From NCBI GenBank assembly GCA_963767005.1, contig CAVYCN010000019.1:108080-172079 (forward strand): a stretch of DNA of 64,000 bases, read 5' to 3'. A program made the position numbers and the translations under genes. Below, piece after piece: positions 1 to 64,000 of the stretch (within the stretch, counting starts at the first letter, position 1; each line of letters opens with the position of its first letter). The stretch is from an uncultured Actinomycetes bacterium. GTDB lineage: Bacteria > Actinomycetota > Thermoleophilia > UBA2241. A model generated the notes under the pieces. It made no database searches, was not told the DNA's origin, and worked only from the letters and a program-made list of their open reading frames with translations.

Positions 1-245
1 GCCGTGAACGAGCGGGCACCCGCCAGCGAGCCGCCGATGCAGACGCCCATGGCGCTGTGCTCGGACTCGACCGGCACGACGCTGCCCTTGGCGAAGGAGT
101 GCGCCATGAGGTACTCGATGATCTCGGTCTGCGGCGTGATGGGATAGACGCCCGAGCAGCAGCCGCGCGCGCCGCGGTTGGCCTCGCCCGCCGCCGCCAG
201 CGCATAGCCGGCGGCGTTATTGCCGGTGACGTAGGCGCGGCTCAT
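1..245 (-). CDS. 2-oxoacid:ferredoxin oxidoreductase alpha subunit (POR/VOR type), N-terminal 81 codons, runs off the left edge
   Basis: My reverse-strand translation from the ATG at 245 gives MSRAYVTGNNAAGYALAAAGEANRGARGCCSGVYPITPQTEIIEYLMAHSFAKGSVVPVESEHSAMGVCIGGSLAGARSFT. YPITPQTE and ESEHSA are classic alpha-subunit N-terminal motifs. The ORF is absent from the track because it has no stop inside the window. Its ATG overlaps the upstream TGA (ATGA at 242-245). Confidence 0.85.
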   Translation of the reverse strand, partial: MSRAYVTGNNAAGYALAAAGEANRGARGCCSGVYPITPQTEIIEYLMAHSFAKGSVVPVESEHSAMGVCIGGSLAGARSFT

Positions 246-2471
246 CCGGCCACCGCCGTGACGCCGTCCTCCATGACGATGGCCCCGCGAGGACACTGCG
301 CGACGCACAGACCCGCAGCCCTTGCAGTACTCGTAGTCGAACACGTAACCGCCCTCCCTGTCGAGGCAGACGACTCCCTCGGGGCAGTAGGCCACGCACG
401 TGTCGCACTCGTTGCAGGCGCCACAGCTCAGGCAGCGGTCGGCTTCGGCGACCGTCGCGTCCTCGCCGGCCCGTCGACCAGGCCGCGGCGGACCTCGAGG
501 AAGCTGTGCCGCCGCTCGTCGAGGGGCGCCAGGGCGCCTCTGTGCTGCGGGCTGCGGGGGAAGCGCGCGAAGTCGACCACGTCGGTTCCGGCGAGCTCGT
601 GCGGCTCCGCGGGGGCGAGCTCGCGGCCGGCCAGCAGCGCGTCGATGCACGCGGCCGCCAGCCGGCCGCTGCCCACGCCCGCCGCCACGGTGCCCTCGGC
701 GACGGCGAGGTCGCCGGCGACGAAGAGCGGCGCGTCCGTGCTCGCGTCGGCGACGCGGCCGTCCACGATCTCGGCGCCCTCGGGCAGGACGGACAGGTCC
801 GCCGCCTGCCCGAGCGCCAGCAGCACGCGATCGCAGGGCACCTCGGCGAGGCGTCGCCCTCGAGGGGGACGGCGCGACGCCGACCGGACTCATCGGGCTC
901 CCCGAGCCGCATGCGCCGGCAGACCAGGACGAGCCCGTCGTCGGCCTTGTCGAGCCGGACGGGCGCCTGGAGCTCGTCGAGCTCGATGCCTTCTTCGAGC
1001 GCCTCGTCGACCTCTTCGGCGATCGCCGGCATCTCCGCGCGGGTGCGGCGATAGACCACGCGCACCTGTCGCGCGCCGAGACGCGCCGCGCAGCGCGCGG
1101 CGTCCATCGCCGTGTTGCCGCCACCCAGCACGACGACGCTGGCGCCGCGCACCGACGCCCTGCCCTTGCGGGCGCCGTCGAGGAACTCGAGGCCCTGCAC
1201 GACCCTGCCGCCGGGCACGCTGCCCAGATCGAGCGCGGGCTGCTCTGCAGCCCGGTCGCCACGAGCACGGCGGCGTACTCACGGCGCAACCGGCCAAGAC
1301 CCTCGCGATCGACGGCACGACCGACCTCGACCTCGACCCCATGACGCACGATGAAGTCGATCTCGCGGTCGAGCACGTCGCGCGGCAGTCGATACGGCGG
1401 GATGCCGCGACGCAGCAGGCCGCCCGTCTCGTCGGCCGCCTCGAAGACCGTCACCCGGTAGCCGGCGCGCGCGAGGTGATAGGCGGCGCTCAGCCCGGCC
1501 GGGCCCGAGCCGACGACGGCGACGCGTTCGAGCCGCGACGGTCCGCACGTTCGCGGCCACGTGCCCCGTTGGGCGACCGCGCGCTCGATCTCGCGCACGT
1601 TCACCGCCTCGTCGAGCTGCGAGCGGTTGCAGGCGGCCATGCACGGCGCCGGGCAGACGCGGCCGCAGATGCCCGGGAACGGCGTCGTGTGCAGCAGGGT
1701 CGCCAGGGCGCCGTCGCAGTCCCCGCGGACCGCCGCCTGCACGAAGCCGCGCACGTCGTTGCCCGCGGGACAGGCCGCGTCGCAGCGCGCCGCCAGCCGG
1801 CGGCCGCGCGGCCGGCGCGAGGCCCACTCTCCCGTACGGGTCGTGGGAAGGCCGCCCACATCCTCGTCGAGAAACCCCACGGCGGCGGTGCGGCGAGCGC
1901 GACGGCCGGCGGACCGCAGCGGCCCGGCAGCTCCTGCGCTGCACCTCGTCGAACGCCGCCCGTGCGGCGGCGAGGTTTCCGCCGGCGAACCGCGCCTCGC
2001 GCAGGGCGGCCTCGACGTCCGCGAGCGCGAGGCCCAGCAGCTTGGCCACGGCGCCGAGGATCGTCGTGTTGACGATCGGCAGGGCGGTGGTCCCGAGATG
2101 GTTGGCGGCGGCGATGGCGTCGGCGTCGACCGTGGCCACGCGCCGGCCCGGGAAGAGCGTCGCGAAGGCGCCGGGCGGCCGCGGCGTGTTGAGCATCAGC
2201 CACCCCCCGGGCTTCAGCCCCGCGGCGACCGGCGGGGCGATCAGCGACGGTCGATGACGACGACGTGGTCGGGCTCCGCGATGGGCAGGTGCGCCGTGAT
2301 CTCGTTCGCGTCGACCCGGACGAAGGACTGCACCGGGGCCCCCGCGCGCTCGGCGCCGTAGACGCCGAACGCCTGCACGTAGTCGCCCCGCAGAAAGTAG
2401 GCGCCGGCGATCAGCTTCGCGAGCGTGACGCCGCCGCGACCGCCGCGACCCTGGATCACGATCTCGAGCAT
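242..2471 (-). pseudogene. Fusion of POR/VOR gamma-subunit domain + GltD-like NAD(P)H flavoprotein domain + delta-type 2x[4Fe-4S] ferredoxin; reading frame broken about 6 times (possibly assembly indels)
   Basis: Stitched reverse frames read as follows. Gamma domain from ATG 2471: MLEIVIQGRGGRGGVTLAKLIAGAYFLRGDYVQAFGVYGAERAGAPV, then NTPRPPGAFATLFPGRRVATVDADAIAAANHLG. GltD-type region: CPAGNDVRGF...PFPGICGRVCPAPCMAACN, VAVVGSGPAGLSAAYHLARAGYRVTVFE, VVVLGGGNTAMDAARCA, LFVAGDLA. Ferredoxin: CLSCGACNECDTCVAYCPEG...YCKGCG / LCVAQCPRGAI. Frame changes lie near 2250, 1900, 1240, 850, 470 and 308. One of the frames is missing from the ORF track because it stays open to the window edge. Confidence 0.75.
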
Positions 2472-2478
2472 GGCCCGA

Positions 2479-3396
2479 TCACCTCGCCGCGTAGACCGGG
2501 TAGCACCAGCGCCGGTAGGCGGTAGCTTGCCGCGCACCACGGCGGCGTAGAGGTCGCTCACCGCCGCCGTCACCGGCCCCGCTCGTCCGTCGCCCACGGT
2601 GCGGTGGTCGATCTCGTAGACGGGCGTGATCTCGGCCGCCGTCCCGCACAGGAAGACCTCGTCGGAGACGTAGAGCTCGCTGCGGTTCACCGACCGCTCG
2701 ACGACCTCGAGACCGAGCTCCGCCACGGCCAGCTCCATCACGCACTCCCGGGTGATGCCGGCCAGCAGGTCGTCGCCGGCAGCCGGCGTGACCAGGGGCC
2801 ATCCTGGACCAGGAAGATGTTCTCGCCCGTGCCCTCGGCCACGTGGCCGGACGCCGTCAGCGTCAGGGCTTCGTCGAAGCCGTTGGCCATGGCCTCGTAT
2901 CGCGCGAGGGCCATGGCGGAGTACATGCCGCCGATCTTGGCCCGCGCCGGCGCGACGTTGCCTTCGGGACGCCGCCAGGAGCTCACGCAGCAGCGGATGC
3001 CGCCGGCGGCGAGGTACCGGCCCATCGGCACGTAGAAGATGACCAGGCTGTCCTCGAGGTCGGCCCGCCACACGCCGATCGCTTCGTGCTCTTGAAGACG
3101 ATGGGACGCAGGTGCACGTCGACCCTGACGCCGTCCCGCGCCAGGAGCGCCACGCTGATCGCGCAGAGCTCGTCCTCGGAATGCGGCAGCGCCATGTCGT
3201 AGAATCCAGCGGAACGATGGAGGCGGGAGTAGTGGCGATCGGCGCGGAACAGATAGAGCTCCTCGGTGTCGGCGTCCCAGTAGGCGCGGATGCCCTCGAA
3301 CACGCTCGTGCCGTAGTTGAGAGCATGGCTTTCGATGCCGAACGTCAGCCCTCCGAGGGCGACGAACCGACCATCCAGAAACGCCGATACCTCCAT
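2479..3396 (-). pseudogene. ilvE: Branched-chain amino acid aminotransferase (class IV), about 3 frame breaks
   Basis: Starts MEVSAFLDGRFV...NYGTSVFEGIRAY, with ATG 3396 preceded by GAGGAGGG. Continues GGMYSAMALARYEAMANGFDEALTLTASGHVAEGTGENIF, then ELYVSDEVFLCGTAAEITPV, with a C-terminus ...YRRWCYPVY. The pieces lie in four frame segments, with breaks near 3090, 2800 and 2520. Confidence 0.85.
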
Positions 3397-3417
3397 GACC
3401 CTCCTCGCCGTGCGCAT

Positions 3418-3460
3418 GCCGATTGACGCAAAGAGTAACTGTATATATCAATGTGTCAAG
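3418..3460. promoter_or_regulatory. AT-rich divergent promoter/operator region between ilvE and the first gntR gene
   Basis: aTTGACGcaaagagtaactgTATATATCAAtgtGTCAAg. TTGACG (3422-3427) is -35-like, with TATCAA 17 nt downstream, and TTGAC/GTCAA arms form an inverted repeat. Confidence 0.35.
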
Positions 3461-3524
3461 CCGGGCCCTGGCGTGCGTTCGAACGCAGGTGGCGGGCATC
3501 CGTCGACGAGGGGAGCGAAGCGCG

Positions 3525-4275
3525 ATGAGATCTTCCAGAGATCCCTCGGCGTTCTCGTCGGCCGTGCCCCCGGCACCGGTGAGCGCGGTGAGTCCGAGCG
3601 ACCTCACCGCCGCCCTGATCCGCGGCATGATCTACTCGGGCGAGCTCACGCCCGGCGATTGGCTGCCGCCCGGTCGCGAGCTGGCCGACCACCTGGGCAT
3701 CTCTGTGCTCACGCTGAGAGTGGCGCTGAAGTCGCTCGAGGGCGCCGGCTTCATCGTGGCACGAGCAGAGGAGCGCACGGCGGATCGCGCGTGGTCGACA
3801 TCGAGACCCTCACCCGCTGCTGGACCGATTGGATGCGCGACAAGGTGCACGACATCGACGACCTCTGGGAGTTCCGCGAGATCGTCGAGGCGAACATCGC
3901 CTCGCTCGCGGCCGGGCATCGCAGCGCCGCAGAGCTGCATGCCATCGAGGCGGCCTGGGCGGCGGCGGCCACCGACAGCCACGCCGCGTTCCTGCGCTGG
4001 AACGCCGTGTTCCACGACGCGCTCGCGACGGCGTCGCACAGCTGGCGCCTGACCGAAGCCATGCTCGCCGTGCGCCGCGAACTCTTCCTGCCGGTAGCGC
4101 TCGCTACTGCGCAAGCATCGGGCCGAAGAGCTGCGCGATTCGCACACCCAGATCCTCGAAGCGATGCGTCTGCGCCGGCCGGCGCGGGCCGCCGACGCCA
4201 TGCGCAGTCACCTGGCCAACACCCGTCGATGGCGACGACGTGCTGGCCGAGACGCTCGGCGCACGGCGCCTGTAG
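3525..4275 (+). pseudogene. GntR-family transcriptional regulator with FCD (FadR-like) C-terminal domain, about 3 frame breaks
   Basis: The winged-helix region reads LTPGDWLPPGRELADHLGISVLTLRVALKSLEGAGFI, from ATG 3525 preceded by GAGGGGAG. FCD-like helices follow in other frames: FREIVEANIASLAAGHRSAAELHAIEAAW...FHDALATASHSWRL, then SHTQILEAMRLRRPARAADAMRSHL. Breaks lie near 3760, 4100 and 4215. Confidence 0.75.
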
Positions 4276-4311
4276 GCCGCGCGGTCGGCGCCGCCGTCAG
4301 ACGGCGGCGGG

Positions 4312-6413
4312 CTACCTGGTCGTCGCCGCTCCGCGCCCGCCCCGACCCCCTGCGAAGATGCGCGCATCGAGGGCGACACAGCCCCGGGCCAAAGCGATCC
4401 GGGGTTCAAGTCGATCTCGGCGATCTCGGTGTGACGACCAGAAGGTCGCCGATCCTGACGAGACGTCGGCGACCGCGTCGCGGTGAACCGGCGGCTGGCC
4501 GCGGAAGCCTCGAGCGGCCGCGCGGCGGCAGCTCGGTGGCGTCTCCAGGCCGTCTGGGCGTCGCAACGACGCGACGCGGAACACAACGTCGGCCAGCAGC
4601 TCGGCCAACACGCCGCCCAGCCCGCCATCACCGTCGGCCCGAAGGTGGCGTCGCGCACGGCGCCAACGATCGACTCGCGACCGCCGAAGACGTGGCCGGC
4701 CACGAGGACGCCGTCGATACGCGCACCCGGCAGCGCGTGCTCACGGCGCAGCCGAGCGTGGCCAGGCCCGCTCGCAGCCCCGTCTCGTCGCTCAGACCGA
4801 TGACCACGCCGCCGGCGACGGTCTTGTGGACCACGTCGCGGGAGATGACCTTCAGGACGACCGGGTAGCCGATGCGCGCGGCGATGCCGGCAACGGCCTC
4901 GGCGGCAGAGCCCATGCCGTGCTCGACGCAGGAGATGCCGCAGAGCAGAAGGAGCGCGGCGGCTTCCGGCTCCAGCAGCATGCTCGTCGAGCTGCTCCGC
5001 GGTGACGCTCACGATCCCACCTCCGCTCCCCGTCGTTTCTCCGCATACCAGCAGCCGGCGGCGATCGCCCGCATCGCCCGCTCCGGCGATGGGAAGACGC
5101 GGGCACGCCCAGCCGCTGCATCCTGCGCCGTTCGACCTGTTCGACGGCGCCGCCGCCGTAGTACGCGGCGCAGACGGCGGCCCGCGGACTTCGGCGGCCA
5201 GCTCGGCGGCCAGCTCCGCCGCCCCCGGGACCGGGTCGCCGAAGATCAGCAGGATCGTGTCGACGAACCCGGCGGCGTCGGCCAGCCGCGCCGCCGTGCG
5301 GAACTGGTCCACACCGATCGTCGCCAGGTCGAGCGGATTGGCGAACGAGCCCCACTCGGCGAGGTCCATGCCCCTGAGCCCCGCGACGAGGTCGGGCGGC
5401 AGGACGGGCAGGACGAGGCCGTGCGCGTCGCCCACGTCGGCGGCGAGCGCGCAGCTACCGCCGGACGAGGAGACGACGAGCACCCTGCGCGCCCGGTAAC
5501 GGGCGCACGCTCGCGAGGATCTTGGCGGCGTCGTAGAAGGATTCGGAATCGTCGGCCGCGCCACGCCGTACTCGCGGCGGGCCCGCTCGAACACCTGATC
5601 GGAGCCGGCGAGCGACCCGGTGTGCGAGGCGACGGCCTCGCGGCCGCGCTGCGAGCGCCCGCACTTGGACACAGCGAGCGGCTTCTTCAAGGCCACGCTC
5701 CTGGCGGCCGCCACGAAGCGCGGACCGTCGGACACGCCCTCGAGGTACAGGGCCACGGCCCGCGTGTCGTCGTCGTCGGCCAGCAGGTCCGCACCGCGTC
5801 CGCCTGCGCAGATGTCGGCCTGGTTGCCGAGACTGATCGAGGCACTGACGCCGAGGCCGTCGTCCTGGGCCCAGTCGGTGATCACGCCGCCACGACCGTG
5901 CCGCTCTGCCCGACCACCGCGAGGGGCCCGTGCTCGGTCGTCGCCCGGCCAGAACACGGCGCACAACCGGTTGGGCCCGTACGACACGCCCTGGATGTTG
6001 AGCCCGAACAGGCGCAGGCCGCGCTCGCGCGCGATGGCCACGAGCTCCCTGTCGAACTCGGGCTTGCCGGAGACTGACTCGCGCCCGCCGGCGCTGATCA
6101 CGATCGCTCCGGCCGCTCCCTTGTCGGCGGCCTCGTGCAGGACGCCCGGCACGAACCGGGCTCGCGCGGCGATCACCACGAGGTCGATCTCGCCGGGGAT
6201 GTCCGTGACCGCGGGGTAGCACGTGAGGCCCGACACCTTCTCGGCCCTGGGGTTGACCGGGAAAACCTCGCCGGTGAACCCCCCGGCCAGGATCGACGGC
6301 ACCAGCACGCCGCTGAACTTGCTCGGGTCCTGCGACGCACCGACCACGGCGACGCGTCGCGCCTTCAGCATCCGCCAGATGGCGTCCGTGTCACCCACCA
6401 CGCTCTCCTTCAC
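4312..6413 (-). pseudogene. ADP-forming acyl-CoA synthetase (acetate--CoA ligase [ADP-forming] family, fused alpha/beta), at least 8 frame breaks
   Basis: CoA-binding N-terminus: RRVAVVGASQDPSKFSGVLVPSILAGGFTGEVFPVNPRAEKVSGLTCYPAVTDIPGEIDLVVIA. Followed by LYLEGVSDGPRFVAAARSVALKKPLAVSKCGRS...ASHTGSLAGSD. The ATP-grasp part is in other frames (ORF 4628-4981: YPVVLKVISRDVVHKTVAGGVVIGL). The C-terminus is EIDLNP...VALDARI (ORF 4312-4611). The probable start is one of the GTGs at 6398-6413, after AAGGAGAG. Confidence 0.8.
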
Positions 6414-6458
6414 TCGTGCACAGTCCGAAACGGAAGAGGACGCCCCCGTTCATCACGA

Positions 6459-7833
6459 TCACCGCAGCAGCTCGAGCGCGACCTGCTCGACGAAGAACGC
6501 CTCGAACGCCAGGTCGGCCACCGCGATGCGCTCGTCGACGTTGTGGCAGCGCGGCCACACGTCCTTGTAGCTCTCCACGACGTGCGGATCGAAGTTGTGG
6601 GCGACGACGTCGGGGAAGGCGCGCGCAGCCAGCGCGAGTCGGTGAACCCGACGCAGTGCGTGTTGCCCAGGACGGCGCCCGGCACGTGGCGCTCGAGCAC
6701 CGCGCGCACGGCCTCCGAAAGCGGCGACGGGTACGGCGAGGCGTTGCCGCGCACGACGTTGATCCATTCGAGCTCCCACTCGGCCTCGACGCCCTGTAGC
6801 GCGGCATACACCATGGCCTGGACGCGGCCTCGTCGTCGCCGGCCAGCGTGCGGCAGTCCACGCCGAGCTCCACCCCCTGTGGTCGGAAAGACGTTCACTC
6901 CCCCGGGTTGTCGGACCGCACGGTGGTGACCGAGAACGCAAAGCCGTACAGCGGCTCGATCATGGCGGCCAGGCCGGGTTCGCGATCCGCCAGCTCGTCG
7001 AGGGCGGCGCGCGCCCGCGCGGGGTCGCGCAGGCGGGCGCGCAGGTCGGGATGCCGGCGACCAGGTACCCGACGAGGTCGCGCGACTGATCGACGACCTC
7101 GACCGGCAGCTCGCAGGCGGCGAGCGCCGCGGCCACGCGTGCGGCGGCGAGCACGGCGTTGCCCTGCCGCAGCGGCACCGAGCCGTGACCGGCGCGGCCG
7201 TGCACGACGATGCGGAACTGGGCCGCGCCCTTCTCGCCGCTCTGCAGCAGGAAGAGGCGGCGATCGCCGCACGGCACGTAGGCGCCGTCTCCCTCGTTCA
7301 GGACGTAGTCGCAGCGCAGGAGATCGGGGCGCTGCTCGAGCAGCCAGCGCACCCCGCCACCGGTGCGGCGCTTGCCCACCGTCGGCCGTGCAGGCATAGG
7401 TGACCGTGCCGGCGAAGGGCGCGCCAGTGGCGGCCAGGCGCCGCACGGCGACGGCGTTGGCCGCCACGAGGTTCTTGATATCCACGGCCCCGCGGCCCCA
7501 GACGTAGCCGTCCTTCACGAGGCCCGAGAACGGCGGGACCTGCCAGTCGGCCGGGTCAGCCGGCACGACGTCTTCGTGGGCCAGCAGCAGGAGGGTCGGC
7601 CCCGGCCTGCTGCCCTCGAGCCGGCAGACGAAGCTGGCTCGCCCAGGCTCGCCGACGACCTCGCCCTGCAGCCCGTGCCCACGAAACCACTCGGCCATGA
7701 ACGTCGCCACGGCCGTCTCGTTGCCCGGCGGGTTGCTCGTGTCGATCTGGATGAGCCGGCTGAGCAGGTGGGCCGACTCGCGCTCCAGGTCGGCCATCAG
7801 CGCCGGGTCGAGGCCGATGGTCGTGGTGGTCAT
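6459..7833 (-). pseudogene. M20-family metallopeptidase / amidohydrolase (ArgE/DapE/ACY1/CPG2-like), about 6 frame breaks
   Basis: Starts MTTTTIGLDPALMADLERESAHLLSRLIQIDTSNPPGNETAVATFMAEWFRGHGL...LLLLAHEDVVPADPADWQVPPFSGLVKDGYVWGRGAVDIKN. Continues GVRWLLEQRPDLLRCDYVLNEGDG...QFRIVVHGRAGHGSVP, and ends DERIAVADLAFEAFFVEQVALELLR. The ATG at 7833 overlaps the upstream stop (ATGA). Confidence 0.8.
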
Positions 7834-9339
7834 GTCACACCTCCGAAGCGTCGGCCGGCGGCTGCGAGCGACTCTCCGCGCGAGGCGTGGCTGGTTGCCC
7901 AGTCCGGCGCCGCGACGCGGGTGGCCGCGGCATGGTCGCGCACGTACTGCTTGATGCGCTGCACCACGTCGGACGGCGCGCCGTACGCGAAGGGCCCGCT
8001 CCAGGATCTCCTCAACCCTGGCGTGGGCGCGCGCCAGCATCGTGTACTCGTCGCCGGTGCGACCCCGTGTGGTTGAAGGAGCCGCCGTAGTAGTGCTCGC
8101 CCGCCTGCACGGCGCGCCTGGTGTGCGTCTCGCCGAGGAACGAGCCGCCCGGGCCGATCTTCTCGATGATCTCGTAGGCCAGGGTCGCATCGTCGACCAC
8201 GATCTCGGTGGAGAGGCGCTGCGCCATCTCCCAGATGTCGTGATCGATCACGACCTGCTCGTAGCTGTGGTGGGCGGCGTTGTCGAGCGGGCCGCCCATG
8301 GTCACGAAATCGGCCTCGCTCTGGGCCAGGATGAGGATCGCCATGGCCTTTTCGATGCCCGCCTGGACGTCGGGCCACTGCGAGTCGCTGTACCCGCCCA
8401 TGCGCGTCGTCGGTAGGCCGTAGTACCTGGCCAGCGCCATCTCGCCGCTGCTGATCAGGCAGGTCTCCGCCGCGCCCATCGACAGGTAGCCGGTGCGCAT
8501 GTTCATGAGGGAGCCGGTCGGAGCGTGCAGGACCTTCGCTCCCGGCCAGATCGTGTTGGCCAGCGTGCACAAAAAGAGCGTCTCGGCATCACCCAGCAGC
8601 AGGTTGGCAGCCACCACGTCGCCGGCGTGGCGACCCCGGCGATCGGCATGGGGCAGACGTCGACCGGACAGTGCCGCCCGACGACGTGCATGATGATGTC
8701 GCCCTCGCGCGCGCCCAGCACGAGCGGCGTGGTTGTGTTGATCTCGGCCCACGTGCCGGGAGCGCTGTCGAGGCTGTCGGTGCCGGCCGCCACCATCGCG
8801 AGATCGAGCGACGTGCGGGCGTCGCCGACGTTGCCTGGCGCGCAGAGACTGAGCTTGCCGGTGACGGCCAGCACGAGCCCGAGCGTGTCGGCCACGTCGA
8901 TCTCGGCCGGCACGTCGCTCGACGGGTACTGGATGGCGACCGTGAACTCGGCGCCGGGCAGCGCGTTGGTCACCCGGCAGAGATCGATCACGTCCTGGCG
9001 GCGGGGCGGGCGGAACTCGTGAGCGCCGTAGTCGAGCATCTTCGGCATCTTCACGCGCACGCCGGCGTGCTGCCTACCGTCGGGGACGGTGAACCGCGAC
9101 CCGCCCGGGCGCACGAGCTCGAAGGTCCGCGGGAGCTGAGCCATCGCCTCCTCGACCATGGCGGCGGGCAGACGCACCACGTCGGTCTGCCCCAGCGCCT
9201 TGGCGCCGGCGCGCTCGAGCACCTCTCGGCAGCGGTCGTTCTCGACGCGCACGCCGACGTTCTCGAGGACCCTCAGCGACTCGGCGTGGATCCGGTCGAG
9301 CGCCTTCTCGTCGAGCAGGGACACGGCCTTGGTCGCCAT
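7830..9339 (-). pseudogene. MttB-superfamily (trimethylamine methyltransferase-like) protein without pyrrolysine codon, about 3 frame breaks
   Basis: Starts MATKAVSLLDEKALDRIHAESLRVLENVGVRVENDRCREVLERAGA, from ATG 9339 preceded by AAGGGGAG. Continues VVAANLLLGDAETLFLCTLANTIWPGAKVLHAPTGSLMNMRTGYLSMGAAETCL...IEKIGPGGSFLGETHTRR. No in-frame TAG; the interruptions are frame changes near 8625, 8060 and 7990. Confidence 0.8.
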
Positions 9340-9359
9340 CTCGTCGCACGCTCCCCTTG

Positions 9360-10641
9360 TCAGCGGCCGCGAGCGCCGTCGCCCACCGCGGCGGTCGCGA
9401 GGGCGAGGCCCTGGGCCGCCATGCGGCCGAGCGCACGCTGCCAGGCGGCCACGACCTCGCCCAGCACGCCGTCGTCCATCGGCGTCGAGAGGTTCATGCT
9501 GCCGCGCGGCGCGATGTAGAGGCCTTCCTCGAGGCAGGCGCGATGGAAGGCCAGCGGCGCCGCCGAGTTCACCTGCAGCAGCGAGCCGTAGTTGTGCACG
9601 CGTACGTCGAGGCCGGCGGCGTCGGCCGCGTCGTTGAGCAGGCGCGACAGGCTGTCGCCGAAGCCGTTGATGCGGTCGCAGGCTGCCGTGTCGAGCATGT
9701 CGAGGCTGACGCAGCCCGCGGCCAGGCACAGGGGGCTGCCGTTCATGGTGCCGTGGGCCGACAGCGGCTCGGGGATGCGCGGGTCGAAGATCCGCATGAC
9801 CTCTTCCTTGCCCCCGTAGGCGCCCAGCGGCATGCCGCCGGCGATCGTCTTGCCGACCGTTGTGAGATCGGCCTCGATGCCGTGCTCCGCCTGCCAGCCG
9901 CCGGGGTGCAGGCGAACGGTGATCGTCTCGTCGAGGATGAGCAGAGCGCCGTGCTCGTGCGCGAGTCGCAGCGCGGCGCGGATGAACTCGGGGTCGCCGG
10001 GCTCGAGGATGTGGCCCAGGATCGGCTCGAGCAGGATGGCGACTGTTGGGGCCGTGCGCCTGCATCAGCTCCTCGAGATGGGCGACGTCGTTGAAGCGCA
10101 CGAAGTGGCACATGCCGGCGAGCGCCTGGGGGATGCCCATCGGGACAACGCCGGCGCCGTCAGGGTGAGCCTCGTCGGCGCCGCTCAGGGAGACCTGGTC
10201 CCAGCTACCGTGGTAGCCGTTGGCGGGCATGATGATGTCGTCGCGGCCGGTGAACGCGCGCGCCCCTCGCACGGCCATCATGACCGCCTCGGTGGCCGAG
10301 TTGGTGAAGCGCACGAGGTCGATCGAGGGCGTCCGCGAGCAGAGCCGCTCGGCGAGCTCACCCTGCAGGGCGATAGGCGCGGGCATGGCCGCGGCCAGAC
10401 CGTGGGGTGCCGTGCGCGTCATGGCCTCGACGATGCGCGGATGCGCGTGGCCGTGGACCAGGGCGGTGTAGTTGTTGATCAGGTCGATGTAGGCGTTGCC
10501 GTCGACGTCCCAGAGGCGGCAGCCCTCGCCCCGCTCGATGCCGATCGGGAACGGATCGTAATGGGTCACCGTCCTCGTGTTGGCGCCGGGCATCACCTTC
10601 GCCAGCCGCTCGAAGAGCTCGCGTGATCTGTCGTCTCTCAT
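9360..10641 (-). pseudogene. Class-III PLP aminotransferase, glutamate-1-semialdehyde 2,1-aminomutase-like, one frame break near 10050
   Basis: Starts MRDDRSRELFERLAKVMPGANTRTVTHYDPFPIGIERGEGCRLWDVDGNAYIDLINNYTALVHGHAHPRIVEAM...FTNSATEAVMMAVRGARAFTGRD. Continues VAILLEPILGH...LILDETITVRLHPGGWQAEHGIEADLTTVGKTIAGGMPLGAYGG. ATG 10641 is preceded by GGAGAGG. Confidence 0.8.
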
Positions 10642-10732
10642 CTGCCTCTCCTGCACGATCGGGGCTTGGCGTAGTGGGCAAGCGCAACGCGCCGGTCACC
10701 GACTTGCCCGCCCGCGGGGGCTGGATGCGTAT

Positions 10733-10751
10733 CGTATGCAATCAGCATACC
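10733..10751. promoter_or_regulatory. Palindromic operator candidate GTATGC-N5-GCATAC upstream of the aminotransferase/MttB/M20 genes
   Basis: cGTATGCaatcaGCATACc, about 90 nt upstream of ATG 10641, forms an AT-rich island in GC-rich DNA. The same hexamer recurs at 19727-19748 (GGTATGCGCAGAGTATGCGTAG) and 20776-20795 (GTGCATACACACCGTATACG). Confidence 0.3.
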
Positions 10752-10768
10752 GAGCGCGGTGATGGCGG

Positions 10769-11804
10769 TCAACGGAAGATGAACCCTTCCCCGACGGGGT
10801 CGTCGGGGTCGACGAAGAAGGTGGCCGTACCGGTAAGGAAGGCCGCGCCCGTGACCTCGGGCACGACGGCCCGGTGACGACCGACGCCTGAGCGCGCGAC
10901 GACGGACACGGCGAAGCACGTGCCGAGGATGCTCTCGATGACGATGGTCTCGCCGTCGCCGAGCTGGCCGGCATCATGCAGCAGGGCGGCCCGGGCGCTG
11001 ACCCCCGTGCCGGTCGGCGAGCGGTCGACCTCGCCCTCGGCAAAGACGCAGACGTGCCTGCTGTGGTGGCGCTCGTCGGCCGGCGGGCCGGTGAAGATGA
11101 CGCCGTAGAGGAAGCCCAGGTCGGGGGCGTTCGGGTCGTCGATCGTGAGCTGGGCCGCGACCGCCTGCTTGACCAGCTTTCCCACACAGACCAGGCGATC
11201 GTGCTGGCCTGGCACCAGCGACAGGCCGAGGTCGGCCGCGTCGCAGAAGGCGTAGTAGGCGCCGCCGAAGGCGACGTCGCAGACCGTCGTGCCGATGCCC
11301 TCGAGCCTCACGTCGACGCCGCGCCGGTAGACGAACGACGGCACGTTGGCGAAGCTCACCGTGTGCACGGTCCCGCCCGCCGCCGTCGCGCGGGCCACCA
11401 CGAGACCGGCCGGCGTGTCGGTTCTCACCGAGCGACTCGGCGCCCTCGCCGGCCGCGACCATGCCCGTCTCCAGGAGCACCTTCGTGAAGCCGATGATGC
11501 CGTGCCCGCACATGGTGCTGAAGCCCTCGTTGTGCAGGAACAGCACGCCGCAGTCGCTACCCTCCGTCACCGGGGCGGTCGGGATCGCGCCGTACATGTC
11601 GGCATGACCGCGCGGCTCCCACATCAGCGTCCGCCGCAGGCCGTCGAGATGCTCCTGGGCGTAGCGACGTTTGGCGAGCATCGTGTCGCCCGGGATCGGC
11701 GGCAGCCCCTCGACGATCACCCGCAGGGGCTCGCCGGCGGCGTGCACGTCGATGGTCCGCAGGACCGGTGAACCCCCGGGTACGTGCGGCGTGACCTGCG
11801 CCAT
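10769..11804 (-). pseudogene. Proline racemase / hydroxyproline epimerase / 3-hydroxyproline dehydratase superfamily protein (Cys/Thr catalytic pair), one frame break near 11430
   Basis: Reads [16 protein letters not shown]...[14 protein letters not shown]...[18 protein letters not shown] (first catalytic Cys), then [10 protein letters not shown]...[17 protein letters not shown] (Thr where racemases and epimerases have Cys). The ATG at 11804 overlaps the stop of the MtmB-like gene (ATGA). Confidence 0.8.
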
Positions 11805-13189
11805 CAGCCGTAGAAGGGCGGATCGCGGAACTGCAGCCCCATTGCTTCCAGACCTGCCCTTGCCTCTTCGTATGCCGCGCGGATCTCCGGGCCGGGGCGC
11901 CGCGTCGCTACCTCGTAGCAGTCCTGATAGCGCAGACCGAGCGGCGGGTCCTTGAGCTTGTCCTCGTAGGCGTCGAGCAGCCGCAGGACGATCGCGTTGA
12001 CCTCGGCCCGGGGCAGACCGACCACGGACCGCCCGACCTCGGCGGCAAGCAACGGCTCCGCCGGCGAGACGTGATCGGGGTGCGTGGCGCGCGCGGCGGG
12101 GCCGGCCTCGACGCTGCCGCCGCTCACCACGCAGGTTGCGGCCATCGCCGCCGCCTCGTACAGGCTCATCGTCGTCCCGGGCCCGGCCGCGTAGACACCC
12201 GACTCGAGACAGGGCACGTCGCTATGGGTGGTGACCGCCTGCATCGCCACCGACCGCACCCAGATGACGTCGCGGCCGGCGACGGACTGCGTCTCGAAGT
12301 GCGTCACGTACGGGTGCTGGACGGCGGCCTGAAGGACGAGCAGCGCGAAGAAGTGATAGGCGGCGAGCGTGATCGCACAGCCGGCCGGACCACCCGCGTA
12401 GCCGCCGATCACCTGCCCGGTGCCGCCCAGCACGTGGCGACCCTGCGAGCGTGCGAACGCGACCCGGCTCAGATTGTCGAAGTCGATCTTGAGCTCGGCG
12501 ATGTTGCCGATCTCGGTCACGTCGTGGCTGCCGGCGAGGGCGCCGCCGGCGATGTTCCCCTGCGCCTTGACGCCGGTCGGCACGAGGTTGGAGATGCCCA
12601 GACCGGGGCGCCCGGCGGCGTGGCGCGCCGCCTCCCGCGTCATGGCGACCGTGCGCAGGCACCCCTCGACCTCGAGAGGGCTGCCGGCGACGACCGGCAG
12701 GCCGTCGATCTGCGCCATCGCCGGCGAGGCGACGGCGTCGATGTGGGGCAGCTCGCAATAGGCTTGCGTGAGGCTCGCGAAGACGTCGTCGCTGGTGACC
12801 GCCGCGCCGCAGGCGCCGAGCGAGAAGAACGGCTCGATCGCGCTCTCGGGGCGGCGGGTCGGGATCGCCCTGGCCTGCTGCCCCTCGCCCAGGACGACGC
12901 CGCGCGGCGCTTCGGCCAGCGCCTGGTCGAGCTCGAGCTCGTCGAACGCGACCACTCGCTCGGTGTCGACGCAGTAGACCCCGACGCGCAGGAACAGCTC
13001 GCGGCCGGCCTGCCAGACGCGTTCGGCGAGGTCGTCGTCACTCGGGATCGGCGTCTCGGGCGTGTAGACGATCCCGTGCTTCTTGACGAGCTCGCGGACC
13101 GCCGGGATGAAGCGCTTGAGGTCGAAGTCGCCCTGGTTACAGATCTCGCCGCTCACGGCGCGGCGGTAGAAGTCGACGCTCGAGAGCAT
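11804..13189 (-). CDS. MtmB-family (monomethylamine methyltransferase-like) protein lacking pyrrolysine; intact 461 aa
   Basis: It aligns colinearly with Methanosarcina MtmB as I recall that sequence. Query [22 protein letters not shown]...[20 protein letters not shown] matches MtmB DFYDRAKVGEKCTQDDWDLMKI...GIYCTDTHRIV. Active-site loop [21 protein letters not shown] matches GRPGMGV-Pyl-GPETSLSAQGNI. C-terminus ...YQDCYEV...[13 protein letters not shown]. No in-frame stop. ATG 13189 is preceded by GAGGAG. Confidence 0.85.
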
Positions 13190-13195
13190 CCGCCA

Positions 13196-13843
13196 TCAGC
13201 TCCTCTGGCGCCGGGCCAGGGCGACGGCGTCGGCCGCCGTCTCTCCGTAGCCGTCGGCCCCGATCTCGCGCGCCCACTCCGCGGTGACGGCCGCACCGCC
13301 GACCATGACGAAGAAGTCGTCCCTCCTGCCCGCCGCGGCCAGATGCTCGAGGACCTCGCGCTGCTGCGGGATGGTCGTCGACATGAGGGCGCACACGGCG
13401 ATCACCTCGGCGCGCGCATCGCCGGCGGCCGAGACAAAGCGCGACGCGGGAACATCGACGCCGAGGTCGACCACCTCGAACCCCGAGGCCTTCAGCATAG
13501 TGGCGACGATGTTCTTGCCGAGCGAGTGGATGTCGCCCTTGACGGTGCCGATCACGACCTTGCCCCTGGCGTCGGCGCGCGTGGCGCCCTCGAGCAGCGG
13601 CTCGACCAGGTCCATGCCGGCCTGCCAGGCTTCGGCCGCGAGCATCATCTCGGGCAGGTAGACCTCTTCGCGACGGAACTGCTCGCCGACCTCGCGGATG
13701 CCGGCCACGAGCCCGTCGTCGAGCAGGGCGCGCGGCGCAAGACCGGCCTCGAGACCCTCCCGTACGAGCGCCGGCACCCGGTCGAAGTCGGCCTCGACGA
13801 AGGCCGCCACGATGCGGCAACCCCCGCTCGGCCTGCGCATCAC
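13196..13843 (-). CDS. Cobalamin-binding corrinoid protein (MtmC/MtbC/MttC-like methyltransferase partner)
   Basis: The B12-binding DxHxxG motif lies in VVIGTVKGDIHSLGKNIVATMLKASGFEVVDLGVDVP. There is an N-terminal helical cap domain and a C-terminal Rossmann part ...VMVGGAAVT. Intact at 215 aa. It stops 6 nt before the MtmB-like start. Confidence 0.85.
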   Translation of the reverse strand: MMRRPSGGCRIVAAFVEADFDRVPALVREGLEAGLAPRALLDDGLVAGIREVGEQFRREEVYLPEMMLAAEAWQAGMDLVEPLLEGATRADARGKVVIGTVKGDIHSLGKNIVATMLKASGFEVVDLGVDVPASRFVSAAGDARAEVIAVCALMSTTIPQQREVLEHLAAAGRRDDFFVMVGGAAVTAEWAREIGADGYGETAADAVALARRQRS

Positions 13844-14021
13844 TCATACCGTACCTTCCTGTCGTTCCGTCACGTCGAGGTCAGGGGTCCCGCCGGCCCA
13901 GTGCAGACACCGGCCAGCAGCGGTCGGCCGCAGTCGCGGCCGCCGGCCAGGGTCCACGAGGCGCCGCTCCACGAGCGTCGCCGGGGAGTCCGAGTACTTC
14001 CCGTGAGGCCTTCGTGTCGCT

Positions 14022-15939
<1,918 letters not shown>

Positions 15940-15943
<4 letters not shown>

Positions 15944-16830
15944 ATCACTGCCAACCGGCTCAGCTCGTCGCCGGCGAGGACCCGCGACAGGGCATCGGCG
16001 GTGAGGTTGAGTGACACGGCCAGGCACGTGATGCCGAGCGCCGGCAGCATGGTGCCCCACGGCGCCACGGTGATCAGGGCACGGTTCTCGGCCACCATCA
16101 GCCCCCAGTCCGGCGTCGGCGGCTGCACGCCGAGGCCGAGGAAGCTGAGCGTGGCGACGAACAGGATGCCGTAGGTGAGCCGCAGGCCGAACTCGGCGAG
16201 GGTCGGCCCCGAGACGTTGGGCAGCACCTCGCGGAAGATGATCGACAGGTCCCGTTCGCCGCGCGCCTGCGCGGACAGGACATAGGGGTTGACGATCACC
16301 GACTGGGCCGTGCCGCGCACCACCCGCCCCATGCCCGGCGCGTACACGAGCGCGACGACAGTGATCAGCACCGTATCGGAGGAGCCGACCGCGCCGATGA
16401 TCACGAGCACGATGAGCAGCGGCGGCAGGGTGAGCATCACGTCGAACACCTTGGAGATCACGACGTCGGGCCAGCGGCCCCAGTAGGCGGCGAACAGGCC
16501 GAGGCTGCCGCCGACGATGAGCGAGAGCGTCACGGCGACGAGCGGGATGAGCAGCACGGTCACGCCGCCGTGCAGGAAACGGCTCAGGACGTCGCGCCCG
16601 AGGGCGTCGGTACCGAACCAGTGCGCCGCCGACGAGGGCGAGCCCGGAGCGCCGGCGTCGTAGTTCGTGCCGGGCCCGAAGAAGCGGCCGAGCACGATGA
16701 GCCCGATCATGAAGGCGCCCAGGCCGATGCCGATCTTGCCTTCCGTGGTCTGCAGCACGCCGCGGAGCACGCTGCGCCGCGGTGCGACGCTCGCCACGGA
16801 AGCGGCGGCCGATGATTCTGCAATGCTCAT
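15940..16830 (-). CDS. ABC transporter permease (DppC/OppC-like)
   Basis: Intact 296-aa polytopic protein with HWFGTDALGRDVLSRFLHG and the EAA-type loop YVLSAQARGERDLSIIFREVLPN. Confidence 0.85.
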
Positions 16831-16833
16831 CTC

Positions 16834-17874
16834 TCAGCCGTTCCTGAGTCGGGGGTTGTAGAAGGTCACAAGGACGTCGGCGGCGACTCCGATGGCGATG
16901 AAGAGGACGCCACAGAGCATCGCGACCGCCTGGACCACGAGCAGATCGCCGTCGGCGATGGACTGGACGAGCAGCGTGCCCATGCCCGGGAAGCCGAACA
17001 CGTTCTCGACGATGATGACACCACCGACGAGCCAGATCAGGTCGAGGGCCACGGCGTTGATGATCGGGCCCGAGGCGTTCGGCATGAGGTGCTTGTAGAC
17101 GATGGTGCGACGCGACAGTCCGCGCAGGACCGCCGCGCGCGCGTAGGGTGTCGTCATCGTCTCGCGCACGGAGACCTGCGTGAGCCGCGAGATGTGCGGC
17201 AGCAGCGAGATCACCAGCGTGGTGGTCGGCAGGATGAAGGCCTGGATCTTGCCGGACACCCCCCCGAACGACATGCCGGTGCTGTCGACCGGTGTCAGGC
17301 CGAGCTTCACGGACAGCGCGTAGATCAACACGATGCCGATGACGAAGACCGGGATCGCGGCCACCGACACGTTCATGATGGAGAGGCTGAGCTCGCGCAC
17401 CCGCGAGCCGGGTCTGGCAAGGTAGACGCCGAAGGCGATCGCGATCGGCAGGGCGACGATGATCGAGGTCAGCGCCAGGATGAACGTATTGACGAACTTC
17501 GGCATGACGATGCCGCTCACGGGATCGTTCGTGACCGCCGACGTGCCCCAGTCGCCGTGCAGGAACCCGACGAGCCACTGCTCGTACTGCACGATCACCG
17601 GCCGGTCGAGCCCGTGCGCGCGGTTGAAGTCGGAGAGCTGCTGCGGCGTGGCCTGGCGACCGAGGACGCGGCGCGCCACGTTGATGCCCAGCACGTGCGT
17701 CGAGGCGAAGACGATCAGCGAGATCAGCAGCAGCGTGACCAGGGCGGGAATGAGGCGCGACCGCACGAGCAGCCACGCCACCGACGCCGCACCCCCCCTG
17801 CCGGGGGGTGCGGCGAACGCTTCGGTGGAAGCCAGCGCCGCCTCGGGTAGAGACGGTTCCGAACCTTCCGTCAT
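16834..17874 (-). CDS. ABC transporter permease (DppB/OppB-like)
   Basis: Intact polytopic ORF with RVLGRQATPQQLSDFNRAHGLDRP and YARAAVLRGLSRRTIVYKHLMPNA. I prefer the ATG at 17874 (ATGA overlap with the SBP stop) over the track start at 17889. Confidence 0.85.
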   Translation of the reverse strand: MTEGSEPSLPEAALASTEAFAAPPGRGGAASVAWLLVRSRLIPALVTLLLISLIVFASTHVLGINVARRVLGRQATPQQLSDFNRAHGLDRPVIVQYEQWLVGFLHGDWGTSAVTNDPVSGIVMPKFVNTFILALTSIIVALPIAIAFGVYLARPGSRVRELSLSIMNVSVAAIPVFVIGIVLIYALSVKLGLTPVDSTGMSFGGVSGKIQAFILPTTTLVISLLPHISRLTQVSVRETMTTPYARAAVLRGLSRRTIVYKHLMPNASGPIINAVALDLIWLVGGVIIVENVFGFPGMGTLLVQSIADGDLLVVQAVAMLCGVLFIAIGVAADVLVTFYNPRLRNG

Positions 17875-19493
17875 GCGTAGAACCCGCACTGCCGGAAGTC
17901 GAGCATGGAGAACGTCCAGGGTACGACCCTGGTGCCGACCCTCGAGGTCCAGAGGCGATTGAGGTAGGCGGGGATCATCTCGCCGCTGCCGCCGTCACCG
18001 GAGGCCATCCATTCGCAGCACTCGGTGGTCGCCGCCGTGAGCGCGTCGCCGGTCGACGCGTACGCCTTGGTGAGCAGCGCGTCCATCTTGGCGCTCTTCC
18101 ACTTGGACTCGTTCCACGGCGCGCTGCTCTGGCAGTTGAGCGCCATGGTCTCGACGGGATGACGCCGGTTCCAGTCGTCGACGCAGAACGGATCCTTCAT
18201 CCACACCGTGTCCCAATAGGTGTCGGCCGGGATCTGCTTGACGGTGATGCGGAAGGGCGAGCCCTTGGTCGCGGCCGCGAAGGCCAGGCTGAAGTTGGCG
18301 TGCAGCGCGTCGCCGGGGGCCTTCAGGTTCAGGTCGATGCCGCTGGCGTAGCCGGCCTCGGTCATGAGCTGGGTCGCCTTGGCGCGATCCATCTTCGTCG
18401 TCGCGATCAGCGTGTCGTTCATGAACGGGTCGTCCATCGCGACCCAGGCGTCGGGCGACGCGAACCCCTGCCCGCCGTAGGCGATGTTGATGACGTTGTC
18501 GCGGTCGATCGAGAGCTTGAGGGCCTGGCGCACCCGGGGGTCGCTGAACGGCTTGGTCGTACAGTCGCACACGACGCAGTACGTGATGCCCTTCTCGTAG
18601 GGGTTGACCTGCAGCTTGGAGTTGGCCTTGACCACGGCGAGCTGGTCGAACGAGACCTGGGTCACGCTCGCCGCGCCCGACGCGACCGACTGCAGCTTGG
18701 TCGACTCTTCGGGGTCCTGGATGCCGCGCACGGTGTCGACGATCGGATAGCCCGTCATCCAGTAGGCCGGGTTCTTGTCGACCTCGAAGGACTGACCTTC
18801 GTTGTAGAACTTGAGCTTGAACGGGCCGGTCCCGATCCCCTTGGCGTAGTCGGCTTCCTTGCTGTTCGCCTTGACGAGGTAGCACTGCTGGTTGGACAGC
18901 GCCAGCAGCAGGAGCGAGTCGGGGCGCTTGAGCTTGAGCTTGAGCGTCAGGTCGTCGACGACGACGACGCCGTTCTTGTCGATGCTCGAGTCGAGACGCT
19001 GCATCATGCCCGAGCCGCCCTCGGGCGACATGATCCGCTCGATCGACCAGGCGGCGTCCTTCGCCGTGAACGGCGTGCCGTCGTGCCAGGTGACGTTGGG
19101 GCGCAGATGGAAGGTGTACTCCGTGAGCTCGGGATTGACGTCCCAGGTCTGCGCCAGGCGCGGCACCGGCTGGAACTTGAAGTCGTAGGACACAAGACCT
19201 TCGCGCAGCATGCCCTCGAGCGCGTCCTGGCCGTCGTCGATGTTCTTGAGCGGATCGAGGCCGTCCTTGGGGAACAGCTGATCGGTCGCGAACGTGAAGA
19301 CCCCGCCGCGCTTGATGGCCCTCGACGAGGCCGTCGGCGCGGCGCCCGTCCCTGAACCGCTGCTCCCGCAAGCGGCCAGCAGGCCGGAGCTTGCGAGCCC
19401 CGCTCCCAGGCCGACGACAGCGCCGGCCTGCAGCAGTTGACGCCGCGTCAGGCGTACGCCCAGGGGGCCTTCTGCTTCACCTCGTGACTTCAC
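17871..19493 (-). CDS. ABC transporter substrate-binding lipoprotein, family 5 (peptide/opine/nickel type)
   Basis: The N-terminus RRQLLQAGAVVGLGAGLASSGLLAACGSS has a twin-arginine and a lipobox. Size is 540 aa, with typical family-5 segments (KNPAYWMTGYP, GIDLNLKAPGD). GTG 19493 is preceded by GGGAGG. Confidence 0.85.
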   Translation of the reverse strand: MKSRGEAEGPLGVRLTRRQLLQAGAVVGLGAGLASSGLLAACGSSGSGTGAAPTASSRAIKRGGVFTFATDQLFPKDGLDPLKNIDDGQDALEGMLREGLVSYDFKFQPVPRLAQTWDVNPELTEYTFHLRPNVTWHDGTPFTAKDAAWSIERIMSPEGGSGMMQRLDSSIDKNGVVVVDDLTLKLKLKRPDSLLLLALSNQQCYLVKANSKEADYAKGIGTGPFKLKFYNEGQSFEVDKNPAYWMTGYPIVDTVRGIQDPEESTKLQSVASGAASVTQVSFDQLAVVKANSKLQVNPYEKGITYCVVCDCTTKPFSDPRVRQALKLSIDRDNVINIAYGGQGFASPDAWVAMDDPFMNDTLIATTKMDRAKATQLMTEAGYASGIDLNLKAPGDALHANFSLAFAAATKGSPFRITVKQIPADTYWDTVWMKDPFCVDDWNRRHPVETMALNCQSSAPWNESKWKSAKMDALLTKAYASTGDALTAATTECCEWMASGDGGSGEMIPAYLNRLWTSRVGTRVVPWTFSMLDFRQCGFYA

Positions 19494-19835
19494 TGGTTAC
19501 CTCCCTGTCGTCGTCGTGCTCGGGGACGATGTGTGGGGAACGGGCCGGGACCCTGGAACGAACCTGTGCGCTCCCCCCGGATGCGCGGACCGCGCCGGAA
19601 GCTCGTCGCGCCACCTGCGGCGGCGCCTTCTGCTACCCGGCCGCGGGGTCGGCTCACGTCATGGACCCTCCTTTGCGGAATGTCTGAACGGCTGCGGCTT
19701 GCCGGGCCTGTGTGGCGTACACTTCTGGTATGCGCAGAGTATGCGTAGCCCTCCGTGGTCGTCAAGAACGTCGTGCAGCGAGGTTCGCGGGACCTCCTGA
19801 TCGGACCGGGGCGCGGCGTCGCGAAAGGAGAGACC

Positions 19836-20750
19836 GTGGGTGAGAAGGTCGGGTTCATCGGGCTCGGTATCATGGGCCGGCCGATGGCGAGGAACCTGCT
19901 GAAGGCCGGTCACGACCTCGTGGTGCTCGACGTCGACCCGCGCGCCGTGGCGGCGCTGGTCGCCGACGGGGCCCGGGGTGCCGCGTCGCCGGCCGAGGTG
20001 ACCGACCGCGCGCCGTGGGTCGTCACGATGCTGCCCGGCGGGCCGGCGGTCGAGGAGGTCGTCCTGGGGGCCGACGGGGTGCTCACCGCCGCCCGGGCGG
20101 ACACCGTGCTGGTCGACATGAGCAGCACGTCGCCCGGCACCGCCAGGACCGTCGCCGCGGCCCTCGAGGCGCGCGGCGCCTCGTCCCTCGACGCTCCGGT
20201 CAGCGGCGGCGAGCCGGGCGCGGTGTCCGGTGAGCTCGTGATCATGGCCGGAGGGCAGCCCGACGTGTTCGCGGCGGCCGCGCCGCTCTTCGCGGCGCTC
20301 GGAAAGCGCGCCGTGCTGGTCGGACCGAGCGGCGCCGGCCAGACCGCGAAGCTGGTCAACCAGCTCCTCGTCGCCGCCCACCTCGAAGCCATGGCGGAGG
20401 GCCTCGCGCTGGCCTCGAGCGCGCACGTCGACCCGCGCCTGGTCCTGGAAGCGATCAGCGGCGGGCTCGCCGATTCGGCCGTGCTCGCCGCCAAGGGTCC
20501 GCTGCTCCTCGCTCGCGACTTCGCGCCCGGCGCCAGGATCGAGATCCATCGCAAGGACATGAAGAACGTGCTCGCCGCGGCCCGCGACCTGGGGCTGACG
20601 CTGCCGGTCGCAGAGCTGCTCGAGGTCATGTTCGACACGCTGGTCGGACAGGGCAAGGGTGGGCTCGACCACGTCGCGCTGGCGCAGGTCGTCGAGGCCA
20701 TGAACGGCATCGAGATCGGCGGCGCCGGCAGGCTCGGCTACCTCCCTTGA
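19836..20750 (+). CDS. NAD(P)-dependent 3-hydroxyacid dehydrogenase (3-hydroxyisobutyrate / tartronate-semialdehyde reductase family)
   Basis: Rossmann motif KVGFIGLGIMGRPMARNLLKAGH, then DAPVSGGEPGA and GAGQTAKLVNQLL. GTG 19836 is preceded by AAAGGAGAG. Intact. Confidence 0.8.
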   Translation: MGEKVGFIGLGIMGRPMARNLLKAGHDLVVLDVDPRAVAALVADGARGAASPAEVTDRAPWVVTMLPGGPAVEEVVLGADGVLTAARADTVLVDMSSTSPGTARTVAAALEARGASSLDAPVSGGEPGAVSGELVIMAGGQPDVFAAAAPLFAALGKRAVLVGPSGAGQTAKLVNQLLVAAHLEAMAEGLALASSAHVDPRLVLEAISGGLADSAVLAAKGPLLLARDFAPGARIEIHRKDMKNVLAAARDLGLTLPVAELLEVMFDTLVGQGKGGLDHVALAQVVEAMNGIEIGGAGRLGYLP

Positions 20751-20876
20751 CAGCCTCCGGCTTGCCACCTACGATGTGCATACACACCGTATACGATTCC
20801 GCCAGCGAGGTGATTGTGTACGTCCCTGCCCATCATCGTCCCGTCAACGTCCCTCCGCCCGAAAGGTCTTGCTGAC

Positions 20877-21545
20877 ATGGCCAGGAGCATGGCTTCCGCA
20901 GGCAACGCCGGTCAGTACGAGCGCGCCAGCGACACGGCGCTGCGGGAGTTGCGCCGGATGATCATCACGCTGGAGCTCGCCCCCGGCGAGGCCATCACCG
21001 AGGAGAGCCTGGGCGCCCGCCTGAAGTGCTCGCGCACGCCGATCAGAGAGGCGCTGCAGCAGCTCGTGCGCGAGCACCTCGTGGTCGCCACGCCTCACCG
21101 CGGGGTGTCGGTGGCGACGCTCAACCTGACCGACTTCTTCGCCATGCTCGAAGCCACCGAGGCGGTCGACGCGACCCTCATGCGGCTGGCCGCCGAGCGG
21201 CTGACCGACGAGCAGATCGCCGAGCTCGACGAGCTCCTGCGACAGTCCGACGAGGCCGAGGCGGCCGGCGACTTCGAGCAGGTCGTGGAGCTCGACTTCC
21301 AGTTCCACAGCGTCATCGCGACCGGCTCGTCCAATCACTTCCTGATCGAGTTCCACGACACCCTCCACCGTCTCTCGACGCGCTTCGTGTTCCTCGGCTT
21401 CAGGCGCGCCGGCACGGCGGCCGGCGCGATCGAGGATCACCGCGTGATGCTCGAAGCGCTCCGCGCCCGCGACGCCGACCGCGCCGAGAGTGCCGCACGC
21501 GCGCACTGCCGTCACGCCCGCGAGCGCATGATGGCCGGGCTCTGA
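20877..21545 (+). CDS. GntR-family transcriptional regulator with FCD domain
   Basis: HTH region reads ITEESLGARLKCSRTPIREALQQLVREHLVVATPHRG. FCD helices read FQFHSVIATGSSNHFLIEFHDTL...HRVMLEALRARDADRAESAARAH. Intact. ATG 20877. Confidence 0.85.
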   Translation: MARSMASAGNAGQYERASDTALRELRRMIITLELAPGEAITEESLGARLKCSRTPIREALQQLVREHLVVATPHRGVSVATLNLTDFFAMLEATEAVDATLMRLAAERLTDEQIAELDELLRQSDEAEAAGDFEQVVELDFQFHSVIATGSSNHFLIEFHDTLHRLSTRFVFLGFRRAGTAAGAIEDHRVMLEALRARDADRAESAARAHCRHARERMMAGL

Positions 21546-21575
21546 GACCGTCCGCGGCCGGCCCCGTCAGGTCCT

Positions 21576-21601
21576 AGAAGCGGCGGGGCGTGCCCGCTTC
21601 T
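21576..21601 (+). terminator. Hairpin after the second gntR gene
   Basis: AGAAGCGG (21576-21583) pairs with CCGCTTCT (21594-21601), with a 10-nt loop. It lies 30 nt after the stop at 21545. Confidence 0.4.
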
Positions 21602-21687
21602 GTCCACCGTTGCCACAGGCCAACGCGACCGGGGAGATCAGACCGTGAAGAGACGCCATCTGGGACTTCGCAGACTCTCAGCAGTGG

Positions 21688-22602
21688 ATGGAGCGCACCA
21701 GCAAGTTCCCGCCCCTCGTGATCACGGTGGCGGTCAACGGCGGCATCCAGGGCAAGGAGAGCCACCCGGCGCTGCCCGAGCTGCCCGAGGAGATCGCCGA
21801 GCAGGCTCACGAGGCCTACCAGGCCGGCGCTTCGGTCGTCCACATCCACGGCCGCGACCTCGCCGACTTCACCAACTGCACCGAAGATCCCGAGGTCTAT
21901 CGCCAGATCAACGGCCTGGTGCGGGCGAAGTGCCCGCAGATCATCATCAACAACACGACCGGCGGCGGACCGACCACGACCATGGAGGCCCGCATCGCCT
22001 GTCTCGACGCACTGCCCGAGATGGCCTCGCTCAACCTCGGCCCCGACATGGAGCGCTTCGAGCTGGCGGCCCGCAAGCCCCCGCTGCCCCACCCGCGCGA
22101 GGCCGTGCTGGTCGACATGTGCATGCCGTTCACCTACGGCTTCATCGACCGGCTCGCCACGGTGATGCTCGACAAGGGGATCAAGCCCGAGCTCGAGATG
22201 TACCACCCGGGCGAGTACTGGGTCAGCCGCGGCCTCATCGCGCGCGGGCTGATCAAGCCGCCCTACGCCCACCAGTTCGTCATGGGCGTGCAGACGTGCA
22301 GCTATCCGACCCCCTGGAACGTGCTGGAGATGCTGCGCGAGCTGCCCGACGATTCGCTCTTCACGGTCGCCAGCATCGGCAAGTTCCAGTGGCCGCTGGC
22401 CGCGCTCGGCATCATCCTCGGCGGCAACGTGCGGGTCGGCCTCGAGGATAACCTCTACCTGTCCCGCGGCGTGAAGCTCAAGGGCAACGGCGAGGCCGTC
22501 GAGAAGGTCGTGCGTCTGGCCCGCGAGCTCGGCCGCGAGGTCGCCACGCCGGCGCAGGCCCGCGAGATCTACGGCCTGTCCCCCACGCCGAGCACCTACT
22601 GA
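21688..22602 (+). CDS. Beta-keto acid cleavage enzyme family protein (BKACE/DUF849; 3-keto-5-aminohexanoate cleavage enzyme-like)
   Basis: Reads PLVITVAVNGG...LPELPEEIAEQAHEAYQAGASVVHIHGRD...IIINNTTGGG...GNVRVGLEDNLYLSRG, the TIM-barrel BKACE pattern as I know it. Intact at 304 aa. Confidence 0.75.
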   Translation: MERTSKFPPLVITVAVNGGIQGKESHPALPELPEEIAEQAHEAYQAGASVVHIHGRDLADFTNCTEDPEVYRQINGLVRAKCPQIIINNTTGGGPTTTMEARIACLDALPEMASLNLGPDMERFELAARKPPLPHPREAVLVDMCMPFTYGFIDRLATVMLDKGIKPELEMYHPGEYWVSRGLIARGLIKPPYAHQFVMGVQTCSYPTPWNVLEMLRELPDDSLFTVASIGKFQWPLAALGIILGGNVRVGLEDNLYLSRGVKLKGNGEAVEKVVRLARELGREVATPAQAREIYGLSPTPSTY

Positions 22603-22657
22603 GAGGTCACACGCGCGCGCAGGGCGCTCGCTCGAGATCACGAGAGGGAGACGGGGC

Positions 22658-23692
22658 ATGAAGGCGCTGGTCAAGACGAAGCCCGGGCCTGGGCTCGAGC
22701 TCATCGACGTAGCCGTCCCCGAGGTCGGTCGCGACGACGTGCTCATCCGCATCCTGAAGACGGCCATCTGCGGCACCGACGTGCACATCTACGAGTGGGA
22801 CGAGTGGGCCCGGCGCACGGTGCCGGTGCCGCTGGTCGTCGGCCACGAGTTCGTCGGCGTGATCCACGAGCTGGGCAGCGACGTGCGCGGCCTGCAGCTC
22901 GGTGAGCTGGTCACCGGCGAGGGGCACATCGTGTGCGGTCACTGCCGCAACTGCCGGGCCGGCCGCCGCCACCTCTGCGTCAACACGATCAGCATCGGCG
23001 CGACCCGCGACGGCGCCTTCGCCGAGTACCTGGTGCTGCCGTCGTCGAACATCTGGGCCGCCGACCCCGCCATCCCGCTCGACGTGCTGGCGATCTGCGA
23101 CCCGCTCGGCAACGCGGCCCACACGGCCCTGTCGTTCGACCTCGTCGGCGAGGACGTGCTCATCACGGGCGCCGGCCCGGTCGGCTGCCTGGCCGCCGCG
23201 ATCGTGCGCCACGTCGGCGCGCGGCACGTCGTCGTCTCCGACATCAACCCCGACCGTCTCGACCTGGCGAAGACGATGGGCGCGTCCCTCGTGCTCGACG
23301 CCCGCCGTCAGCAGCCGACGCGACGCCTTTGCGATGCTCGGCATGACCGAGGGCTTCGACGTCGGCCTCGAGATGTCGGGCAGCCCCGACGCGCTGCGCG
23401 GCATGCTCGCCGTCGATGTGCCACGGCGGGCGCATCGCGCCTGCTCGGATTCCTCGAGGGCGAGAGCGCGATCGACTGGGAGCGCGTCATCTTCGGCGGC
23501 CTCACGCTCAAGGGCATCTACGGCCGCCAGATGTACGAGACCTGGTACAAGATGACGGCGATGCTGCAGAGCGGCCTCGACGTCTCCCCGGTCATCACCC
23601 ACCGCTTCGCCTTCACGGAGTACGAGACCGCTTTCGACATGATGCTGTCCGGTCGCTCCGGGAAGGTCATCCTCGACTGGGCGACCGCGTGA
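22658..23692 (+). pseudogene. tdh: L-threonine 3-dehydrogenase, three closely spaced frame changes (about 23305, 23415, 23440) that restore the frame
   Basis: Reads MKALVKTKPGPGLELIDV...ICGTDVHIYEWDEWA...GHEFVGV...GHCRNCRAGRRHLC and ...IDWERVIFGGLTLKGIYGRQMYETWYKMTAMLQSGLDVSPVITHRF...GKVILDW. These are near-colinear with E. coli Tdh. The expected middle (MLGMTEGFDVGLEMSGSPDALRGML, HGGRIA) sits in the other two frames. Confidence 0.85.
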
Positions 23693-23721
23693 ACGCCGCC
23701 CTCCGCGCCTAGGAGCACGCC

Positions 23722-24920
<1,199 letters not shown>

Positions 24921-24924
<4 letters not shown>

Positions 24925-26119
24925 GGCTCGCCGAACGAGTCTCCCGCCTGGGCACCGAGACCGCCTTTGCCGTCTCGGCCGAGGCGGCCGCCTACGCCGC
25001 CGCCGGCCACACGGTCTACCCGTTCCACATCGGCGACATGAACCTGGCGACGCCCGCCAACATCCAGGAGGCGGCCCTGCGCGCCATGCGCGACGGCAAG
25101 ACCGGTTACTGCCCGAACGGCGGCATCGCGCCGCTGCGCGAGGCGCTGGCCGCCGAGGTCTCGCGCACCCACGGCGTCACCTACGGCGCCGACAACGTGG
25201 CCGTGCAGCCGGGCGGCAAGCCGGTCATCGAGAAGTTCCTGCTGAACCTGGTCGACCCCGGCGAAGAGGTGCTGTACCCCAGCCCCGGCTTTCCCATCTA
25301 CGAGTCGCAGATCGAGTTTCTCGGCGCCCGGGCCGTGCCCTACGGCTTCCGGCCCGGCCCCGACAACTTCCTGCTCGACTTCGCCGCCATCGAGCGCGCC
25401 GTCACAGCGCGCACCCGCGCCATCATCGTCAACGACCTGCACAACCCGACCGGCGCGGTCAGCCCGCGCGGCGAGCTCGAGGCGCTCGCGGATCTCTGCC
25501 TGCGGCACGACCTCGCGGTCCTTGCCGACGAGGCCTACTGGGACATCCGCTACTCGGGCGAGCCGCTCTCGATCGCCGCCCTGCCGGGTATGGCGGAGCG
25601 CACGGTCATCCTCTACACCTTCTCCAAGAAGTTCGCCATGACCGGATGGCGTCTGGGCGCCGCCATCGGCCCGCAGCGACGTGATCGCGGCGATCGCCAC
25701 GCTCAACGTCAACCAGGAAAGCTGCACCAACCACTTCGTCCAGCACGCCGGGGTCGAGGCCCTGACCGGCGACCAGTCGGGCGCGGCCCACATTCTACAG
25801 ACGCTGCGCCGAGCGCCGCGACGTGGCGGTCGCCGCGCTCAACGCGATCCCCGGCGTGACCTGCTACTCGCCCGACGCCACGTTCTACCTGTTCCCCGAC
25901 GTCACCGAGCTGATGGAGCGGGTCGGCGCGGCGAGCTACGACGAGTTCCGTCTCGCTGCCCTGCGCAGCACGGGCTGCTCGTTCTGCACGCGCCTGCACT
26001 TCGGCCGCGCGCTCCCCGGCGAGACACGGCGCTACGTGCGCATCGCCTACTCGGGCATCGACGCCGACCAGATCGAGGAGGGGCTCGGCCGTCTCCGAGA
26101 CTGGGCGGCCAGAGGCTGA
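24921..26119 (+). pseudogene. Class I/II PLP aminotransferase (aspartate/aromatic aminotransferase-like), frame breaks near 25675 and 25815
   Basis: Starts at GTG 24921: [44 protein letters not shown]. Continues [12 protein letters not shown]...[13 protein letters not shown]...[11 protein letters not shown]...[19 protein letters not shown] (PLP lysine motif SKxFxMTGWR). C-terminus FGRALPGETRRYVRIAYSG is in ORF 25823-26119. Confidence 0.8.
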
Positions 26120-26230
26120 CCGACACGATCACTGAGCTGTCGCGCCGGCTCGTCTCGTCTGGCGCTGCCCCCAGCGCCCAGAGAGCCGGCGTGGCCCAAG
26201 GGAGGTCCCGGCGTCACGGCCTTCCTGGTG

Positions 26231-26272
26231 GGGGAAGCGGCCACGCCCGCCAAGGGCGAGGCCGCTTTCCCC
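26231..26272. terminator. Hairpin in the convergent gap between the aminotransferase gene and dhaM
   Basis: GGGGAAGCGGCC (26231-26242) pairs with GGCCGCTTTCCCC (26260-26272, one bulged T). There is an inner CGCCC/GGGCG stem. A second GC hairpin lies at about 26347-26380, next to the dhaM stop. Confidence 0.45.
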
Positions 26273-26385
26273 TCACTGCCACCCTTGTCCGCCTCGTCCC
26301 ACGAACGGGCGCCCCGACGAGCCGCCTCGTGTCGCAGGCGCCGGACCGCGCCGCGCGCGGCCCTTGCCGCGCGGCGCCCCGACCT

Positions 26386-29085
26386 CTAGCGCGAGACCAA
26401 ACGACGTACCTCGGCGGCCGTGGCAACCCTGAGGGCGCGCGCGGCCAGGCGGCGGGCGCCGGCGCGGCCGGCGCGGCGCACCGCCTGCTTGGCGAGCGCC
26501 ATGCGCGCCGGCGCCATCGACAGGGCGTCGACGCCCAGGCCGAGCAGCAGCGGGACGGCCTGCGGGTCGCCGGCGATCTCGCCGCAGACCGCGACCGGCC
26601 GGCCGGCGCCGGCCGCCGCCCGCGTCACCTCCGCGATCAGGCGCAGCACGGCCGGGTGCAGGGCGTCGCCGAGGCCGGCGACCGCGGCGTTGCCGCGCTC
26701 CGCGGCCAGGACGTACTGGGTGAGGTCGTTGGTGCCGATCGAGAAGAAGTCGACGTGCGGCGCGAAGGCCGCGGCGAGCAGGGCGGCGGCCGGTACCTCG
26801 ATCATCACGCCGACCTCGAGGCGGAGCGGCACGGCGACGGCGGCGGCCGCTAGATCGGCGCGCGCCTCCTCTACGAGCGCGCGCACGCGCAACACCTCGT
26901 CGACGCCGGTGACCATGGGCAGTAGCAGTCGTAGCGGATGGTCGGCGGCCACACGCAACGCGGCGCGCAGCTGACCGGTCAGCAGCTCGGGCCGGCGCAG
27001 GCCGAGACGGACGCCGCGCAACCCCAGGAACGGGTTGTCCTCGTGAGCGGCGGGCAGGTACGGCAGCGACTTGTCGGCGCCCGCGTCGAGCGTGCGCAGC
27101 ACGAGCGGGCGCCCGCCGAGGGCGGCGGCGATGGCCCGGTAGGCGCGCTCCTGCTCGTCCTCGGTCGGCAGGTGGTCGGCACGCAGGAAGAGGAACTCGG
27201 TCCGCAGCAGGCCGACGCCGTCGGCGCCGGCCGCCAGGGCCGCGGCGACCTCGCCGGGCTCACCCAGGTTGGCTTCGACCGGCACGGTCAGGCCGTCGCG
27301 CGTGACGGCCGGCTCGGCGGCGCGTGCGGTGGCGGCTGCCGCGGCGGCGGCGCGCCGCGAGCGGCGCGCCGCCGCCGCGCGCCAGACCGCCGCCGGCGGA
27401 TCGACCGTGAGCGTGCCCGCGTCGCCGTCGAGCACGACCGGCGTGCCGTTCGCCACCGCGAGCAGCGCCGGCCCGCAGCCCATCACGGCCGGCACGCCGA
27501 GCGCCCGGGCGAGGATCGCGCCGTGCGAGGTGGGCCCGCCGCCGGCGCAGGCCACGCCGAGCACGTCGTCGCCCAGCGCCGCCGCCTGCGCCGGCGAGAG
27601 GTCGGGCGCGAGCACGACGACGGCGCGCGACCGACCAGCCGGCTCGCTGCCGCGGCCGCTGGGCTCGCCGCCCGGCGTCTCGCCCAGGTGACGCAGGACC
27701 TGGCCGGCGACCTGCCGCAGGTCGGCGCCGCGGGCGCGCAGGTAGGGGTCGTCGAGCGCGTCCCACGCGGCGGCGGCCTGGGCGGCGGCCGCCGCCCAGG
27801 CCGCCGCCGCGCCCGTACCCTCGCCGAGCACGGCGGCCCGCGCCGGGCCGAGCAGCGCCTCGTCGTCGAGCAGCAGCAGGTGAGCGTCGAAGATCGCGCC
27901 GTGCGCCGCGCCGGCGCGCGCGGCGACCGACTCGCGGGCGCCGCGCAGCTCGGCGCGCGTCGCGGCCAGCGCCGCCTGCAGACGGTCCCACTCGGCGCGC
28001 GGGTCGCCCACGCTCGAGGCGCTGGCCGGTGCCTCGAGCGTGGGCGCGGCGAGCCACCGCGCCGGGCCGATGGCGACACCCGGGGCTGCGGGAAGACCCT
28101 GCAGCACCTTGCCGCGCTCCGGAGGCGACGCGGCGCCCGGCTCGAGCGGCGCCGCGGTCCCCAGGTCCGAAGCCGGCGCGACCCCCGGTTCAGACGACGC
28201 GGGCGCGTCCGGCCCCGGAGCCCCCGTGCTCGGGCCCACGGCCGGCCCCCGGGGCGGCCCTCCGGGCGCGCCGGCCACGCGATCGCCGAAGTCGTCGTCG
28301 GCCAGGGCGCGCAGGGCCGCCAGGGCGACGGCCGCCTCGACGCCGCGCGCCCGCAGCACGAGCTCGTGACCGCGCGAGGCGCCGAGTGTCGCCACCGCGC
28401 TCAGGCTGCGCGCGCTGACGGGCCCGCGGCCGGCGGTGACGTCCTCGACGGTCACGTCGGCGTCGAAGCCGGCCGCCGTGCGCACGAGGCGGGCGACCGG
28501 CCGCGCGTGCAGGCCGAGCGGACTGTGTACGACGATCCGCAGTGCCTGCTCCCCTTCAGGCTCCTTGTCGCCGGCCGGCGTGCCGGCTCCCGCAGCACCC
28601 GCGTCCCGTCCCCGAGGGCCGCCCGACGGAGCCGTCGGGCCCGCGGTCGGCGCGTCGCCGGCCGGCACGACGGGCGCGAGCTGGGCCGTCTTGCCGGCCA
28701 GACCGGCGGCGGCCTCGGCCGCGACGGCCACGAGCGAGCCGCCGGCCGCCGCCGCCACGGCGGCCGCCACGGCCCCCTCGACAAGCGGCGCAGCGCTGAG
28801 CAGCACCTTGGCGCGCCGGCGCTCGTCGAGCAGCTCGAGGGCGAGCTCGGCCGACAGCACGGCGCTGCCCAGGTCCATGAGCACGAGCACGCCGTCGTCG
28901 GACCAGGCCGCGTCGATCGCGCGGGCCACGAGCGCCGCGTCGGTGCCGAGCGGCCGTTCGGGCAGGTCGAGGCCGCCGGCCGCCGCGATGCGCAGGTCGG
29001 GGCCGGCCATCTGCGCGGCGAGCTCGGCGGCGCCCTCGGCGAGCCGGGCGCTGTGGCTCACCAGGACGAGGCCGATCACGGCGAC
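26386..29085 (-). CDS. dhaM: Multidomain PTS phosphotransfer protein: DhaM (EIIA-Man-like) + HPr + full-length Enzyme I (PEP-protein phosphotransferase)
   Basis: DhaM domain: VAVIGLVLVSHSARLAEGAAELAAQMAG...LVLMDLGSAVLSAE. HPr domain: IVVHSPLGLHARPVARLV. Enzyme I: GGPTSHGAILARALGVPAV, LLRTEFLF, FFSIGTNDLTQY. Intact. I prefer the GTG at 29085 to the track start at 29124, which would overlap dhaL by 49 nt. Confidence 0.85.
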   Translation of the reverse strand, partial: VAVIGLVLVSHSARLAEGAAELAAQMAGPDLRIAAAGGLDLPERPLGTDAALVARAIDAAWSDDGVLVLMDLGSAVLSAELALELLDERRRAKVLLSAAPLVEGAVAAAVAAAAGGSLVAVAAEAAAGLAGKTAQLAPVVPAGDAPTAGPTAPSGGPRGRDAGAAGAGTPAGDKEPEGEQALRIVVHSPLGLHARPVARLVRTAAGFDADVTVEDVTAGRGPVSARSLSAVATLGASRGHELVLRARGVEAAVALAALRALADDDFGDRVAGAPGGPPRGPAVGPSTGAPGPDAPASSEPGVAPASDLGTAAPLEPGAASPPERGKVLQGLPAAPGVAIGPARWLAAPTLEAPASASSVGDPRAEWDRLQAALAATRAELRGARESVAARAGAAHGAIFDAHLLLLDDEALLGPARAAVLGEGTGAAAAWAAAAAQAAAAWDALDDPYLRARGADLRQVAGQVLRHLGETPGGEPSGRGSEPAGRSRAVVVLAPDLSPAQAAALGDDVLGVACAGGGPTSHGAILARALGVPAVMGCGPALLAVANGTPVVLDGDAGTLTVDPPAAVWRAAAARRSRRAAAAAAATARAAEPAVTRDGLTVPVEANLGEPGEVAAALAAGADGVGLLRTEFLFLRADHLPTEDEQERAYRAIAAALGGRPLVLRTLDAGADKSLPYLPAAHEDNPFLGLRGVRLGLRRPELLTGQLRAALRVAADHPLRLLLPMVTGVDEVLRVRALVEEARADLAAAAVAVPLRLEVGVMIEVPAAALLAAAFAPHVDFFSIGTNDLTQYVLAAERGNAAVAGLGDALHPAVLRLIAEVTRAAAGAGRPVAVCGEIAGDPQAVPLLLGLGVDALSMAPARMALAKQAVRRAGRAGARRLAARALRVATAAEVRRLVSR

Positions 29086-29723
29086 TCGGGCAGCAGCGCC
29101 GCGGCCGCCCGCAGCAAGAGCCACGACGACGTCGCGCCGGGGTCCTGCGTGCCGGCGCTGCGCTCGCCCAGGTAGCTCGCCCTGCCCTTGCGGGCCACGA
29201 GCGGCACGGTCGCCAGCATGCCGCGCTCGGCGCCGGAGGCCGTCGCGCGCAGGGCCGCGCGCCCGGGCAGGCCGGCGGTGACAGCGTCCTGGAGCGCCTC
29301 GACCGCCGGCAGCAGGGCGTCGACCATGGTCTTGTCGCCGGCCTCGGCCTTGCCGCGCTCGCGCACGCCGGCCACACCGGCCGCGAGCGCAGTCGCAAGC
29401 CCGGCGACATCGAGCTCCTCGGCGGCGCCGGCGGCCGTCGCCATCCGCAGGAACAGCGTGCCGTAGAGCGGTCCCGCGGCACCGCCGACCGTCGACACGA
29501 GCGTCATGCCGACCGTCTTGAGCAACGCGCCGACGCCCCCCGCGGCGTCCGCCGCGGCGAGCTTGACCAGCACGGCCTGCATGCCGCGGTCCATGTTGAT
29601 GCCGTGGTCGGCGTCGCCGATCGCGGCGTCGAGCGCGGTGAGCTCGTCGCGGTGCTCGGCCACGGCGGCTGCGAAGGCCCGTATCCAGGCCGCGACGGCG
29701 GCCGCGTCGATCGTCTCGCTCAC
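29076..29723 (-). CDS. dhaL: Dihydroxyacetone kinase ADP-binding subunit DhaL
   Basis: Reads LTALDAAIGDADHGINMDRG...GGAAGPLYGTLF...GKAEAGDKTMVDALLPA...ARKGRASYLGERS. Intact at 215 aa. Confidence 0.9.
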   Translation of the reverse strand: MSETIDAAAVAAWIRAFAAAVAEHRDELTALDAAIGDADHGINMDRGMQAVLVKLAAADAAGGVGALLKTVGMTLVSTVGGAAGPLYGTLFLRMATAAGAAEELDVAGLATALAAGVAGVRERGKAEAGDKTMVDALLPAVEALQDAVTAGLPGRAALRATASGAERGMLATVPLVARKGRASYLGERSAGTQDPGATSSWLLLRAAAALLPESP

Positions 29724-29832
29724 GTGCCCGGCCCCCGACCTGTGAGCCGCCGCAGACCCGTCGTCCGACCGCGGATCACGCGTACCGCCGCCGCCCCGCG
29801 AACGGTCGCGAGCGGCCTTGCCCGACCGCCCA

Positions 29833-30834
29833 TCACGCGCCCCACCGCAGGCCGGGGGTCGCGACCGGCGCGTCCCAGAGCTCGGTGAGCTCGTCGTCGA
29901 GGCGCAGCAGGGTGACCGAGCAGCCCGCCATGTCGAGCGCCGTCATGTACGGGCCGACGAGGTTGCGCGCGATCACGAGGCCGCGCTCGGCGAGCAGCCG
30001 GTCGAGCTCGCGATAGACGACGTAGAGCTCCATGAGCGGGGTCGCGCCGAGGCCGTTGACGAAGGCCAGCACGCGGTCGCCGGAGCGAAACGGCAGATCG
30101 TCGAGGACGGCCGCGGCGAGCTCGGCGACGACGGCGGCGGCCGGCTGCGCCGGCCGCCGCTCCCGCCCCGGCTCGCCGTGGATGCCCACGCCGAGCTCGA
30201 TCTCGCCGGGCCCCAGGTCGAACGTCGGCGCGCCGACCATCGGCACCGTGCACGAGGTGAGCGCGACGCCCATGCTGCGCGCCGCGGCGTTGACGCGCCG
30301 GCAGAGGGCGGCGACCTCGCTCAGGCTGCGCCCGCGCTCGGCCGCCGCCCCGCAGATCTTCTCGGCCAGCACCGTGGCGCCCACGCCGCGGCGGCCGGCG
30401 GTGTGCAGGCTGTCCCGCACGGCCACGTCGTCGTCGATCACCACCGACTCGACCTGCCGGCCCGCGTCGCGGGCGAGCTCGGCGGCCATCTCGAAGTTCA
30501 TCACGTCGCCCGTGTAGTTCTTGACGATGAGCAGCGCGCCGGCGCCGCCGTCGACCGCCTCGACGGCGGCCAGCACCTGGTCGGGCGTGGGCGAGGTGAA
30601 GACCTGGCCCGGGCAGGCGGCGTCGAGCATGCCCGGGCCGACGAAGCCGGCGTGCATCGGCTCGTGGCCCGAGCCGCCGCCCGAGACGAGCGCCACCTTG
30701 CCGGCCACCGGCGCGTCGGAGCGCACGACGAAGTCGGGTGCGTACTGCACGCGCAGCCTGTCGCGATGGGCGGCGGCGAGGCCCTCGAGCGCCTCGCGCA
30801 CGACATCCTCGGGCCGGTTGATGAGCTTCTTCAT
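29833..30834 (-). CDS. dhaK: Dihydroxyacetone kinase dihydroxyacetone-binding subunit DhaK
   Basis: Reads [19 protein letters not shown]...[20 protein letters not shown]...[14 protein letters not shown]...GVGIHGEPG. Intact at 333 aa. ATG is preceded by CAGGAGAG. Confidence 0.9.
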
Positions 30835-30867
30835 CGCGACTCTCCTGTCGACGGCCGCGCGCGCGGC

Positions 30868-30896
30868 GGCGGGCGCATGCGCAGCACGCGCCCGCC
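30868..30896 (-). terminator. Hairpin downstream of the surface-protein gene / upstream of dhaK
   Basis: GGCGGGCGC (30868-30876) pairs with GCGCCCGCC (30888-30896), with an 11-nt loop. Confidence 0.35.
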
Positions 30897-30950
30897 TGTC
30901 GGTTTACTTGGAAGCGCGGTCCGCCGTCAAGAAGGGACGCGGCCGCGGAG

Positions 30951-33093
30951 TCAGCCGCGGATGAAGACTCCGGGTGGGCGCCTGAACCGGGAGCTCGGCA
31001 TGTCCGTCGTGCGCTCGGCCGGGAACGGGCGCGGCATGTCGGGATCCCACTTCGTGAAGAGCCGCAGCCGGCGCCGCTCGGCCCAGGGGCCGACGAACAG
31101 CAGCAGGGCGACGCCGACCGCGCCGCCCGACGCCGGCAGGAGCGGCAGGCCCAGGCCGTGCGGCGTGCTCCCGCCGCCCTCGCCGCCGCCCGCTCGTCCG
31201 GAGGCCTTGAACGCGTAGCCCGACACGGTCTGTGCCGAGTTCCCGGCGGCGCCGGAGCCCGCGACCGCGGCCGGCGAGCTGCGCCGCCGGTGCCGCCGGC
31301 GCCGGTGACGGAGCCGTTGGTGTCGGTCGAGCCGCTGCCACGCCGCTGCCCGTGCCTTGGCCGGACCCGCTGCCGGTGCCGCCCCCCACGCCGCCGCCCG
31401 TGCCCGAGCCGCCGCCGGCGCCTGGGTCGTTGCCGCTCGCCGTGCCGTTGCTGTTCTTGCGGTCGCCGCTCGCGCCACCGCCGCCCGAGCCGCTCGACTT
31501 GCTCGGCGTAGGGCTCATACGCCGTGGTGAGCGATCGCAGCTCGGGAGCGAAGGCGCCACCGGCCGAGAATGAGATGATGTAGGCGATGCTCTTGCCGAC
31601 CGTGAGGGGTGGGAACTCGATGGTCTCGACCACGGACCCGGCCACCGTGCCCGGCCCGACGCGAAACGACGTCTTCAGCGTTCAGGAAGCTCCCACCGTC
31701 GATGGTGTACGACACGCTGACGTTGCTGGTCGGGACGGGCCCGAGCACGCACCGTACGCTCAGCAACTGCTTGCGGCCGGCGCGACCCAGATCGGAGCCC
31801 GGCCAGCCGCACCGATCCGCGCTACCTACCGTCCCGATCGTGACTACCCTCTGCTCGCCGGGATCTGCGACCACAAGGCTCCCGGCATTCGTGTCGCTCG
31901 ATGGGCGCGACCTGCGACAGCGACGCCGGCGACGAGAGCGAGGCCGTGAACCCCGTGGACAGCGCCGAGCCGGTGACGAAGTCGGCGAACACGCGATGCC
32001 CGGCAGGCGGGTCGTTCGCGCCGGTCGCCACGCCGAGCACGCGAGGGTATCGCAAGCCGGCGTCGGCGATCCAGATCACGCCGTCGCCGCCGAAGCTGCC
32101 GAGCGCACAGGTCGGAGCTTGCAGCGTGTAGCCACCCGAGCTCGAGAACCGCCACGCGACGCTCGCCGCGCTGAAGCCACCGTTCTGCGCCGAGGCGTCG
32201 TAGTCGGCCGCGCGCACGACGATCACCCGCGCCGCCTGCCGGTCACAGATCAGCATGTCGCCGTGTGCCGCGTCGAGCCGCTGGACCGACGTCGGGGTCT
32301 CGAGCTGATCGGCTCCGCAATGCCCGACGCGCCGCTGCCGTACTGCCACACGATGCTCAGCGCGCTGAAGCCGGCGTCGGAGCCGGCACCCGTGTAATCG
32401 GCCGCGCGCACCACGATCACGCGGTGATTGGCGGTGTCGCAGATCGCGACGTTGCCGTAGCGCGTGAAGTCGCTCCCGGTCGCACCCGCTATGGGCAGCC
32501 ACTCCGCCGACGTCGGCGAGTCGAGGTGGTCCACGCCACTGCCGGGCAGATCGGTGGAGCCGTACTGCCACACCACCTGGTCGCTTGCGCTCGCATCGAT
32601 GATGAAGATCCGGTCTGCGCCCTCATCGCAGATCAGGACGAGCCCGTCGCGGACATCGCCGCCCGAGGCCGTCACGCTGCCCCCGGTGAGCGAGCGCGCC
32701 GACACCGGCGCGCTCGCACTGCCGGGGACCCTGTACGACCAGACGAGCGAACCGCTGGGGGAGAACTCCGCGACCAGATGGTTCGCCGGATCGGCGACCA
32801 GCATGTCGCCGCCGCTCAGCGCCTGAGCGCTGACGGGGTCGGGCTGCGCAACGCCGAGCTGCTCGATAGCCGGGGGAGGTGGCACCGATCGCCGCGAGCT
32901 CGCCGATCGTGGCGGCGAGGCCGCCGCCGCTCAGCTTGACGACGCCGTTGTCCTTGACGACCTGGAACGGCTTGCCGCCCGCGCCCTGCTTGAAGGCCAC
33001 CGGGGCTGCCGCCGAGGCGACGGTGGGCACCGTCGCGACGACCACGGCCCCGATGGCCAGGCAGAGCGCGGCGGCGCCGATCGTGTGACGCAT
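30951..33093 (-). pseudogene. Secreted beta-propeller-repeat surface protein with Gly/Ser-rich spacer and LPXTG-like (LPASG) C-terminal sorting signal; at least 7 frame breaks
   Basis: Signal peptide: MRHTIGAAALCLAIGAVVVATVPTVASAAAP. Five or six repeats of a type such as DMLVADPANHLVAEFSPSGSLVWSY, LVLICDEGADRIFIIDAS..VVWQYGS, VAICDTANHRVIVVRAADY...IVWQYGSG, MLICDRQAARVIVVRAADY. Then GSGGGGASG...GSGTGGGVGGGTGSGSG. C-terminus: LPLLPASGGAVGVALLLFVGPWAERRRLR. The pieces are spread over ORFs 32623-33117, 32250-32885, 31822-32571, 31515-31874, 29720-31645, 30904-31560 and 30951-31478. Confidence 0.6.
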
Positions 33094-33155
33094 CACGGGT
33101 CCGAAGTACCCCCCCATTCTCAGGCGCAGCGGGATTTCGCGCCGACGTGACAGTG

Positions 33156-33179
33156 CGCTGTATTTCTAATAGTATAACG
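33156..33179 (+). promoter_or_regulatory. ModE-type operator-like element in the AT-rich promoter region of modA (copy 1)
   Basis: CGCTGTATTTCTAATAGTATAACG. It resembles the E. coli ModE site as I recall it (CGxTATAT-N-TAYATAACG). It shares CGCTnTA...GTAnAACG (15/24 identical) with the site upstream of the second modA. Confidence 0.45.
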
Positions 33180-33333
33180 CCCTGCCGACTCCCAAAGCCG
33201 AGGCCGGCACGGCCGGTCGCACGGGTCGTGTCCGCTCAGTGGACAGAGCGACGAGCCACGCCGCGAGGGAAGCGAGCAGGGGCCGCTCCACGAGGAGCGA
33301 CCTGGACAGTGGTCACGCAAGGAGGGGACTCAC

Positions 33334-34434
33334 ATGAAGCGCAGGTCATGGGTGCTGCTGGCCGTCGCCGCGACGGCCATGATGGTGCTCGGCGCGGGCG
33401 CAAGCCCGGCGTCGGCCGCCACGCAGCCCAAGTTCACCGTCTTCGCCGCCGCCTCACTCTACAAGGCGTTCCCGGCGATGGTGGCACCGTTCAAGGCCAG
33501 GTTCCCGCAGTACAAGCACGTGAAGTTCGTCTTCAACTTCGCGGGGACCAATGACTTGGCGACCCAGATCCAGAACGGCGCCTACGCCGACATCTTCGCG
33601 GGCGCCAGCACCAAGTACAGCGACCAGCTGCTGTCGCCCACCGTCTACCTCAACACACCGCGCCTGTTCTGTCAGAACACGCTGTGCGTCATCGTGCCCA
33701 ACGTGAAGGGTCACAAGGTCAAGAGCCTGGCCGACCTCGCCACGCCGAAGATGGAGATCGCGGTCGGCACCTGGGGTACGAACGGCGTCCCGATCGGTAC
33801 CTATACGCAGACGGTCCTGACCAACCTCAACGCCGATCCCGCCCTCAACGACGCGACCTTCGCGACCGACGTCGACAACAACGCCACGGAGTACGGCGCC
33901 GTCGTCGCCAACGTGAACATGGTCACCGCCCTCGTCGTGCTCAACGAGGTCGACGCCGGCTTCGTCTACTACAGCGACAAGGTGGCCGCGGCCAACAAGG
34001 CCATCCAGATCTCGATCCCCTTCGCCTACCAGTCGAACCCCCTGCCGACCTACCCCATCGCCACGGTCAAGGGCAGCACCAAGGTCACCATGGGCAACCG
34101 CTTCATCAAGTTCGTGCTCGGCGCCAGGGGCCACGCCATCCTCAAGCGCTGGGGGTTCCTCGCCCGGCCGGTGCCGATCGTCTCCTCACTCTCGGCGACG
34201 TCCGGCGCAGCAGGGTCGACCGTGACCATCACCGGCACCAACTTCGGCAGTAACAAGACGGGCTACGTGCCGGGCGTGGTGAAGTTCGGGACCACCGTGG
34301 CGACCACCACGGCGTGGACTACGACCTCGATCACGGCCACGGTGCCGGCCAGCCTCACGGCAGCCACGTACAAGGTCACGGTCACCGCCGATGGCCAGGT
34401 CTCGAAGGCGACGACCTTCACGGTGACCCCGTAG
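33334..34434 (+). CDS. modA: Molybdate ABC transporter substrate-binding protein ModA with C-terminal IPT/TIG (Ig-like) domain
   Basis: Sec signal MKRRSWVLLAVAATAMMVLGAGASPASA. ModA core: TVFAAASLYKAFPAMV...FNFAGTNDLATQIQNGAYADIFAGAS...DAGFVYYSD...YPIATVKGS. The last ~90 aa read SSLSATSGAAGSTVTITGTNFG...VKFGTTVATTTAWTTTSITATVPASLTAATYKVTVTADGQVS, which is IPT/TIG-like. Confidence 0.8.
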   Translation: MKRRSWVLLAVAATAMMVLGAGASPASAATQPKFTVFAAASLYKAFPAMVAPFKARFPQYKHVKFVFNFAGTNDLATQIQNGAYADIFAGASTKYSDQLLSPTVYLNTPRLFCQNTLCVIVPNVKGHKVKSLADLATPKMEIAVGTWGTNGVPIGTYTQTVLTNLNADPALNDATFATDVDNNATEYGAVVANVNMVTALVVLNEVDAGFVYYSDKVAAANKAIQISIPFAYQSNPLPTYPIATVKGSTKVTMGNRFIKFVLGARGHAILKRWGFLARPVPIVSSLSATSGAAGSTVTITGTNFGSNKTGYVPGVVKFGTTVATTTAWTTTSITATVPASLTAATYKVTVTADGQVSKATTFTVTP

Positions 34435-34591
34435 GGATCTCCGCACGGCGGCATCGTCTGCGACAGCACACGGTCCAGCCCCTCAGTCCGCACCTGAGGG
34501 GCGGCGGCAGGCAGTCACGCGCGGCCTGCTGAAAGGCGCGGCGGCGGCGATCACGGGGATCGCCGCCGCCGCGCTGCTTCTGTTCATCGGC

Positions 34592-35317
34592 ATGCCCGTG
34601 CTCGCCATCTTCCTGCGGGTGCCGCTGTCGACCCTGCTCTCCCAGTTCCACTCGCAAGTGGCCCTCGACGCGCTGCGCGTCAGCATGAAGACAAGCCTCA
34701 TCTCGCTGGCCTTCATGGTGCTGGCCGGCACGCCGGTGGCCCACCTGCTGGCCCGGCGGCGGTTCGCCGGACGGGCCGTGGTCATCACCCTGATCGAGGT
34801 CCCGCTCGTCCTGCCGCCGGCGGTGGCCGGCATCGCGCTCTTCGCGGCGTTCGGGCGCACGGGCCTGGTCGGGACCTACATCGCCGCGCACGGCATCCGC
34901 ATACCGTTCACCTGGATCGCCGTGGTCATGTCGCAGTCGTTCGTGGCGATGCCGTTCTACGTGCGCCAGGTGATCGCGTCGTTCGGCGCCGTCGACCAGC
35001 AGCTCGTGGGCGCCTCGCGGACACTCGGCGCGGGCGCGTTCCGCTCGTTCTTCCGCATCGAGGTGCCGCTGGCGCGGCAGGGCCTCGCCGCCGGCGCGGC
35101 TCTGGCCTGGGCCCGGGCGCTCGGCGAGTTCGGGGCGACCGCCCTGTTCGCCGGCGGCTTCGTCCAGGGTGTCACCCAGACGCTGCCCCTGGCGATCTAC
35201 GCGCAGTTCCAGGGTGCGAACATCACATCCTGCCTGGCCATGTCGGCGTTCCTCGTCGCCGTCAGCTTCGCCGTGCTGGTCACCACCAAGATCCTCCTGA
35301 GCTGGCGGGAGATGTGA
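34592..35317 (+). CDS. modB: Molybdate ABC transporter permease ModB (true N-terminus probably upstream of the first ATG)
   Basis: Reads LARRRFAGRAVVITLIEVPLVLPPAVAGIALF...SRTLGAGAFRSFFRIEVPLA...ALGEFGATALFAGG. The in-frame upstream codons (about 34526-34591: LLKGAAAAITGIAAAALLLFIG) look like the missing first TM helix, but contain no ATG or GTG. Confidence 0.8.
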   Translation: MPVLAIFLRVPLSTLLSQFHSQVALDALRVSMKTSLISLAFMVLAGTPVAHLLARRRFAGRAVVITLIEVPLVLPPAVAGIALFAAFGRTGLVGTYIAAHGIRIPFTWIAVVMSQSFVAMPFYVRQVIASFGAVDQQLVGASRTLGAGAFRSFFRIEVPLARQGLAAGAALAWARALGEFGATALFAGGFVQGVTQTLPLAIYAQFQGANITSCLAMSAFLVAVSFAVLVTTKILLSWREM

Positions 35318-36507
35318 GCCTCGTGACCGCCCCCGACGACCTGCTTCACATCGAGATCAGGCACCGCCTGCGGCGCTTCGAGCTCGATGTGAGCTTCGCC
35401 GCGGGGCATGAGACCCTGGCGCTCGTCGGGCCCTCCGGCGCCGGCAAGACGTCGGTGCTGCGCGCTGTCGCCGGGCTGTACAAGCCCGACCACGCGCGCA
35501 TCGAGCTCAGCGGTCGCACGCTCATCGACACCGAACGGCACGTGAACCTGCCACCGGAGAGCCGCCGGGTCGGCATGATGTTCCAGGATGGCGCGCTGTT
35601 CCCGCACCTCTCGATCGCCCGCAACGTCGCCTACGGCCTGCGGCCGCGGCCGCGCCGACGTCGCGAGCGTCGCGCCCGCATCGACGAGCTGCTCGCCCGC
35701 TACGGCATCGCCGAGCTGCGCGACGCGCGCCCGGGCCGGGTGTCGGGCGGCGAGCGTCAGCGAGCCGCCCTCGCGCGCGCCGTCGCCACCACCCCCGACA
35801 TCCTGCTGCTCGACGAGCCGCTGTCGGCGCTCGACTCGGTGACCAAGGCGCGGGTGTCGCGCGAGCTCGCTCAGTGGCTCGCCGAGCTGGGCCTGCCGAC
35901 CATCCTCGTGTCGCACGACTACGCCGACGTGGCCGGCCTCGCCGATCGCATCGCCGTGATCGACGCCGGCCGCATCGTGCAGACCGGCACGGCGGCCGAC
36001 CTGCAGCGCGCGCCGGCCTCGCCGTTCGTCGCCGCCTTCGTCGCCACCAACTACTTCAGGGGCACGGCGCGCAGGGACGGCGACCTGACCGTGGTCGACC
36101 TTGCCCAGGGCAGGCGTTTCGTCTGCACCGCACCGGCCGGCGGCGACGTCGCGCTCGTCGTCGACCCGTGGGCCGTGCGCCTGGCGCGCGCCGGGGGCGA
36201 ACCGGCCGCGGCCGACACGGTCGTGGACCCGACGGGAACGGTCGGTCCGACCCGTGTGGCGACAGCGGTGGCGGCTACGGCGGCGTCGCTCAACGTCGTG
36301 CAGGGGACCGTCGCCCAGCTCGTCCGGATGGGCGGCGTAGTCCGCGTCACCCTGAGCTCCGACCCGCCGGTCGTCGCCGAGCTGCCGGCGGAACGGGCGG
36401 ACGCTCTGGGCCTCACGCGCGGTGCGCTCGTCGTCGCGACCTGGTCGCCCGAGGCCGCCCGACTGGTCGCAGCGGACGGCCCTGCCGCGGTGTCGGGCGA
36501 CCGATAG
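35314..36507 (+). CDS. modC: Molybdate ABC transporter ATP-binding protein ModC with C-terminal TOBE-like domain
   Basis: Walker A GPSGAGKTS, signature VSGGERQRAALARA, Walker B LLLDEPLSALD. GTG 35314 overlaps the modB stop (ATGTGA). Intact at 397 aa. Confidence 0.85.
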   Translation: MSLVTAPDDLLHIEIRHRLRRFELDVSFAAGHETLALVGPSGAGKTSVLRAVAGLYKPDHARIELSGRTLIDTERHVNLPPESRRVGMMFQDGALFPHLSIARNVAYGLRPRPRRRRERRARIDELLARYGIAELRDARPGRVSGGERQRAALARAVATTPDILLLDEPLSALDSVTKARVSRELAQWLAELGLPTILVSHDYADVAGLADRIAVIDAGRIVQTGTAADLQRAPASPFVAAFVATNYFRGTARRDGDLTVVDLAQGRRFVCTAPAGGDVALVVDPWAVRLARAGGEPAAADTVVDPTGTVGPTRVATAVAATAASLNVVQGTVAQLVRMGGVVRVTLSSDPPVVAELPAERADALGLTRGALVVATWSPEAARLVAADGPAAVSGDR

Positions 36508-36510
36508 GCG

Positions 36511-36535
36511 GCGCGGCCCGCGTCGCCGGCCGCGC
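36511..36535. terminator. Hairpin between the two convergent modC genes
   Basis: GCGCGGCC (36511-36518) pairs with GGCCGCGC (36528-36535), with a 9-nt loop. It lies in the 48-nt gap between the stops at 36507 and 36556. Confidence 0.45.
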
Positions 36536-36555
36536 GCGGCGCAGCCGCGGGCACC

Positions 36556-37605
<1,050 letters not shown>

Positions 37606-37652
37606 CAGGCTCACCGCCGCACCCCCGCGCGTGTCGATGCGACCCGCACGGC

Positions 37653-38513
37653 TCAGCGACCGCCGAACCAGTGGCCGCGCAGGGCGACGAGCACGGCCAG
37701 CGACACCGCGAGCAAGACGAGGCTGAGGGCGATCGCCGCGCCCTGGTCGTTCTGCAGGGCGACGTAGACAGCGAGCGGCATGGTCTGCGTGCTCCCCGGC
37801 AGGTTGCCGGCGAAGGTGATGGTCGCGCCGAACTCGCCGAGCGCACGCGCCCAGCACAGCGCGACGCCCGCGCCGAGCGTCGGCGCCACGAGCGGCACCG
37901 TCACGCGCCGGAAGGTCGTCCAGCGGCCGGCCCCGAGGGTCGAGGCCGCGTCCTCGTAGCGCTGGCCCAGCGACCGCAGGCCGGCCTCGACCGTCACGAC
38001 CAGGAAGGGCATGGCGACGAAGGTCTCGGCGAGGATGGCGGCGGTCGTCGAGAAAGGGATCGTGATCCCGAACCAGCGGTACAGCCACTCGCCGACCAGG
38101 CCGAAGCGGCCGAAGGCAAGCAGCAGGGCGACGCCGCCGACCACCGGCGGCATCACCATCGGCAGCGTCACCACGGCGCGCGCCACGGTGCGACCGGGGA
38201 ACGGCACGCGGGCGAACACCCAGGCGAGCGGCACGCCCAGCACACACGACAGCGCGACGGCCGCCACCGAGCAGACGAGCGAGAGCCGGAGCGCCGTCAG
38301 CACGCCGGGCTGGACGAGATCGCCGGGGATCTCGCGCCACGGGGCGCGCACGACGAGGCCGATCACCGGCAGCGTGAGGAACGCGAGCGCCGCCACCGCG
38401 AGTGGCGTGAAGCCGAAGGGTGCGCGCCGCAGCGACCGGTGCCGGACGGCGGCGGGCCGGCCGGCGGCGACCGGCGCTCCCGACCCGGGCGCCTGCCCCC
38501 CGGAGAGCTCCAC
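37653..38513 (-). CDS. modB: Molybdate ABC transporter permease (second copy)
   Basis: Reads FARVPFPGRTVARAVVTLPMVMPPVVGGVALL...ASTLGAGRWTTFRRVTVPLV...ALGEFGATITFAGN. Intact at 286 aa. Confidence 0.85.
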   Translation of the reverse strand: MELSGGQAPGSGAPVAAGRPAAVRHRSLRRAPFGFTPLAVAALAFLTLPVIGLVVRAPWREIPGDLVQPGVLTALRLSLVCSVAAVALSCVLGVPLAWVFARVPFPGRTVARAVVTLPMVMPPVVGGVALLLAFGRFGLVGEWLYRWFGITIPFSTTAAILAETFVAMPFLVVTVEAGLRSLGQRYEDAASTLGAGRWTTFRRVTVPLVAPTLGAGVALCWARALGEFGATITFAGNLPGSTQTMPLAVYVALQNDQGAAIALSLVLLAVSLAVLVALRGHWFGGR

Positions 38514-38534
38514 GGTCAGCTCCCTCCACTCAGT

Positions 38535-39359
38535 TCACTGCGCCGACGGTGGCCCGAAGCCGGCGCCGGCCAGCAGCGCCTGGGCCTGCGATCCAAGCAC
38601 GAACGCCATGAACTGCTGCGCGGCCGTCGCGTTCTTGGTCGCCTTGACGACCGCGATCGGGTAGCTCGCCACCGCCTGCGCGGCGGCAGGCAGGCCGATC
38701 GTCGTCACCTGGCTCCCGGCGCTCCTGGCGTCGGTCACGTACACGAAGCCCGCGTCGGCGTTCCCCGTCGACACCGACGTCAGGATCGAGGTCACATCGA
38801 GCGCCTCGGAGGCGACGTTCTTGAGGACCTTGCCCGAGTAGCCCACGCCGTACAGCGCGTCGAGGTTGCCCAGCACCGTGCGCGTGTACGTGCCGATCGG
38901 CACCGTCGCGTCGCCGATGACGAGCTTGATGCCGGGCGTGGTCAGGTCGCGCAGCGAATGGATGTGCGCCGGGTCGCACGCCGGCACGACCACGACGAGC
39001 TTGTTGGTGGCGAAGGTCCGCGGCGTGTCGATCAGGCCCTTGCCGGCGAGCTTGGTCCCGTACTTGGTGCTGGCGCCGGCGAAGACGTCGGCCGGCGCGC
39101 CCTGCTCTATCTGGGTGGTCAGGGTGTCGGTGCCGGCAAAGTTGAAGGCGAACGCCACGCCCGGGTGAGTCTTCTGGAAGTCCGCCGCGATCTGAGGGAA
39201 GACCTTGTTCAGCGAGGCCGCAGCGAACACGGTGAGCTTGACGGGGCTCGCGCTCGCACCCGAGCCCGACCCGGATGAGCCGCAGCCAGCCGCGATCAGG
39301 CCGACGGCGAGCACGAGCAACGCGATGAGAGCGTGCAGGACTGGATGCTTGACTGGCAT
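38535..39359 (-). CDS. modA: Molybdate ABC transporter substrate-binding lipoprotein (second copy)
   Basis: Lipobox: MPVKHPVLHALIALLVLAVGLIAAGCGSS. Core: TVFAAASLNKVFPQIAADF...FNFAGTDTLTTQIEQGAPADVFAGAS...DAGFVYVTD...YPIAVVKAT. ATG 39359 is preceded by GGAGGG. Confidence 0.85.
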   Translation of the reverse strand: MPVKHPVLHALIALLVLAVGLIAAGCGSSGSGSGASASPVKLTVFAAASLNKVFPQIAADFQKTHPGVAFAFNFAGTDTLTTQIEQGAPADVFAGASTKYGTKLAGKGLIDTPRTFATNKLVVVVPACDPAHIHSLRDLTTPGIKLVIGDATVPIGTYTRTVLGNLDALYGVGYSGKVLKNVASEALDVTSILTSVSTGNADAGFVYVTDARSAGSQVTTIGLPAAAQAVASYPIAVVKATKNATAAQQFMAFVLGSQAQALLAGAGFGPPSAQ

Positions 39360-39446
39360 GAAGACGGTCCCTCCTAGCGCGCAGTCCGCGTCGCCCCCAA
39401 AGGGGCCGGCCGGCGCCCGATCTGACGTCGGCGCCACGGCCGCGCG

Positions 39447-39470
39447 CGTTGTACGGAAGGCAGTATAGCG
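39447..39470 (-). promoter_or_regulatory. ModE-type operator-like element upstream of modA (copy 2)
   Basis: The minus strand reads CGCTATACTGCCTTCCGTACAACG, about 90 nt upstream of ATG 39359. This is the same end motifs and the same 24-nt length as 33156-33179. Confidence 0.45.
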
Positions 39471-39504
39471 CGGACGTCAAACGCCGGGCCGCCCCGCCGC
39501 GGCG

Positions 39505-40390
39505 TCACCGACCCACGAGGCCAGAGAGGGCCGCGGGGAGCTCGGCGCGCGGCACGACGACGTCGGCGGCGTCGCGCGCGGCGGCATCGCCCTCGACCAC
39601 GGCGATCCCGAGGCCGGCCCAGCGCAGCATGCCGGCGTCGGGGGCGCCGTCGCCGCAGGCGACGGCGCCCGCCGGCGACACGCCGAGCCGGGCGCACAGC
39701 CGCGCCAGGGCCCCGGCCTTGTCGGCGGCGGGGTGGTGCACCTCGTAGCGGCCGCCGGGCGCGGGGCTCACGGCCACGTCCGGACGTCCGAGAACCAGCT
39801 CGTCGAGCAGGCCGACGAGCTTCGACGGCACCCCGCCGACGACCAGCCGCGTCACCGCGACCCCTTCGAGCGCCGCTGCCAGGTCGGGCTGCACACGTGT
39901 GGTTGCGCGCGGAGCCGAGCGTCGCGCCCGCGAGCGCCGCGACCGACCGCGTGCTCACGAACGAATCACGGCGCGCTCGCCTCGCCGGCATCCCGTCCGC
40001 GTTGATCTCCTGCTCCCAGCGCGCGTCGTCGACGTAGGCCGTGACCGAGGCGCCGGCACGAAGCAGCGCCGCGGTGAGCGCGGCCGCGACGCCGGGCGGC
40101 AGGTCGAGCCGCTCGAGCCAGCGGCCGTCGTCGAGGTCGGCCAGGACGGCGCCATGGTAGGCGATGGCGTAGCCGCCGGCCAGCCCGAGGCGCTGCGCCC
40201 CCGCGCGAGTGGCCCCGACCGTCCGTCCTGTGCACAGGACGATCCGCAGGCCCGCCGCGCTCAGGGCGGCGAGCGCCGCGACGATCCCCGGATACGGCTC
40301 GCCGGCCTCGTCGACCAGCGTGCCGTCGAGGTCGCAGGCGGCCAGCGCGTGCGCGCCGGTCGGCCCCTCGGCTCCGCCGCCCGCGCTCAC
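39505..40390 (-). pseudogene. HAD-superfamily hydrolase, Cof-type (subfamily IIB) phosphatase, one frame break near 39900
   Basis: Reads LAACDLDGTLVDEAGEPYPGIVAALAALSAAGLRIVLCTGRT and, in a second frame, HPAADKAGALARLCARLGVSPAGAVACGDGAPDAGMLRWAGLGIAV. GTG 40390 overlaps the upstream stop (GTGA). Confidence 0.75.
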
Positions 40391-41562
40391 GGCGCGGTCT
40401 CGAGTACCCGCCGCGCGACGAGCACGGCCGGCTCCCCGATAAGGCGCTCGACCGTGGCGGCCAGCGCCCGGGCCGCTCCCAGCCGGGCGCGAGCCGCGGC
40501 CTGGCCGTCGGGCTGCCCGTCGAGGTCGCGCAGCTTCGCCGCGAGGCGCTCGTCGAGGTCGATCACGACCGTGCCCCGGAGCAGCTTGTCGGCGAGGTAG
40601 AGCACCTCTGCCTCGCCGGGCAGCGGGTCGGGCGACGGCGTCAGCGACCGCCCCTCCCTCTCATTCTCAGCCTCTACCTGAGCGTGAAGGTCGATGTGAC
40701 GGGCGACCAGGGGCGCGAGCCGGCGATAGCCGAGCTCGCGCAGCCGCGCGGCGCCGGCGGCGGCGTGATCAGGCTGCAAACGGGCGATATCGTGGAGCAG
40801 CGCTGCGGCCAGCAGGAGCTCCGTCTGCAGGCAGAGTCCGTGCTCGTTCAGTCGCCGCGCGAGCGTCATTGCCACGGCCGCGACCGCCCGCGAGTGGTCC
40901 ACGACCGCCGGCGGCAGGCTCGCGTCGGCGAGGAGGTCCAGGCAGCGCTGCTCGTCGGGCAGCACCTCGAAGGCGACCTCGTCGCGGGCACGGCTGTAGT
41001 CGGCCGGCCGGTCGAGGTCGATCAGCGTGCCGGGATCGCCTGTCTCGACCTCGAGGGCGGCGGCGTCATGGGAGCCGAGCAGGTCGCGCAGCCCGCCGCG
41101 CGGCTCGTCGCCCAGGTCGGCAGGCAGACTGGCGCGGGCGATCAGCGGCGGGTGGCCGCGGCGGCCGGCGAAGACCGGATAGACCACCGGCGCCGGTCGC
41201 GCGAGCGCGGCCCGGGCGAGCCGCCCGACCGTCTCTGAGCGCACGAGAGCGCAGTCGACCGGCAGCAGGAAGACGCGCTCGACGCCGGCGTCGAGGCTCG
41301 CGAGGCCGGTGGCGACCGACGAGAACATGCCGCGCCGCCAGTCGGGGTTGAGGGCGGTCGGCACGCCGAGCGCCTGCGCGGCGGCGGCCACCTCGTCGGC
41401 GCGCCAGCCCACGACGACGCGCACGTCGTCGATGCCGACTCCGGCAAAGACGGCGACGGCGCGGGCGAGCACGCTGCTCTCGCCGAGGGGCAGCAGCGGC
41501 TTGAGCTCGCCCATGCGCGACGAGCGGCCGGCGGCCAGCACGACGGCGGCGAGCCGGCTCAC
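40387..41562 (-). CDS. MobA/MocA-like molybdenum-cofactor nucleotidyltransferase fused to an HD-domain
   Basis: From GTG 41562: SRLAAVVLAAGRSSRMGELKPLLPLGESSVLARAV...LLPVDCALV (MobA-like NTP transferase), then HSRAVAAVAMTLARRL...LLAAALLHDIARL (HD). It forms the intact C-terminal part of track ORF 40387-42909. Confidence 0.8.
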   Translation of the reverse strand: MSRLAAVVLAAGRSSRMGELKPLLPLGESSVLARAVAVFAGVGIDDVRVVVGWRADEVAAAAQALGVPTALNPDWRRGMFSSVATGLASLDAGVERVFLLPVDCALVRSETVGRLARAALARPAPVVYPVFAGRRGHPPLIARASLPADLGDEPRGGLRDLLGSHDAAALEVETGDPGTLIDLDRPADYSRARDEVAFEVLPDEQRCLDLLADASLPPAVVDHSRAVAAVAMTLARRLNEHGLCLQTELLLAAALLHDIARLQPDHAAAGAARLRELGYRRLAPLVARHIDLHAQVEAENEREGRSLTPSPDPLPGEAEVLYLADKLLRGTVVIDLDERLAAKLRDLDGQPDGQAAARARLGAARALAATVERLIGEPAVLVARRVLETAP

Positions 41563-41603
41563 CGAAGGACGACTCCCGCGGCACTGGTCGCCGTCCCCAC
41601 GGC

Positions 41604-42650
41604 CTAGCTGCCCGCGCCGGCCCGCACCTGGATCATCTCGGCCACGATGCTGACGGCGAGCTCGGCCGGCGTCTCGGCGCCGATCGGCAGGCCGATCGGC
41701 GCGTGCAGGCGAGCGAGGTCGTCGTCGCTGAAGCCCTTCGCGCGCAGAGCCTCGGCGATGCGCCGCACCTTCGTGCGGCTGGACATGAGGCCCACGTAGC
41801 GCGCCGGCGTACGCAGCGCCTGCTCGAGCACGGTCACGTCGTGCGTGTGGCCGCGGGTCACGATGACGATGTAGCTCTGCTCGTCGACCGGCCGGCGCGA
41901 GAGGACAGCCGTCGAACGACGCGATCAGCTCGACCTGGGCGCCGGGGAACCGGTCGGGCGCGGCGAACTCCTCGCGGTCGTCGAGCACGAGGACCCGCCA
42001 GCCGGCGTTCGCCGCCACCGGGGCGAGCGGCGCGACCGACGTGCCCGGCGCCGCAGATGATCGCCGTGAGCCGGCGGATCGAACGCCTCGACCACGACCT
42101 CGCGAGCCGTCGGGCAGACGCGGCCGTGCCGTGGCATGGCGATCTTGCCGACGGTCTTGCGCAGCGTGCCGGCGTCGCACGGGGCGGCGCCGACGACCGT
42201 GCCGTCTTCGTGCAGCAGGCAGTGCTCGACGGCGCCGCCGTCGGCCGCCGGCAGGACGGTGAACAGCCAGGCGCGCCGGCGCGCGGCCTCGGCCGCGCGC
42301 ATCGCCTCGCAGACCTCGGCCAGCGTCGGATCGCCGGGCGCCATGTAGGCGATCAGCACCTCGGCGCTGCCGCCGCAGACCATCTCGTCGGCGCTGTCGA
42401 CGTCCCTGCCGCGCAGGCGAAAGGCCGACGTCTCGGAGCGACCGCGGTCGAGCACCTCGGCCGCCTGGCGCATCATGGTGGCCTCGAGCAGGCCGCCGCC
42501 GATCGTGCCGGCGATCGAGCCGTCGCGGCGCACCAGCATCTCGGCGCCGGCGGCGCGCGGCGTCGAGCCCTGGTCGCTCACCAGGCGCACCAGCGCCAGG
42601 TCGTGGCCGGCCCGCAGCTCCGCCAGCACCTCGTCGACGATCTCCCTCAT
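41604..42650 (-). pseudogene. XdhC/CoxI-family molybdoenzyme maturation factor, at least 3 frame breaks
   Basis: Starts MREIVDEVLAELRAGHDLALVRLVSDQGSTPRAAGAEMLVRRDGSIAGTIGGGLLE. Continues TAIICGAGHV, VAANAGWRVLVLDDREEFA, and VTRGHTHDVTVLEQALRTPARYVGLMSSRTKVRRI...PIGLPIGAETPAELAVSIVAEMI. Breaks lie near 42075, 42035 and 41885. ATG 42650 overlaps the upstream stop. Confidence 0.8.
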
Positions 42651-44038
42651 CTGACCTCTCTCGTGTCGTTTCCGTCTGCGGCCCGTTGTGACGGGCCGCG
42701 TCGCTCGTCGAGCAGGCGCCGCTTGGCGGTGCCGTCGCCGCCGCTCCAGGGTGGCTCGGCCACCGTGACCGCGACGTGCAGCCGCCCGCTCGCACGGGCG
42801 GCGGCGAGCGCGGGCGCGCGCTCGAGGGCGGCGGCGGCGCGGCGGCAGACCGCCGCGCCGCCGCCGCCCTCGAGCGCGATCTCGACCGCAAGCCGCTCGC
42901 CGTCCTCATCGTCGCCCAAGCGCGCCCGAAAGTCGAGCACGCCGGGAAGCGCGAACAGCGCCTCGTCGAGGTCGGCCAGGGCGAGGCGTCCGCCGCCGGG
43001 CAGCGGCGCGACGTCGGCCAGGCGCGCCCGCACCGGCCCGAGACGGCGCAGCGCCGAGCCGCACGGGCAGGTCCCGGGCAGGAGCCGCCCCAGGTCGCCG
43101 GTGCGGTAGCGGATCAGCGGCATGGCCTCGCGCGTGAGCGTGGTGAAGACGACCTCACCCTCCTCGCCGTCCGGCAGCGGCCGTCCGCTCGCGGGTTCGA
43201 CCACCTCGAACAGCAGGTCGGCCGCGCGCAGGTGCAGGCCCTCATGCGCCTCGCACTCGACGCCGCCGCCGAGCCCCGTCTCGGTCGTGCCGTAGTGGTC
43301 GAACACGCGGCAGCCCCACGCCTGCTCGATCGCGGCCACGAGCGCACGCGGCGCCTGGTCGGTGCTCAGCAGCACGGTGCGCGGCGCGACCGCCCGGCCC
43401 GCGGCCGCGGCGCGCCGCGCCAGGGCGAGCACCTGCACGGGGATGCCGACGACGACGGTGACCCGCTCGCGCTCCAGATGGTCGAGCGCGTCGCCTGCGT
43501 CGTGCACCGGTCCGTGCAGGACGGGCGTCGCGCCGAGGCGTTCCAGCCCGAGCCGCAACAGGTCGCCCACCCCGCCGGGCCGCTCGTAGGGCAGCAGCAC
43601 ACCGACGCGGTCGCCGGGCCGGGCGAGCACCGACATCCCGTGACAGAAGAAGTCGACGGTGAGCTCCAGGTCGGCGACGCTGAAGCGCAGCCGCTTGGGC
43701 GGGCCGCTCGTGCCCGACGTCGGCAGGCTCACGATGCGCTCGACCGCGGTCGCCGGCACGCAGAGCATCCGGTCGCCGTGCTCGCGGATGTCGGCGGCCG
43801 TCGTAAACGGCAGCGCGGCGAGGTCGTCGAGCTCGAGGCTCGCCGCCTCGACCCCGGCGAGTCGCGTGGCGTAGAAGGGACTGCCGGCCTGCGCCAGGGC
43901 GACCGTCACGCGCAGGGCCATGCGCTGATGGCGGCGCATGGCCACGGGGTCCAGGAGGCCGTCCGCGATGCGCTCGAGGGCGCCGCCGGCAGCGGCCGTC
44001 CCGGCCGCACGCCGCCGGCGGCGCGAGCCGCAGCCCAC
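42647..44038 (-). CDS. Adenylate-forming ligase of the phenylacetate-CoA ligase / coenzyme F390 synthetase (PaaK-like) family
   Basis: Reads PTSGTSGPPKRLRFS (AMP-binding P-loop), DHYGTTETG, IRYRTGDLGRL. Intact at 463 aa. The start is uncertain within the first ~35 codons. Confidence 0.75.
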   Translation of the reverse strand: MGCGSRRRRRAAGTAAAGGALERIADGLLDPVAMRRHQRMALRVTVALAQAGSPFYATRLAGVEAASLELDDLAALPFTTAADIREHGDRMLCVPATAVERIVSLPTSGTSGPPKRLRFSVADLELTVDFFCHGMSVLARPGDRVGVLLPYERPGGVGDLLRLGLERLGATPVLHGPVHDAGDALDHLERERVTVVVGIPVQVLALARRAAAAGRAVAPRTVLLSTDQAPRALVAAIEQAWGCRVFDHYGTTETGLGGGVECEAHEGLHLRAADLLFEVVEPASGRPLPDGEEGEVVFTTLTREAMPLIRYRTGDLGRLLPGTCPCGSALRRLGPVRARLADVAPLPGGGRLALADLDEALFALPGVLDFRARLGDDEDGERLAVEIALEGGGGAAVCRRAAAALERAPALAAARASGRLHVAVTVAEPPWSGGDGTAKRRLLDERRGPSQRAADGNDTREVR

Positions 44039-44063
44039 GCGTCGAGCGGCGTGAGCCGGACGC

Positions 44064-45593
44064 TCACGTCCGCCCGCCGGCCAGCCCGCGCCCGCGCGTG
44101 TCGGTCAGGTTGAAGGCGCAGAACGGCAGCAGCACGCCGTCGGTACGCATGACGTGCAGGTAGCAGTGCGAGAGCCGGTCGAGATCGAGCGTCCAGGCGT
44201 CCTGGAAGGCCATGCCGCTCAGGCTGAACGTGTTGCCGCGCACCTGGCGCAGGATCTCGTCCCACTCCTCTGACCGGGCGGGGCCTTCGACGCCCGGCTG
44301 GTCGGCGGCAACGCCCGAGCGGTCGGCCGCGACGCGCGGCGGCGTCGACCAGCGGCCGGCGACGAGCGCCGCCTTGCGCTCGGGCGCAAGCGCGTCGCCG
44401 GAGCCGCAACACGACGACGAGGGCGTCGTCTCGGCCGGCGCCGGCGTGCAACAGGATGACGCGGGCGCGGCGTCGACCTCGGCCGGCGCGGGGCCGCAAC
44501 ACGAAGATGAGGGTTGCGCTTCGACCGCAGCCGGCGCGGGGCCGCAGCACGAGGCGGGCTCGTGGCGGCGCAGCCGCACGAGGCGGCCGTCGGGCCGGCG
44601 CAGGTACTCGGCCTGGAACGAGCAGAGCGCGTGCTCGCAGTCGCCCGGCCTGAAGTCGTCGAGCGCGATCGCGCCGCGCGACTGCTCGACCAGGGCACGC
44701 ATGACGTCGGGCAGGGTGACGCGGCGCTCGTCGTCGGGCCGGAAGCGACCGTCGTAGCGGCCCAGGTGGGCGAGCGGCTGCACATGGACGCCGCGCACCA
44801 CGGGCAGGTTCGCGAGGGCGAAGTCGAGGATCGCCCCGAGGGCGTCGAGGTTGACCCCGGCGGCCACCGTCGGCACCAGGACGACGCCGAGGCCGGCCGC
44901 GCCGCAGGCCTCGATCGCGCGACGCTTGTCGGCGGCGAGCGGGGCGCCGCGCAGCGCCAGGTACGGCGCGTCGTCGAGCCCGTCGAACTGCAGGAAGACC
45001 GTCGAGAGGCCGGCGGCGGCGAGGGTCGCGGCGTAGCCGGGCGCGCGCGCCAGGCGCAGGCCGTTGGTGTTCAACTGGATGAACGAGAAGCCGTGGTCGC
45101 GACCCCGGGCGACGATCGCCGGCAGGTCGTCGCGCACGGTCGGCTCGCCGCCCGAGAGCTGCACGTTGCAGCCGGGCGCCGTCTCGACCAGGCGGCGATA
45201 CCAGTCGTCGACCGTGGCGAGGCTCGGATCGCCGTCGGCGACGCCGGCGGCCGCATAGCAGACCGGGCACGACAGGTCGCAGCGCGCCGTGACCTCGAGC
45301 AGGACGCAGCACACCCCCTGGGCGTGCTCGGTGCAGGTGCCGCAGCTCGCCGGGCAGGCGGCCGGCGCCGGGTCGACGGGGGCGCCGGCCGCAAGGCCAC
45401 GCCACGCGTCGTAGTCGGGAGGTCCACGCCAGATCAGCGCCCGCGTGACGCCGTGCTCGGGACAGCGGCGCTCGAGGTACACCTCGTCGCCGGCGCGGTC
45501 GAGCCGCCCCGGCACGCGCGCGAGGCACACCGGGCACACAGTCGCCGTCGAGCCGGCGAGGACGCCGGTCGCGGAGGCACCGCGGCAGGTCAT
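44064..45593 (-). CDS. Radical SAM protein (COG1964-like: N-terminal zinc ribbon, C-terminal FxGMxFxDxW...PFCxxN region) carrying an internal 4x SCC Cys-pair repeat
   Basis: From ATG 45593: VCPVCLARVPG...RCPEHG. Radical SAM cluster motif: TARCDLSCPVCY. Then NVQLSGGEPT, FIQLNTNG, FSLSGMAFQDAWTLDLDRLSHCYLHVMRTDGVLLPFCAFN. Insert: EPASCCGPAPAAVEAQPSSSCCGPAPAEVDAAPASSCCTPAPAETTPSSSCCGSG. Intact at 509 aa. Confidence 0.8.
   Translation of the reverse strand: MTCRGASATGVLAGSTATVCPVCLARVPGRLDRAGDEVYLERRCPEHGVTRALIWRGPPDYDAWRGLAAGAPVDPAPAACPASCGTCTEHAQGVCCVLLEVTARCDLSCPVCYAAAGVADGDPSLATVDDWYRRLVETAPGCNVQLSGGEPTVRDDLPAIVARGRDHGFSFIQLNTNGLRLARAPGYAATLAAAGLSTVFLQFDGLDDAPYLALRGAPLAADKRRAIEACGAAGLGVVLVPTVAAGVNLDALGAILDFALANLPVVRGVHVQPLAHLGRYDGRFRPDDERRVTLPDVMRALVEQSRGAIALDDFRPGDCEHALCSFQAEYLRRPDGRLVRLRRHEPASCCGPAPAAVEAQPSSSCCGPAPAEVDAAPASSCCTPAPAETTPSSSCCGSGDALAPERKAALVAGRWSTPPRVAADRSGVAADQPGVEGPARSEEWDEILRQVRGNTFSLSGMAFQDAWTLDLDRLSHCYLHVMRTDGVLLPFCAFNLTDTRGRGLAGGRT
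44400..44560 (-). repeat. In-frame tandem coding repeat (four copies, period 42-48 nt) encoding S-C-C-(G/T)-P-A-P-A units
   Basis: The reverse complement of TCxTGyTGC (Ser-Cys-Cys) occurs at 44406-44414, 44448-44456, 44496-44504 and 44544-44552. The 23-nt string gccggcgcggggccgca(a/g)cacga is repeated at 44482-44504 and 44530-44552. Confidence 0.8.
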
Positions 45594-46015
45594 GGAGCGA
45601 GCAGGCCGCGCGCCGCGAGCAGCTGGGCGGCCTCCTCGTAGGTACGGCTCACGATCGCCGGGCAGGTCGTGAAGCGCGCCATGGGGTCGCCTTTCAGGAT
45701 GTCGTCGCACTCGAGCGTGCCGTACTCGTCCTCGAACCACTCGACGAGCTGCCTGGTGAGCTCGCCGTCGACCGGCGCCGAGCTGCGCAGCGCCATGGCG
45801 AGCAGGCCACCGGTGAGCGCGCCGCAGGTGCGACCCGCGAACAGGCCGAGGCAGAGCGCACCCACGGCGTCGACCATCTGGGCGTTCTCGGCGCCGGTCT
45901 CGTCGAGCGCCATCTGCACCATGATCTGCGTGCAGCAGCGCCCGGACAGGCCGAGCTCGTTCACGCGGCGAGCCACGTCGTCGCTGGCCGGCCGACCGAG
46001 ACTGCCGTCGCTCAT
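45590..46015 (-). CDS. C_GCAxxG_C_C family small redox-active protein
   Basis: Reads LSGRCCTQIMVQMAL...LGLFAGRTCGALTGGLLAM...YGTLECDDIL...FTTCPAIV. This matches the C-GCAxxG-C-C cysteine pattern. 141 aa, with ATGA overlaps at both ends. Confidence 0.75.
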   Translation of the reverse strand: MSDGSLGRPASDDVARRVNELGLSGRCCTQIMVQMALDETGAENAQMVDAVGALCLGLFAGRTCGALTGGLLAMALRSSAPVDGELTRQLVEWFEDEYGTLECDDILKGDPMARFTTCPAIVSRTYEEAAQLLAARGLLAP

Positions 46016-46749
46016 GTCGCGTCCTCTCCTCTTCGCACCGTGCGTCCGTCGCAGCGGGCGACACACAGATAGTAGCCGAGACCACCCCCGCCGCGCAGCA
46101 CTGCCGGCACGGTCGTACGGGCGCTCGCCGTAGCCGCATGGGCGCTCGGCGCGCGCGTGCCGAGCGCGCCGCTGCCGGCCAGGTCCCACACCAGCCGGGC
46201 GAGCACGCTCGAATGGTCCTCCCACGCCTCGACCACGAACCCCCGCTCCGTCAGCAGGCGCCGCGCGGCGTCGGGGTCGCGGCGCCGGAACAGGTCGTTC
46301 ACGAGCAGCCGGCCGCCGGGGCGCAGCACGCGGACCCACTCGGCGACGGCCGCGCCGGGGTCGTCGAGGAGCGACAGCACGCACTCGGCAAGGACGGCGT
46401 CGACGCTCGCGTCGGCGAGCGGCAGGCGCGCGGCGGAGCCCTCGCGCAGGTCGAGGCCGGGACAGCGCTCGCGTCCCTGCCGCAGGAGCGCCGCCGACAC
46501 GTCGACGCCGACGACGCGCAGGCCGAGGCGGTGAGCGAGGTGCTCGGCGGTGACGCCATCGCCGCAGCCGACATCGAGCACGACCGCGCCGCGCGGCAGG
46601 CGGGCCAGAGCGAGGCCCCGCTCGGTCAGCTCGAGGCCGCCGGGGTGGCGACAGCCGCCGGTCAGACCGGGCAGCCCGTCGCCCACACAGACCAGGGGCG
46701 CCGTGAGCCCGCAGCCGACCCCGGCGGACGTCGCCCCCGCACCGCTCAC
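46012..46749 (-). CDS. Class I SAM-dependent methyltransferase with Cys-rich N-terminal extension
   Basis: From GTG 46749 (GTGA overlap): ...GVGCGLTAPLVCVGDGLPGLTGGCRHPGG. Then motif I VVLDVGCGDGVTAEHLA, VVGVDVS, and LRPGGRLLVND. It forms the intact C-terminal part of track ORF 46012-47064. Confidence 0.75.
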   Translation of the reverse strand: MSGAGATSAGVGCGLTAPLVCVGDGLPGLTGGCRHPGGLELTERGLALARLPRGAVVLDVGCGDGVTAEHLAHRLGLRVVGVDVSAALLRQGRERCPGLDLREGSAARLPLADASVDAVLAECVLSLLDDPGAAVAEWVRVLRPGGRLLVNDLFRRRDPDAARRLLTERGFVVEAWEDHSSVLARLVWDLAGSGALGTRAPSAHAATASARTTVPAVLRGGGGLGYYLCVARCDGRTVRRGEDAT

Positions 46750-47552
46750 CGCTGGCGCGCTCCCGCGCTGCGCCGCTCGGTCTCCGCCGCGCCCGTCCGC
46801 GGGCAGCGGCAGTAGACCTTGCGCACGTAGGGCTTCATGCCCGGCGTCGCGGCGCCGTGGCGCACGACCCGCTCGATCATGGTCGCGTCGATCGGCACGA
46901 TGCCGGCGAGCACGTCGACCGGCAGGTGCGAGAAGGCCTCGGGCACGAGCGGCGTGCTCGGCCCCAGCACCAGGGTGCGGACCCGCGGAGCGGTCGCCGC
47001 GAGAAGGTCTTCGATGCTGTCGTTCAGGATCGCGGTCGCCGTCACGATCAGCGCGTCGGCCCACGAGCCGAGCAGCCCGCGGAAGCGTGCGGGGTCGCCC
47101 ATGCCGAGCGACGAGTCGATCACCTCGAGCTCGGCGCCGAGCCCCGGCAGCGTGCCGGCGAGCGGCGGGAAGTAGCCCACCATGCAGACGCGCGTGCCGG
47201 GCCCGATCTCGAGCAGCCGCAGCGAGCGCGACAGCGGCATGCCGCCGTCGTCGTCGAAGCCGCTCGCGCGCTCGCGGTTCAGGGCGTTCACCGTCGCGAG
47301 GCCGATGCTGCGCTGGAACGGATCGTCGCTCAGCAGGCGCTCGAGCAGCTCGGCGGCGGGCTCGCCTTCGACGTCGTGGTAGTGATTGGCGAAGGAGCGG
47401 GTCTCGCGGCCCTCGAGCCAGGTGAACGACAGGCCCAGGCCACCGTCGCCGGTCGTCACCACGGTGTAGCCGAGGCCCACGGTGAGCGCCGTCACCGTGG
47501 TCGCCTGAGCCAGCGGCAGCGCGGTCTCGTAGAGCCGTTGCGTCAGCAGCAT
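46746..47552 (-). CDS. DUF4213/DUF364 (putative heavy-metal chelation, Rossmann-like) domain protein
   Basis: Reads MLLTQRLYETALPLA...VGLGYTVVTTGDGGLGLSFT...GLATVNAL...RVCMVGYFPPL...DALIVTATAILNDSIEDLL...VLGPSTPL. That pattern and the ~270-aa size fit the DUF364 family as I remember it. Intact. Confidence 0.6.
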   Translation of the reverse strand: MLLTQRLYETALPLAQATTVTALTVGLGYTVVTTGDGGLGLSFTWLEGRETRSFANHYHDVEGEPAAELLERLLSDDPFQRSIGLATVNALNRERASGFDDDGGMPLSRSLRLLEIGPGTRVCMVGYFPPLAGTLPGLGAELEVIDSSLGMGDPARFRGLLGSWADALIVTATAILNDSIEDLLAATAPRVRTLVLGPSTPLVPEAFSHLPVDVLAGIVPIDATMIERVVRHGAATPGMKPYVRKVYCRCPRTGAAETERRSAGARQR

Positions 47553-47559
47553 CGGCCGC

Positions 47560-50131
47560 TCACTTGTCCTCGAGCGCAAGTTCGACCTCGCGCATCTGGC
47601 CGGTGGCGAGCTCCTCGGAGACGAGGGCGAGGCCGTGCTCGAGGCAGGTCGGCAGCGTCACCGGAAAGCCGGCCACCAGGTACGAGAGGCTCACCGTGCG
47701 CGGCTCGAGCTCGTGGTCGCCGGCCGCGCAGCGAAAGCGCGGCCGCTCGTCCGGCTCGAAGGCGGCCAGCTCGGGCCAGGGCGGCGGCACGACCTCCATG
47801 CGATGGCTGTAGGCGCTCACGACCTCGAAGCGCTCGCCGGCCGCGGCGTACTCCACCCAGTAGGTCACGCGACCGATCGTGCGAAAGCCGAGCAGCCGGC
47901 CGGTCGCCGGGTCGGCGAAGCGCCGTCCCGTGGCCTCGGAGTGGGCGATCACCTGATGGACCTCTTCGGGGCGGATGAAGCGCTGTTCGAGCAGGTCCTC
48001 GACTCTCGGCCGAGATGCACGAGCCGCTCGCGCCAGGCGCCATCGCTCGCGCCTGCTCGCCCCAGAGGTCGGCCAGCAGGCGGCGCTTGAGGAGCGCGCG
48101 CGCCTCGGCCCGCTGCGTGAGCAGCGGGCCGCGGCGCCGCGCGCGCTCGTCGTAGTCGTCGCCGAAGAGCAGGTCGAGCAGGTGGACGGTCGGCTTGCCG
48201 CGCTCGACGAAGCGGTCGCGGCACATCGCGCAGTAGGCGAGAAAGTCGGTCTCCGACGTGCCCACGCGACGGTCGGCGATGAGGTCGGCCATCTCGCGGT
48301 TCGCGTAGAGCTGCAGGCCGCCGAAGCCGCAGCACTCGGTGCGCTCGCGCGACAGGCCGAGCTCCTCGATCTCCGCACCGCAGGCCGCGAGCAGCTCGCG
48401 CACGGCGGCCTGCACGCCGGTCTGGTAGCGCGCCGTGCAGGAGTCGTGCACGGCCAAGCGGCGCCCCGCCGCCGCGCCGGCCGCGCCGGCCGGCAGCCCG
48501 ACGTCGCGCAGGACCTCCCACAGGGACACCGTCTCGATGCCGGGCAGGTGGGCCGCGAAGACCGTCTCGCAGGTCGGGCAGGCGAGGATCACGCGCGGCG
48601 TGCCGAGGCTCTCGAGCTGCGCGCGCAGGCCGGCCAGGGCGGCGTCGAAGACGCCGCCCTGGCCGGCCCAGTCGGCCGGCGCGCCGCAGCAGTTCAGCAC
48701 CAGGCCGGTGGCCGGCGAGAAGCGCTCACGCAGGTGGGCGTAGACCCGTTCCACGCTGCGCGAATCGGAGGCCGCGAGCTGGCAGCCGGGAAAGAACACG
48801 GCCGCGCTCGCCTGCGTGCCCGGTGCGTGCCGCGCCAAGGCGAACTGGTCGCTGCGGGCGAGCTCGAGGTCGCGCAGCGCGCCGTCGAAGTGCGACGCCG
48901 GCATGCGCCCCTGGCGCACCATCTCGCGGCGCGCGTCGTGGGTCACCTCGGCCATGTCCAGGTCGGTCGGGCAGACTTCGTAGCACAGACGGCACATGCT
49001 GCACGAGTCGATCATCTTGTTGAGCGAGCGCGTGCCGCGGCCCATCGTGACCGTGAGGTTGTTGTAGATGCGGCGCGCGTACAGCCCGGGGTGCGCGCCG
49101 AAGGCCTCGAGGTAGGGGCAGACCTTGACGCACTGCAGGCACTCGCACTGCAGGCAGCGCGCGGCCTCGGCGACGGCCTCGGGACGCGAGTAGCCGGCGG
49201 CCGGGTCGGCCGGCTCGGCCGGCGCCCGCGGCTCGACGCCGTCGAGCTTCACGACCATGCGCGTGCCGTACGAACCGAAGTCGCCGCGCGAGCCGCCCAG
49301 CGACACCCGCTGGAGCTGCCGCTCGATCGACAGGGCGGCGCGACGGCCGTCGGCGATCGAACCGATCGGCGACCACGGCCCGTCGGGCCGTAGCATGCTG
49401 CCGCCGCAGTAGATGTCCGGTTTGCTGGTCGCCAGGGTGACGGGGTCGACGGCGATCCGTCCCTGCTCGTCGAGCTCATAACCCAGGGCGGCGCCGGCGT
49501 CGGCCTCGGCCGTGCCCATGGCCACGAAGATAGCGTCGACGCCGGGCGCGAGCTCAGCGAGGGCGTTGGGCTTCGTAGGGTACTCGAGGGCCACCCGCGT
49601 GAACGGCACGAACTCGGCGCCCGCCGCCATGACCACGGCGCAGTCGGCTTCGAGCTCGGCCGCCGGCAGGGCCTCGCCGGCAAGCTCGCGAGCGCGGCCG
49701 CCGGGACCGTCGCGCTCCTCGAAGATCACGACCGAGTAACCCTTACGGGCGAGCTCGTAGGCGCAGGACAGGCCGGCCAGACCGGCGCCGATCACGGCGA
49801 TGCGGCCGGGCTTCTGGCGACGGAACGTCGTGGCGGGCTTGGGCGGCTCACCGTAGGCCACGGCGGCGCGCTCGATGTCGCGCACGCGGATCGCGCCGCC
49901 CCGCTCGCCCCGCACGCAGGCCGCCTCACAGGGCGCGTCGCAGCAGCGCGCGATGACGTGCGGGAAGGGCACGGCCTGCGTGAACAGCCGGCGAGCCTCG
50001 GCGAAGCCGTCCCGTGCCGCCGCCGCCAGCAACTCCCTGGCGTCGACGTGCACCGGGCAGGCCGTCACGCAGGCGGCCGGCTGGTTCTGGATGCACTGCT
50101 CCTCGAGTTGCAGCAGCCTCTTCTGGTCCAT
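47560..50131 (-). pseudogene. Large multidomain redox protein: GltD-like FeS/FAD-NAD(P) module + 2x[4Fe-4S] + two CCG (HdrB/GlpC-like) domains + unknown C-terminal domain; one frame break near 48000-48050
   Basis: Reads CVTACPVHVD...FPHVIARCCDAPCEAAC, RIAVIGAGLAGLSCAYELARKGYSVVIFE, CLQCECLQCVKVCP...CSMCRLCYEVCP, FFPGCQ...VLNCCGAP, VHDSCT...TECCGFGG. The C-terminal ~150 aa (RVEDLLEQRFIRPEEVHQVIAHSEATG...ELALEDK) lie in the frame of ORF 47560-48378. Confidence 0.7.
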
Positions 50132-50154
50132 GACACATCCACTGTTACAGACAT

Positions 50155-50195
50155 GGCCGGCCGGCGCACCTCCCGCGGGGGCACGCCGGCCGGCC
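50155..50195 (-). terminator. GC-rich hairpin between mop and the downstream redox gene
   Basis: GGCCGGCCGGCG (50155-50166) pairs perfectly with CGCCGGCCGGCC (50184-50195). The 17-nt loop itself contains CCCGCGGG. Confidence 0.4.
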
Positions 50196-50297
50196 GGAGC
50201 GCCGGCCGCCTGGCGGCGGCCGGCGCGGACTTACCGTGCCGCCGATCGACTTCGTCGTCGGCGCTCAGGCATGCGCGGCTTCGCTGCGTGCCTCGCC

Positions 50298-53039
50298 CTA
50301 GAAGGCCTGGATGTCGCGGTCCTTCATCGCCGCGAGGACCTTCTCGGGCAGGGCCGGCAGGTGCCGTACACGAGCCCCACAGGCGTCGTCGATCGCGTTG
50401 ATGATCGCCACGTGCGGAGCGGTGAGCGGCGCCTCGCCGCAGCCCGATGCGCCGTAGGGGCCGAGCGGCCGCGGCGTCTCGAGATACAGCACCGTCAGGT
50501 CGTCGGTGACGTCCTTCGGGTAGGGGATGCCGCAGGCCCGCATGTTGGTGTGCTTCTTCAGGTCCTCGAAGTCCTCGGTCAGCGCGAGACCGATGCCCTG
50601 CGAGAGGCTGCCCCACATCTGGCCGTCGACGTTCAGCCGGCTGTTGATGACGCCCACGTCGGTGCAGATCAGCAGGTGGTCGACGTAGGTCTTGCCGGTC
50701 GCCTCTTCGACCGAGACCTGCGACATGAAGACGCTGTACATCCAGTTGGGGATCGGATGGCCCTGACCGGTCTTCGGGTCGATGAGCACGCCCATCGTCT
50801 GGGTCCAGTTGCCCTCGTAGCGCAGGTCGAGGCCCTCGGCCACCATCTCGTCGTGGGTGCGGTAGGTGCCGTCGCCCTTGGCCATGGCGGCGATGAGCTT
50901 CTCGCAGGCGTCCTTGATGGCGTTGCCGACCAGGACCTGCGAACGGCTGCCGCCGGCGCCGCCGCTGTCGGGGCAGTAGGCGGTGTCGTTCAGGTCGACG
51001 CTGATCTGGTCCATGGCGAGGCCGAGCGGACGCAGCGCTTCGTGCGCCGTGCCGAGCGTGCCGCCGTCGGAGCCCTGGCCGTGGTCCTCCCAGGTGTTGT
51101 AGATGCGCACCGTGTTGTCTGCCCGCAGCTCGGCCGCGGCGTTGGCCACGTCCTCGCCGTCGCCGCCGGCGCCGAAGATGCCGAGCGAGATGCCAATGCC
51201 GCGCTTGATGCCGGCGGGCGCGGGCTCGTCTTTCCAGGCCTTGGCCTTGTCCCAGTAGGGCTTGACCATGTCGAAGAGCTTCTTGAACGAGTAGACCTCG
51301 TACTCCTGGCCCCACGAGTAGGTCGCGCCGGGCTCGGCGAGGTTCCTGTAGCGCAGCTCGAACGGGTCCATGCCCATCTTGCGGGCGAGCTCGTCGACGA
51401 TGCTCTCGCCGGCGAAGAAGGCCTGCGGCGAGCCCCAGGCGCGGAAGGGGGCGCCCCAGCCATGGTTCGTGCGCACCAGGTGGCCGTCGCCACGCATGTT
51501 GGGGATGTTGTAGCCGCCGCCGCAGAGCATGCCCTTCTGCACCAGGTTGTCGCCGAACTCCATGTACGGACCGTGGTCGCACCACCAGTGGTTCTCCATG
51601 GCGAGGAACTTGCCGTTCTCGTCGGCGGCGAGCTTGCAGTGGTACCAGTGCGGCGAGCGCTTGCCGGTGTAGGCGATGCTCATCCAGTAGTCGTACTTGA
51701 GGTAGACCGGCCGACCGGTCGCCATGTGGGCGGCGCCGAGCAGGGCCTCCATCGTCGGGCAGAACTTGTAACCGAAGGTGCCGCCCGTGTTGTTCTGCAC
51801 CATGCGCAGGTTCTCGAGCTCGACACCGAGGCCCTCGTTGATCATCGCCGCGTGGAAGTTCAAGGCCACGCTCTTGGAGTGGATCGTGAGGCGGCCTTCC
51901 TCGTCGGTGTAGGCGAAGCCGCAGTCGGGCTCGAAGTACAGGTGCGGCTGGCGCTGCAGGTAGTACTTGCCTTCGACGACGTGCGCCGCCTTCTCGAAGA
52001 TCGGGTCGGTCTCCTCACCCTTGATCAGGTTCTGGGTGAAGAACATGTTGGGCGTGCCGGGGTAGATGTCGATCGCGTCGTCGGCCATGGCGTCGAGCGC
52101 GTTCATGTACGCGGGCAGCTCCTCGAGCTCAACCTTGACCTTGGGCACCGCGGCCAGCGCCTGCTCGATCGTGGTAGCGCAAACGATCGCCAGGGCGTCG
52201 CCGTACTGGAAGACCTTGGTGTCGCACAGGATCGGGCGCTCCCAGCCGTCGGCCATGACGTCGTCGGGGTACATGACGAGGCCGTTGATACGGTTCTTGC
52301 CCTTGACGTCCTTGTGCGTGACGACCTTGAAGACGCCCGGCATCTTCTCGGCCTCGGACACGTCGATCGAGATGACGTTGGCGTGCGAGACCTGAGCGTG
52401 GACCACGGCGCAGTGCAGCGTCTCGGGGGGCATGCGCAGGTCGTAGTCGGCGCCGTAGAGCATGGTGCCGGTGACCTTGGCGAGGGCCGACGGCTTCGGG
52501 AAACGGGTGTTCCAGATGTGGCCGTCCTCGGGTACCTTGAACGTGAGCTCGTCCTCGCTCATCTCGCCGCGCAGCACCTTGGCGGCGTCGAGCACGGCGT
52601 CGACGAGCGGCTTGTAGCCGGTGCAGCGGCAGACGTTGGCGTGCTTCTGCCACCAGTCGCGGACCTCTTCGCGAGTCGGGTCCGGGTTCTCGTCGAGGAG
52701 CGCCTTGGACGAGACGATGAAGCCCGGCGAGCAGTAGCCGCACTGGGCGCCGCCGTGCAGGATCCAGGCGAGCTGCAGGGCGTGCAGCTTGTCGGGCGTG
52801 CCGATGCCCTCGATCGTCGTGATCTGCGACTCGGCCGGCACGCGCTTCATGGTCGTCGTGCAGGAGCGCACGACCTTGCCGTTCAGGATCACCGAGCAGC
52901 AGCCGCACTGGCCCTGGCCGCAGGCGACCTTGGTACCCAGCAAGCCGACCTGACGACGCAGCACGTCGCTCAGCTTCTGCCTGGGATCGACGATCACGAT
53001 CGTCGGGATCCCGTTGACGTTGATCAGCTTCTTGTCCAT
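50298..53039 (-). CDS. mop: Aldehyde oxidoreductase, Desulfovibrio Mop type (2x[2Fe-2S] + molybdopterin-cytosine-dinucleotide domains, no FAD domain)
   Basis: Intact at 913 aa. Near-colinear with D. gigas MOP as I recall it: VNGIP...GTKVACGQGQCGCCSVILNGKVVRSC...EGIG...LHGGAQCGYCSPGFIVS...CRCTGYKPLVDAV...KDVKGKNRI...PILCD.KVFQYGD...ELPAY...GGTFGYKF...TGKRSP...WEDHGQG...GGSRSQ...GASGCGE...PEKVL. ATG 53039 is preceded by GAGGAG. Confidence 0.92.
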   Translation of the reverse strand: MDKKLINVNGIPTIVIVDPRQKLSDVLRRQVGLLGTKVACGQGQCGCCSVILNGKVVRSCTTTMKRVPAESQITTIEGIGTPDKLHALQLAWILHGGAQCGYCSPGFIVSSKALLDENPDPTREEVRDWWQKHANVCRCTGYKPLVDAVLDAAKVLRGEMSEDELTFKVPEDGHIWNTRFPKPSALAKVTGTMLYGADYDLRMPPETLHCAVVHAQVSHANVISIDVSEAEKMPGVFKVVTHKDVKGKNRINGLVMYPDDVMADGWERPILCDTKVFQYGDALAIVCATTIEQALAAVPKVKVELEELPAYMNALDAMADDAIDIYPGTPNMFFTQNLIKGEETDPIFEKAAHVVEGKYYLQRQPHLYFEPDCGFAYTDEEGRLTIHSKSVALNFHAAMINEGLGVELENLRMVQNNTGGTFGYKFCPTMEALLGAAHMATGRPVYLKYDYWMSIAYTGKRSPHWYHCKLAADENGKFLAMENHWWCDHGPYMEFGDNLVQKGMLCGGGYNIPNMRGDGHLVRTNHGWGAPFRAWGSPQAFFAGESIVDELARKMGMDPFELRYRNLAEPGATYSWGQEYEVYSFKKLFDMVKPYWDKAKAWKDEPAPAGIKRGIGISLGIFGAGGDGEDVANAAAELRADNTVRIYNTWEDHGQGSDGGTLGTAHEALRPLGLAMDQISVDLNDTAYCPDSGGAGGSRSQVLVGNAIKDACEKLIAAMAKGDGTYRTHDEMVAEGLDLRYEGNWTQTMGVLIDPKTGQGHPIPNWMYSVFMSQVSVEEATGKTYVDHLLICTDVGVINSRLNVDGQMWGSLSQGIGLALTEDFEDLKKHTNMRACGIPYPKDVTDDLTVLYLETPRPLGPYGASGCGEAPLTAPHVAIINAIDDACGARVRHLPALPEKVLAAMKDRDIQAF

Positions 53040-53184
53040 AGACCGGCTCCTCTAGAGTCGACAGCAGGCCGCACATTTGCGAAGCGACGAGGCGCGCCAC
53101 AGAGTCACGCCCGCCTGAGCGACGACGACGGAGTCGCGCGACGGCACAGGAACCGAACGCACTGGACGCCGCCTCACCCCACGG

Positions 53185-53215
53185 TGCCCGGATTGTAGCC
53201 GTTGTGCGTTCGCGA
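53185..53215 (-). promoter_or_regulatory. Candidate promoter of mop: -10-like GCTACAATC with upstream palindrome TGTGTTCGCGAACGCACA
   Basis: The plus-strand 9-mer gattgtagc at 53191-53199 is identical to that upstream of fdhA (56212-56220). On the minus strand it reads GCTACAATC (TACAAT). The palindrome, with core TTCGCGAA, is at 53203-53220. Confidence 0.35.
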
Positions 53216-53280
53216 ACACAACGGAGCACGAGTTGGACCGGCAGGCGACGTCACGCTCCCCGCCGGGACATCTTGGCAGA

Positions 53281-53327
53281 CAGACGGGGCGGGCGGCATC
53301 CCGTCGGGATGCCGCCCGCCCCGTCTG
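53281..53327. terminator. 22-bp perfect hairpin between fdhA and mop
   Basis: CAGACGGGGCGGGCGGCATCCC (53281-53302), loop GTC, then GGGATGCCGCCCGCCCCGTCTG (53306-53327). It lies 50 nt downstream of the fdhA stop. There is no clear U-tract. Confidence 0.55.
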
Positions 53328-53377
53328 TCTCGTCGCGCCCACCCGCGGGCGAGCCCGCGCAGCCGCGATCCGGCCGG

Positions 53378-56092
53378 TCAGCCGACCGGCACGGCCGCCG
53401 GCTCGTCGGCGGGCGCGGGCGCCTTTTCGATGCGCACCGCGCAGACCTTGAACTCGGCCGTCTTGGTGACCGGGTCGAAGGCCGAGTTGGTGAGCTCGTT
53501 GACCGGCGATTCCTTGTAGTGGAACGTCATGAAGCAGACGCCCGGCGGCACGATGTCGGTCACCGTCACGTGCGTCGTGATCGAGCCGCGCCGCGAGCTC
53601 ACGCGGGCCACGTCGCCCTCGGCCAGGTCGAGCCGTTCGGCGTCGACCGGGTTGATCTGGGCGAGCTCGTGGGGCCGCAGGTTCTCGAGGTTGGCCGAGT
53701 GCCGGGTCATGATGTTGTAGTGGTAGAGCATGCGCCCGGTCGTGAGCAGGATCGGGTACTCGTCGCTGCAGAGCTCGGCCGGCGCCTCGTACTCGATCCC
53801 CTGCAGCAGGCCCTTGCCACGTGTGAACCTGCCGACGTGCAGGAACCTGGTGCCCGGATGCGACTCGTCGGGGCAGGGCCACTGCAGGCCGACCTGATCG
53901 ATGCGCTCGTAGGTGATGCCGGCGTACTGCGGCACCAGGGCGCGCATCTCGTCGAAGATCTCCTGGGGCGAGTCGTAGTGCACCTCGTGGCCAAGGCGGC
54001 ACGAGAGGTCGGCGATGATCTGCCAGTCGGGGCGGCACTGCCCCGGCGGCTCGACCGCCTTGCGCACGCGCTGCACGCGGCGCTCGGTGTTGGTGAAGGT
54101 GCCGTCCTTCTCGGCGTAGCAGGCCGCCGGCAGGAACACGTCGGCGTACTTGGCCGTCTCGGTGATGAACAGGTTCTGGACCACGAGGAACTCGAGGCTG
54201 TCGAGAGCCTTGCGCACGTGGTTGGCGTCGGCGTCGGTGAGCGCCGGGTCCTCGCCCATGATGTACATCGCCTTGAGCTTGCCGTAGACGGCCATGTCGA
54301 GCATCTCGGGGATGCGCAGGCCCATCTTCTCGGGCAGCGGCACGCCGTAGGCGGCCGCGAACTTCGCCCTGGCGGCCTCGTCGTTCACGCTCGGGTAGCC
54401 CGGGTACGAGTTGGGCAGAGCGCCCATGTCGCAGGAGCCCTGCACGTTGTTCTGGCCGCGCAGCGGATTGACGCCGGCGTTCTCGACGCCGATGTGGCCG
54501 GTGACCATGGCGAGGTTGGCCAGGTTCATGACGTTGGCCGTGCCGGTGGTGTGCTCGGTGATGCCGAGCGTGTAGAAGATGCCGGCCTTGGGCGTGTTGG
54601 CGTACAGCTCGGCGGCCGCGCGGAGCTGCTCGACCGCCACGCCGGTGATCTCGGCGACGCGCTCGGGCGGGTAGTCCTTGACAACCTCCCAGAGGCCGTC
54701 GAACCCCTCGCAGCGCTCGGCGATGTAGGCCTTGTCGTGCCAGTCGTTGCTGATGATCAGGTAGAGCAGTCCGTTGACGAGCGCGTTGTCGGTGCCGGGC
54801 TTCAAGCGCAACCAGATGTGGGCGAGCTCGGCGAGCTCGGTGCGCCGCGGGTCGGCGACGATCAGCTTGGCGCCGTTCATGGTCGCGGCGCGCTTCATCT
54901 TGTTGCCGATGATCGGGTGCGCCTCGGGGGCGTTGGACCCGATGATGAACAGCACGTCGTCGAACTCGATCTCGCCGATCGAGTTGGTCATCGCGCCTGA
55001 ACCGAGCGTGGCGGCCAGACCGGCCACCGTCGGAGCGTGTCAGGTACGTGCGCAGTGATCGATGCTGTTGGTGTTCAGCCCCGCCCTCGTCAGGCGCTGC
55101 AGCAGGTAGTTCTCTTCGTTGGTGCAGCGCGCGGAGCTGAGCACGGCGAGGGCGTCGGGCCCGTCGCTGTGCTTGATCTCGAGCAGGCGCTTGGCGGTGT
55201 AGTCGAGCGCCTCGTCCCAGGTCGCCTCGACGAACACGCCGTCGCGCTTGATGAGCGGCGTCGTCACGCGGTCGGGGCTCGAGATGAGGTCGGTGTGGAA
55301 GCGGCCCTTGACGCACAGCGCGCCGGCGTTGACCGGCGCCTCGTAGTTGGCCGTGACGCCCACGACCTCGCCGTGGGCGACGTTCAGGTCGAAGTTGCAG
55401 CCGACGCCGCAGAAGGGGCAGGTGGTGCGCACCTTGGTGCGGTCCCAGCTCCGCGTGCCCTTGAGCTGCTTGTTGACGAGGGCGCCGGTCGGGCAGACGT
55501 CGACGCATTGGCCGCAGAAGCGGCAGAAATCCTGGTCGAGGGCGTGATCGAACGACGAGGTCACGGTCGACTCGAAGCCGCGGCCGGCGAAGTCGACCGC
55601 GCTCGTCACCTGCACCTCGGCGCAGACCCGCACGCACTTGCCGCAGAGGATGCACTTGTTCTGGTCGCGCTCGATCAGGTGGTTGACCGAGTCGATCTCG
55701 AGCTGCTTGGTGGCGCCCTTCACGAAGCTCGTGTGGTCGACGCCGTAGCGATAGCAGTACTCCTGCAGCAGGCAGTCGCCGGCCTGCTCGCAGATGAGGC
55801 AGTCCTGGGGGTGGTCGGAGAGCAGCAGGTCGAGCACCGTGCGGCGCGCGTCGACCACGCCCTCGGACTCGGTGAGCACGACCATGCCCTCGGTCACCGG
55901 CGTGGCGCAGGCGGCCGCCAGGTTGGGCCGGCCCTCGATCTCGACGCTGCACAGACGGCAGGCACCGAAGAGCGAGAGGTTCTTGTCGTAGCAGAGGGCG
56001 GGGATGTCGATGCCGACGCTCGCCGCCGCGTCGAGGATGGACGTGCCCGGCGGGACGCTGACCGCCCGACCGTCGATCACCAGGTCGACCAT
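53378..56092 (-). CDS. fdhA: Formate dehydrogenase alpha subunit (NuoG-like 2Fe-2S/4Fe-4S N-terminus + Mo/W-bis-PGD domain), selenocysteine encoded by in-frame TGA at 55040-55042
   Basis: Track ORFs 55040-56122 and 53378-55027 are in the same frame, separated only by a TGA. The junction reads NSIDHCART-[TGA]-HAPTVAGLAATLGSGAMTNSI, matching the FdhF-type ...CAR-x-U-H-x-P-(S/T)-V motif. N-terminus: VDLVIDGRAVSVPPGTSILDAA...CYDKNLSLFGACRLCSVEI. Likely start is ATG 56092 (or 56098), after GGAGGG. Confidence 0.88.
55010..55039 (-). promoter_or_regulatory. SECIS-like hairpin immediately 3' of the in-frame UGA
   Basis: The RNA reads UGA CACGCUCCGAC GGUGGCC GGUCU GGCCGCC. This is a 7-bp stem (one G-U) starting 12 nt after the UGA. 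The GGUCU apical loop resembles the E. coli fdhF SECIS loop. Confidence 0.65.
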
Positions 56093-56204
56093 ACTCATCC
56101 CTCCACGTCCACGGGGAATCACTGCCGCGCGCCTGCGAGCCGCGCGCCTGCGCCGGCGTTCCGGATGAGACCGGGCCGGCGGGCTTGTGGCCCGCTTCGC
56201 AATC

Positions 56205-56222
56205 TGTCAGAGATTGTAGCGG
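56205..56222 (-). promoter_or_regulatory. Candidate promoter/operator of fdhA: GCTACAATC overlapping inverted repeat CAATCT-N5-AGATTG
   Basis: Plus strand caatctgtcagagattgtagc (56200-56220). It has the same 9-mer gattgtagc as upstream of mop and is an AT-rich island in GC-rich DNA. A 15-nt tandem duplication (gccgcgcgcctgcga / gccgcgcgcctgcgc) lies in the leader at about 56124-56153. Confidence 0.35.
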
Positions 56223-56407
56223 TTCCGCGCGGGCGCGGCCAACGGGCGCGCGACTGCGGCCCGCGGACGTCGACCACCGCACCGTCCGCATCCGGCCCGA
56301 CGTGCTCGGACGCGACGTGGCCACATGTCCAAGAGAAGACGTCGCGGTTCTGCCACACCGGCGCGGACTCGCCTTGCCTGGGCTCCGCCCCGGACATAGA
56401 ATCCGCC

Positions 56408-56512
56408 CTGTCTCCGAGCCCGGGAACCCTAAGGACCTGATTGGTCTAAGGACCTTGGGCCGGTAGGGTACAGCGCGAAAGCGCCGTGTCTCCCAGTGCG
56501 GAAAGGAGATGG
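56408..56512 (+). promoter_or_regulatory. Moco (molybdenum cofactor) riboswitch-like aptamer
   Basis: The 5' end reads CCUGUCUCCGAGCC and the 3' end GCGGAAAGGAGAUGG. These can pair as P1 (56408-56415 with 56505-56512). A GAAA-tetraloop hairpin GCGC-GAAA-GCGC lies at 56473-56484. Tetraloop-receptor-like CCUAAG (56428-56433) and UCUAAG (56445-56450) are present. These are the features I recall for the Moco RNA motif (Rfam RF01055). It sits 170 nt upstream of a Mo/W-related operon. Confidence 0.7.
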
Positions 56513-56565
56513 CGCCGTCACGGCACCGTCCGCCCGACGCGGGGGTCGTGACAGCCCGCGCTTGC

Positions 56566-56657
56566 GGCCGGCCTCGAAGACGGCAGGCCGGGGGAGCGCC
56601 GGCCATCCTCTTCTCTTTCTCTTCTGGGCGCAGCGGAAGAGGCCGCGTGGCCTCTTC
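56566..56657 (+). terminator. Possible riboswitch expression platform: stem-loops followed by a pyrimidine/U-rich tract, with mutually exclusive pairings near the RBS
   Basis: CCGGCCU (56568-56574) pairs with AGGCCGG (56585-56591), and GGCCGG (56566-56571) with CCGGCC (56599-56604). AUCCUCUUCUCUUUCUCUUCU follows at 56605-56625. GAAGAGGCC (56636-56644) can pair either with GGCCUCUUC (56649-56657) or, via GAAGAGG, with CCUCUUC (56607-56613). RBS GAGAGGAG is at 56667-56674. Confidence 0.35.
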
Positions 56658-56683
56658 AGGTCGAGTGAGAGGAGTCATCGAAC

Positions 56684-57607
56684 ATGAGCAACCGCAGGCA
56701 GGGCATCGTACTTCTCGTCGTCGCCGTCCTGGTGGCAGCGGGCGTCATGCTGGCAATCGGCGCCGCTCCTGGCGCGACCGGCAAAGCGAGCGCCGCCCCC
56801 ACGACGTCGCCGTCGCCCTCGGCCAGCCCCGTGCTGCAGGTCGACCGCAACGGCCACAAGGTGGCGAGCTACACCCTCGACCAGATCAAGGCCTTCACCG
56901 CCGTTGCCACCTACGCCGGCTGGCGGGGCGGCTCGGCGCACGGTCCCGACGCCGTGACAGGCGCGGCCATTACCGACATCCTGAGCGCCGCCCTGGGCAC
57001 GCCGCTGACGACGGTCGAAAGCCTCCAGATCGCCGAGGTCCCGATCCAGCCGTCGGGTTACTCGCAGACCTTCAGCGGCCCGCAGATCATCGATCCCAAG
57101 GACAACTACGGGATGGTCGACTCGACCGGCACGCCTATCCCGCCGGCGAGCCTGACAGGCACGATCGCCGCCGTGCTCGTGTATTCGGATCCCGACGGAA
57201 ACGTCATGTCCGCCTCGAGCGGTCCGCTGCGCTCCTTCATGACCGATTCCGTGCTCGCCGACGGCGCATTCACGGTCGGTCAGAACAGCGTCTCGTCGGC
57301 CAACCTCCTGAACGTCATCGACGCCATCAAGATCACCTGCAAGCCCAGGCCGCGCGTCGTCACGCTCGGCAAGTCGTGCGCGTTCCGCGGCGTCGTGACC
57401 AACGCCATCGCGACCAACAAGTGGGTGGCCGTGCGCATGGTCAAGAACGGCAAGTTCGTCCTCAAGGGGACCGGCAAGGTCTCGGCGACCGGCGCCTACC
57501 GCATCGTGATCAAGCCGGGGAGGGTCGGCAAGCTCCACTTCGTCGTCACGTACCGGGCCGGCGCGATGTTCTTCAGCAAGGCGGTGACGATCACCGTCCA
57601 TAAGTAG
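56684..57607 (+). CDS. Exported protein P1: one sulfite-oxidase-fold-like (molybdopterin-oxidoreductase-like) module plus C-terminal Ig-like domain
   Basis: Signal/anchor MSNRRQGIVLLVVAVLVAAGVMLAIGAAPGA, then a PS-rich linker. Module: VASYTLDQIKAF...HGPDAVTGAAITDILSAALG...SGPLRSF, paralogous to the N-modules of P3 and P4. C-terminal beta-rich ~90 aa. Intact at 307 aa. Confidence 0.6.
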   Translation: MSNRRQGIVLLVVAVLVAAGVMLAIGAAPGATGKASAAPTTSPSPSASPVLQVDRNGHKVASYTLDQIKAFTAVATYAGWRGGSAHGPDAVTGAAITDILSAALGTPLTTVESLQIAEVPIQPSGYSQTFSGPQIIDPKDNYGMVDSTGTPIPPASLTGTIAAVLVYSDPDGNVMSASSGPLRSFMTDSVLADGAFTVGQNSVSSANLLNVIDAIKITCKPRPRVVTLGKSCAFRGVVTNAIATNKWVAVRMVKNGKFVLKGTGKVSATGAYRIVIKPGRVGKLHFVVTYRAGAMFFSKAVTITVHK

Positions 57608-57664
57608 CGATCGGACGCGGCGCCCTCGGGGTCGAACGACCCGCGGGCGGCCGCGCAGGCGGCG

Positions 57665-57706
57665 GACCGGTGGCGTCGGCTCCGCGCGGAGCCGACGCCA
57701 CCGGTC
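57665..57706 (+). terminator. 19-bp perfect GC-rich hairpin (GCGC loop) between P1 and P2
   Basis: GACCGGTGGCGTCGGCTCC (57665-57683), loop GCGC, then GGAGCCGACGCCACCGGTC (57688-57706). No U-tract. Confidence 0.45.
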
Positions 57707-57762
57707 GTCCCCGCGTCGCGGCAGCGGTCGCGCGCGGCAGGTGAAGGAGGCCTGACACGGTC

Positions 57763-59355
57763 ATGAGCGCATCCATCGCGCGTCACAGGGCGGCTCGGCG
57801 GGGCCGCGGCGCCGCTGTCTGTGCGTCAGCGGCGCTCGCCGCGGCGTGGCTCCTGCTCGGCGTCGTGTCCGTCGCCGGCGCGGCGCCGGCGACCCCGGCC
57901 GCTGGGACGGGCGCGACGGCCCAGGCCTCGCCGGCGACGACGGACGCGCAAGCCGCGTCCTCCACACCGTACGGCTGGGTCGTGCAGCTGCGCGGCGTGC
58001 TCAGCAGAGATCTCACCTCCGGTCAATTCGCCGCGCTCGCGGCCAAGTACTCGATCTGGAACGACGGCACCGACACCTGGACCGGCGTACCGCTGTGGCG
58101 TCTGGTCGCGCTGGTCGACGACAAGAACGCGGCCACGTTCGACGCGAGCCTGGCCAAGAAGGGCTACTCGATCCAGGTCGTCGGCCTTGGCGGCGTGGTG
58201 ACGCTGACGAGCGCCGACGGGCTGTGGGTCGGCAAGAACGGCGTGCTGGTCGCCGACCTCGAGGATTCGCTGCCCCTGGCATTCGGCACGCTGGCCGGCG
58301 CGACGTGGACGCCGACGTGGCCGGCCGAGCTCGTCGGCGCGGGCTTGACCGCCGATCGGCAGCTCGGCGGTGTCGTGCGGGTCATCGTATACAAGCCGGG
58401 CGTCAAACCGCCGGCAAGCCCCACGGTCCAGCCGAGCTGGGTCGTGCAGGTGCGCGGTGGCCTGAAGAGCGTCGACGACTCGGCCTCGCAGTTCCGCGCG
58501 CTCGCCAAGGCTCACCCGGTGAGCTGGACCGACACGGCCACCTCAGCCAAGTACACGGGCACGCCACTGTGGCGCCTGGTCGCCCAGGCCGACGGCGGCA
58601 GCCCGACCGCGCTGAACCTCGACCTCCTCGGCCTTGGCAACCTCGCCGCCCCCGGCGTGGGGTACAGCGTCGACGTGGTCGGCATGGGTGCGTCGGGCGC
58701 CACCACGACCACGGTCACGGCCTCGCAGTTCGCCGCCTCCAACAGCGTGGTCCTGGCCGACCGCCAGGGCTCTCCGCTCGCCCAGCTCACGCCGCTCGCC
58801 GGCACCGTCACAGGGTTGGACCCGGACTACGCCTGGACGCCGACCTGGCCACTGCGACTCTGCGGCACCGGCGTGACCACCGGCCAGGGCGGCGTGCTGC
58901 GCGTCGTGATCCACCGGCCACCGGTGCCGTCGTACGTGGTGCCGCTCACGCTGGTCGGGAGGCGCACGGTGAAGATCCCGTATCTCGCCTTCCCGACGTC
59001 GGTCACCTGGGACGGCCGCAAAGCCGGCAACATCAACCCCCAGCTCCGGGCGCTGTACCGCGGCCAGGCGCTGGACAAGCTGATCGGCCTGGTCGACGAC
59101 AAGGACCCCAAGACGTTCAACGCGACGCTCGCGCGCAAGGGCTACAAGATCGAGTTCATCGCAAGCGACGGCTACAAGTGGACGATCAGCAGCAAGACGG
59201 TCGTCGGCCGGACGCACTGGATCGTCGCGTCGCTCAAAGACGGCGCGACCATGGCGTCGGGCGAGGGCCCGTACCGCTATGTCGGATCGTTCATCAAGCC
59301 GTTCTACGGCAAACCGTCGGTGTACAAGCTCATCAAGATCAAGCTGATCTTCTAG
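57763..59355 (+). CDS. Exported protein P2: three tandem sulfite-oxidase-fold-like modules
   Basis: Signal with an RR pair: MSASIARHRAARRGRGAAVCASAALAAAWLLLGVVSVAGA. Three repeats carry W-T-G-(V/T)-PLWRLV...D, KKGY.I, P(L/A)RL/ELVG and VVRVIV / VLRVVI / LIKIKL endings. Intact at 530 aa. ATG is preceded by GAAGGAGG. Confidence 0.6.
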   Translation: MSASIARHRAARRGRGAAVCASAALAAAWLLLGVVSVAGAAPATPAAGTGATAQASPATTDAQAASSTPYGWVVQLRGVLSRDLTSGQFAALAAKYSIWNDGTDTWTGVPLWRLVALVDDKNAATFDASLAKKGYSIQVVGLGGVVTLTSADGLWVGKNGVLVADLEDSLPLAFGTLAGATWTPTWPAELVGAGLTADRQLGGVVRVIVYKPGVKPPASPTVQPSWVVQVRGGLKSVDDSASQFRALAKAHPVSWTDTATSAKYTGTPLWRLVAQADGGSPTALNLDLLGLGNLAAPGVGYSVDVVGMGASGATTTTVTASQFAASNSVVLADRQGSPLAQLTPLAGTVTGLDPDYAWTPTWPLRLCGTGVTTGQGGVLRVVIHRPPVPSYVVPLTLVGRRTVKIPYLAFPTSVTWDGRKAGNINPQLRALYRGQALDKLIGLVDDKDPKTFNATLARKGYKIEFIASDGYKWTISSKTVVGRTHWIVASLKDGATMASGEGPYRYVGSFIKPFYGKPSVYKLIKIKLIF

Positions 59356-59440
59356 GAGACCGAAGGTCCGGCGACGAACTCGTCGGGCGGGGCCCGCGGA
59401 GGGCAACGGCCGCGAGGCCATGCACGAAGAGAGGGGAGCC

Positions 59441-60583
59441 ATGAAGAGGCGCAGAGACCTGATGACCCTGGTGGTCGTCGCCGCGATCCTCGCCGCCAGC
59501 GTCGTGCTGGCCGGCAGCGTCGCACGCGGGGCGACAGGCGGCGGGACCGCTCTCGGCGTCTCGCCCTCACCGTGGCCGTCGCCGTCGCCGAGCGTCGTGC
59601 TGCAGGTCGGCCACGACGGCACGTTCGTGAAGGAGTACACGCTGGCCGACCTCGAGGCGCTGCCGGCGTCGGACCCGGGCACCGCCGTGTTCAACGGCTA
59701 CGCCGGCTTCATGAACACCGGGAACATCGTCTACGGCCCCGATGCCGTGTCGGGAATCACCCTGTCCGACGTCCTGCAGGATGCGCTGGGGGCGCCGCTC
59801 GGCGCGAACCAGTCGGTGCAGTTCATCGGGTCCGACGGCTACGTGCAGACGTACTCCGACGCCCAGCTGACCAACGTCGACCAGATGACCCAGCTGTACA
59901 ACGCGACCACCAAGGCACCGGTGTCGTCGACGAGCTACACGGGACCGTTCGCCACGGTCCTCCTGTACGCCGACAACACGCCTGGCGGCCAGGTGTTCAA
60001 CCCTGATCCGCCGCCCGCCGGCGACGGGCCCCTGCGCCTGGCGGTCGCCGACGCCACGAACGAGAACGTCGTCATGACCGGCAGCGACAGCGTCAAGTGG
60101 CTCGTCAAGCTGAACGTGCTCGACTCCGTGCCCAAGGACTGGAGCCTCAAGCTGACCGGGCTCAAGATCAAGGGCGTGCGGCAGACGCGCACGATCAGGC
60201 GCAACGACTACTCGAGCTGCCTAAGCTGCCACGAGTACTCGCACAAGGGCCAGTACACGACCCTCGGCCACAAGTGGAGCGGCGTGCCGCTCTACATGCT
60301 GATCGGCGAGGTCGACGGCGGCAACACGATGACCTTCAACGCCGCGCTCGCGAAGAAGGGCTACCGCATCGAGGTCATCACCTCGAAGGGCCAGAAGCGC
60401 TACGTGAGCTCGCGCCTGATCGTCTACAAGGGCGAGGGTCGGCGCAAGGTCGTGCTCGCCTGGACCCGCGACGGCCTGACGCTCCCCAGCAGCTCGTTCC
60501 CGCTGCGCCTGGTCGGTCCGACCCTGCTGTCGTCGCAGGAGATCGGCCGCATCACGCGGGTCGTGCTGCTGCCCGCGAAGTAA
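59441..60583 (+). CDS. Exported protein P3: two sulfite-oxidase-fold-like modules, second one with CLSCH (CxxCH) motif
   Basis: Signal: MKRRRDLMTLVVVAAILAASVVLAGSVARGA. N-module: YTLADLEALP...YGPDAVSGITLSDVL...GSDGYVQTY...GDGPLRLAV...SVKWLVKLNV. C-module: DYSSCLSCHEY...KWSGVPLYMLIGEVDGG...LAKKGYRIEVI...FPLRLVGPTLLSSQEIGRITRVVL. I prefer ATG 59441 (after GAGAGGGGAG) to the track start at 59420. Confidence 0.6.
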   Translation: MKRRRDLMTLVVVAAILAASVVLAGSVARGATGGGTALGVSPSPWPSPSPSVVLQVGHDGTFVKEYTLADLEALPASDPGTAVFNGYAGFMNTGNIVYGPDAVSGITLSDVLQDALGAPLGANQSVQFIGSDGYVQTYSDAQLTNVDQMTQLYNATTKAPVSSTSYTGPFATVLLYADNTPGGQVFNPDPPPAGDGPLRLAVADATNENVVMTGSDSVKWLVKLNVLDSVPKDWSLKLTGLKIKGVRQTRTIRRNDYSSCLSCHEYSHKGQYTTLGHKWSGVPLYMLIGEVDGGNTMTFNAALAKKGYRIEVITSKGQKRYVSSRLIVYKGEGRRKVVLAWTRDGLTLPSSSFPLRLVGPTLLSSQEIGRITRVVLLPAK

Positions 60584-60594
60584 CAAGAAGACGG

Positions 60595-60631
60595 GGGTGG
60601 GGGCGGGCTCTGAAAGAGCCCGCCCCCACCC
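60595..60631 (+). terminator. 16-bp perfect GC-rich hairpin between P3 and P4
   Basis: GGGTGGGGGCGGGCTC (60595-60610), loop TGAAA, then GAGCCCGCCCCCACCC (60616-60631). It starts 12 nt after the P3 stop. Confidence 0.5.
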
Positions 60632-60665
60632 GCCACAGGAGCGCGAGGGCGCCGAAAGGACGGCC

Positions 60666-61712
60666 ATGAGCCATCGCAGCATCGTCACGAGGCCGGCCGG
60701 TCTGATCGTCCTCGTGCTCCTCCTCCCCGCGCTCTTACTGGGCGCGGCGCTGGCCATCGGCGGCCTGGGCGGCTGCGGTGCGGCGGGATCGACCGCCACC
60801 TCGCCGAGCTCGGGCGGTCCCGTCGTGGTCACCGTCGCCGGCGCCAAGGGCAGCAAGTCGTTCACGCTGGCGCAACTCGAGGCGCTGCCCTCCTACACCG
60901 GTTACGCCGGCATCAAGGACAGCGTCGGGGTGATCACGCCGCCCACGCAGTACACGGGCGTGCCGCTCTCCGAGCTCACCGCGCAGGTCGGTGGCGTCGA
61001 CCCGTCGTACGGCGTCACGGTGCTCGCCAAGGACGGCTACGGCATGACTTTCTCGGCCGGGCAGGCGGCCGGCGGTGACTTCACGACCTACGACCCGGTG
61101 ACCGGCGCCGAGCGCTCGCCGGCCTACAAGCTCACGCTCGTGCTCGCCTACCGGCACCAGGGCAAGCCGCTCGACCCCTCCGAGGACGGCCCGTTGCATC
61201 TGGTCTTCGCCGAGCCCAAGGCCGACGTTGTGGTCGACGGCCACTGGTCGGTGCGCTGGGTCGACCGGCTCGAGGTCAAGAAGTCGCTCGGCCAGTGGCA
61301 GGTGGCGGTGCAGGGCTACACGAGCTCGACGCTCACCCAGGCGTCGTACGTTTCGTGCGCCTCGCCCGGCTGTCACGGCAGCGAGTACTCAGACACCTCG
61401 GGGCAGCGCTGGACCGGCATCCCGCTGTGGCTCGTGGTCGGATCGGTCGACGACGGCCGCACCCACGGTGCCGGGGCCTTCGACGTGAAGCTGGCCCGGA
61501 AGGGCTACCGGATCGAGCTGATCGCCGCGAACGGCGTCACGACCTTCTTGAGCTCGCGCGACCTGCTCAGGCACAAGAACTGGATCCTGGCCGGACAGAT
61601 GGACGGTGAGACGCTGACACCCGACTACTTCCCGCTGCGCCTGGTCGGACCGGGCCTCACCGACGACCAGTCGATCGGGCGCATCACCGAGGTGCGACTG
61701 CGCTCCGGCTGA
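60666..61712 (+). CDS. Lipoprotein P4: two sulfite-oxidase-fold-like modules, second one with CASPGCH (Cx4CH) motif
   Basis: Lipobox in MSHRSIVTRPAGLIVLVLLLPALLLGAALAIGGLGGCG. N-module: FTLAQLEALP...QYTGVPLSELTAQVG...AKDGYGMTF...EDGPLHLVF...SVRWVDRLEV. C-module: YVSCASPGCHGSEY...RWTGIPLWLVVGSVDDG...LARKGYRIELI...FPLRLVGPGLTDDQSIGRITEVRL. ATG 60666. Confidence 0.6.
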   Translation: MSHRSIVTRPAGLIVLVLLLPALLLGAALAIGGLGGCGAAGSTATSPSSGGPVVVTVAGAKGSKSFTLAQLEALPSYTGYAGIKDSVGVITPPTQYTGVPLSELTAQVGGVDPSYGVTVLAKDGYGMTFSAGQAAGGDFTTYDPVTGAERSPAYKLTLVLAYRHQGKPLDPSEDGPLHLVFAEPKADVVVDGHWSVRWVDRLEVKKSLGQWQVAVQGYTSSTLTQASYVSCASPGCHGSEYSDTSGQRWTGIPLWLVVGSVDDGRTHGAGAFDVKLARKGYRIELIAANGVTTFLSSRDLLRHKNWILAGQMDGETLTPDYFPLRLVGPGLTDDQSIGRITEVRLRSG

Positions 61713-61720
61713 GGGTGATC

Positions 61721-62860
61721 ATGGCAGGTTGCAGGCGGGTGGGAGCGACGACAGCGGTGCGGCGCGTTTGCGCGATCGCTGCGCGCGCGCTGCTCGCCGC
61801 GGCGCTCCTCGCCGCAGCGCTGCTCGGCGTGGCGACGCTCGCCGGCTGCACGCACGGCACACACGACAAGACGCTCTCGCTGGTCGACGCCGACAGCCTC
61901 ATCATCCCGTTCGCGCACCTGGCGCAGGCCTATCATCGGGCCCATCCGGGCGTGCAGGTCGAGACCGAGACGCACGGCAGCATCCAGACCATCCGTCAGG
62001 TCACCGACCTGGGTCGCAGCTTCGACGTGCTCACCTCGGCCGACCCGTACCTGGTCACGCTCATGATGGAGGACGCCCGGCATCCGACCGCCGGCTGGTA
62101 CGCCGTCTTTGCCACGAACCGCATGGTCCTCGCCTGGTCGCCGCACAGCCGCTTCGCGGCGCTGTTCCGTTCGGGGGACTGGGTCAAGGCGATCACCACG
62201 CCGGGTGTGCAGCTCGGCCTGGCCGACCCACGCTTCGACGCGACGGGCTACCGGGCCCTCATGGTGCTCGCGCTGGCGCAGCGCTATTACAACGACGACC
62301 ACCTGTTCGCCGACGTCACGGTCGGCCGGTTCTCGCCGCCGATCACGCTGACGAGCGAGCGCGACGGCCGCGAGGTGATCGACGTGCCCGAACTCCTCGA
62401 GGCCGCGTCGGGCACGGGACTCGTGCTGCGCGACACCGCCATCGAGCTCGAGACGCTGCTCGAGGCGGGCGACATCGACTGTACGTTCGAATACGAGAGC
62501 GTCGCTCGTCAGCACCACATGCCGTTCGTGTCACTGCCGGCCGCCGTCGACCTGGGCTCGCAACGCTACGCCACCGAATATGCGAAGGTCGCGGTCGCGA
62601 CGCCGTTCCAGCGCTTCGCGAGCGTCAAGCCGCTGTTCGTGGGCGCACCGATCGCCTACGCGGTGACGATCCCGAGCACGGCCCGGAACACCGCCGAGTC
62701 GGAGCGGTTCATCGCCTTCCTGCTCGGCCCCCAGGGCCGCGCCATCCTCGCGGCCGACGACCAGCCGAGCGTGACGCCGGCGCTCGTCGACCACTACGCG
62801 GCGCTGCCGGCGTCGCTGCGGGCGCTCTGCCGGCCGCTGCAGCCTGGGCAGGCGCCGTGA
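61721..62860 (+). CDS. wtpA: Tungstate/molybdate ABC transporter substrate-binding lipoprotein, WtpA-like
   Basis: Lipobox LLGVATLAGC. Reads ETHGSIQTIRQVTDLGRSFDVLTSADPYL...WYAVFATNRMVLAW...LGLADPRFDATGYRALMVLALAQRYYND...LEAGDIDCTFEYESVARQHHMPFVSLP...PIAYAVTIPSTARN. This follows the WtpA pattern as I recall it from archaeal WtpA and is distinct from the two ModA copies here. Confidence 0.7.
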   Translation: MAGCRRVGATTAVRRVCAIAARALLAAALLAAALLGVATLAGCTHGTHDKTLSLVDADSLIIPFAHLAQAYHRAHPGVQVETETHGSIQTIRQVTDLGRSFDVLTSADPYLVTLMMEDARHPTAGWYAVFATNRMVLAWSPHSRFAALFRSGDWVKAITTPGVQLGLADPRFDATGYRALMVLALAQRYYNDDHLFADVTVGRFSPPITLTSERDGREVIDVPELLEAASGTGLVLRDTAIELETLLEAGDIDCTFEYESVARQHHMPFVSLPAAVDLGSQRYATEYAKVAVATPFQRFASVKPLFVGAPIAYAVTIPSTARNTAESERFIAFLLGPQGRAILAADDQPSVTPALVDHYAALPASLRALCRPLQPGQAP

Positions 62861-62892
62861 GCGCACGGGTCGAACGGTCGAGGAGCGCGAGG

Positions 62893-62936
62893 GGCGGGGC
62901 GGCGGCGAGGCCGCGCGGCCTCGCCGCCGCCCCGCC
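62893..62936 (+). repeat. 20-bp perfect inverted repeat (GCGC loop) followed by TTTT, located between wtpA stop and the first supported codons of wtpB
   Basis: GGCGGGGCGGCGGCGAGGCC (62893-62912), loop GCGC, GGCCTCGCCGCCGCCCCGCC (62917-62936), then GCCTTTTCGG. Confidence 0.7.
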
Positions 62937-62984
62937 GCCTTTTCGGTCCTTTCCGGGGCGCTCGGCTTCGTCCTGCTGCTGTTC

Positions 62985-63722
62985 GTGGCGGCGCCGCTCG
63001 TCGCCCTGGTCACCGGAACGAGCCTGCACGAGCTGCTGAGCACGCTCGGCGAGTCCGACATCCGCGCCGCTCTGGCGACTTCGGTCGAGGCCGCTGTCCT
63101 GGCTACGGTCCTCGCCGCGATCTTCGGCGTGCCGCTCGCCTACCTGCTCGCGCGCCGCAGCTTCGCCGGGAAGCGCCTGATCGAGGGCCTGATCGACCTG
63201 CCCATCGTCTTTCCGCACACCGCCGCCGGCATCGCGTTGCTGCTCGTGTTCGGTCGCAGCGGCGCCTTCGGCCGCGGCTTCGCGCATCTCGGCCTGGCCT
63301 TCACCGACACCCTGGCCGGCGTCGTCGTGGCGATGCTCTTCGTGAGCCTGCCGTTCCTGGTCGACACGGCGCGCGAGTCGTTCGCGCTGGTCGACCCCGG
63401 CTACGAACGGGTGGCCCGCACCCTGGGCGCCTCGCCGGGCGTCGCCTTCGTTCGGATCGCGCTGCCACTCGCCTGGCGCGGCGTCCTGGCCGGCGCGTTG
63501 CTCATGTGGGCGCGCGGCATGAGCGAGTTCGGCGCCATCGTGATCCTCGCCTACAACCCCAAGACGATGTCGGTGCTCGTCTATGAGCGGTTCGAGGGCC
63601 TCGGTCTGGGCGCCGCCAAGCCGGCCGCGCTGCTCATCGTGCTGCTCGCGCTGGTCGTGTTCGTCGTGGTGCGCTCGATCGGCGGGCGGGAGCGATCCGA
63701 CGGACGAGGGCGGTCCGCATGA
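62985..63722 (+). CDS. wtpB: Tungstate/molybdate ABC transporter permease, WtpB-like (N-terminus unresolved)
   Basis: Reads [36 protein letters not shown]...[20 protein letters not shown]...[14 protein letters not shown]. In-frame upstream codons (62940-62984: FSVLSGALGFVLLLF) look like the first TM helix but lack a start codon. A GTG at 62857 overlapping the wtpA stop is in another frame, implying one indel near 62935-62945. Confidence 0.75.
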
Positions 63723-64000
63723 TCGGCGCCCGCGGGCTTCAGGTGCGCGCCGGCTCGTTCACGCTCGGGCCGATCGACCTCGCCGTGGCCGACGGCGAGT
63801 ATCTCGCCGTGGTCGGTCCGAGTGGGGCCGGCAAGAGCGTGCTGCTCGAGACCCTCGCCGGCCTGCGGCCGGCCGCGGGCGGCCACGTCGTGGCCGGCGA
63901 CGGCGAAGCCGCGAACGGCCCGCCGAGCGGCCTGCGGTCGGGAGCTGGCGGAGGCGACGGCGCCGACGTGACCGGACTGCCGCCCGAGCGCCGCGGCATC
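63719..64000 (+). CDS. wtpC: ABC transporter ATP-binding protein, WtpC-like, N-terminal 94 codons, runs off the right edge
   Basis: My translation from ATG 63719 (ATGA overlap with the wtpB stop) gives [55 protein letters not shown]..., containing a Walker A motif. It is not in the ORF track because it has no stop in the window. Confidence 0.8.

Follow-up and report, generated by a model that had tools for sequence, protein, structure and literature searches.

A question raised by this locus is whether the structured RNA ahead of an operon for exported sulfite-oxidase-fold proteins and a Wtp-type transporter is a genuine cofactor riboswitch and, if so, how it could act on a distant start codon and whether the cofactor that it senses carries molybdenum or tungsten. 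We analysed a 64-kb stretch of DNA from an uncultured Actinomycetes bacterium (referred to here as the window; all coordinates are positions within it) and compared its aptamer and leader with those of relatives (Table 1).

The aptamer, its relatives and its promoter

A Moco riboswitch-like aptamer had been proposed at this site from the sequence, and the elements and coordinates quoted in that original prediction are all present exactly. A search of the whole window against 4227 Rfam families (cmscan) bore the assignment out. The plus strand at 56400-56524 matches RF01055, the Moco/tungsten riboswitch aptamer, with a score of 58.5 bits (gathering score, 36; E = 1.9e-11), and the full model, positions 1-135, is covered. 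We therefore regard this stretch as almost certainly an RF01055 (Moco RNA motif) riboswitch. The site is the sole Rfam match within the 64 kb and was seen again in a permissive-threshold scan, which found no other family in the leader. The permissive scan also returned a SECIS match in the gene neighbouring the leader.

The unpaired core nucleotides CUCCGAGCC, AGGG, CUCCC and GGAAAGGAG are all matched in the cmscan alignment and are invariant among relatives. Some details of the original prediction needed revision. What had been read as two receptors of the CUAAG type are really the two strands of a single 11-nt GNRA-tetraloop receptor flanking P2b, and the middle base of the receptor UAUGG is variable in the aptamers of this clade. 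The exact 10-nt direct repeat that had been pointed out is present at both positions, but it is particular to the window sequence and is not kept in relatives.

The comparison covered 21 aptamers: that of the window and 20 relatives from uncultured Actinomycetes/Thermoleophilia MAGs and metagenome contigs. The P3 hairpin is missing from all 20 related aptamers, which have the same type of 5-nt linker as the window. Across the 21 sequences, 92.1% of the cells expected to pair do so, compared with 32-46% in slid controls, and every pairing and covariation measure exceeds all 500 shuffles. Changes on both sides of a pair (n = 11) fall in P1 (2), P2 (6), P2b (1) and P4 (2); P5 is invariant in this set, for which 17 aptamer sequences were fetched with a pattern fixing 22 of the last 23 nt. 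The closing pair of the P4 tetraloop stem is C-G in 16 aptamers and G-C in 5, and an A-C mismatch in P4 has become A-U or G-C in two relatives. The covariation expected of homologous leaders was thus found both in P1 (two pairs) and in the closing pair of the tetraloop stem. RF01055 matches of 51-61 bits also lie in front of homologous operons at 10 further loci, and relatives L010, L013 and L028 have repeated aptamer copies inside one operon.

The riboswitch has a predicted promoter of its own. Only two promoter-like matches, this one included, occur in 20 kb (0.5 expected), and the site predicts a transcription start at about 56408-56410, the foot of P1; P1 would therefore lie at the extreme 5' end of the operon mRNA. 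The original prediction of an 8-bp P1 stands as far as pairing is concerned, but given this conserved promoter the RNA probably contains only 6-8 of those pairs. The arrangement TTGCC-N17-CATAGAAT is invariant in 7 aligned leaders, and a similar -35/-10 pair is found at most of the further loci. GC3 frame analysis detected no coding signal between 56123 and 56683, which identifies the region as a leader and the open reading frames that cross it as artefacts of high G+C. A leader peptide or reading frame starting at the AUG inside GGAGAUGG (56509) was considered and rejected: it lies outside a GC3-supported frame, has no spacing to a Shine-Dalgarno sequence (SD), and the indels of relatives are not multiples of three. 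Public RNA-seq and metatranscriptome data were searched for a 5' end or for termination, and none contain the locus.

Table 1. Positions of the promoter, aptamer, platform elements and genes in the window
Feature	Position	Strand	Basis or detail
Promoter-like site: -35 TTGCCT, 17-nt spacer, -10 TAGAAT	56374-56402	+	promoter scan
Rfam RF01055 match, full length	56400-56524	+	core aptamer 56408-56512
CCUGUCUCCGAGCC	56407-56420	+	read from sequence
P1 5' strand	56408-56415	+	core GUCUCC 56410-56415; partner 56505-56512; two pairs with compensatory changes
P2/P2b with 11-nt tetraloop receptor	56418-56460	+	RF01055 alignment, covariation
Receptor strands CCUAAG / UAAGG	56428-56433 / 56447-56451	+	flank the P2b stem
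CUAAGGACCU, two copies	56429-56438, 56446-56455	+	read from sequence
5-nt linker CGGUA in place of the consensus P3 hairpin of the family	56461-56465	+	P3 model positions deleted
P4 stem with GAAA tetraloop cap (56477-56480)	56466-56491	+	RF01055 alignment, covariation
GCGC-GAAA-GCGC	56473-56484	+	read from sequence
P5 (CC/GG), conserved GGAAAGGAG junction, P1 3' strand	56492-56512	+	RF01055 alignment
GCGGAAAGGAGAUGG	56498-56512	+	read from sequence
P1 3' strand GGAGAUGG	56505-56512	+	
GC-rich hairpin H1, 14 pairs, directly 3' of the aptamer	56517-56552	+	folding
Second GC-rich stem region, including GGCCGG/CCGGCC hairpin 56586-56604	56554-56604	+	folding; adjoins the pyrimidine tract
20-nt pyrimidine (CU) tract, candidate anti-SD strand	56606-56625	+	56610-56617 complementary to SD
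CCUCUUC	56607-56613	+	read from sequence
Perfect 9-bp hairpin GAAGAGGCC-GCGU-GGCCUCUUC	56636-56657	+	conserved, co-varying
GAAGAGG	56636-56642	+	read from sequence
GGCCUCUUC	56649-56657	+	read from sequence
SD GAGAGGAG (56667-56674), 9-nt spacer, AUG (56684-56686)	56667-56686	+	read from sequence
Four genes for exported paralogous sulfite-oxidase-fold proteins	56684-61712	+	
g1	56684-57607	+	
g2	57763-59355	+	
g3	59420-60583	+	
g4	60597-61712	+	
wtpA	61715-62860	+	TIGR03730 WtpA, 244.3 bits, barely above the cut-off of 242.75
wtpB	62985-63722	+	best permease match is WtpB
Start of ABC ATPase gene	63719 onwards, off the window end at 64000	+	Walker A motif in last ORF

From aptamer to start codon

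The expression platform, from the end of P1 to the AUG, measures 171 nt, and among relatives it is conserved at a length of 160-230 nt, with a hairpin that co-varies, a tract of pyrimidines and an SD that hardly changes. The outer helix of H1 is 97% paired across 14 leaders. A conserved alternative hairpin (56508-56530) overlaps H1 and would consume the last bases of P1; it is also 97% paired but nearly invariant. The second GC-rich stem region is only partly conserved (55-94% paired) and is missing in L001 and L019. The 20-nt pyrimidine run is the longest on both strands of the 64 kb (the next is 13 nt); a CU tract occurs in all 14 aligned leaders, shorter and interrupted in L014 and L017. 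Of these 14 leaders, 12 have an unaltered GAGG core in the SD, and L014 and L017 have GAGAGAAG. Five relatives use the platform SD for a 12-codon uORF alone, and a second SD precedes their main gene. That the GGAG of the aptamer is not the ribosome-binding site, as had been argued, is confirmed by the real SD and AUG at the end of the platform, which are near-invariant in relatives.

A switchable hairpin had also been proposed, in which GAAGAGG would pair either downstream or upstream. The downstream partner is real: three pairs of the 9-bp hairpin change on both sides, and its arms co-evolve (swap test, permutation p < 0.0002). For the upstream pairing with the CU tract, the swap test gave no sign of co-evolution (p = 0.47); this pairing is 78% paired by column, with registers shifted between subclades, and is possible but unproven. 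A pyrimidine-motif triple helix of the tract with the homopurine/homopyrimidine hairpin stem, for which the window has CUUCUC, was rejected after inspection by eye of relatives, in which the match is lost.

Our main reading, which we consider probable, is that a P3-less cofactor riboswitch with its own promoter controls the sulfite-oxidase-fold/wtpABC operon as an OFF switch through sequestration of the SD. Within it, the OFF logic is likely; that SD sequestration is the regulated step is a tentative proposal. Binding of the cofactor would lock P1 and leave the tract available to the SD; the two would pair across the foot of the conserved hairpin and prevent initiation on g1, and the loss of translation would probably expose the transcript to Rho, with silencing of the distal wtpABC as the result. 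In the ligand-free state, the purine-rich P1 3' strand together with GGC (56504-56513), an SD look-alike, would pair with GCCAUCCUCUU (56602-56612), and the resulting helix would compete for the pyrimidine tract.

The helix between tract and SD is 86% paired in 14 leaders, and the SD is so nearly invariant that covariation cannot support it. In partition-function folding, the unpaired probability of the SD does not exceed 0.14 in 12 of 16 leaders (the exceptions are L014, L017, L024 and L026), and its partner in most of the 12 is an upstream pyrimidine-rich stretch; the SD of the distant relative L029 is likewise paired. When the P1 3' strand is left free, the minimum free energy (MFE) structure of the window contains the helix between 56504-56513 and 56602-56612, and the best partner of this strand comes from the same homologous region in the majority of the 16 leaders and precedes the SD by 46-58 nt in 12. 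SD accessibility changed in no consistent way across relatives, either when whole leaders were folded at equilibrium with P1 enforced or prohibited or when the platform was folded with and without a free P1 3' strand (16 leaders), and folding therefore cannot decide the mechanism. Neither the SD nor the P1 3' strand is more complementary to the leader than expected from dinucleotide shuffles (mean z = -0.9 and -0.5; window, +0.4 and +0.3); in leaders this rich in C, a run of purines will always have something to pair with.

We think it rather unlikely that the same aptamer instead regulates transcription elongation. RNA synthesis could end at a non-canonical terminator made of the GC-rich stem ending at 56604 and the U/C tract behind it (11 U in the next 20 nt), or through Rho loading on the G-free stretch 56603-56625; in RNA without ligand, pairing of the P1 3' strand with 56602-56612 would open the stem at its base and so allow escape. 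The stem base is opened in the unbound-state MFE structure, the GGCCGG-N7-CCGGCC hairpin adjoins the tract in most relatives and L013b has a UUUUU run at this site; the hairpin is, however, lost or degraded in L001, L011 and L019, three relatives that still have the tract, the downstream hairpin and the SD. Regulski et al. describe terminators after Moco motifs (PMC2408646). A seven-gene operon would be easier to control at RNA synthesis, as would the uORF relatives with a second SD, whose main gene a purely translational switch would not obviously control. The G-free stretch, at only 23 nt, is short for a rut site, and the plus strand between 56000 and 57000 contains no canonical intrinsic terminator, the stem ending at 56604 being followed by a mixed C/U tract; this absence is only weakly informative, as terminators occur at chance level in the genome (5 found, 4.5 expected). 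Riboswitch platforms in Actinobacteria are mostly translational, which also speaks against control of elongation.

An ON switch, by which the cofactor would turn on sulfite-oxidase-fold apo-enzymes that need it, seems improbable. g3 and g4, like the wider family, have Oxidored_molyb domains, by which the products of the first genes may use the cofactor, and folding models have the SD sequestered by default in nearly all relatives. Yet the operon includes a metal transporter and, in relatives, also moaA, moaC and mog, a combination whose logic calls for end-product repression, and the characterised E. coli family member is an OFF switch (PMC2408646). In L004 and L005, the P1 5' strand is lost and the operon is intact, which weakly favours OFF logic.

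The operon and the metal of the cofactor

The riboswitch precedes a conserved operon, with the same placement at the 10 further loci and before moaA in L028. Two of the four sulfite-oxidase-fold proteins have CxxCH-like motifs, and a comparison of the g2 and g4 sequences with the PDB returned nothing useful. Strong hairpins lie between g1 and g2 (57668-57707) and between g3 and g4 (60593-60631), leaving co-transcription of the leader with wtpABC unproven. Genes for molybdoenzymes, namely aldehyde oxidoreductase and formate dehydrogenase, are plentiful in the neighbourhood.

The original prediction had asked whether the ligand might be the tungsten cofactor, and the question is apt, given an aptamer without P3 and an operon that ends in wtpABC. 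We lean slightly towards tungsten rather than molybdenum. Regulski et al. (2008) proposed that the P3-less variant, to which the window aptamer belongs by its lack of P3, senses the tungsten cofactor (Wco/Tuco) (PMC2408646). The published correlation of P3-less RNAs with tungsten genes is near-perfect. Biochemical discrimination of the tungsten from the molybdenum cofactor has never been shown for any member of the Wco/Tuco subclass. The same aptamer clade precedes, in L026, the gene of a TupA-like binding protein of the tungstate type, whose score of 145.9 bits is below the equivalog cut-off (400), and, in L016, wtpA/B-like genes. No riboswitch accompanies either of the window's two bona fide modA/modB pairs.

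That the aptamer senses the molybdenum cofactor, or both, and that the absence of P3 is a lineage feature of these Actinomycetota, is a credible reading that we consider somewhat less likely than not. All 21 of the 21 lineage aptamers lack P3, including one before moaA-moaC-mog in L028, so loss of P3 could be a lineage trait; the published correlation and the TupA-like gene stand against this, as do the modA/modB pairs. WtpA-type proteins bind molybdate too, an established point for which Bevers 2006 is cited. The WtpA score scarcely exceeds its cut-off, and the abundance of molybdoenzyme genes nearby would also suit molybdenum, as would the finding of Regulski et al. that deletion of P3 alone left specificity unswitched in E. 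coli (PMC2408646).

Meaning and relation to known systems

Knowledge of the family, P3-less variant included, dates from 2008, and finding the aptamer is accordingly annotation rather than discovery. Its value lies in the context: the P3-less class now reaches uncultured Actinomycetota of peat and sediment, and the riboswitch is linked with a conserved operon for exported sulfite-oxidase-fold proteins that is uncharacterised. There is also a clear partition within 64 kb, in which WtpABC has the riboswitch and two ModAB systems are without. The lineage offers natural variants for tests of specificity (tandem cassettes, a 5'-truncated aptamer and uORF leaders), in organisms that are uncultured. 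A bolder interpretation, which we regard as speculative and doubtful, is that the platform is a new long-range relay, in which the GGAAAGGAG P1 strand would act as an SD decoy competing with the real SD for one tract, and that the genes form an unrecognised tungsten-acquisition/tungsten-pterin regulon of anaerobic Actinomycetota, with the sulfite-oxidase-fold proteins always linked to a tungstate/molybdate ABC transporter and often to moaA, moaC and mog. If this interpretation were true, the lineage would provide a clean natural test bed for molybdenum-versus-tungsten specificity of P3-less aptamers.

Sequestration of an SD by an upstream pyrimidine strand, coupled to Rho-dependent polarity, was reportedly described by Hollands et al. 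in 2012. The window resembles that class in its anti-SD-like pyrimidine tract, in having no canonical terminator and in its multi-gene operon, for which distal control needs polarity; it differs in an unusually long distance between aptamer and SD and in a switching helix that is predicted only.

With the E. coli moaA Moco riboswitch, the window aptamer shares the core of P1, P2 (receptor), P4 (GAAA) and P5, the conserved nucleotides CUCCGAGCC, AGGG, CUCCC and GGAAAGGAG and, presumably, end-product repression (PMC2408646). The E. coli RNA has P3, unlike that of the window, and the GGAG of its P1 3' strand is the ribosome-binding site itself (PMC2408646); in the window, 160 nt separate the GGAG from the real SD, and its role may be no more than that of a decoy for the anti-SD tract.

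The P3-less RNAs of Regulski et al. 2008 (for example, the triple array of Syntrophomonas wolfei and the transporter leader of Pelobacter carbinolicus) have the same RF01055 fold without P3 and likewise precede genes for tungstate/molybdate ABC transport and sulfite-oxidase-like proteins (PMC2408646). A long gap between aptamer and ORF was noted in S. wolfei, as in the window (PMC2408646), and the S. wolfei array is echoed by the repeated copies in relatives of the window. In contrast to those RNAs, the window comes from a different phylum (uncultured Actinomycetes/Thermoleophilia, ~72% G+C), its platform is specific to the lineage, at 160-300 nt, and combines a pyrimidine tract with a purine/pyrimidine hairpin that co-varies, and its operon starts with four exported paralogous sulfite-oxidase-fold proteins.

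An RF01055 aptamer at the probable 5' end of the leader

The original prediction of a Moco riboswitch passed its family-score check: in a cmscan of the entire window against Rfam 15, RF01055 (molybdenum/tungsten riboswitch aptamer, Moco RNA motif) was the sole match above gathering, with the model covered in full (58.5 bits, gathering 36, E = 1.9e-11). The conserved core is matched in the alignment (CUCCGAGCC, CCUAAG...UAnGG receptor, AGGG, GAAA tetraloop, CUCCC and GGAAAGGAG), the P3 hairpin of the model is deleted and P2 and P4 are joined by CGGUA alone. The element is a member of RF01055 and, on testable features, of its P3-less subclass. All sequence elements quoted in the prediction were exact when 56100-57000 was read and each was checked by script. 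The supposed pair of receptor-like elements makes up a single 11-nt tetraloop receptor, its strands flanking a short P2b stem; the 10-nt direct repeat is present exactly in the window but is not kept as an exact repeat in relatives. The genes flanking the leader are clearly defined, no coding signal was found between 56123 and 56683 by third-codon-position G+C analysis, and long ORFs crossing the leader were rejected as artefacts in this genome of about 72% G+C.

Relatives of g1 (307 aa), the first gene downstream, number about 10 among 5.8 billion proteins, all metagenomic, on contigs that carry the same operon. RF01055 scores 53.9-61.1 bits upstream of g1 homologues at loci L001, L008, L009, L010 (twice) and L011. 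We fetched 15 further loci from genome and metagenome collections using a DNA pattern from the aptamer 3' part; the genome records among them are MAGs of uncultured Actinomycetes and Thermoleophilia, and near-identical sequence occurs in DNA runs from peat, freshwater sediment and rhizosphere. Because this pattern fixed the P1 3' strand, four more distant aptamers, found independently via g3 homologues, were added. In the resulting 21-sequence alignment with the Rfam structure, standard pairs fill 92.1% of pair cells (32-46% with slid partners), both sides change at eleven pairs, and all five measures lie above all 500 shuffles. Two P1 pairs compensate (G-U 16, U-A 3, U-G 1; C-G 17, U-A 3, U-G 1), as do six in P2, and the tetraloop-closing pair is C-G in 16 aptamers and G-C in 5; P3 is absent from all 21. 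Since the score exceeds gathering and compensatory changes occur in both P1 and the tetraloop stem, the prediction survives on the two grounds on which it could have fallen.

Several loci depart from the single-aptamer arrangement. At L010 (7677-7800, 9105-9228) and L013 (two copies), the promoter-aptamer-platform-SD-start cassette is duplicated before the second operon gene, and L028 has aptamers at 4989-5110 and 12677-12798, the latter upstream of moaA. L004 and L005 (both 1-220) are naturally broken variants, in which unrelated sequence replaces the promoter and the aptamer 5' quarter (P1 5' strand, part of P2); RF01055 falls to 33.8 bits, with platform and full operon still intact. The two contigs come from separate samples and break off at an identical position, suggesting insertion of repeated DNA.

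Just two promoter-like sites occur in 20 kb (0.5 expected), and the promoter TTGCCT-17 nt-TAGAAT is one of them. TTGCC-N17-CATAGAAT is invariant across 7 aligned leaders, and a similar -35/-10 pair in most further loci always ends 7 nt upstream of GUCUCC. The transcript is predicted from this promoter to start at 56408-56410, which would probably place P1 (6-8 pairs) at the extreme 5' end of the RNA. A search of public RNA-seq and metatranscriptome runs found none containing the locus. L022 and L027 carry a palindrome, CTAAGGA-N3-TCCTTAG, that sits between -35 and -10 and overlaps -10; both L028 promoters have related, imperfect versions and the window promoter has none. It looks like a putative operator for a transcription factor added to riboswitch control.

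Coordinates of features in the window
Feature	Position	Strand	Remark
MtmB-family methyltransferase, corrinoid protein	11804-13843	-	
modA/modB	33178-34434/34427-35317	+	
modA/modB	38535-39476/37653-38534	-	
Three genes adjoining formate dehydrogenase	46746-53039	-	
Formate dehydrogenase	53378-56122	-	divergent
SECIS_3 match	54987-55045	-	
Promoter	56374-56402		
RF01055 match	56400-56524	+	
CCUGUCUCCGAGCC	56407-56420	+	script check
CUAAGGACCU, two copies	56429-56438 and 56446-56455	+	script check
CGGUA	56461-56465		
GCGC-GAAA-GCGC	56473-56484	+	script check
GCGGAAAGGAGAUGG	56498-56512	+	script check
H1, GC-rich hairpin	56517-56552	+	platform element 1
GGCCGG-N7-CCGGCC, end of second GC-rich stem region	56586-56604	+	platform element 2
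20-nt pyrimidine tract	56606-56625	+	platform element 3; longest in window, either strand
CCUCUUC	56607-56613	+	script check
Conserved GGGCnGCAGCGG block	between tract and 9-bp hairpin	+	platform element 4
Perfect 9-bp hairpin	56636-56657	+	platform element 5
GAAGAGG	56636-56642	+	script check
GGCCUCUUC	56649-56657	+	script check
GAGAGGAG (SD of g1)	56667-56674	+	precedes AUG 56684
GUGAGAGGAG then AUG		+	platform element 6; GAGG core of SD unchanged in 12/14 leaders
g1	56684-57607	+	
g1/g2 hairpin	57668-57707	+	~18 bp
g2	57763-59355	+	
g3	59420-60583	+	
g3/g4 hairpin	60593-60631	+	~17 bp
g4	60597-61712	+	

Expression platform and mode of control

The P1-to-AUG distance is 171 nt, and the architecture of this platform is kept in 14 alignable leaders. 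The downstream hairpin of the original prediction is borne out by three pairs with both-side changes and by co-evolution of its arms (swap test, P < 0.0002). The proposed alternative, GAAGAGG with the tract, can form in every relative (78% paired by column), but its registers differ and co-evolution is absent (P = 0.47). The tract can also pair with the SD across the hairpin base (56610-56617 with 56667-56674, 8 bp and 3 more), a helix 86% paired in the alignment of 14 leaders.

We consider it likely that the riboswitch is an OFF switch. The leading, though tentative, candidate for the regulated step is sequestration of the SD by the pyrimidine tract, an effect that Rho-dependent polarity would probably reinforce. 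In most relatives the SD is chiefly predicted to pair with the tract: it is no more than 0.14 unpaired in 12 of 16 folded leaders (exceptions L014, L017, L024 and L026), and L029 gives the same picture. With a free P1 3' strand, the minimum-energy fold in the window pairs 56504-56513 with 56602-56612, and the strand's best partner falls in the same region in the majority of the 16 leaders. Neither of these pairings outperforms dinucleotide shuffles in complementarity, equilibrium folding of relatives' leaders predicts no consistent switch, and covariation of tract and SD is not visible because the SD is too nearly invariant. The main rival, which puts a non-canonical attenuator or a Rho site at the tract, seems rather unlikely; the leader lacks a canonical terminator, but such sites are no commoner than chance in this genome. 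The strong hairpins between g1/g2 and g3/g4 further limit the mechanism.

In five relatives the platform SD drives only a 12-codon uORF, and a second SD serves the main gene. This form arises from a ~36-nt tandem duplication of the SD/start region (for example, MSKRTTCEEGKP then stop), the stop overlapping the main AUG (AUGA), in L001, L009, L010 and L013 (first copies) and L024; the duplication is in frame in L014 and L017, and the window, like L008 and L011, has this region only once.

The operon and the question of tungsten

Genes g1-g4 encode exported paralogues that share a sulfite-oxidase-like fold; after them come wtpA, wtpB and the beginning of an ABC ATPase. Oxidored_molyb domains are weak in g3 and g4; g1 has no Pfam match, and the best PDB matches of its AlphaFold model (mean pLDDT 74) are the sulfite dehydrogenases SorT and SorA. 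The g3 family has more than 150 metagenomic proteins, named by their sources as YedY-like molybdopterin-dependent oxidoreductases. Its distant clusters run from a P3-less aptamer through two genes of no assigned identity, two sulfite-oxidase-fold genes and a binding protein to a permease, an ATPase with a TOBE domain, Mop, moaA, moaC and mog. The same aptamer clade lies upstream of a TupA-like binding protein (L026) and WtpA/B-like genes (L016). As to individual genes, a haem-c-like CxxCH motif, CLSCH, occurs in g3, g4 has CASPGCH directly before the W(S/T)G(V/I)PL core, and the equivalent domain of g1 has no cysteine. The long, perfect, GC-rich hairpins in the g1/g2 and g3/g4 gaps might serve in processing, as stabilisers or as U-less terminators; the second overlaps the listed GTG start of g4, a gene that may actually begin at ATG 60667.

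The Moco motif divides into P3-containing and P3-lacking forms, the latter accompanying genes that transport or use tungsten, sulfite-oxidase-like ones among them, and in E. coli P3 deletion alone does not switch specificity (Regulski et al., PMC2408646). The tungsten cofactor, Wco, is listed as a class by the Breaker laboratory (PMC5473149). The window aptamer fits the P3-less/Wco class on both testable criteria, and wtpA lies narrowly above the TIGR03730 cut-off (244.3 versus 242.75). The window's two modA/modB pairs, both accepted by the ModA model, lack a riboswitch. We lean slightly towards tungsten specificity; the evidence is circumstantial, because WtpA also binds molybdate, because all lineage aptamers lack P3, even the one upstream of moaA, and because of the E. 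coli deletion result.

The 64 kb thus hold three group-6 oxyanion transporters; both ModA proteins exceed the TIGR01256 cut-off, the second (33178-34434) with a C-terminal TIG/IPT domain. An in-frame TGA (55042-55040) falls inside the HCART-U-HAPTVAGL active-site motif of the divergent, NuoG-fused alpha subunit of formate dehydrogenase, with a SECIS_3 match right at the TGA (47.5 bits, below gathering 63; E = 4e-9). The locus is one selenocysteine enzyme gene, not two ORFs. With its neighbours, a Desulfovibrio-type molybdopterin aldehyde oxidoreductase (NF045668, 1489 bits), a 'dicluster protein near Sec' flavoprotein (NF045663, 814 bits) and a DUF364/DUF4213 'heavy-metal chelation' protein, it forms a Mo/W/Se enzyme island. 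Elsewhere, an MtmB-family methyltransferase and a corrinoid (B12-binding) protein adjoin each other close to a proline racemase, which points to anaerobic metabolism of methylated amines or betaine in this actinobacterium.

Relation to known Moco riboswitches

The aptamer would not surprise a specialist, and ligand specificity is no easier to settle in this uncultured organism. What is new is the lineage and its lineage-specific platform; the aptamer itself is a member of the known RF01055. In the E. coli moaA switch the aptamer GGAG is itself the RBS, whereas here, as originally predicted, it is not, the SD of g1 lying 160 nt away. Syntrophomonas wolfei has a long aptamer-to-ORF gap (Regulski et al., PMC2408646), and the gene context of the S. 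wolfei and Pelobacter cases resembles that of the window element.
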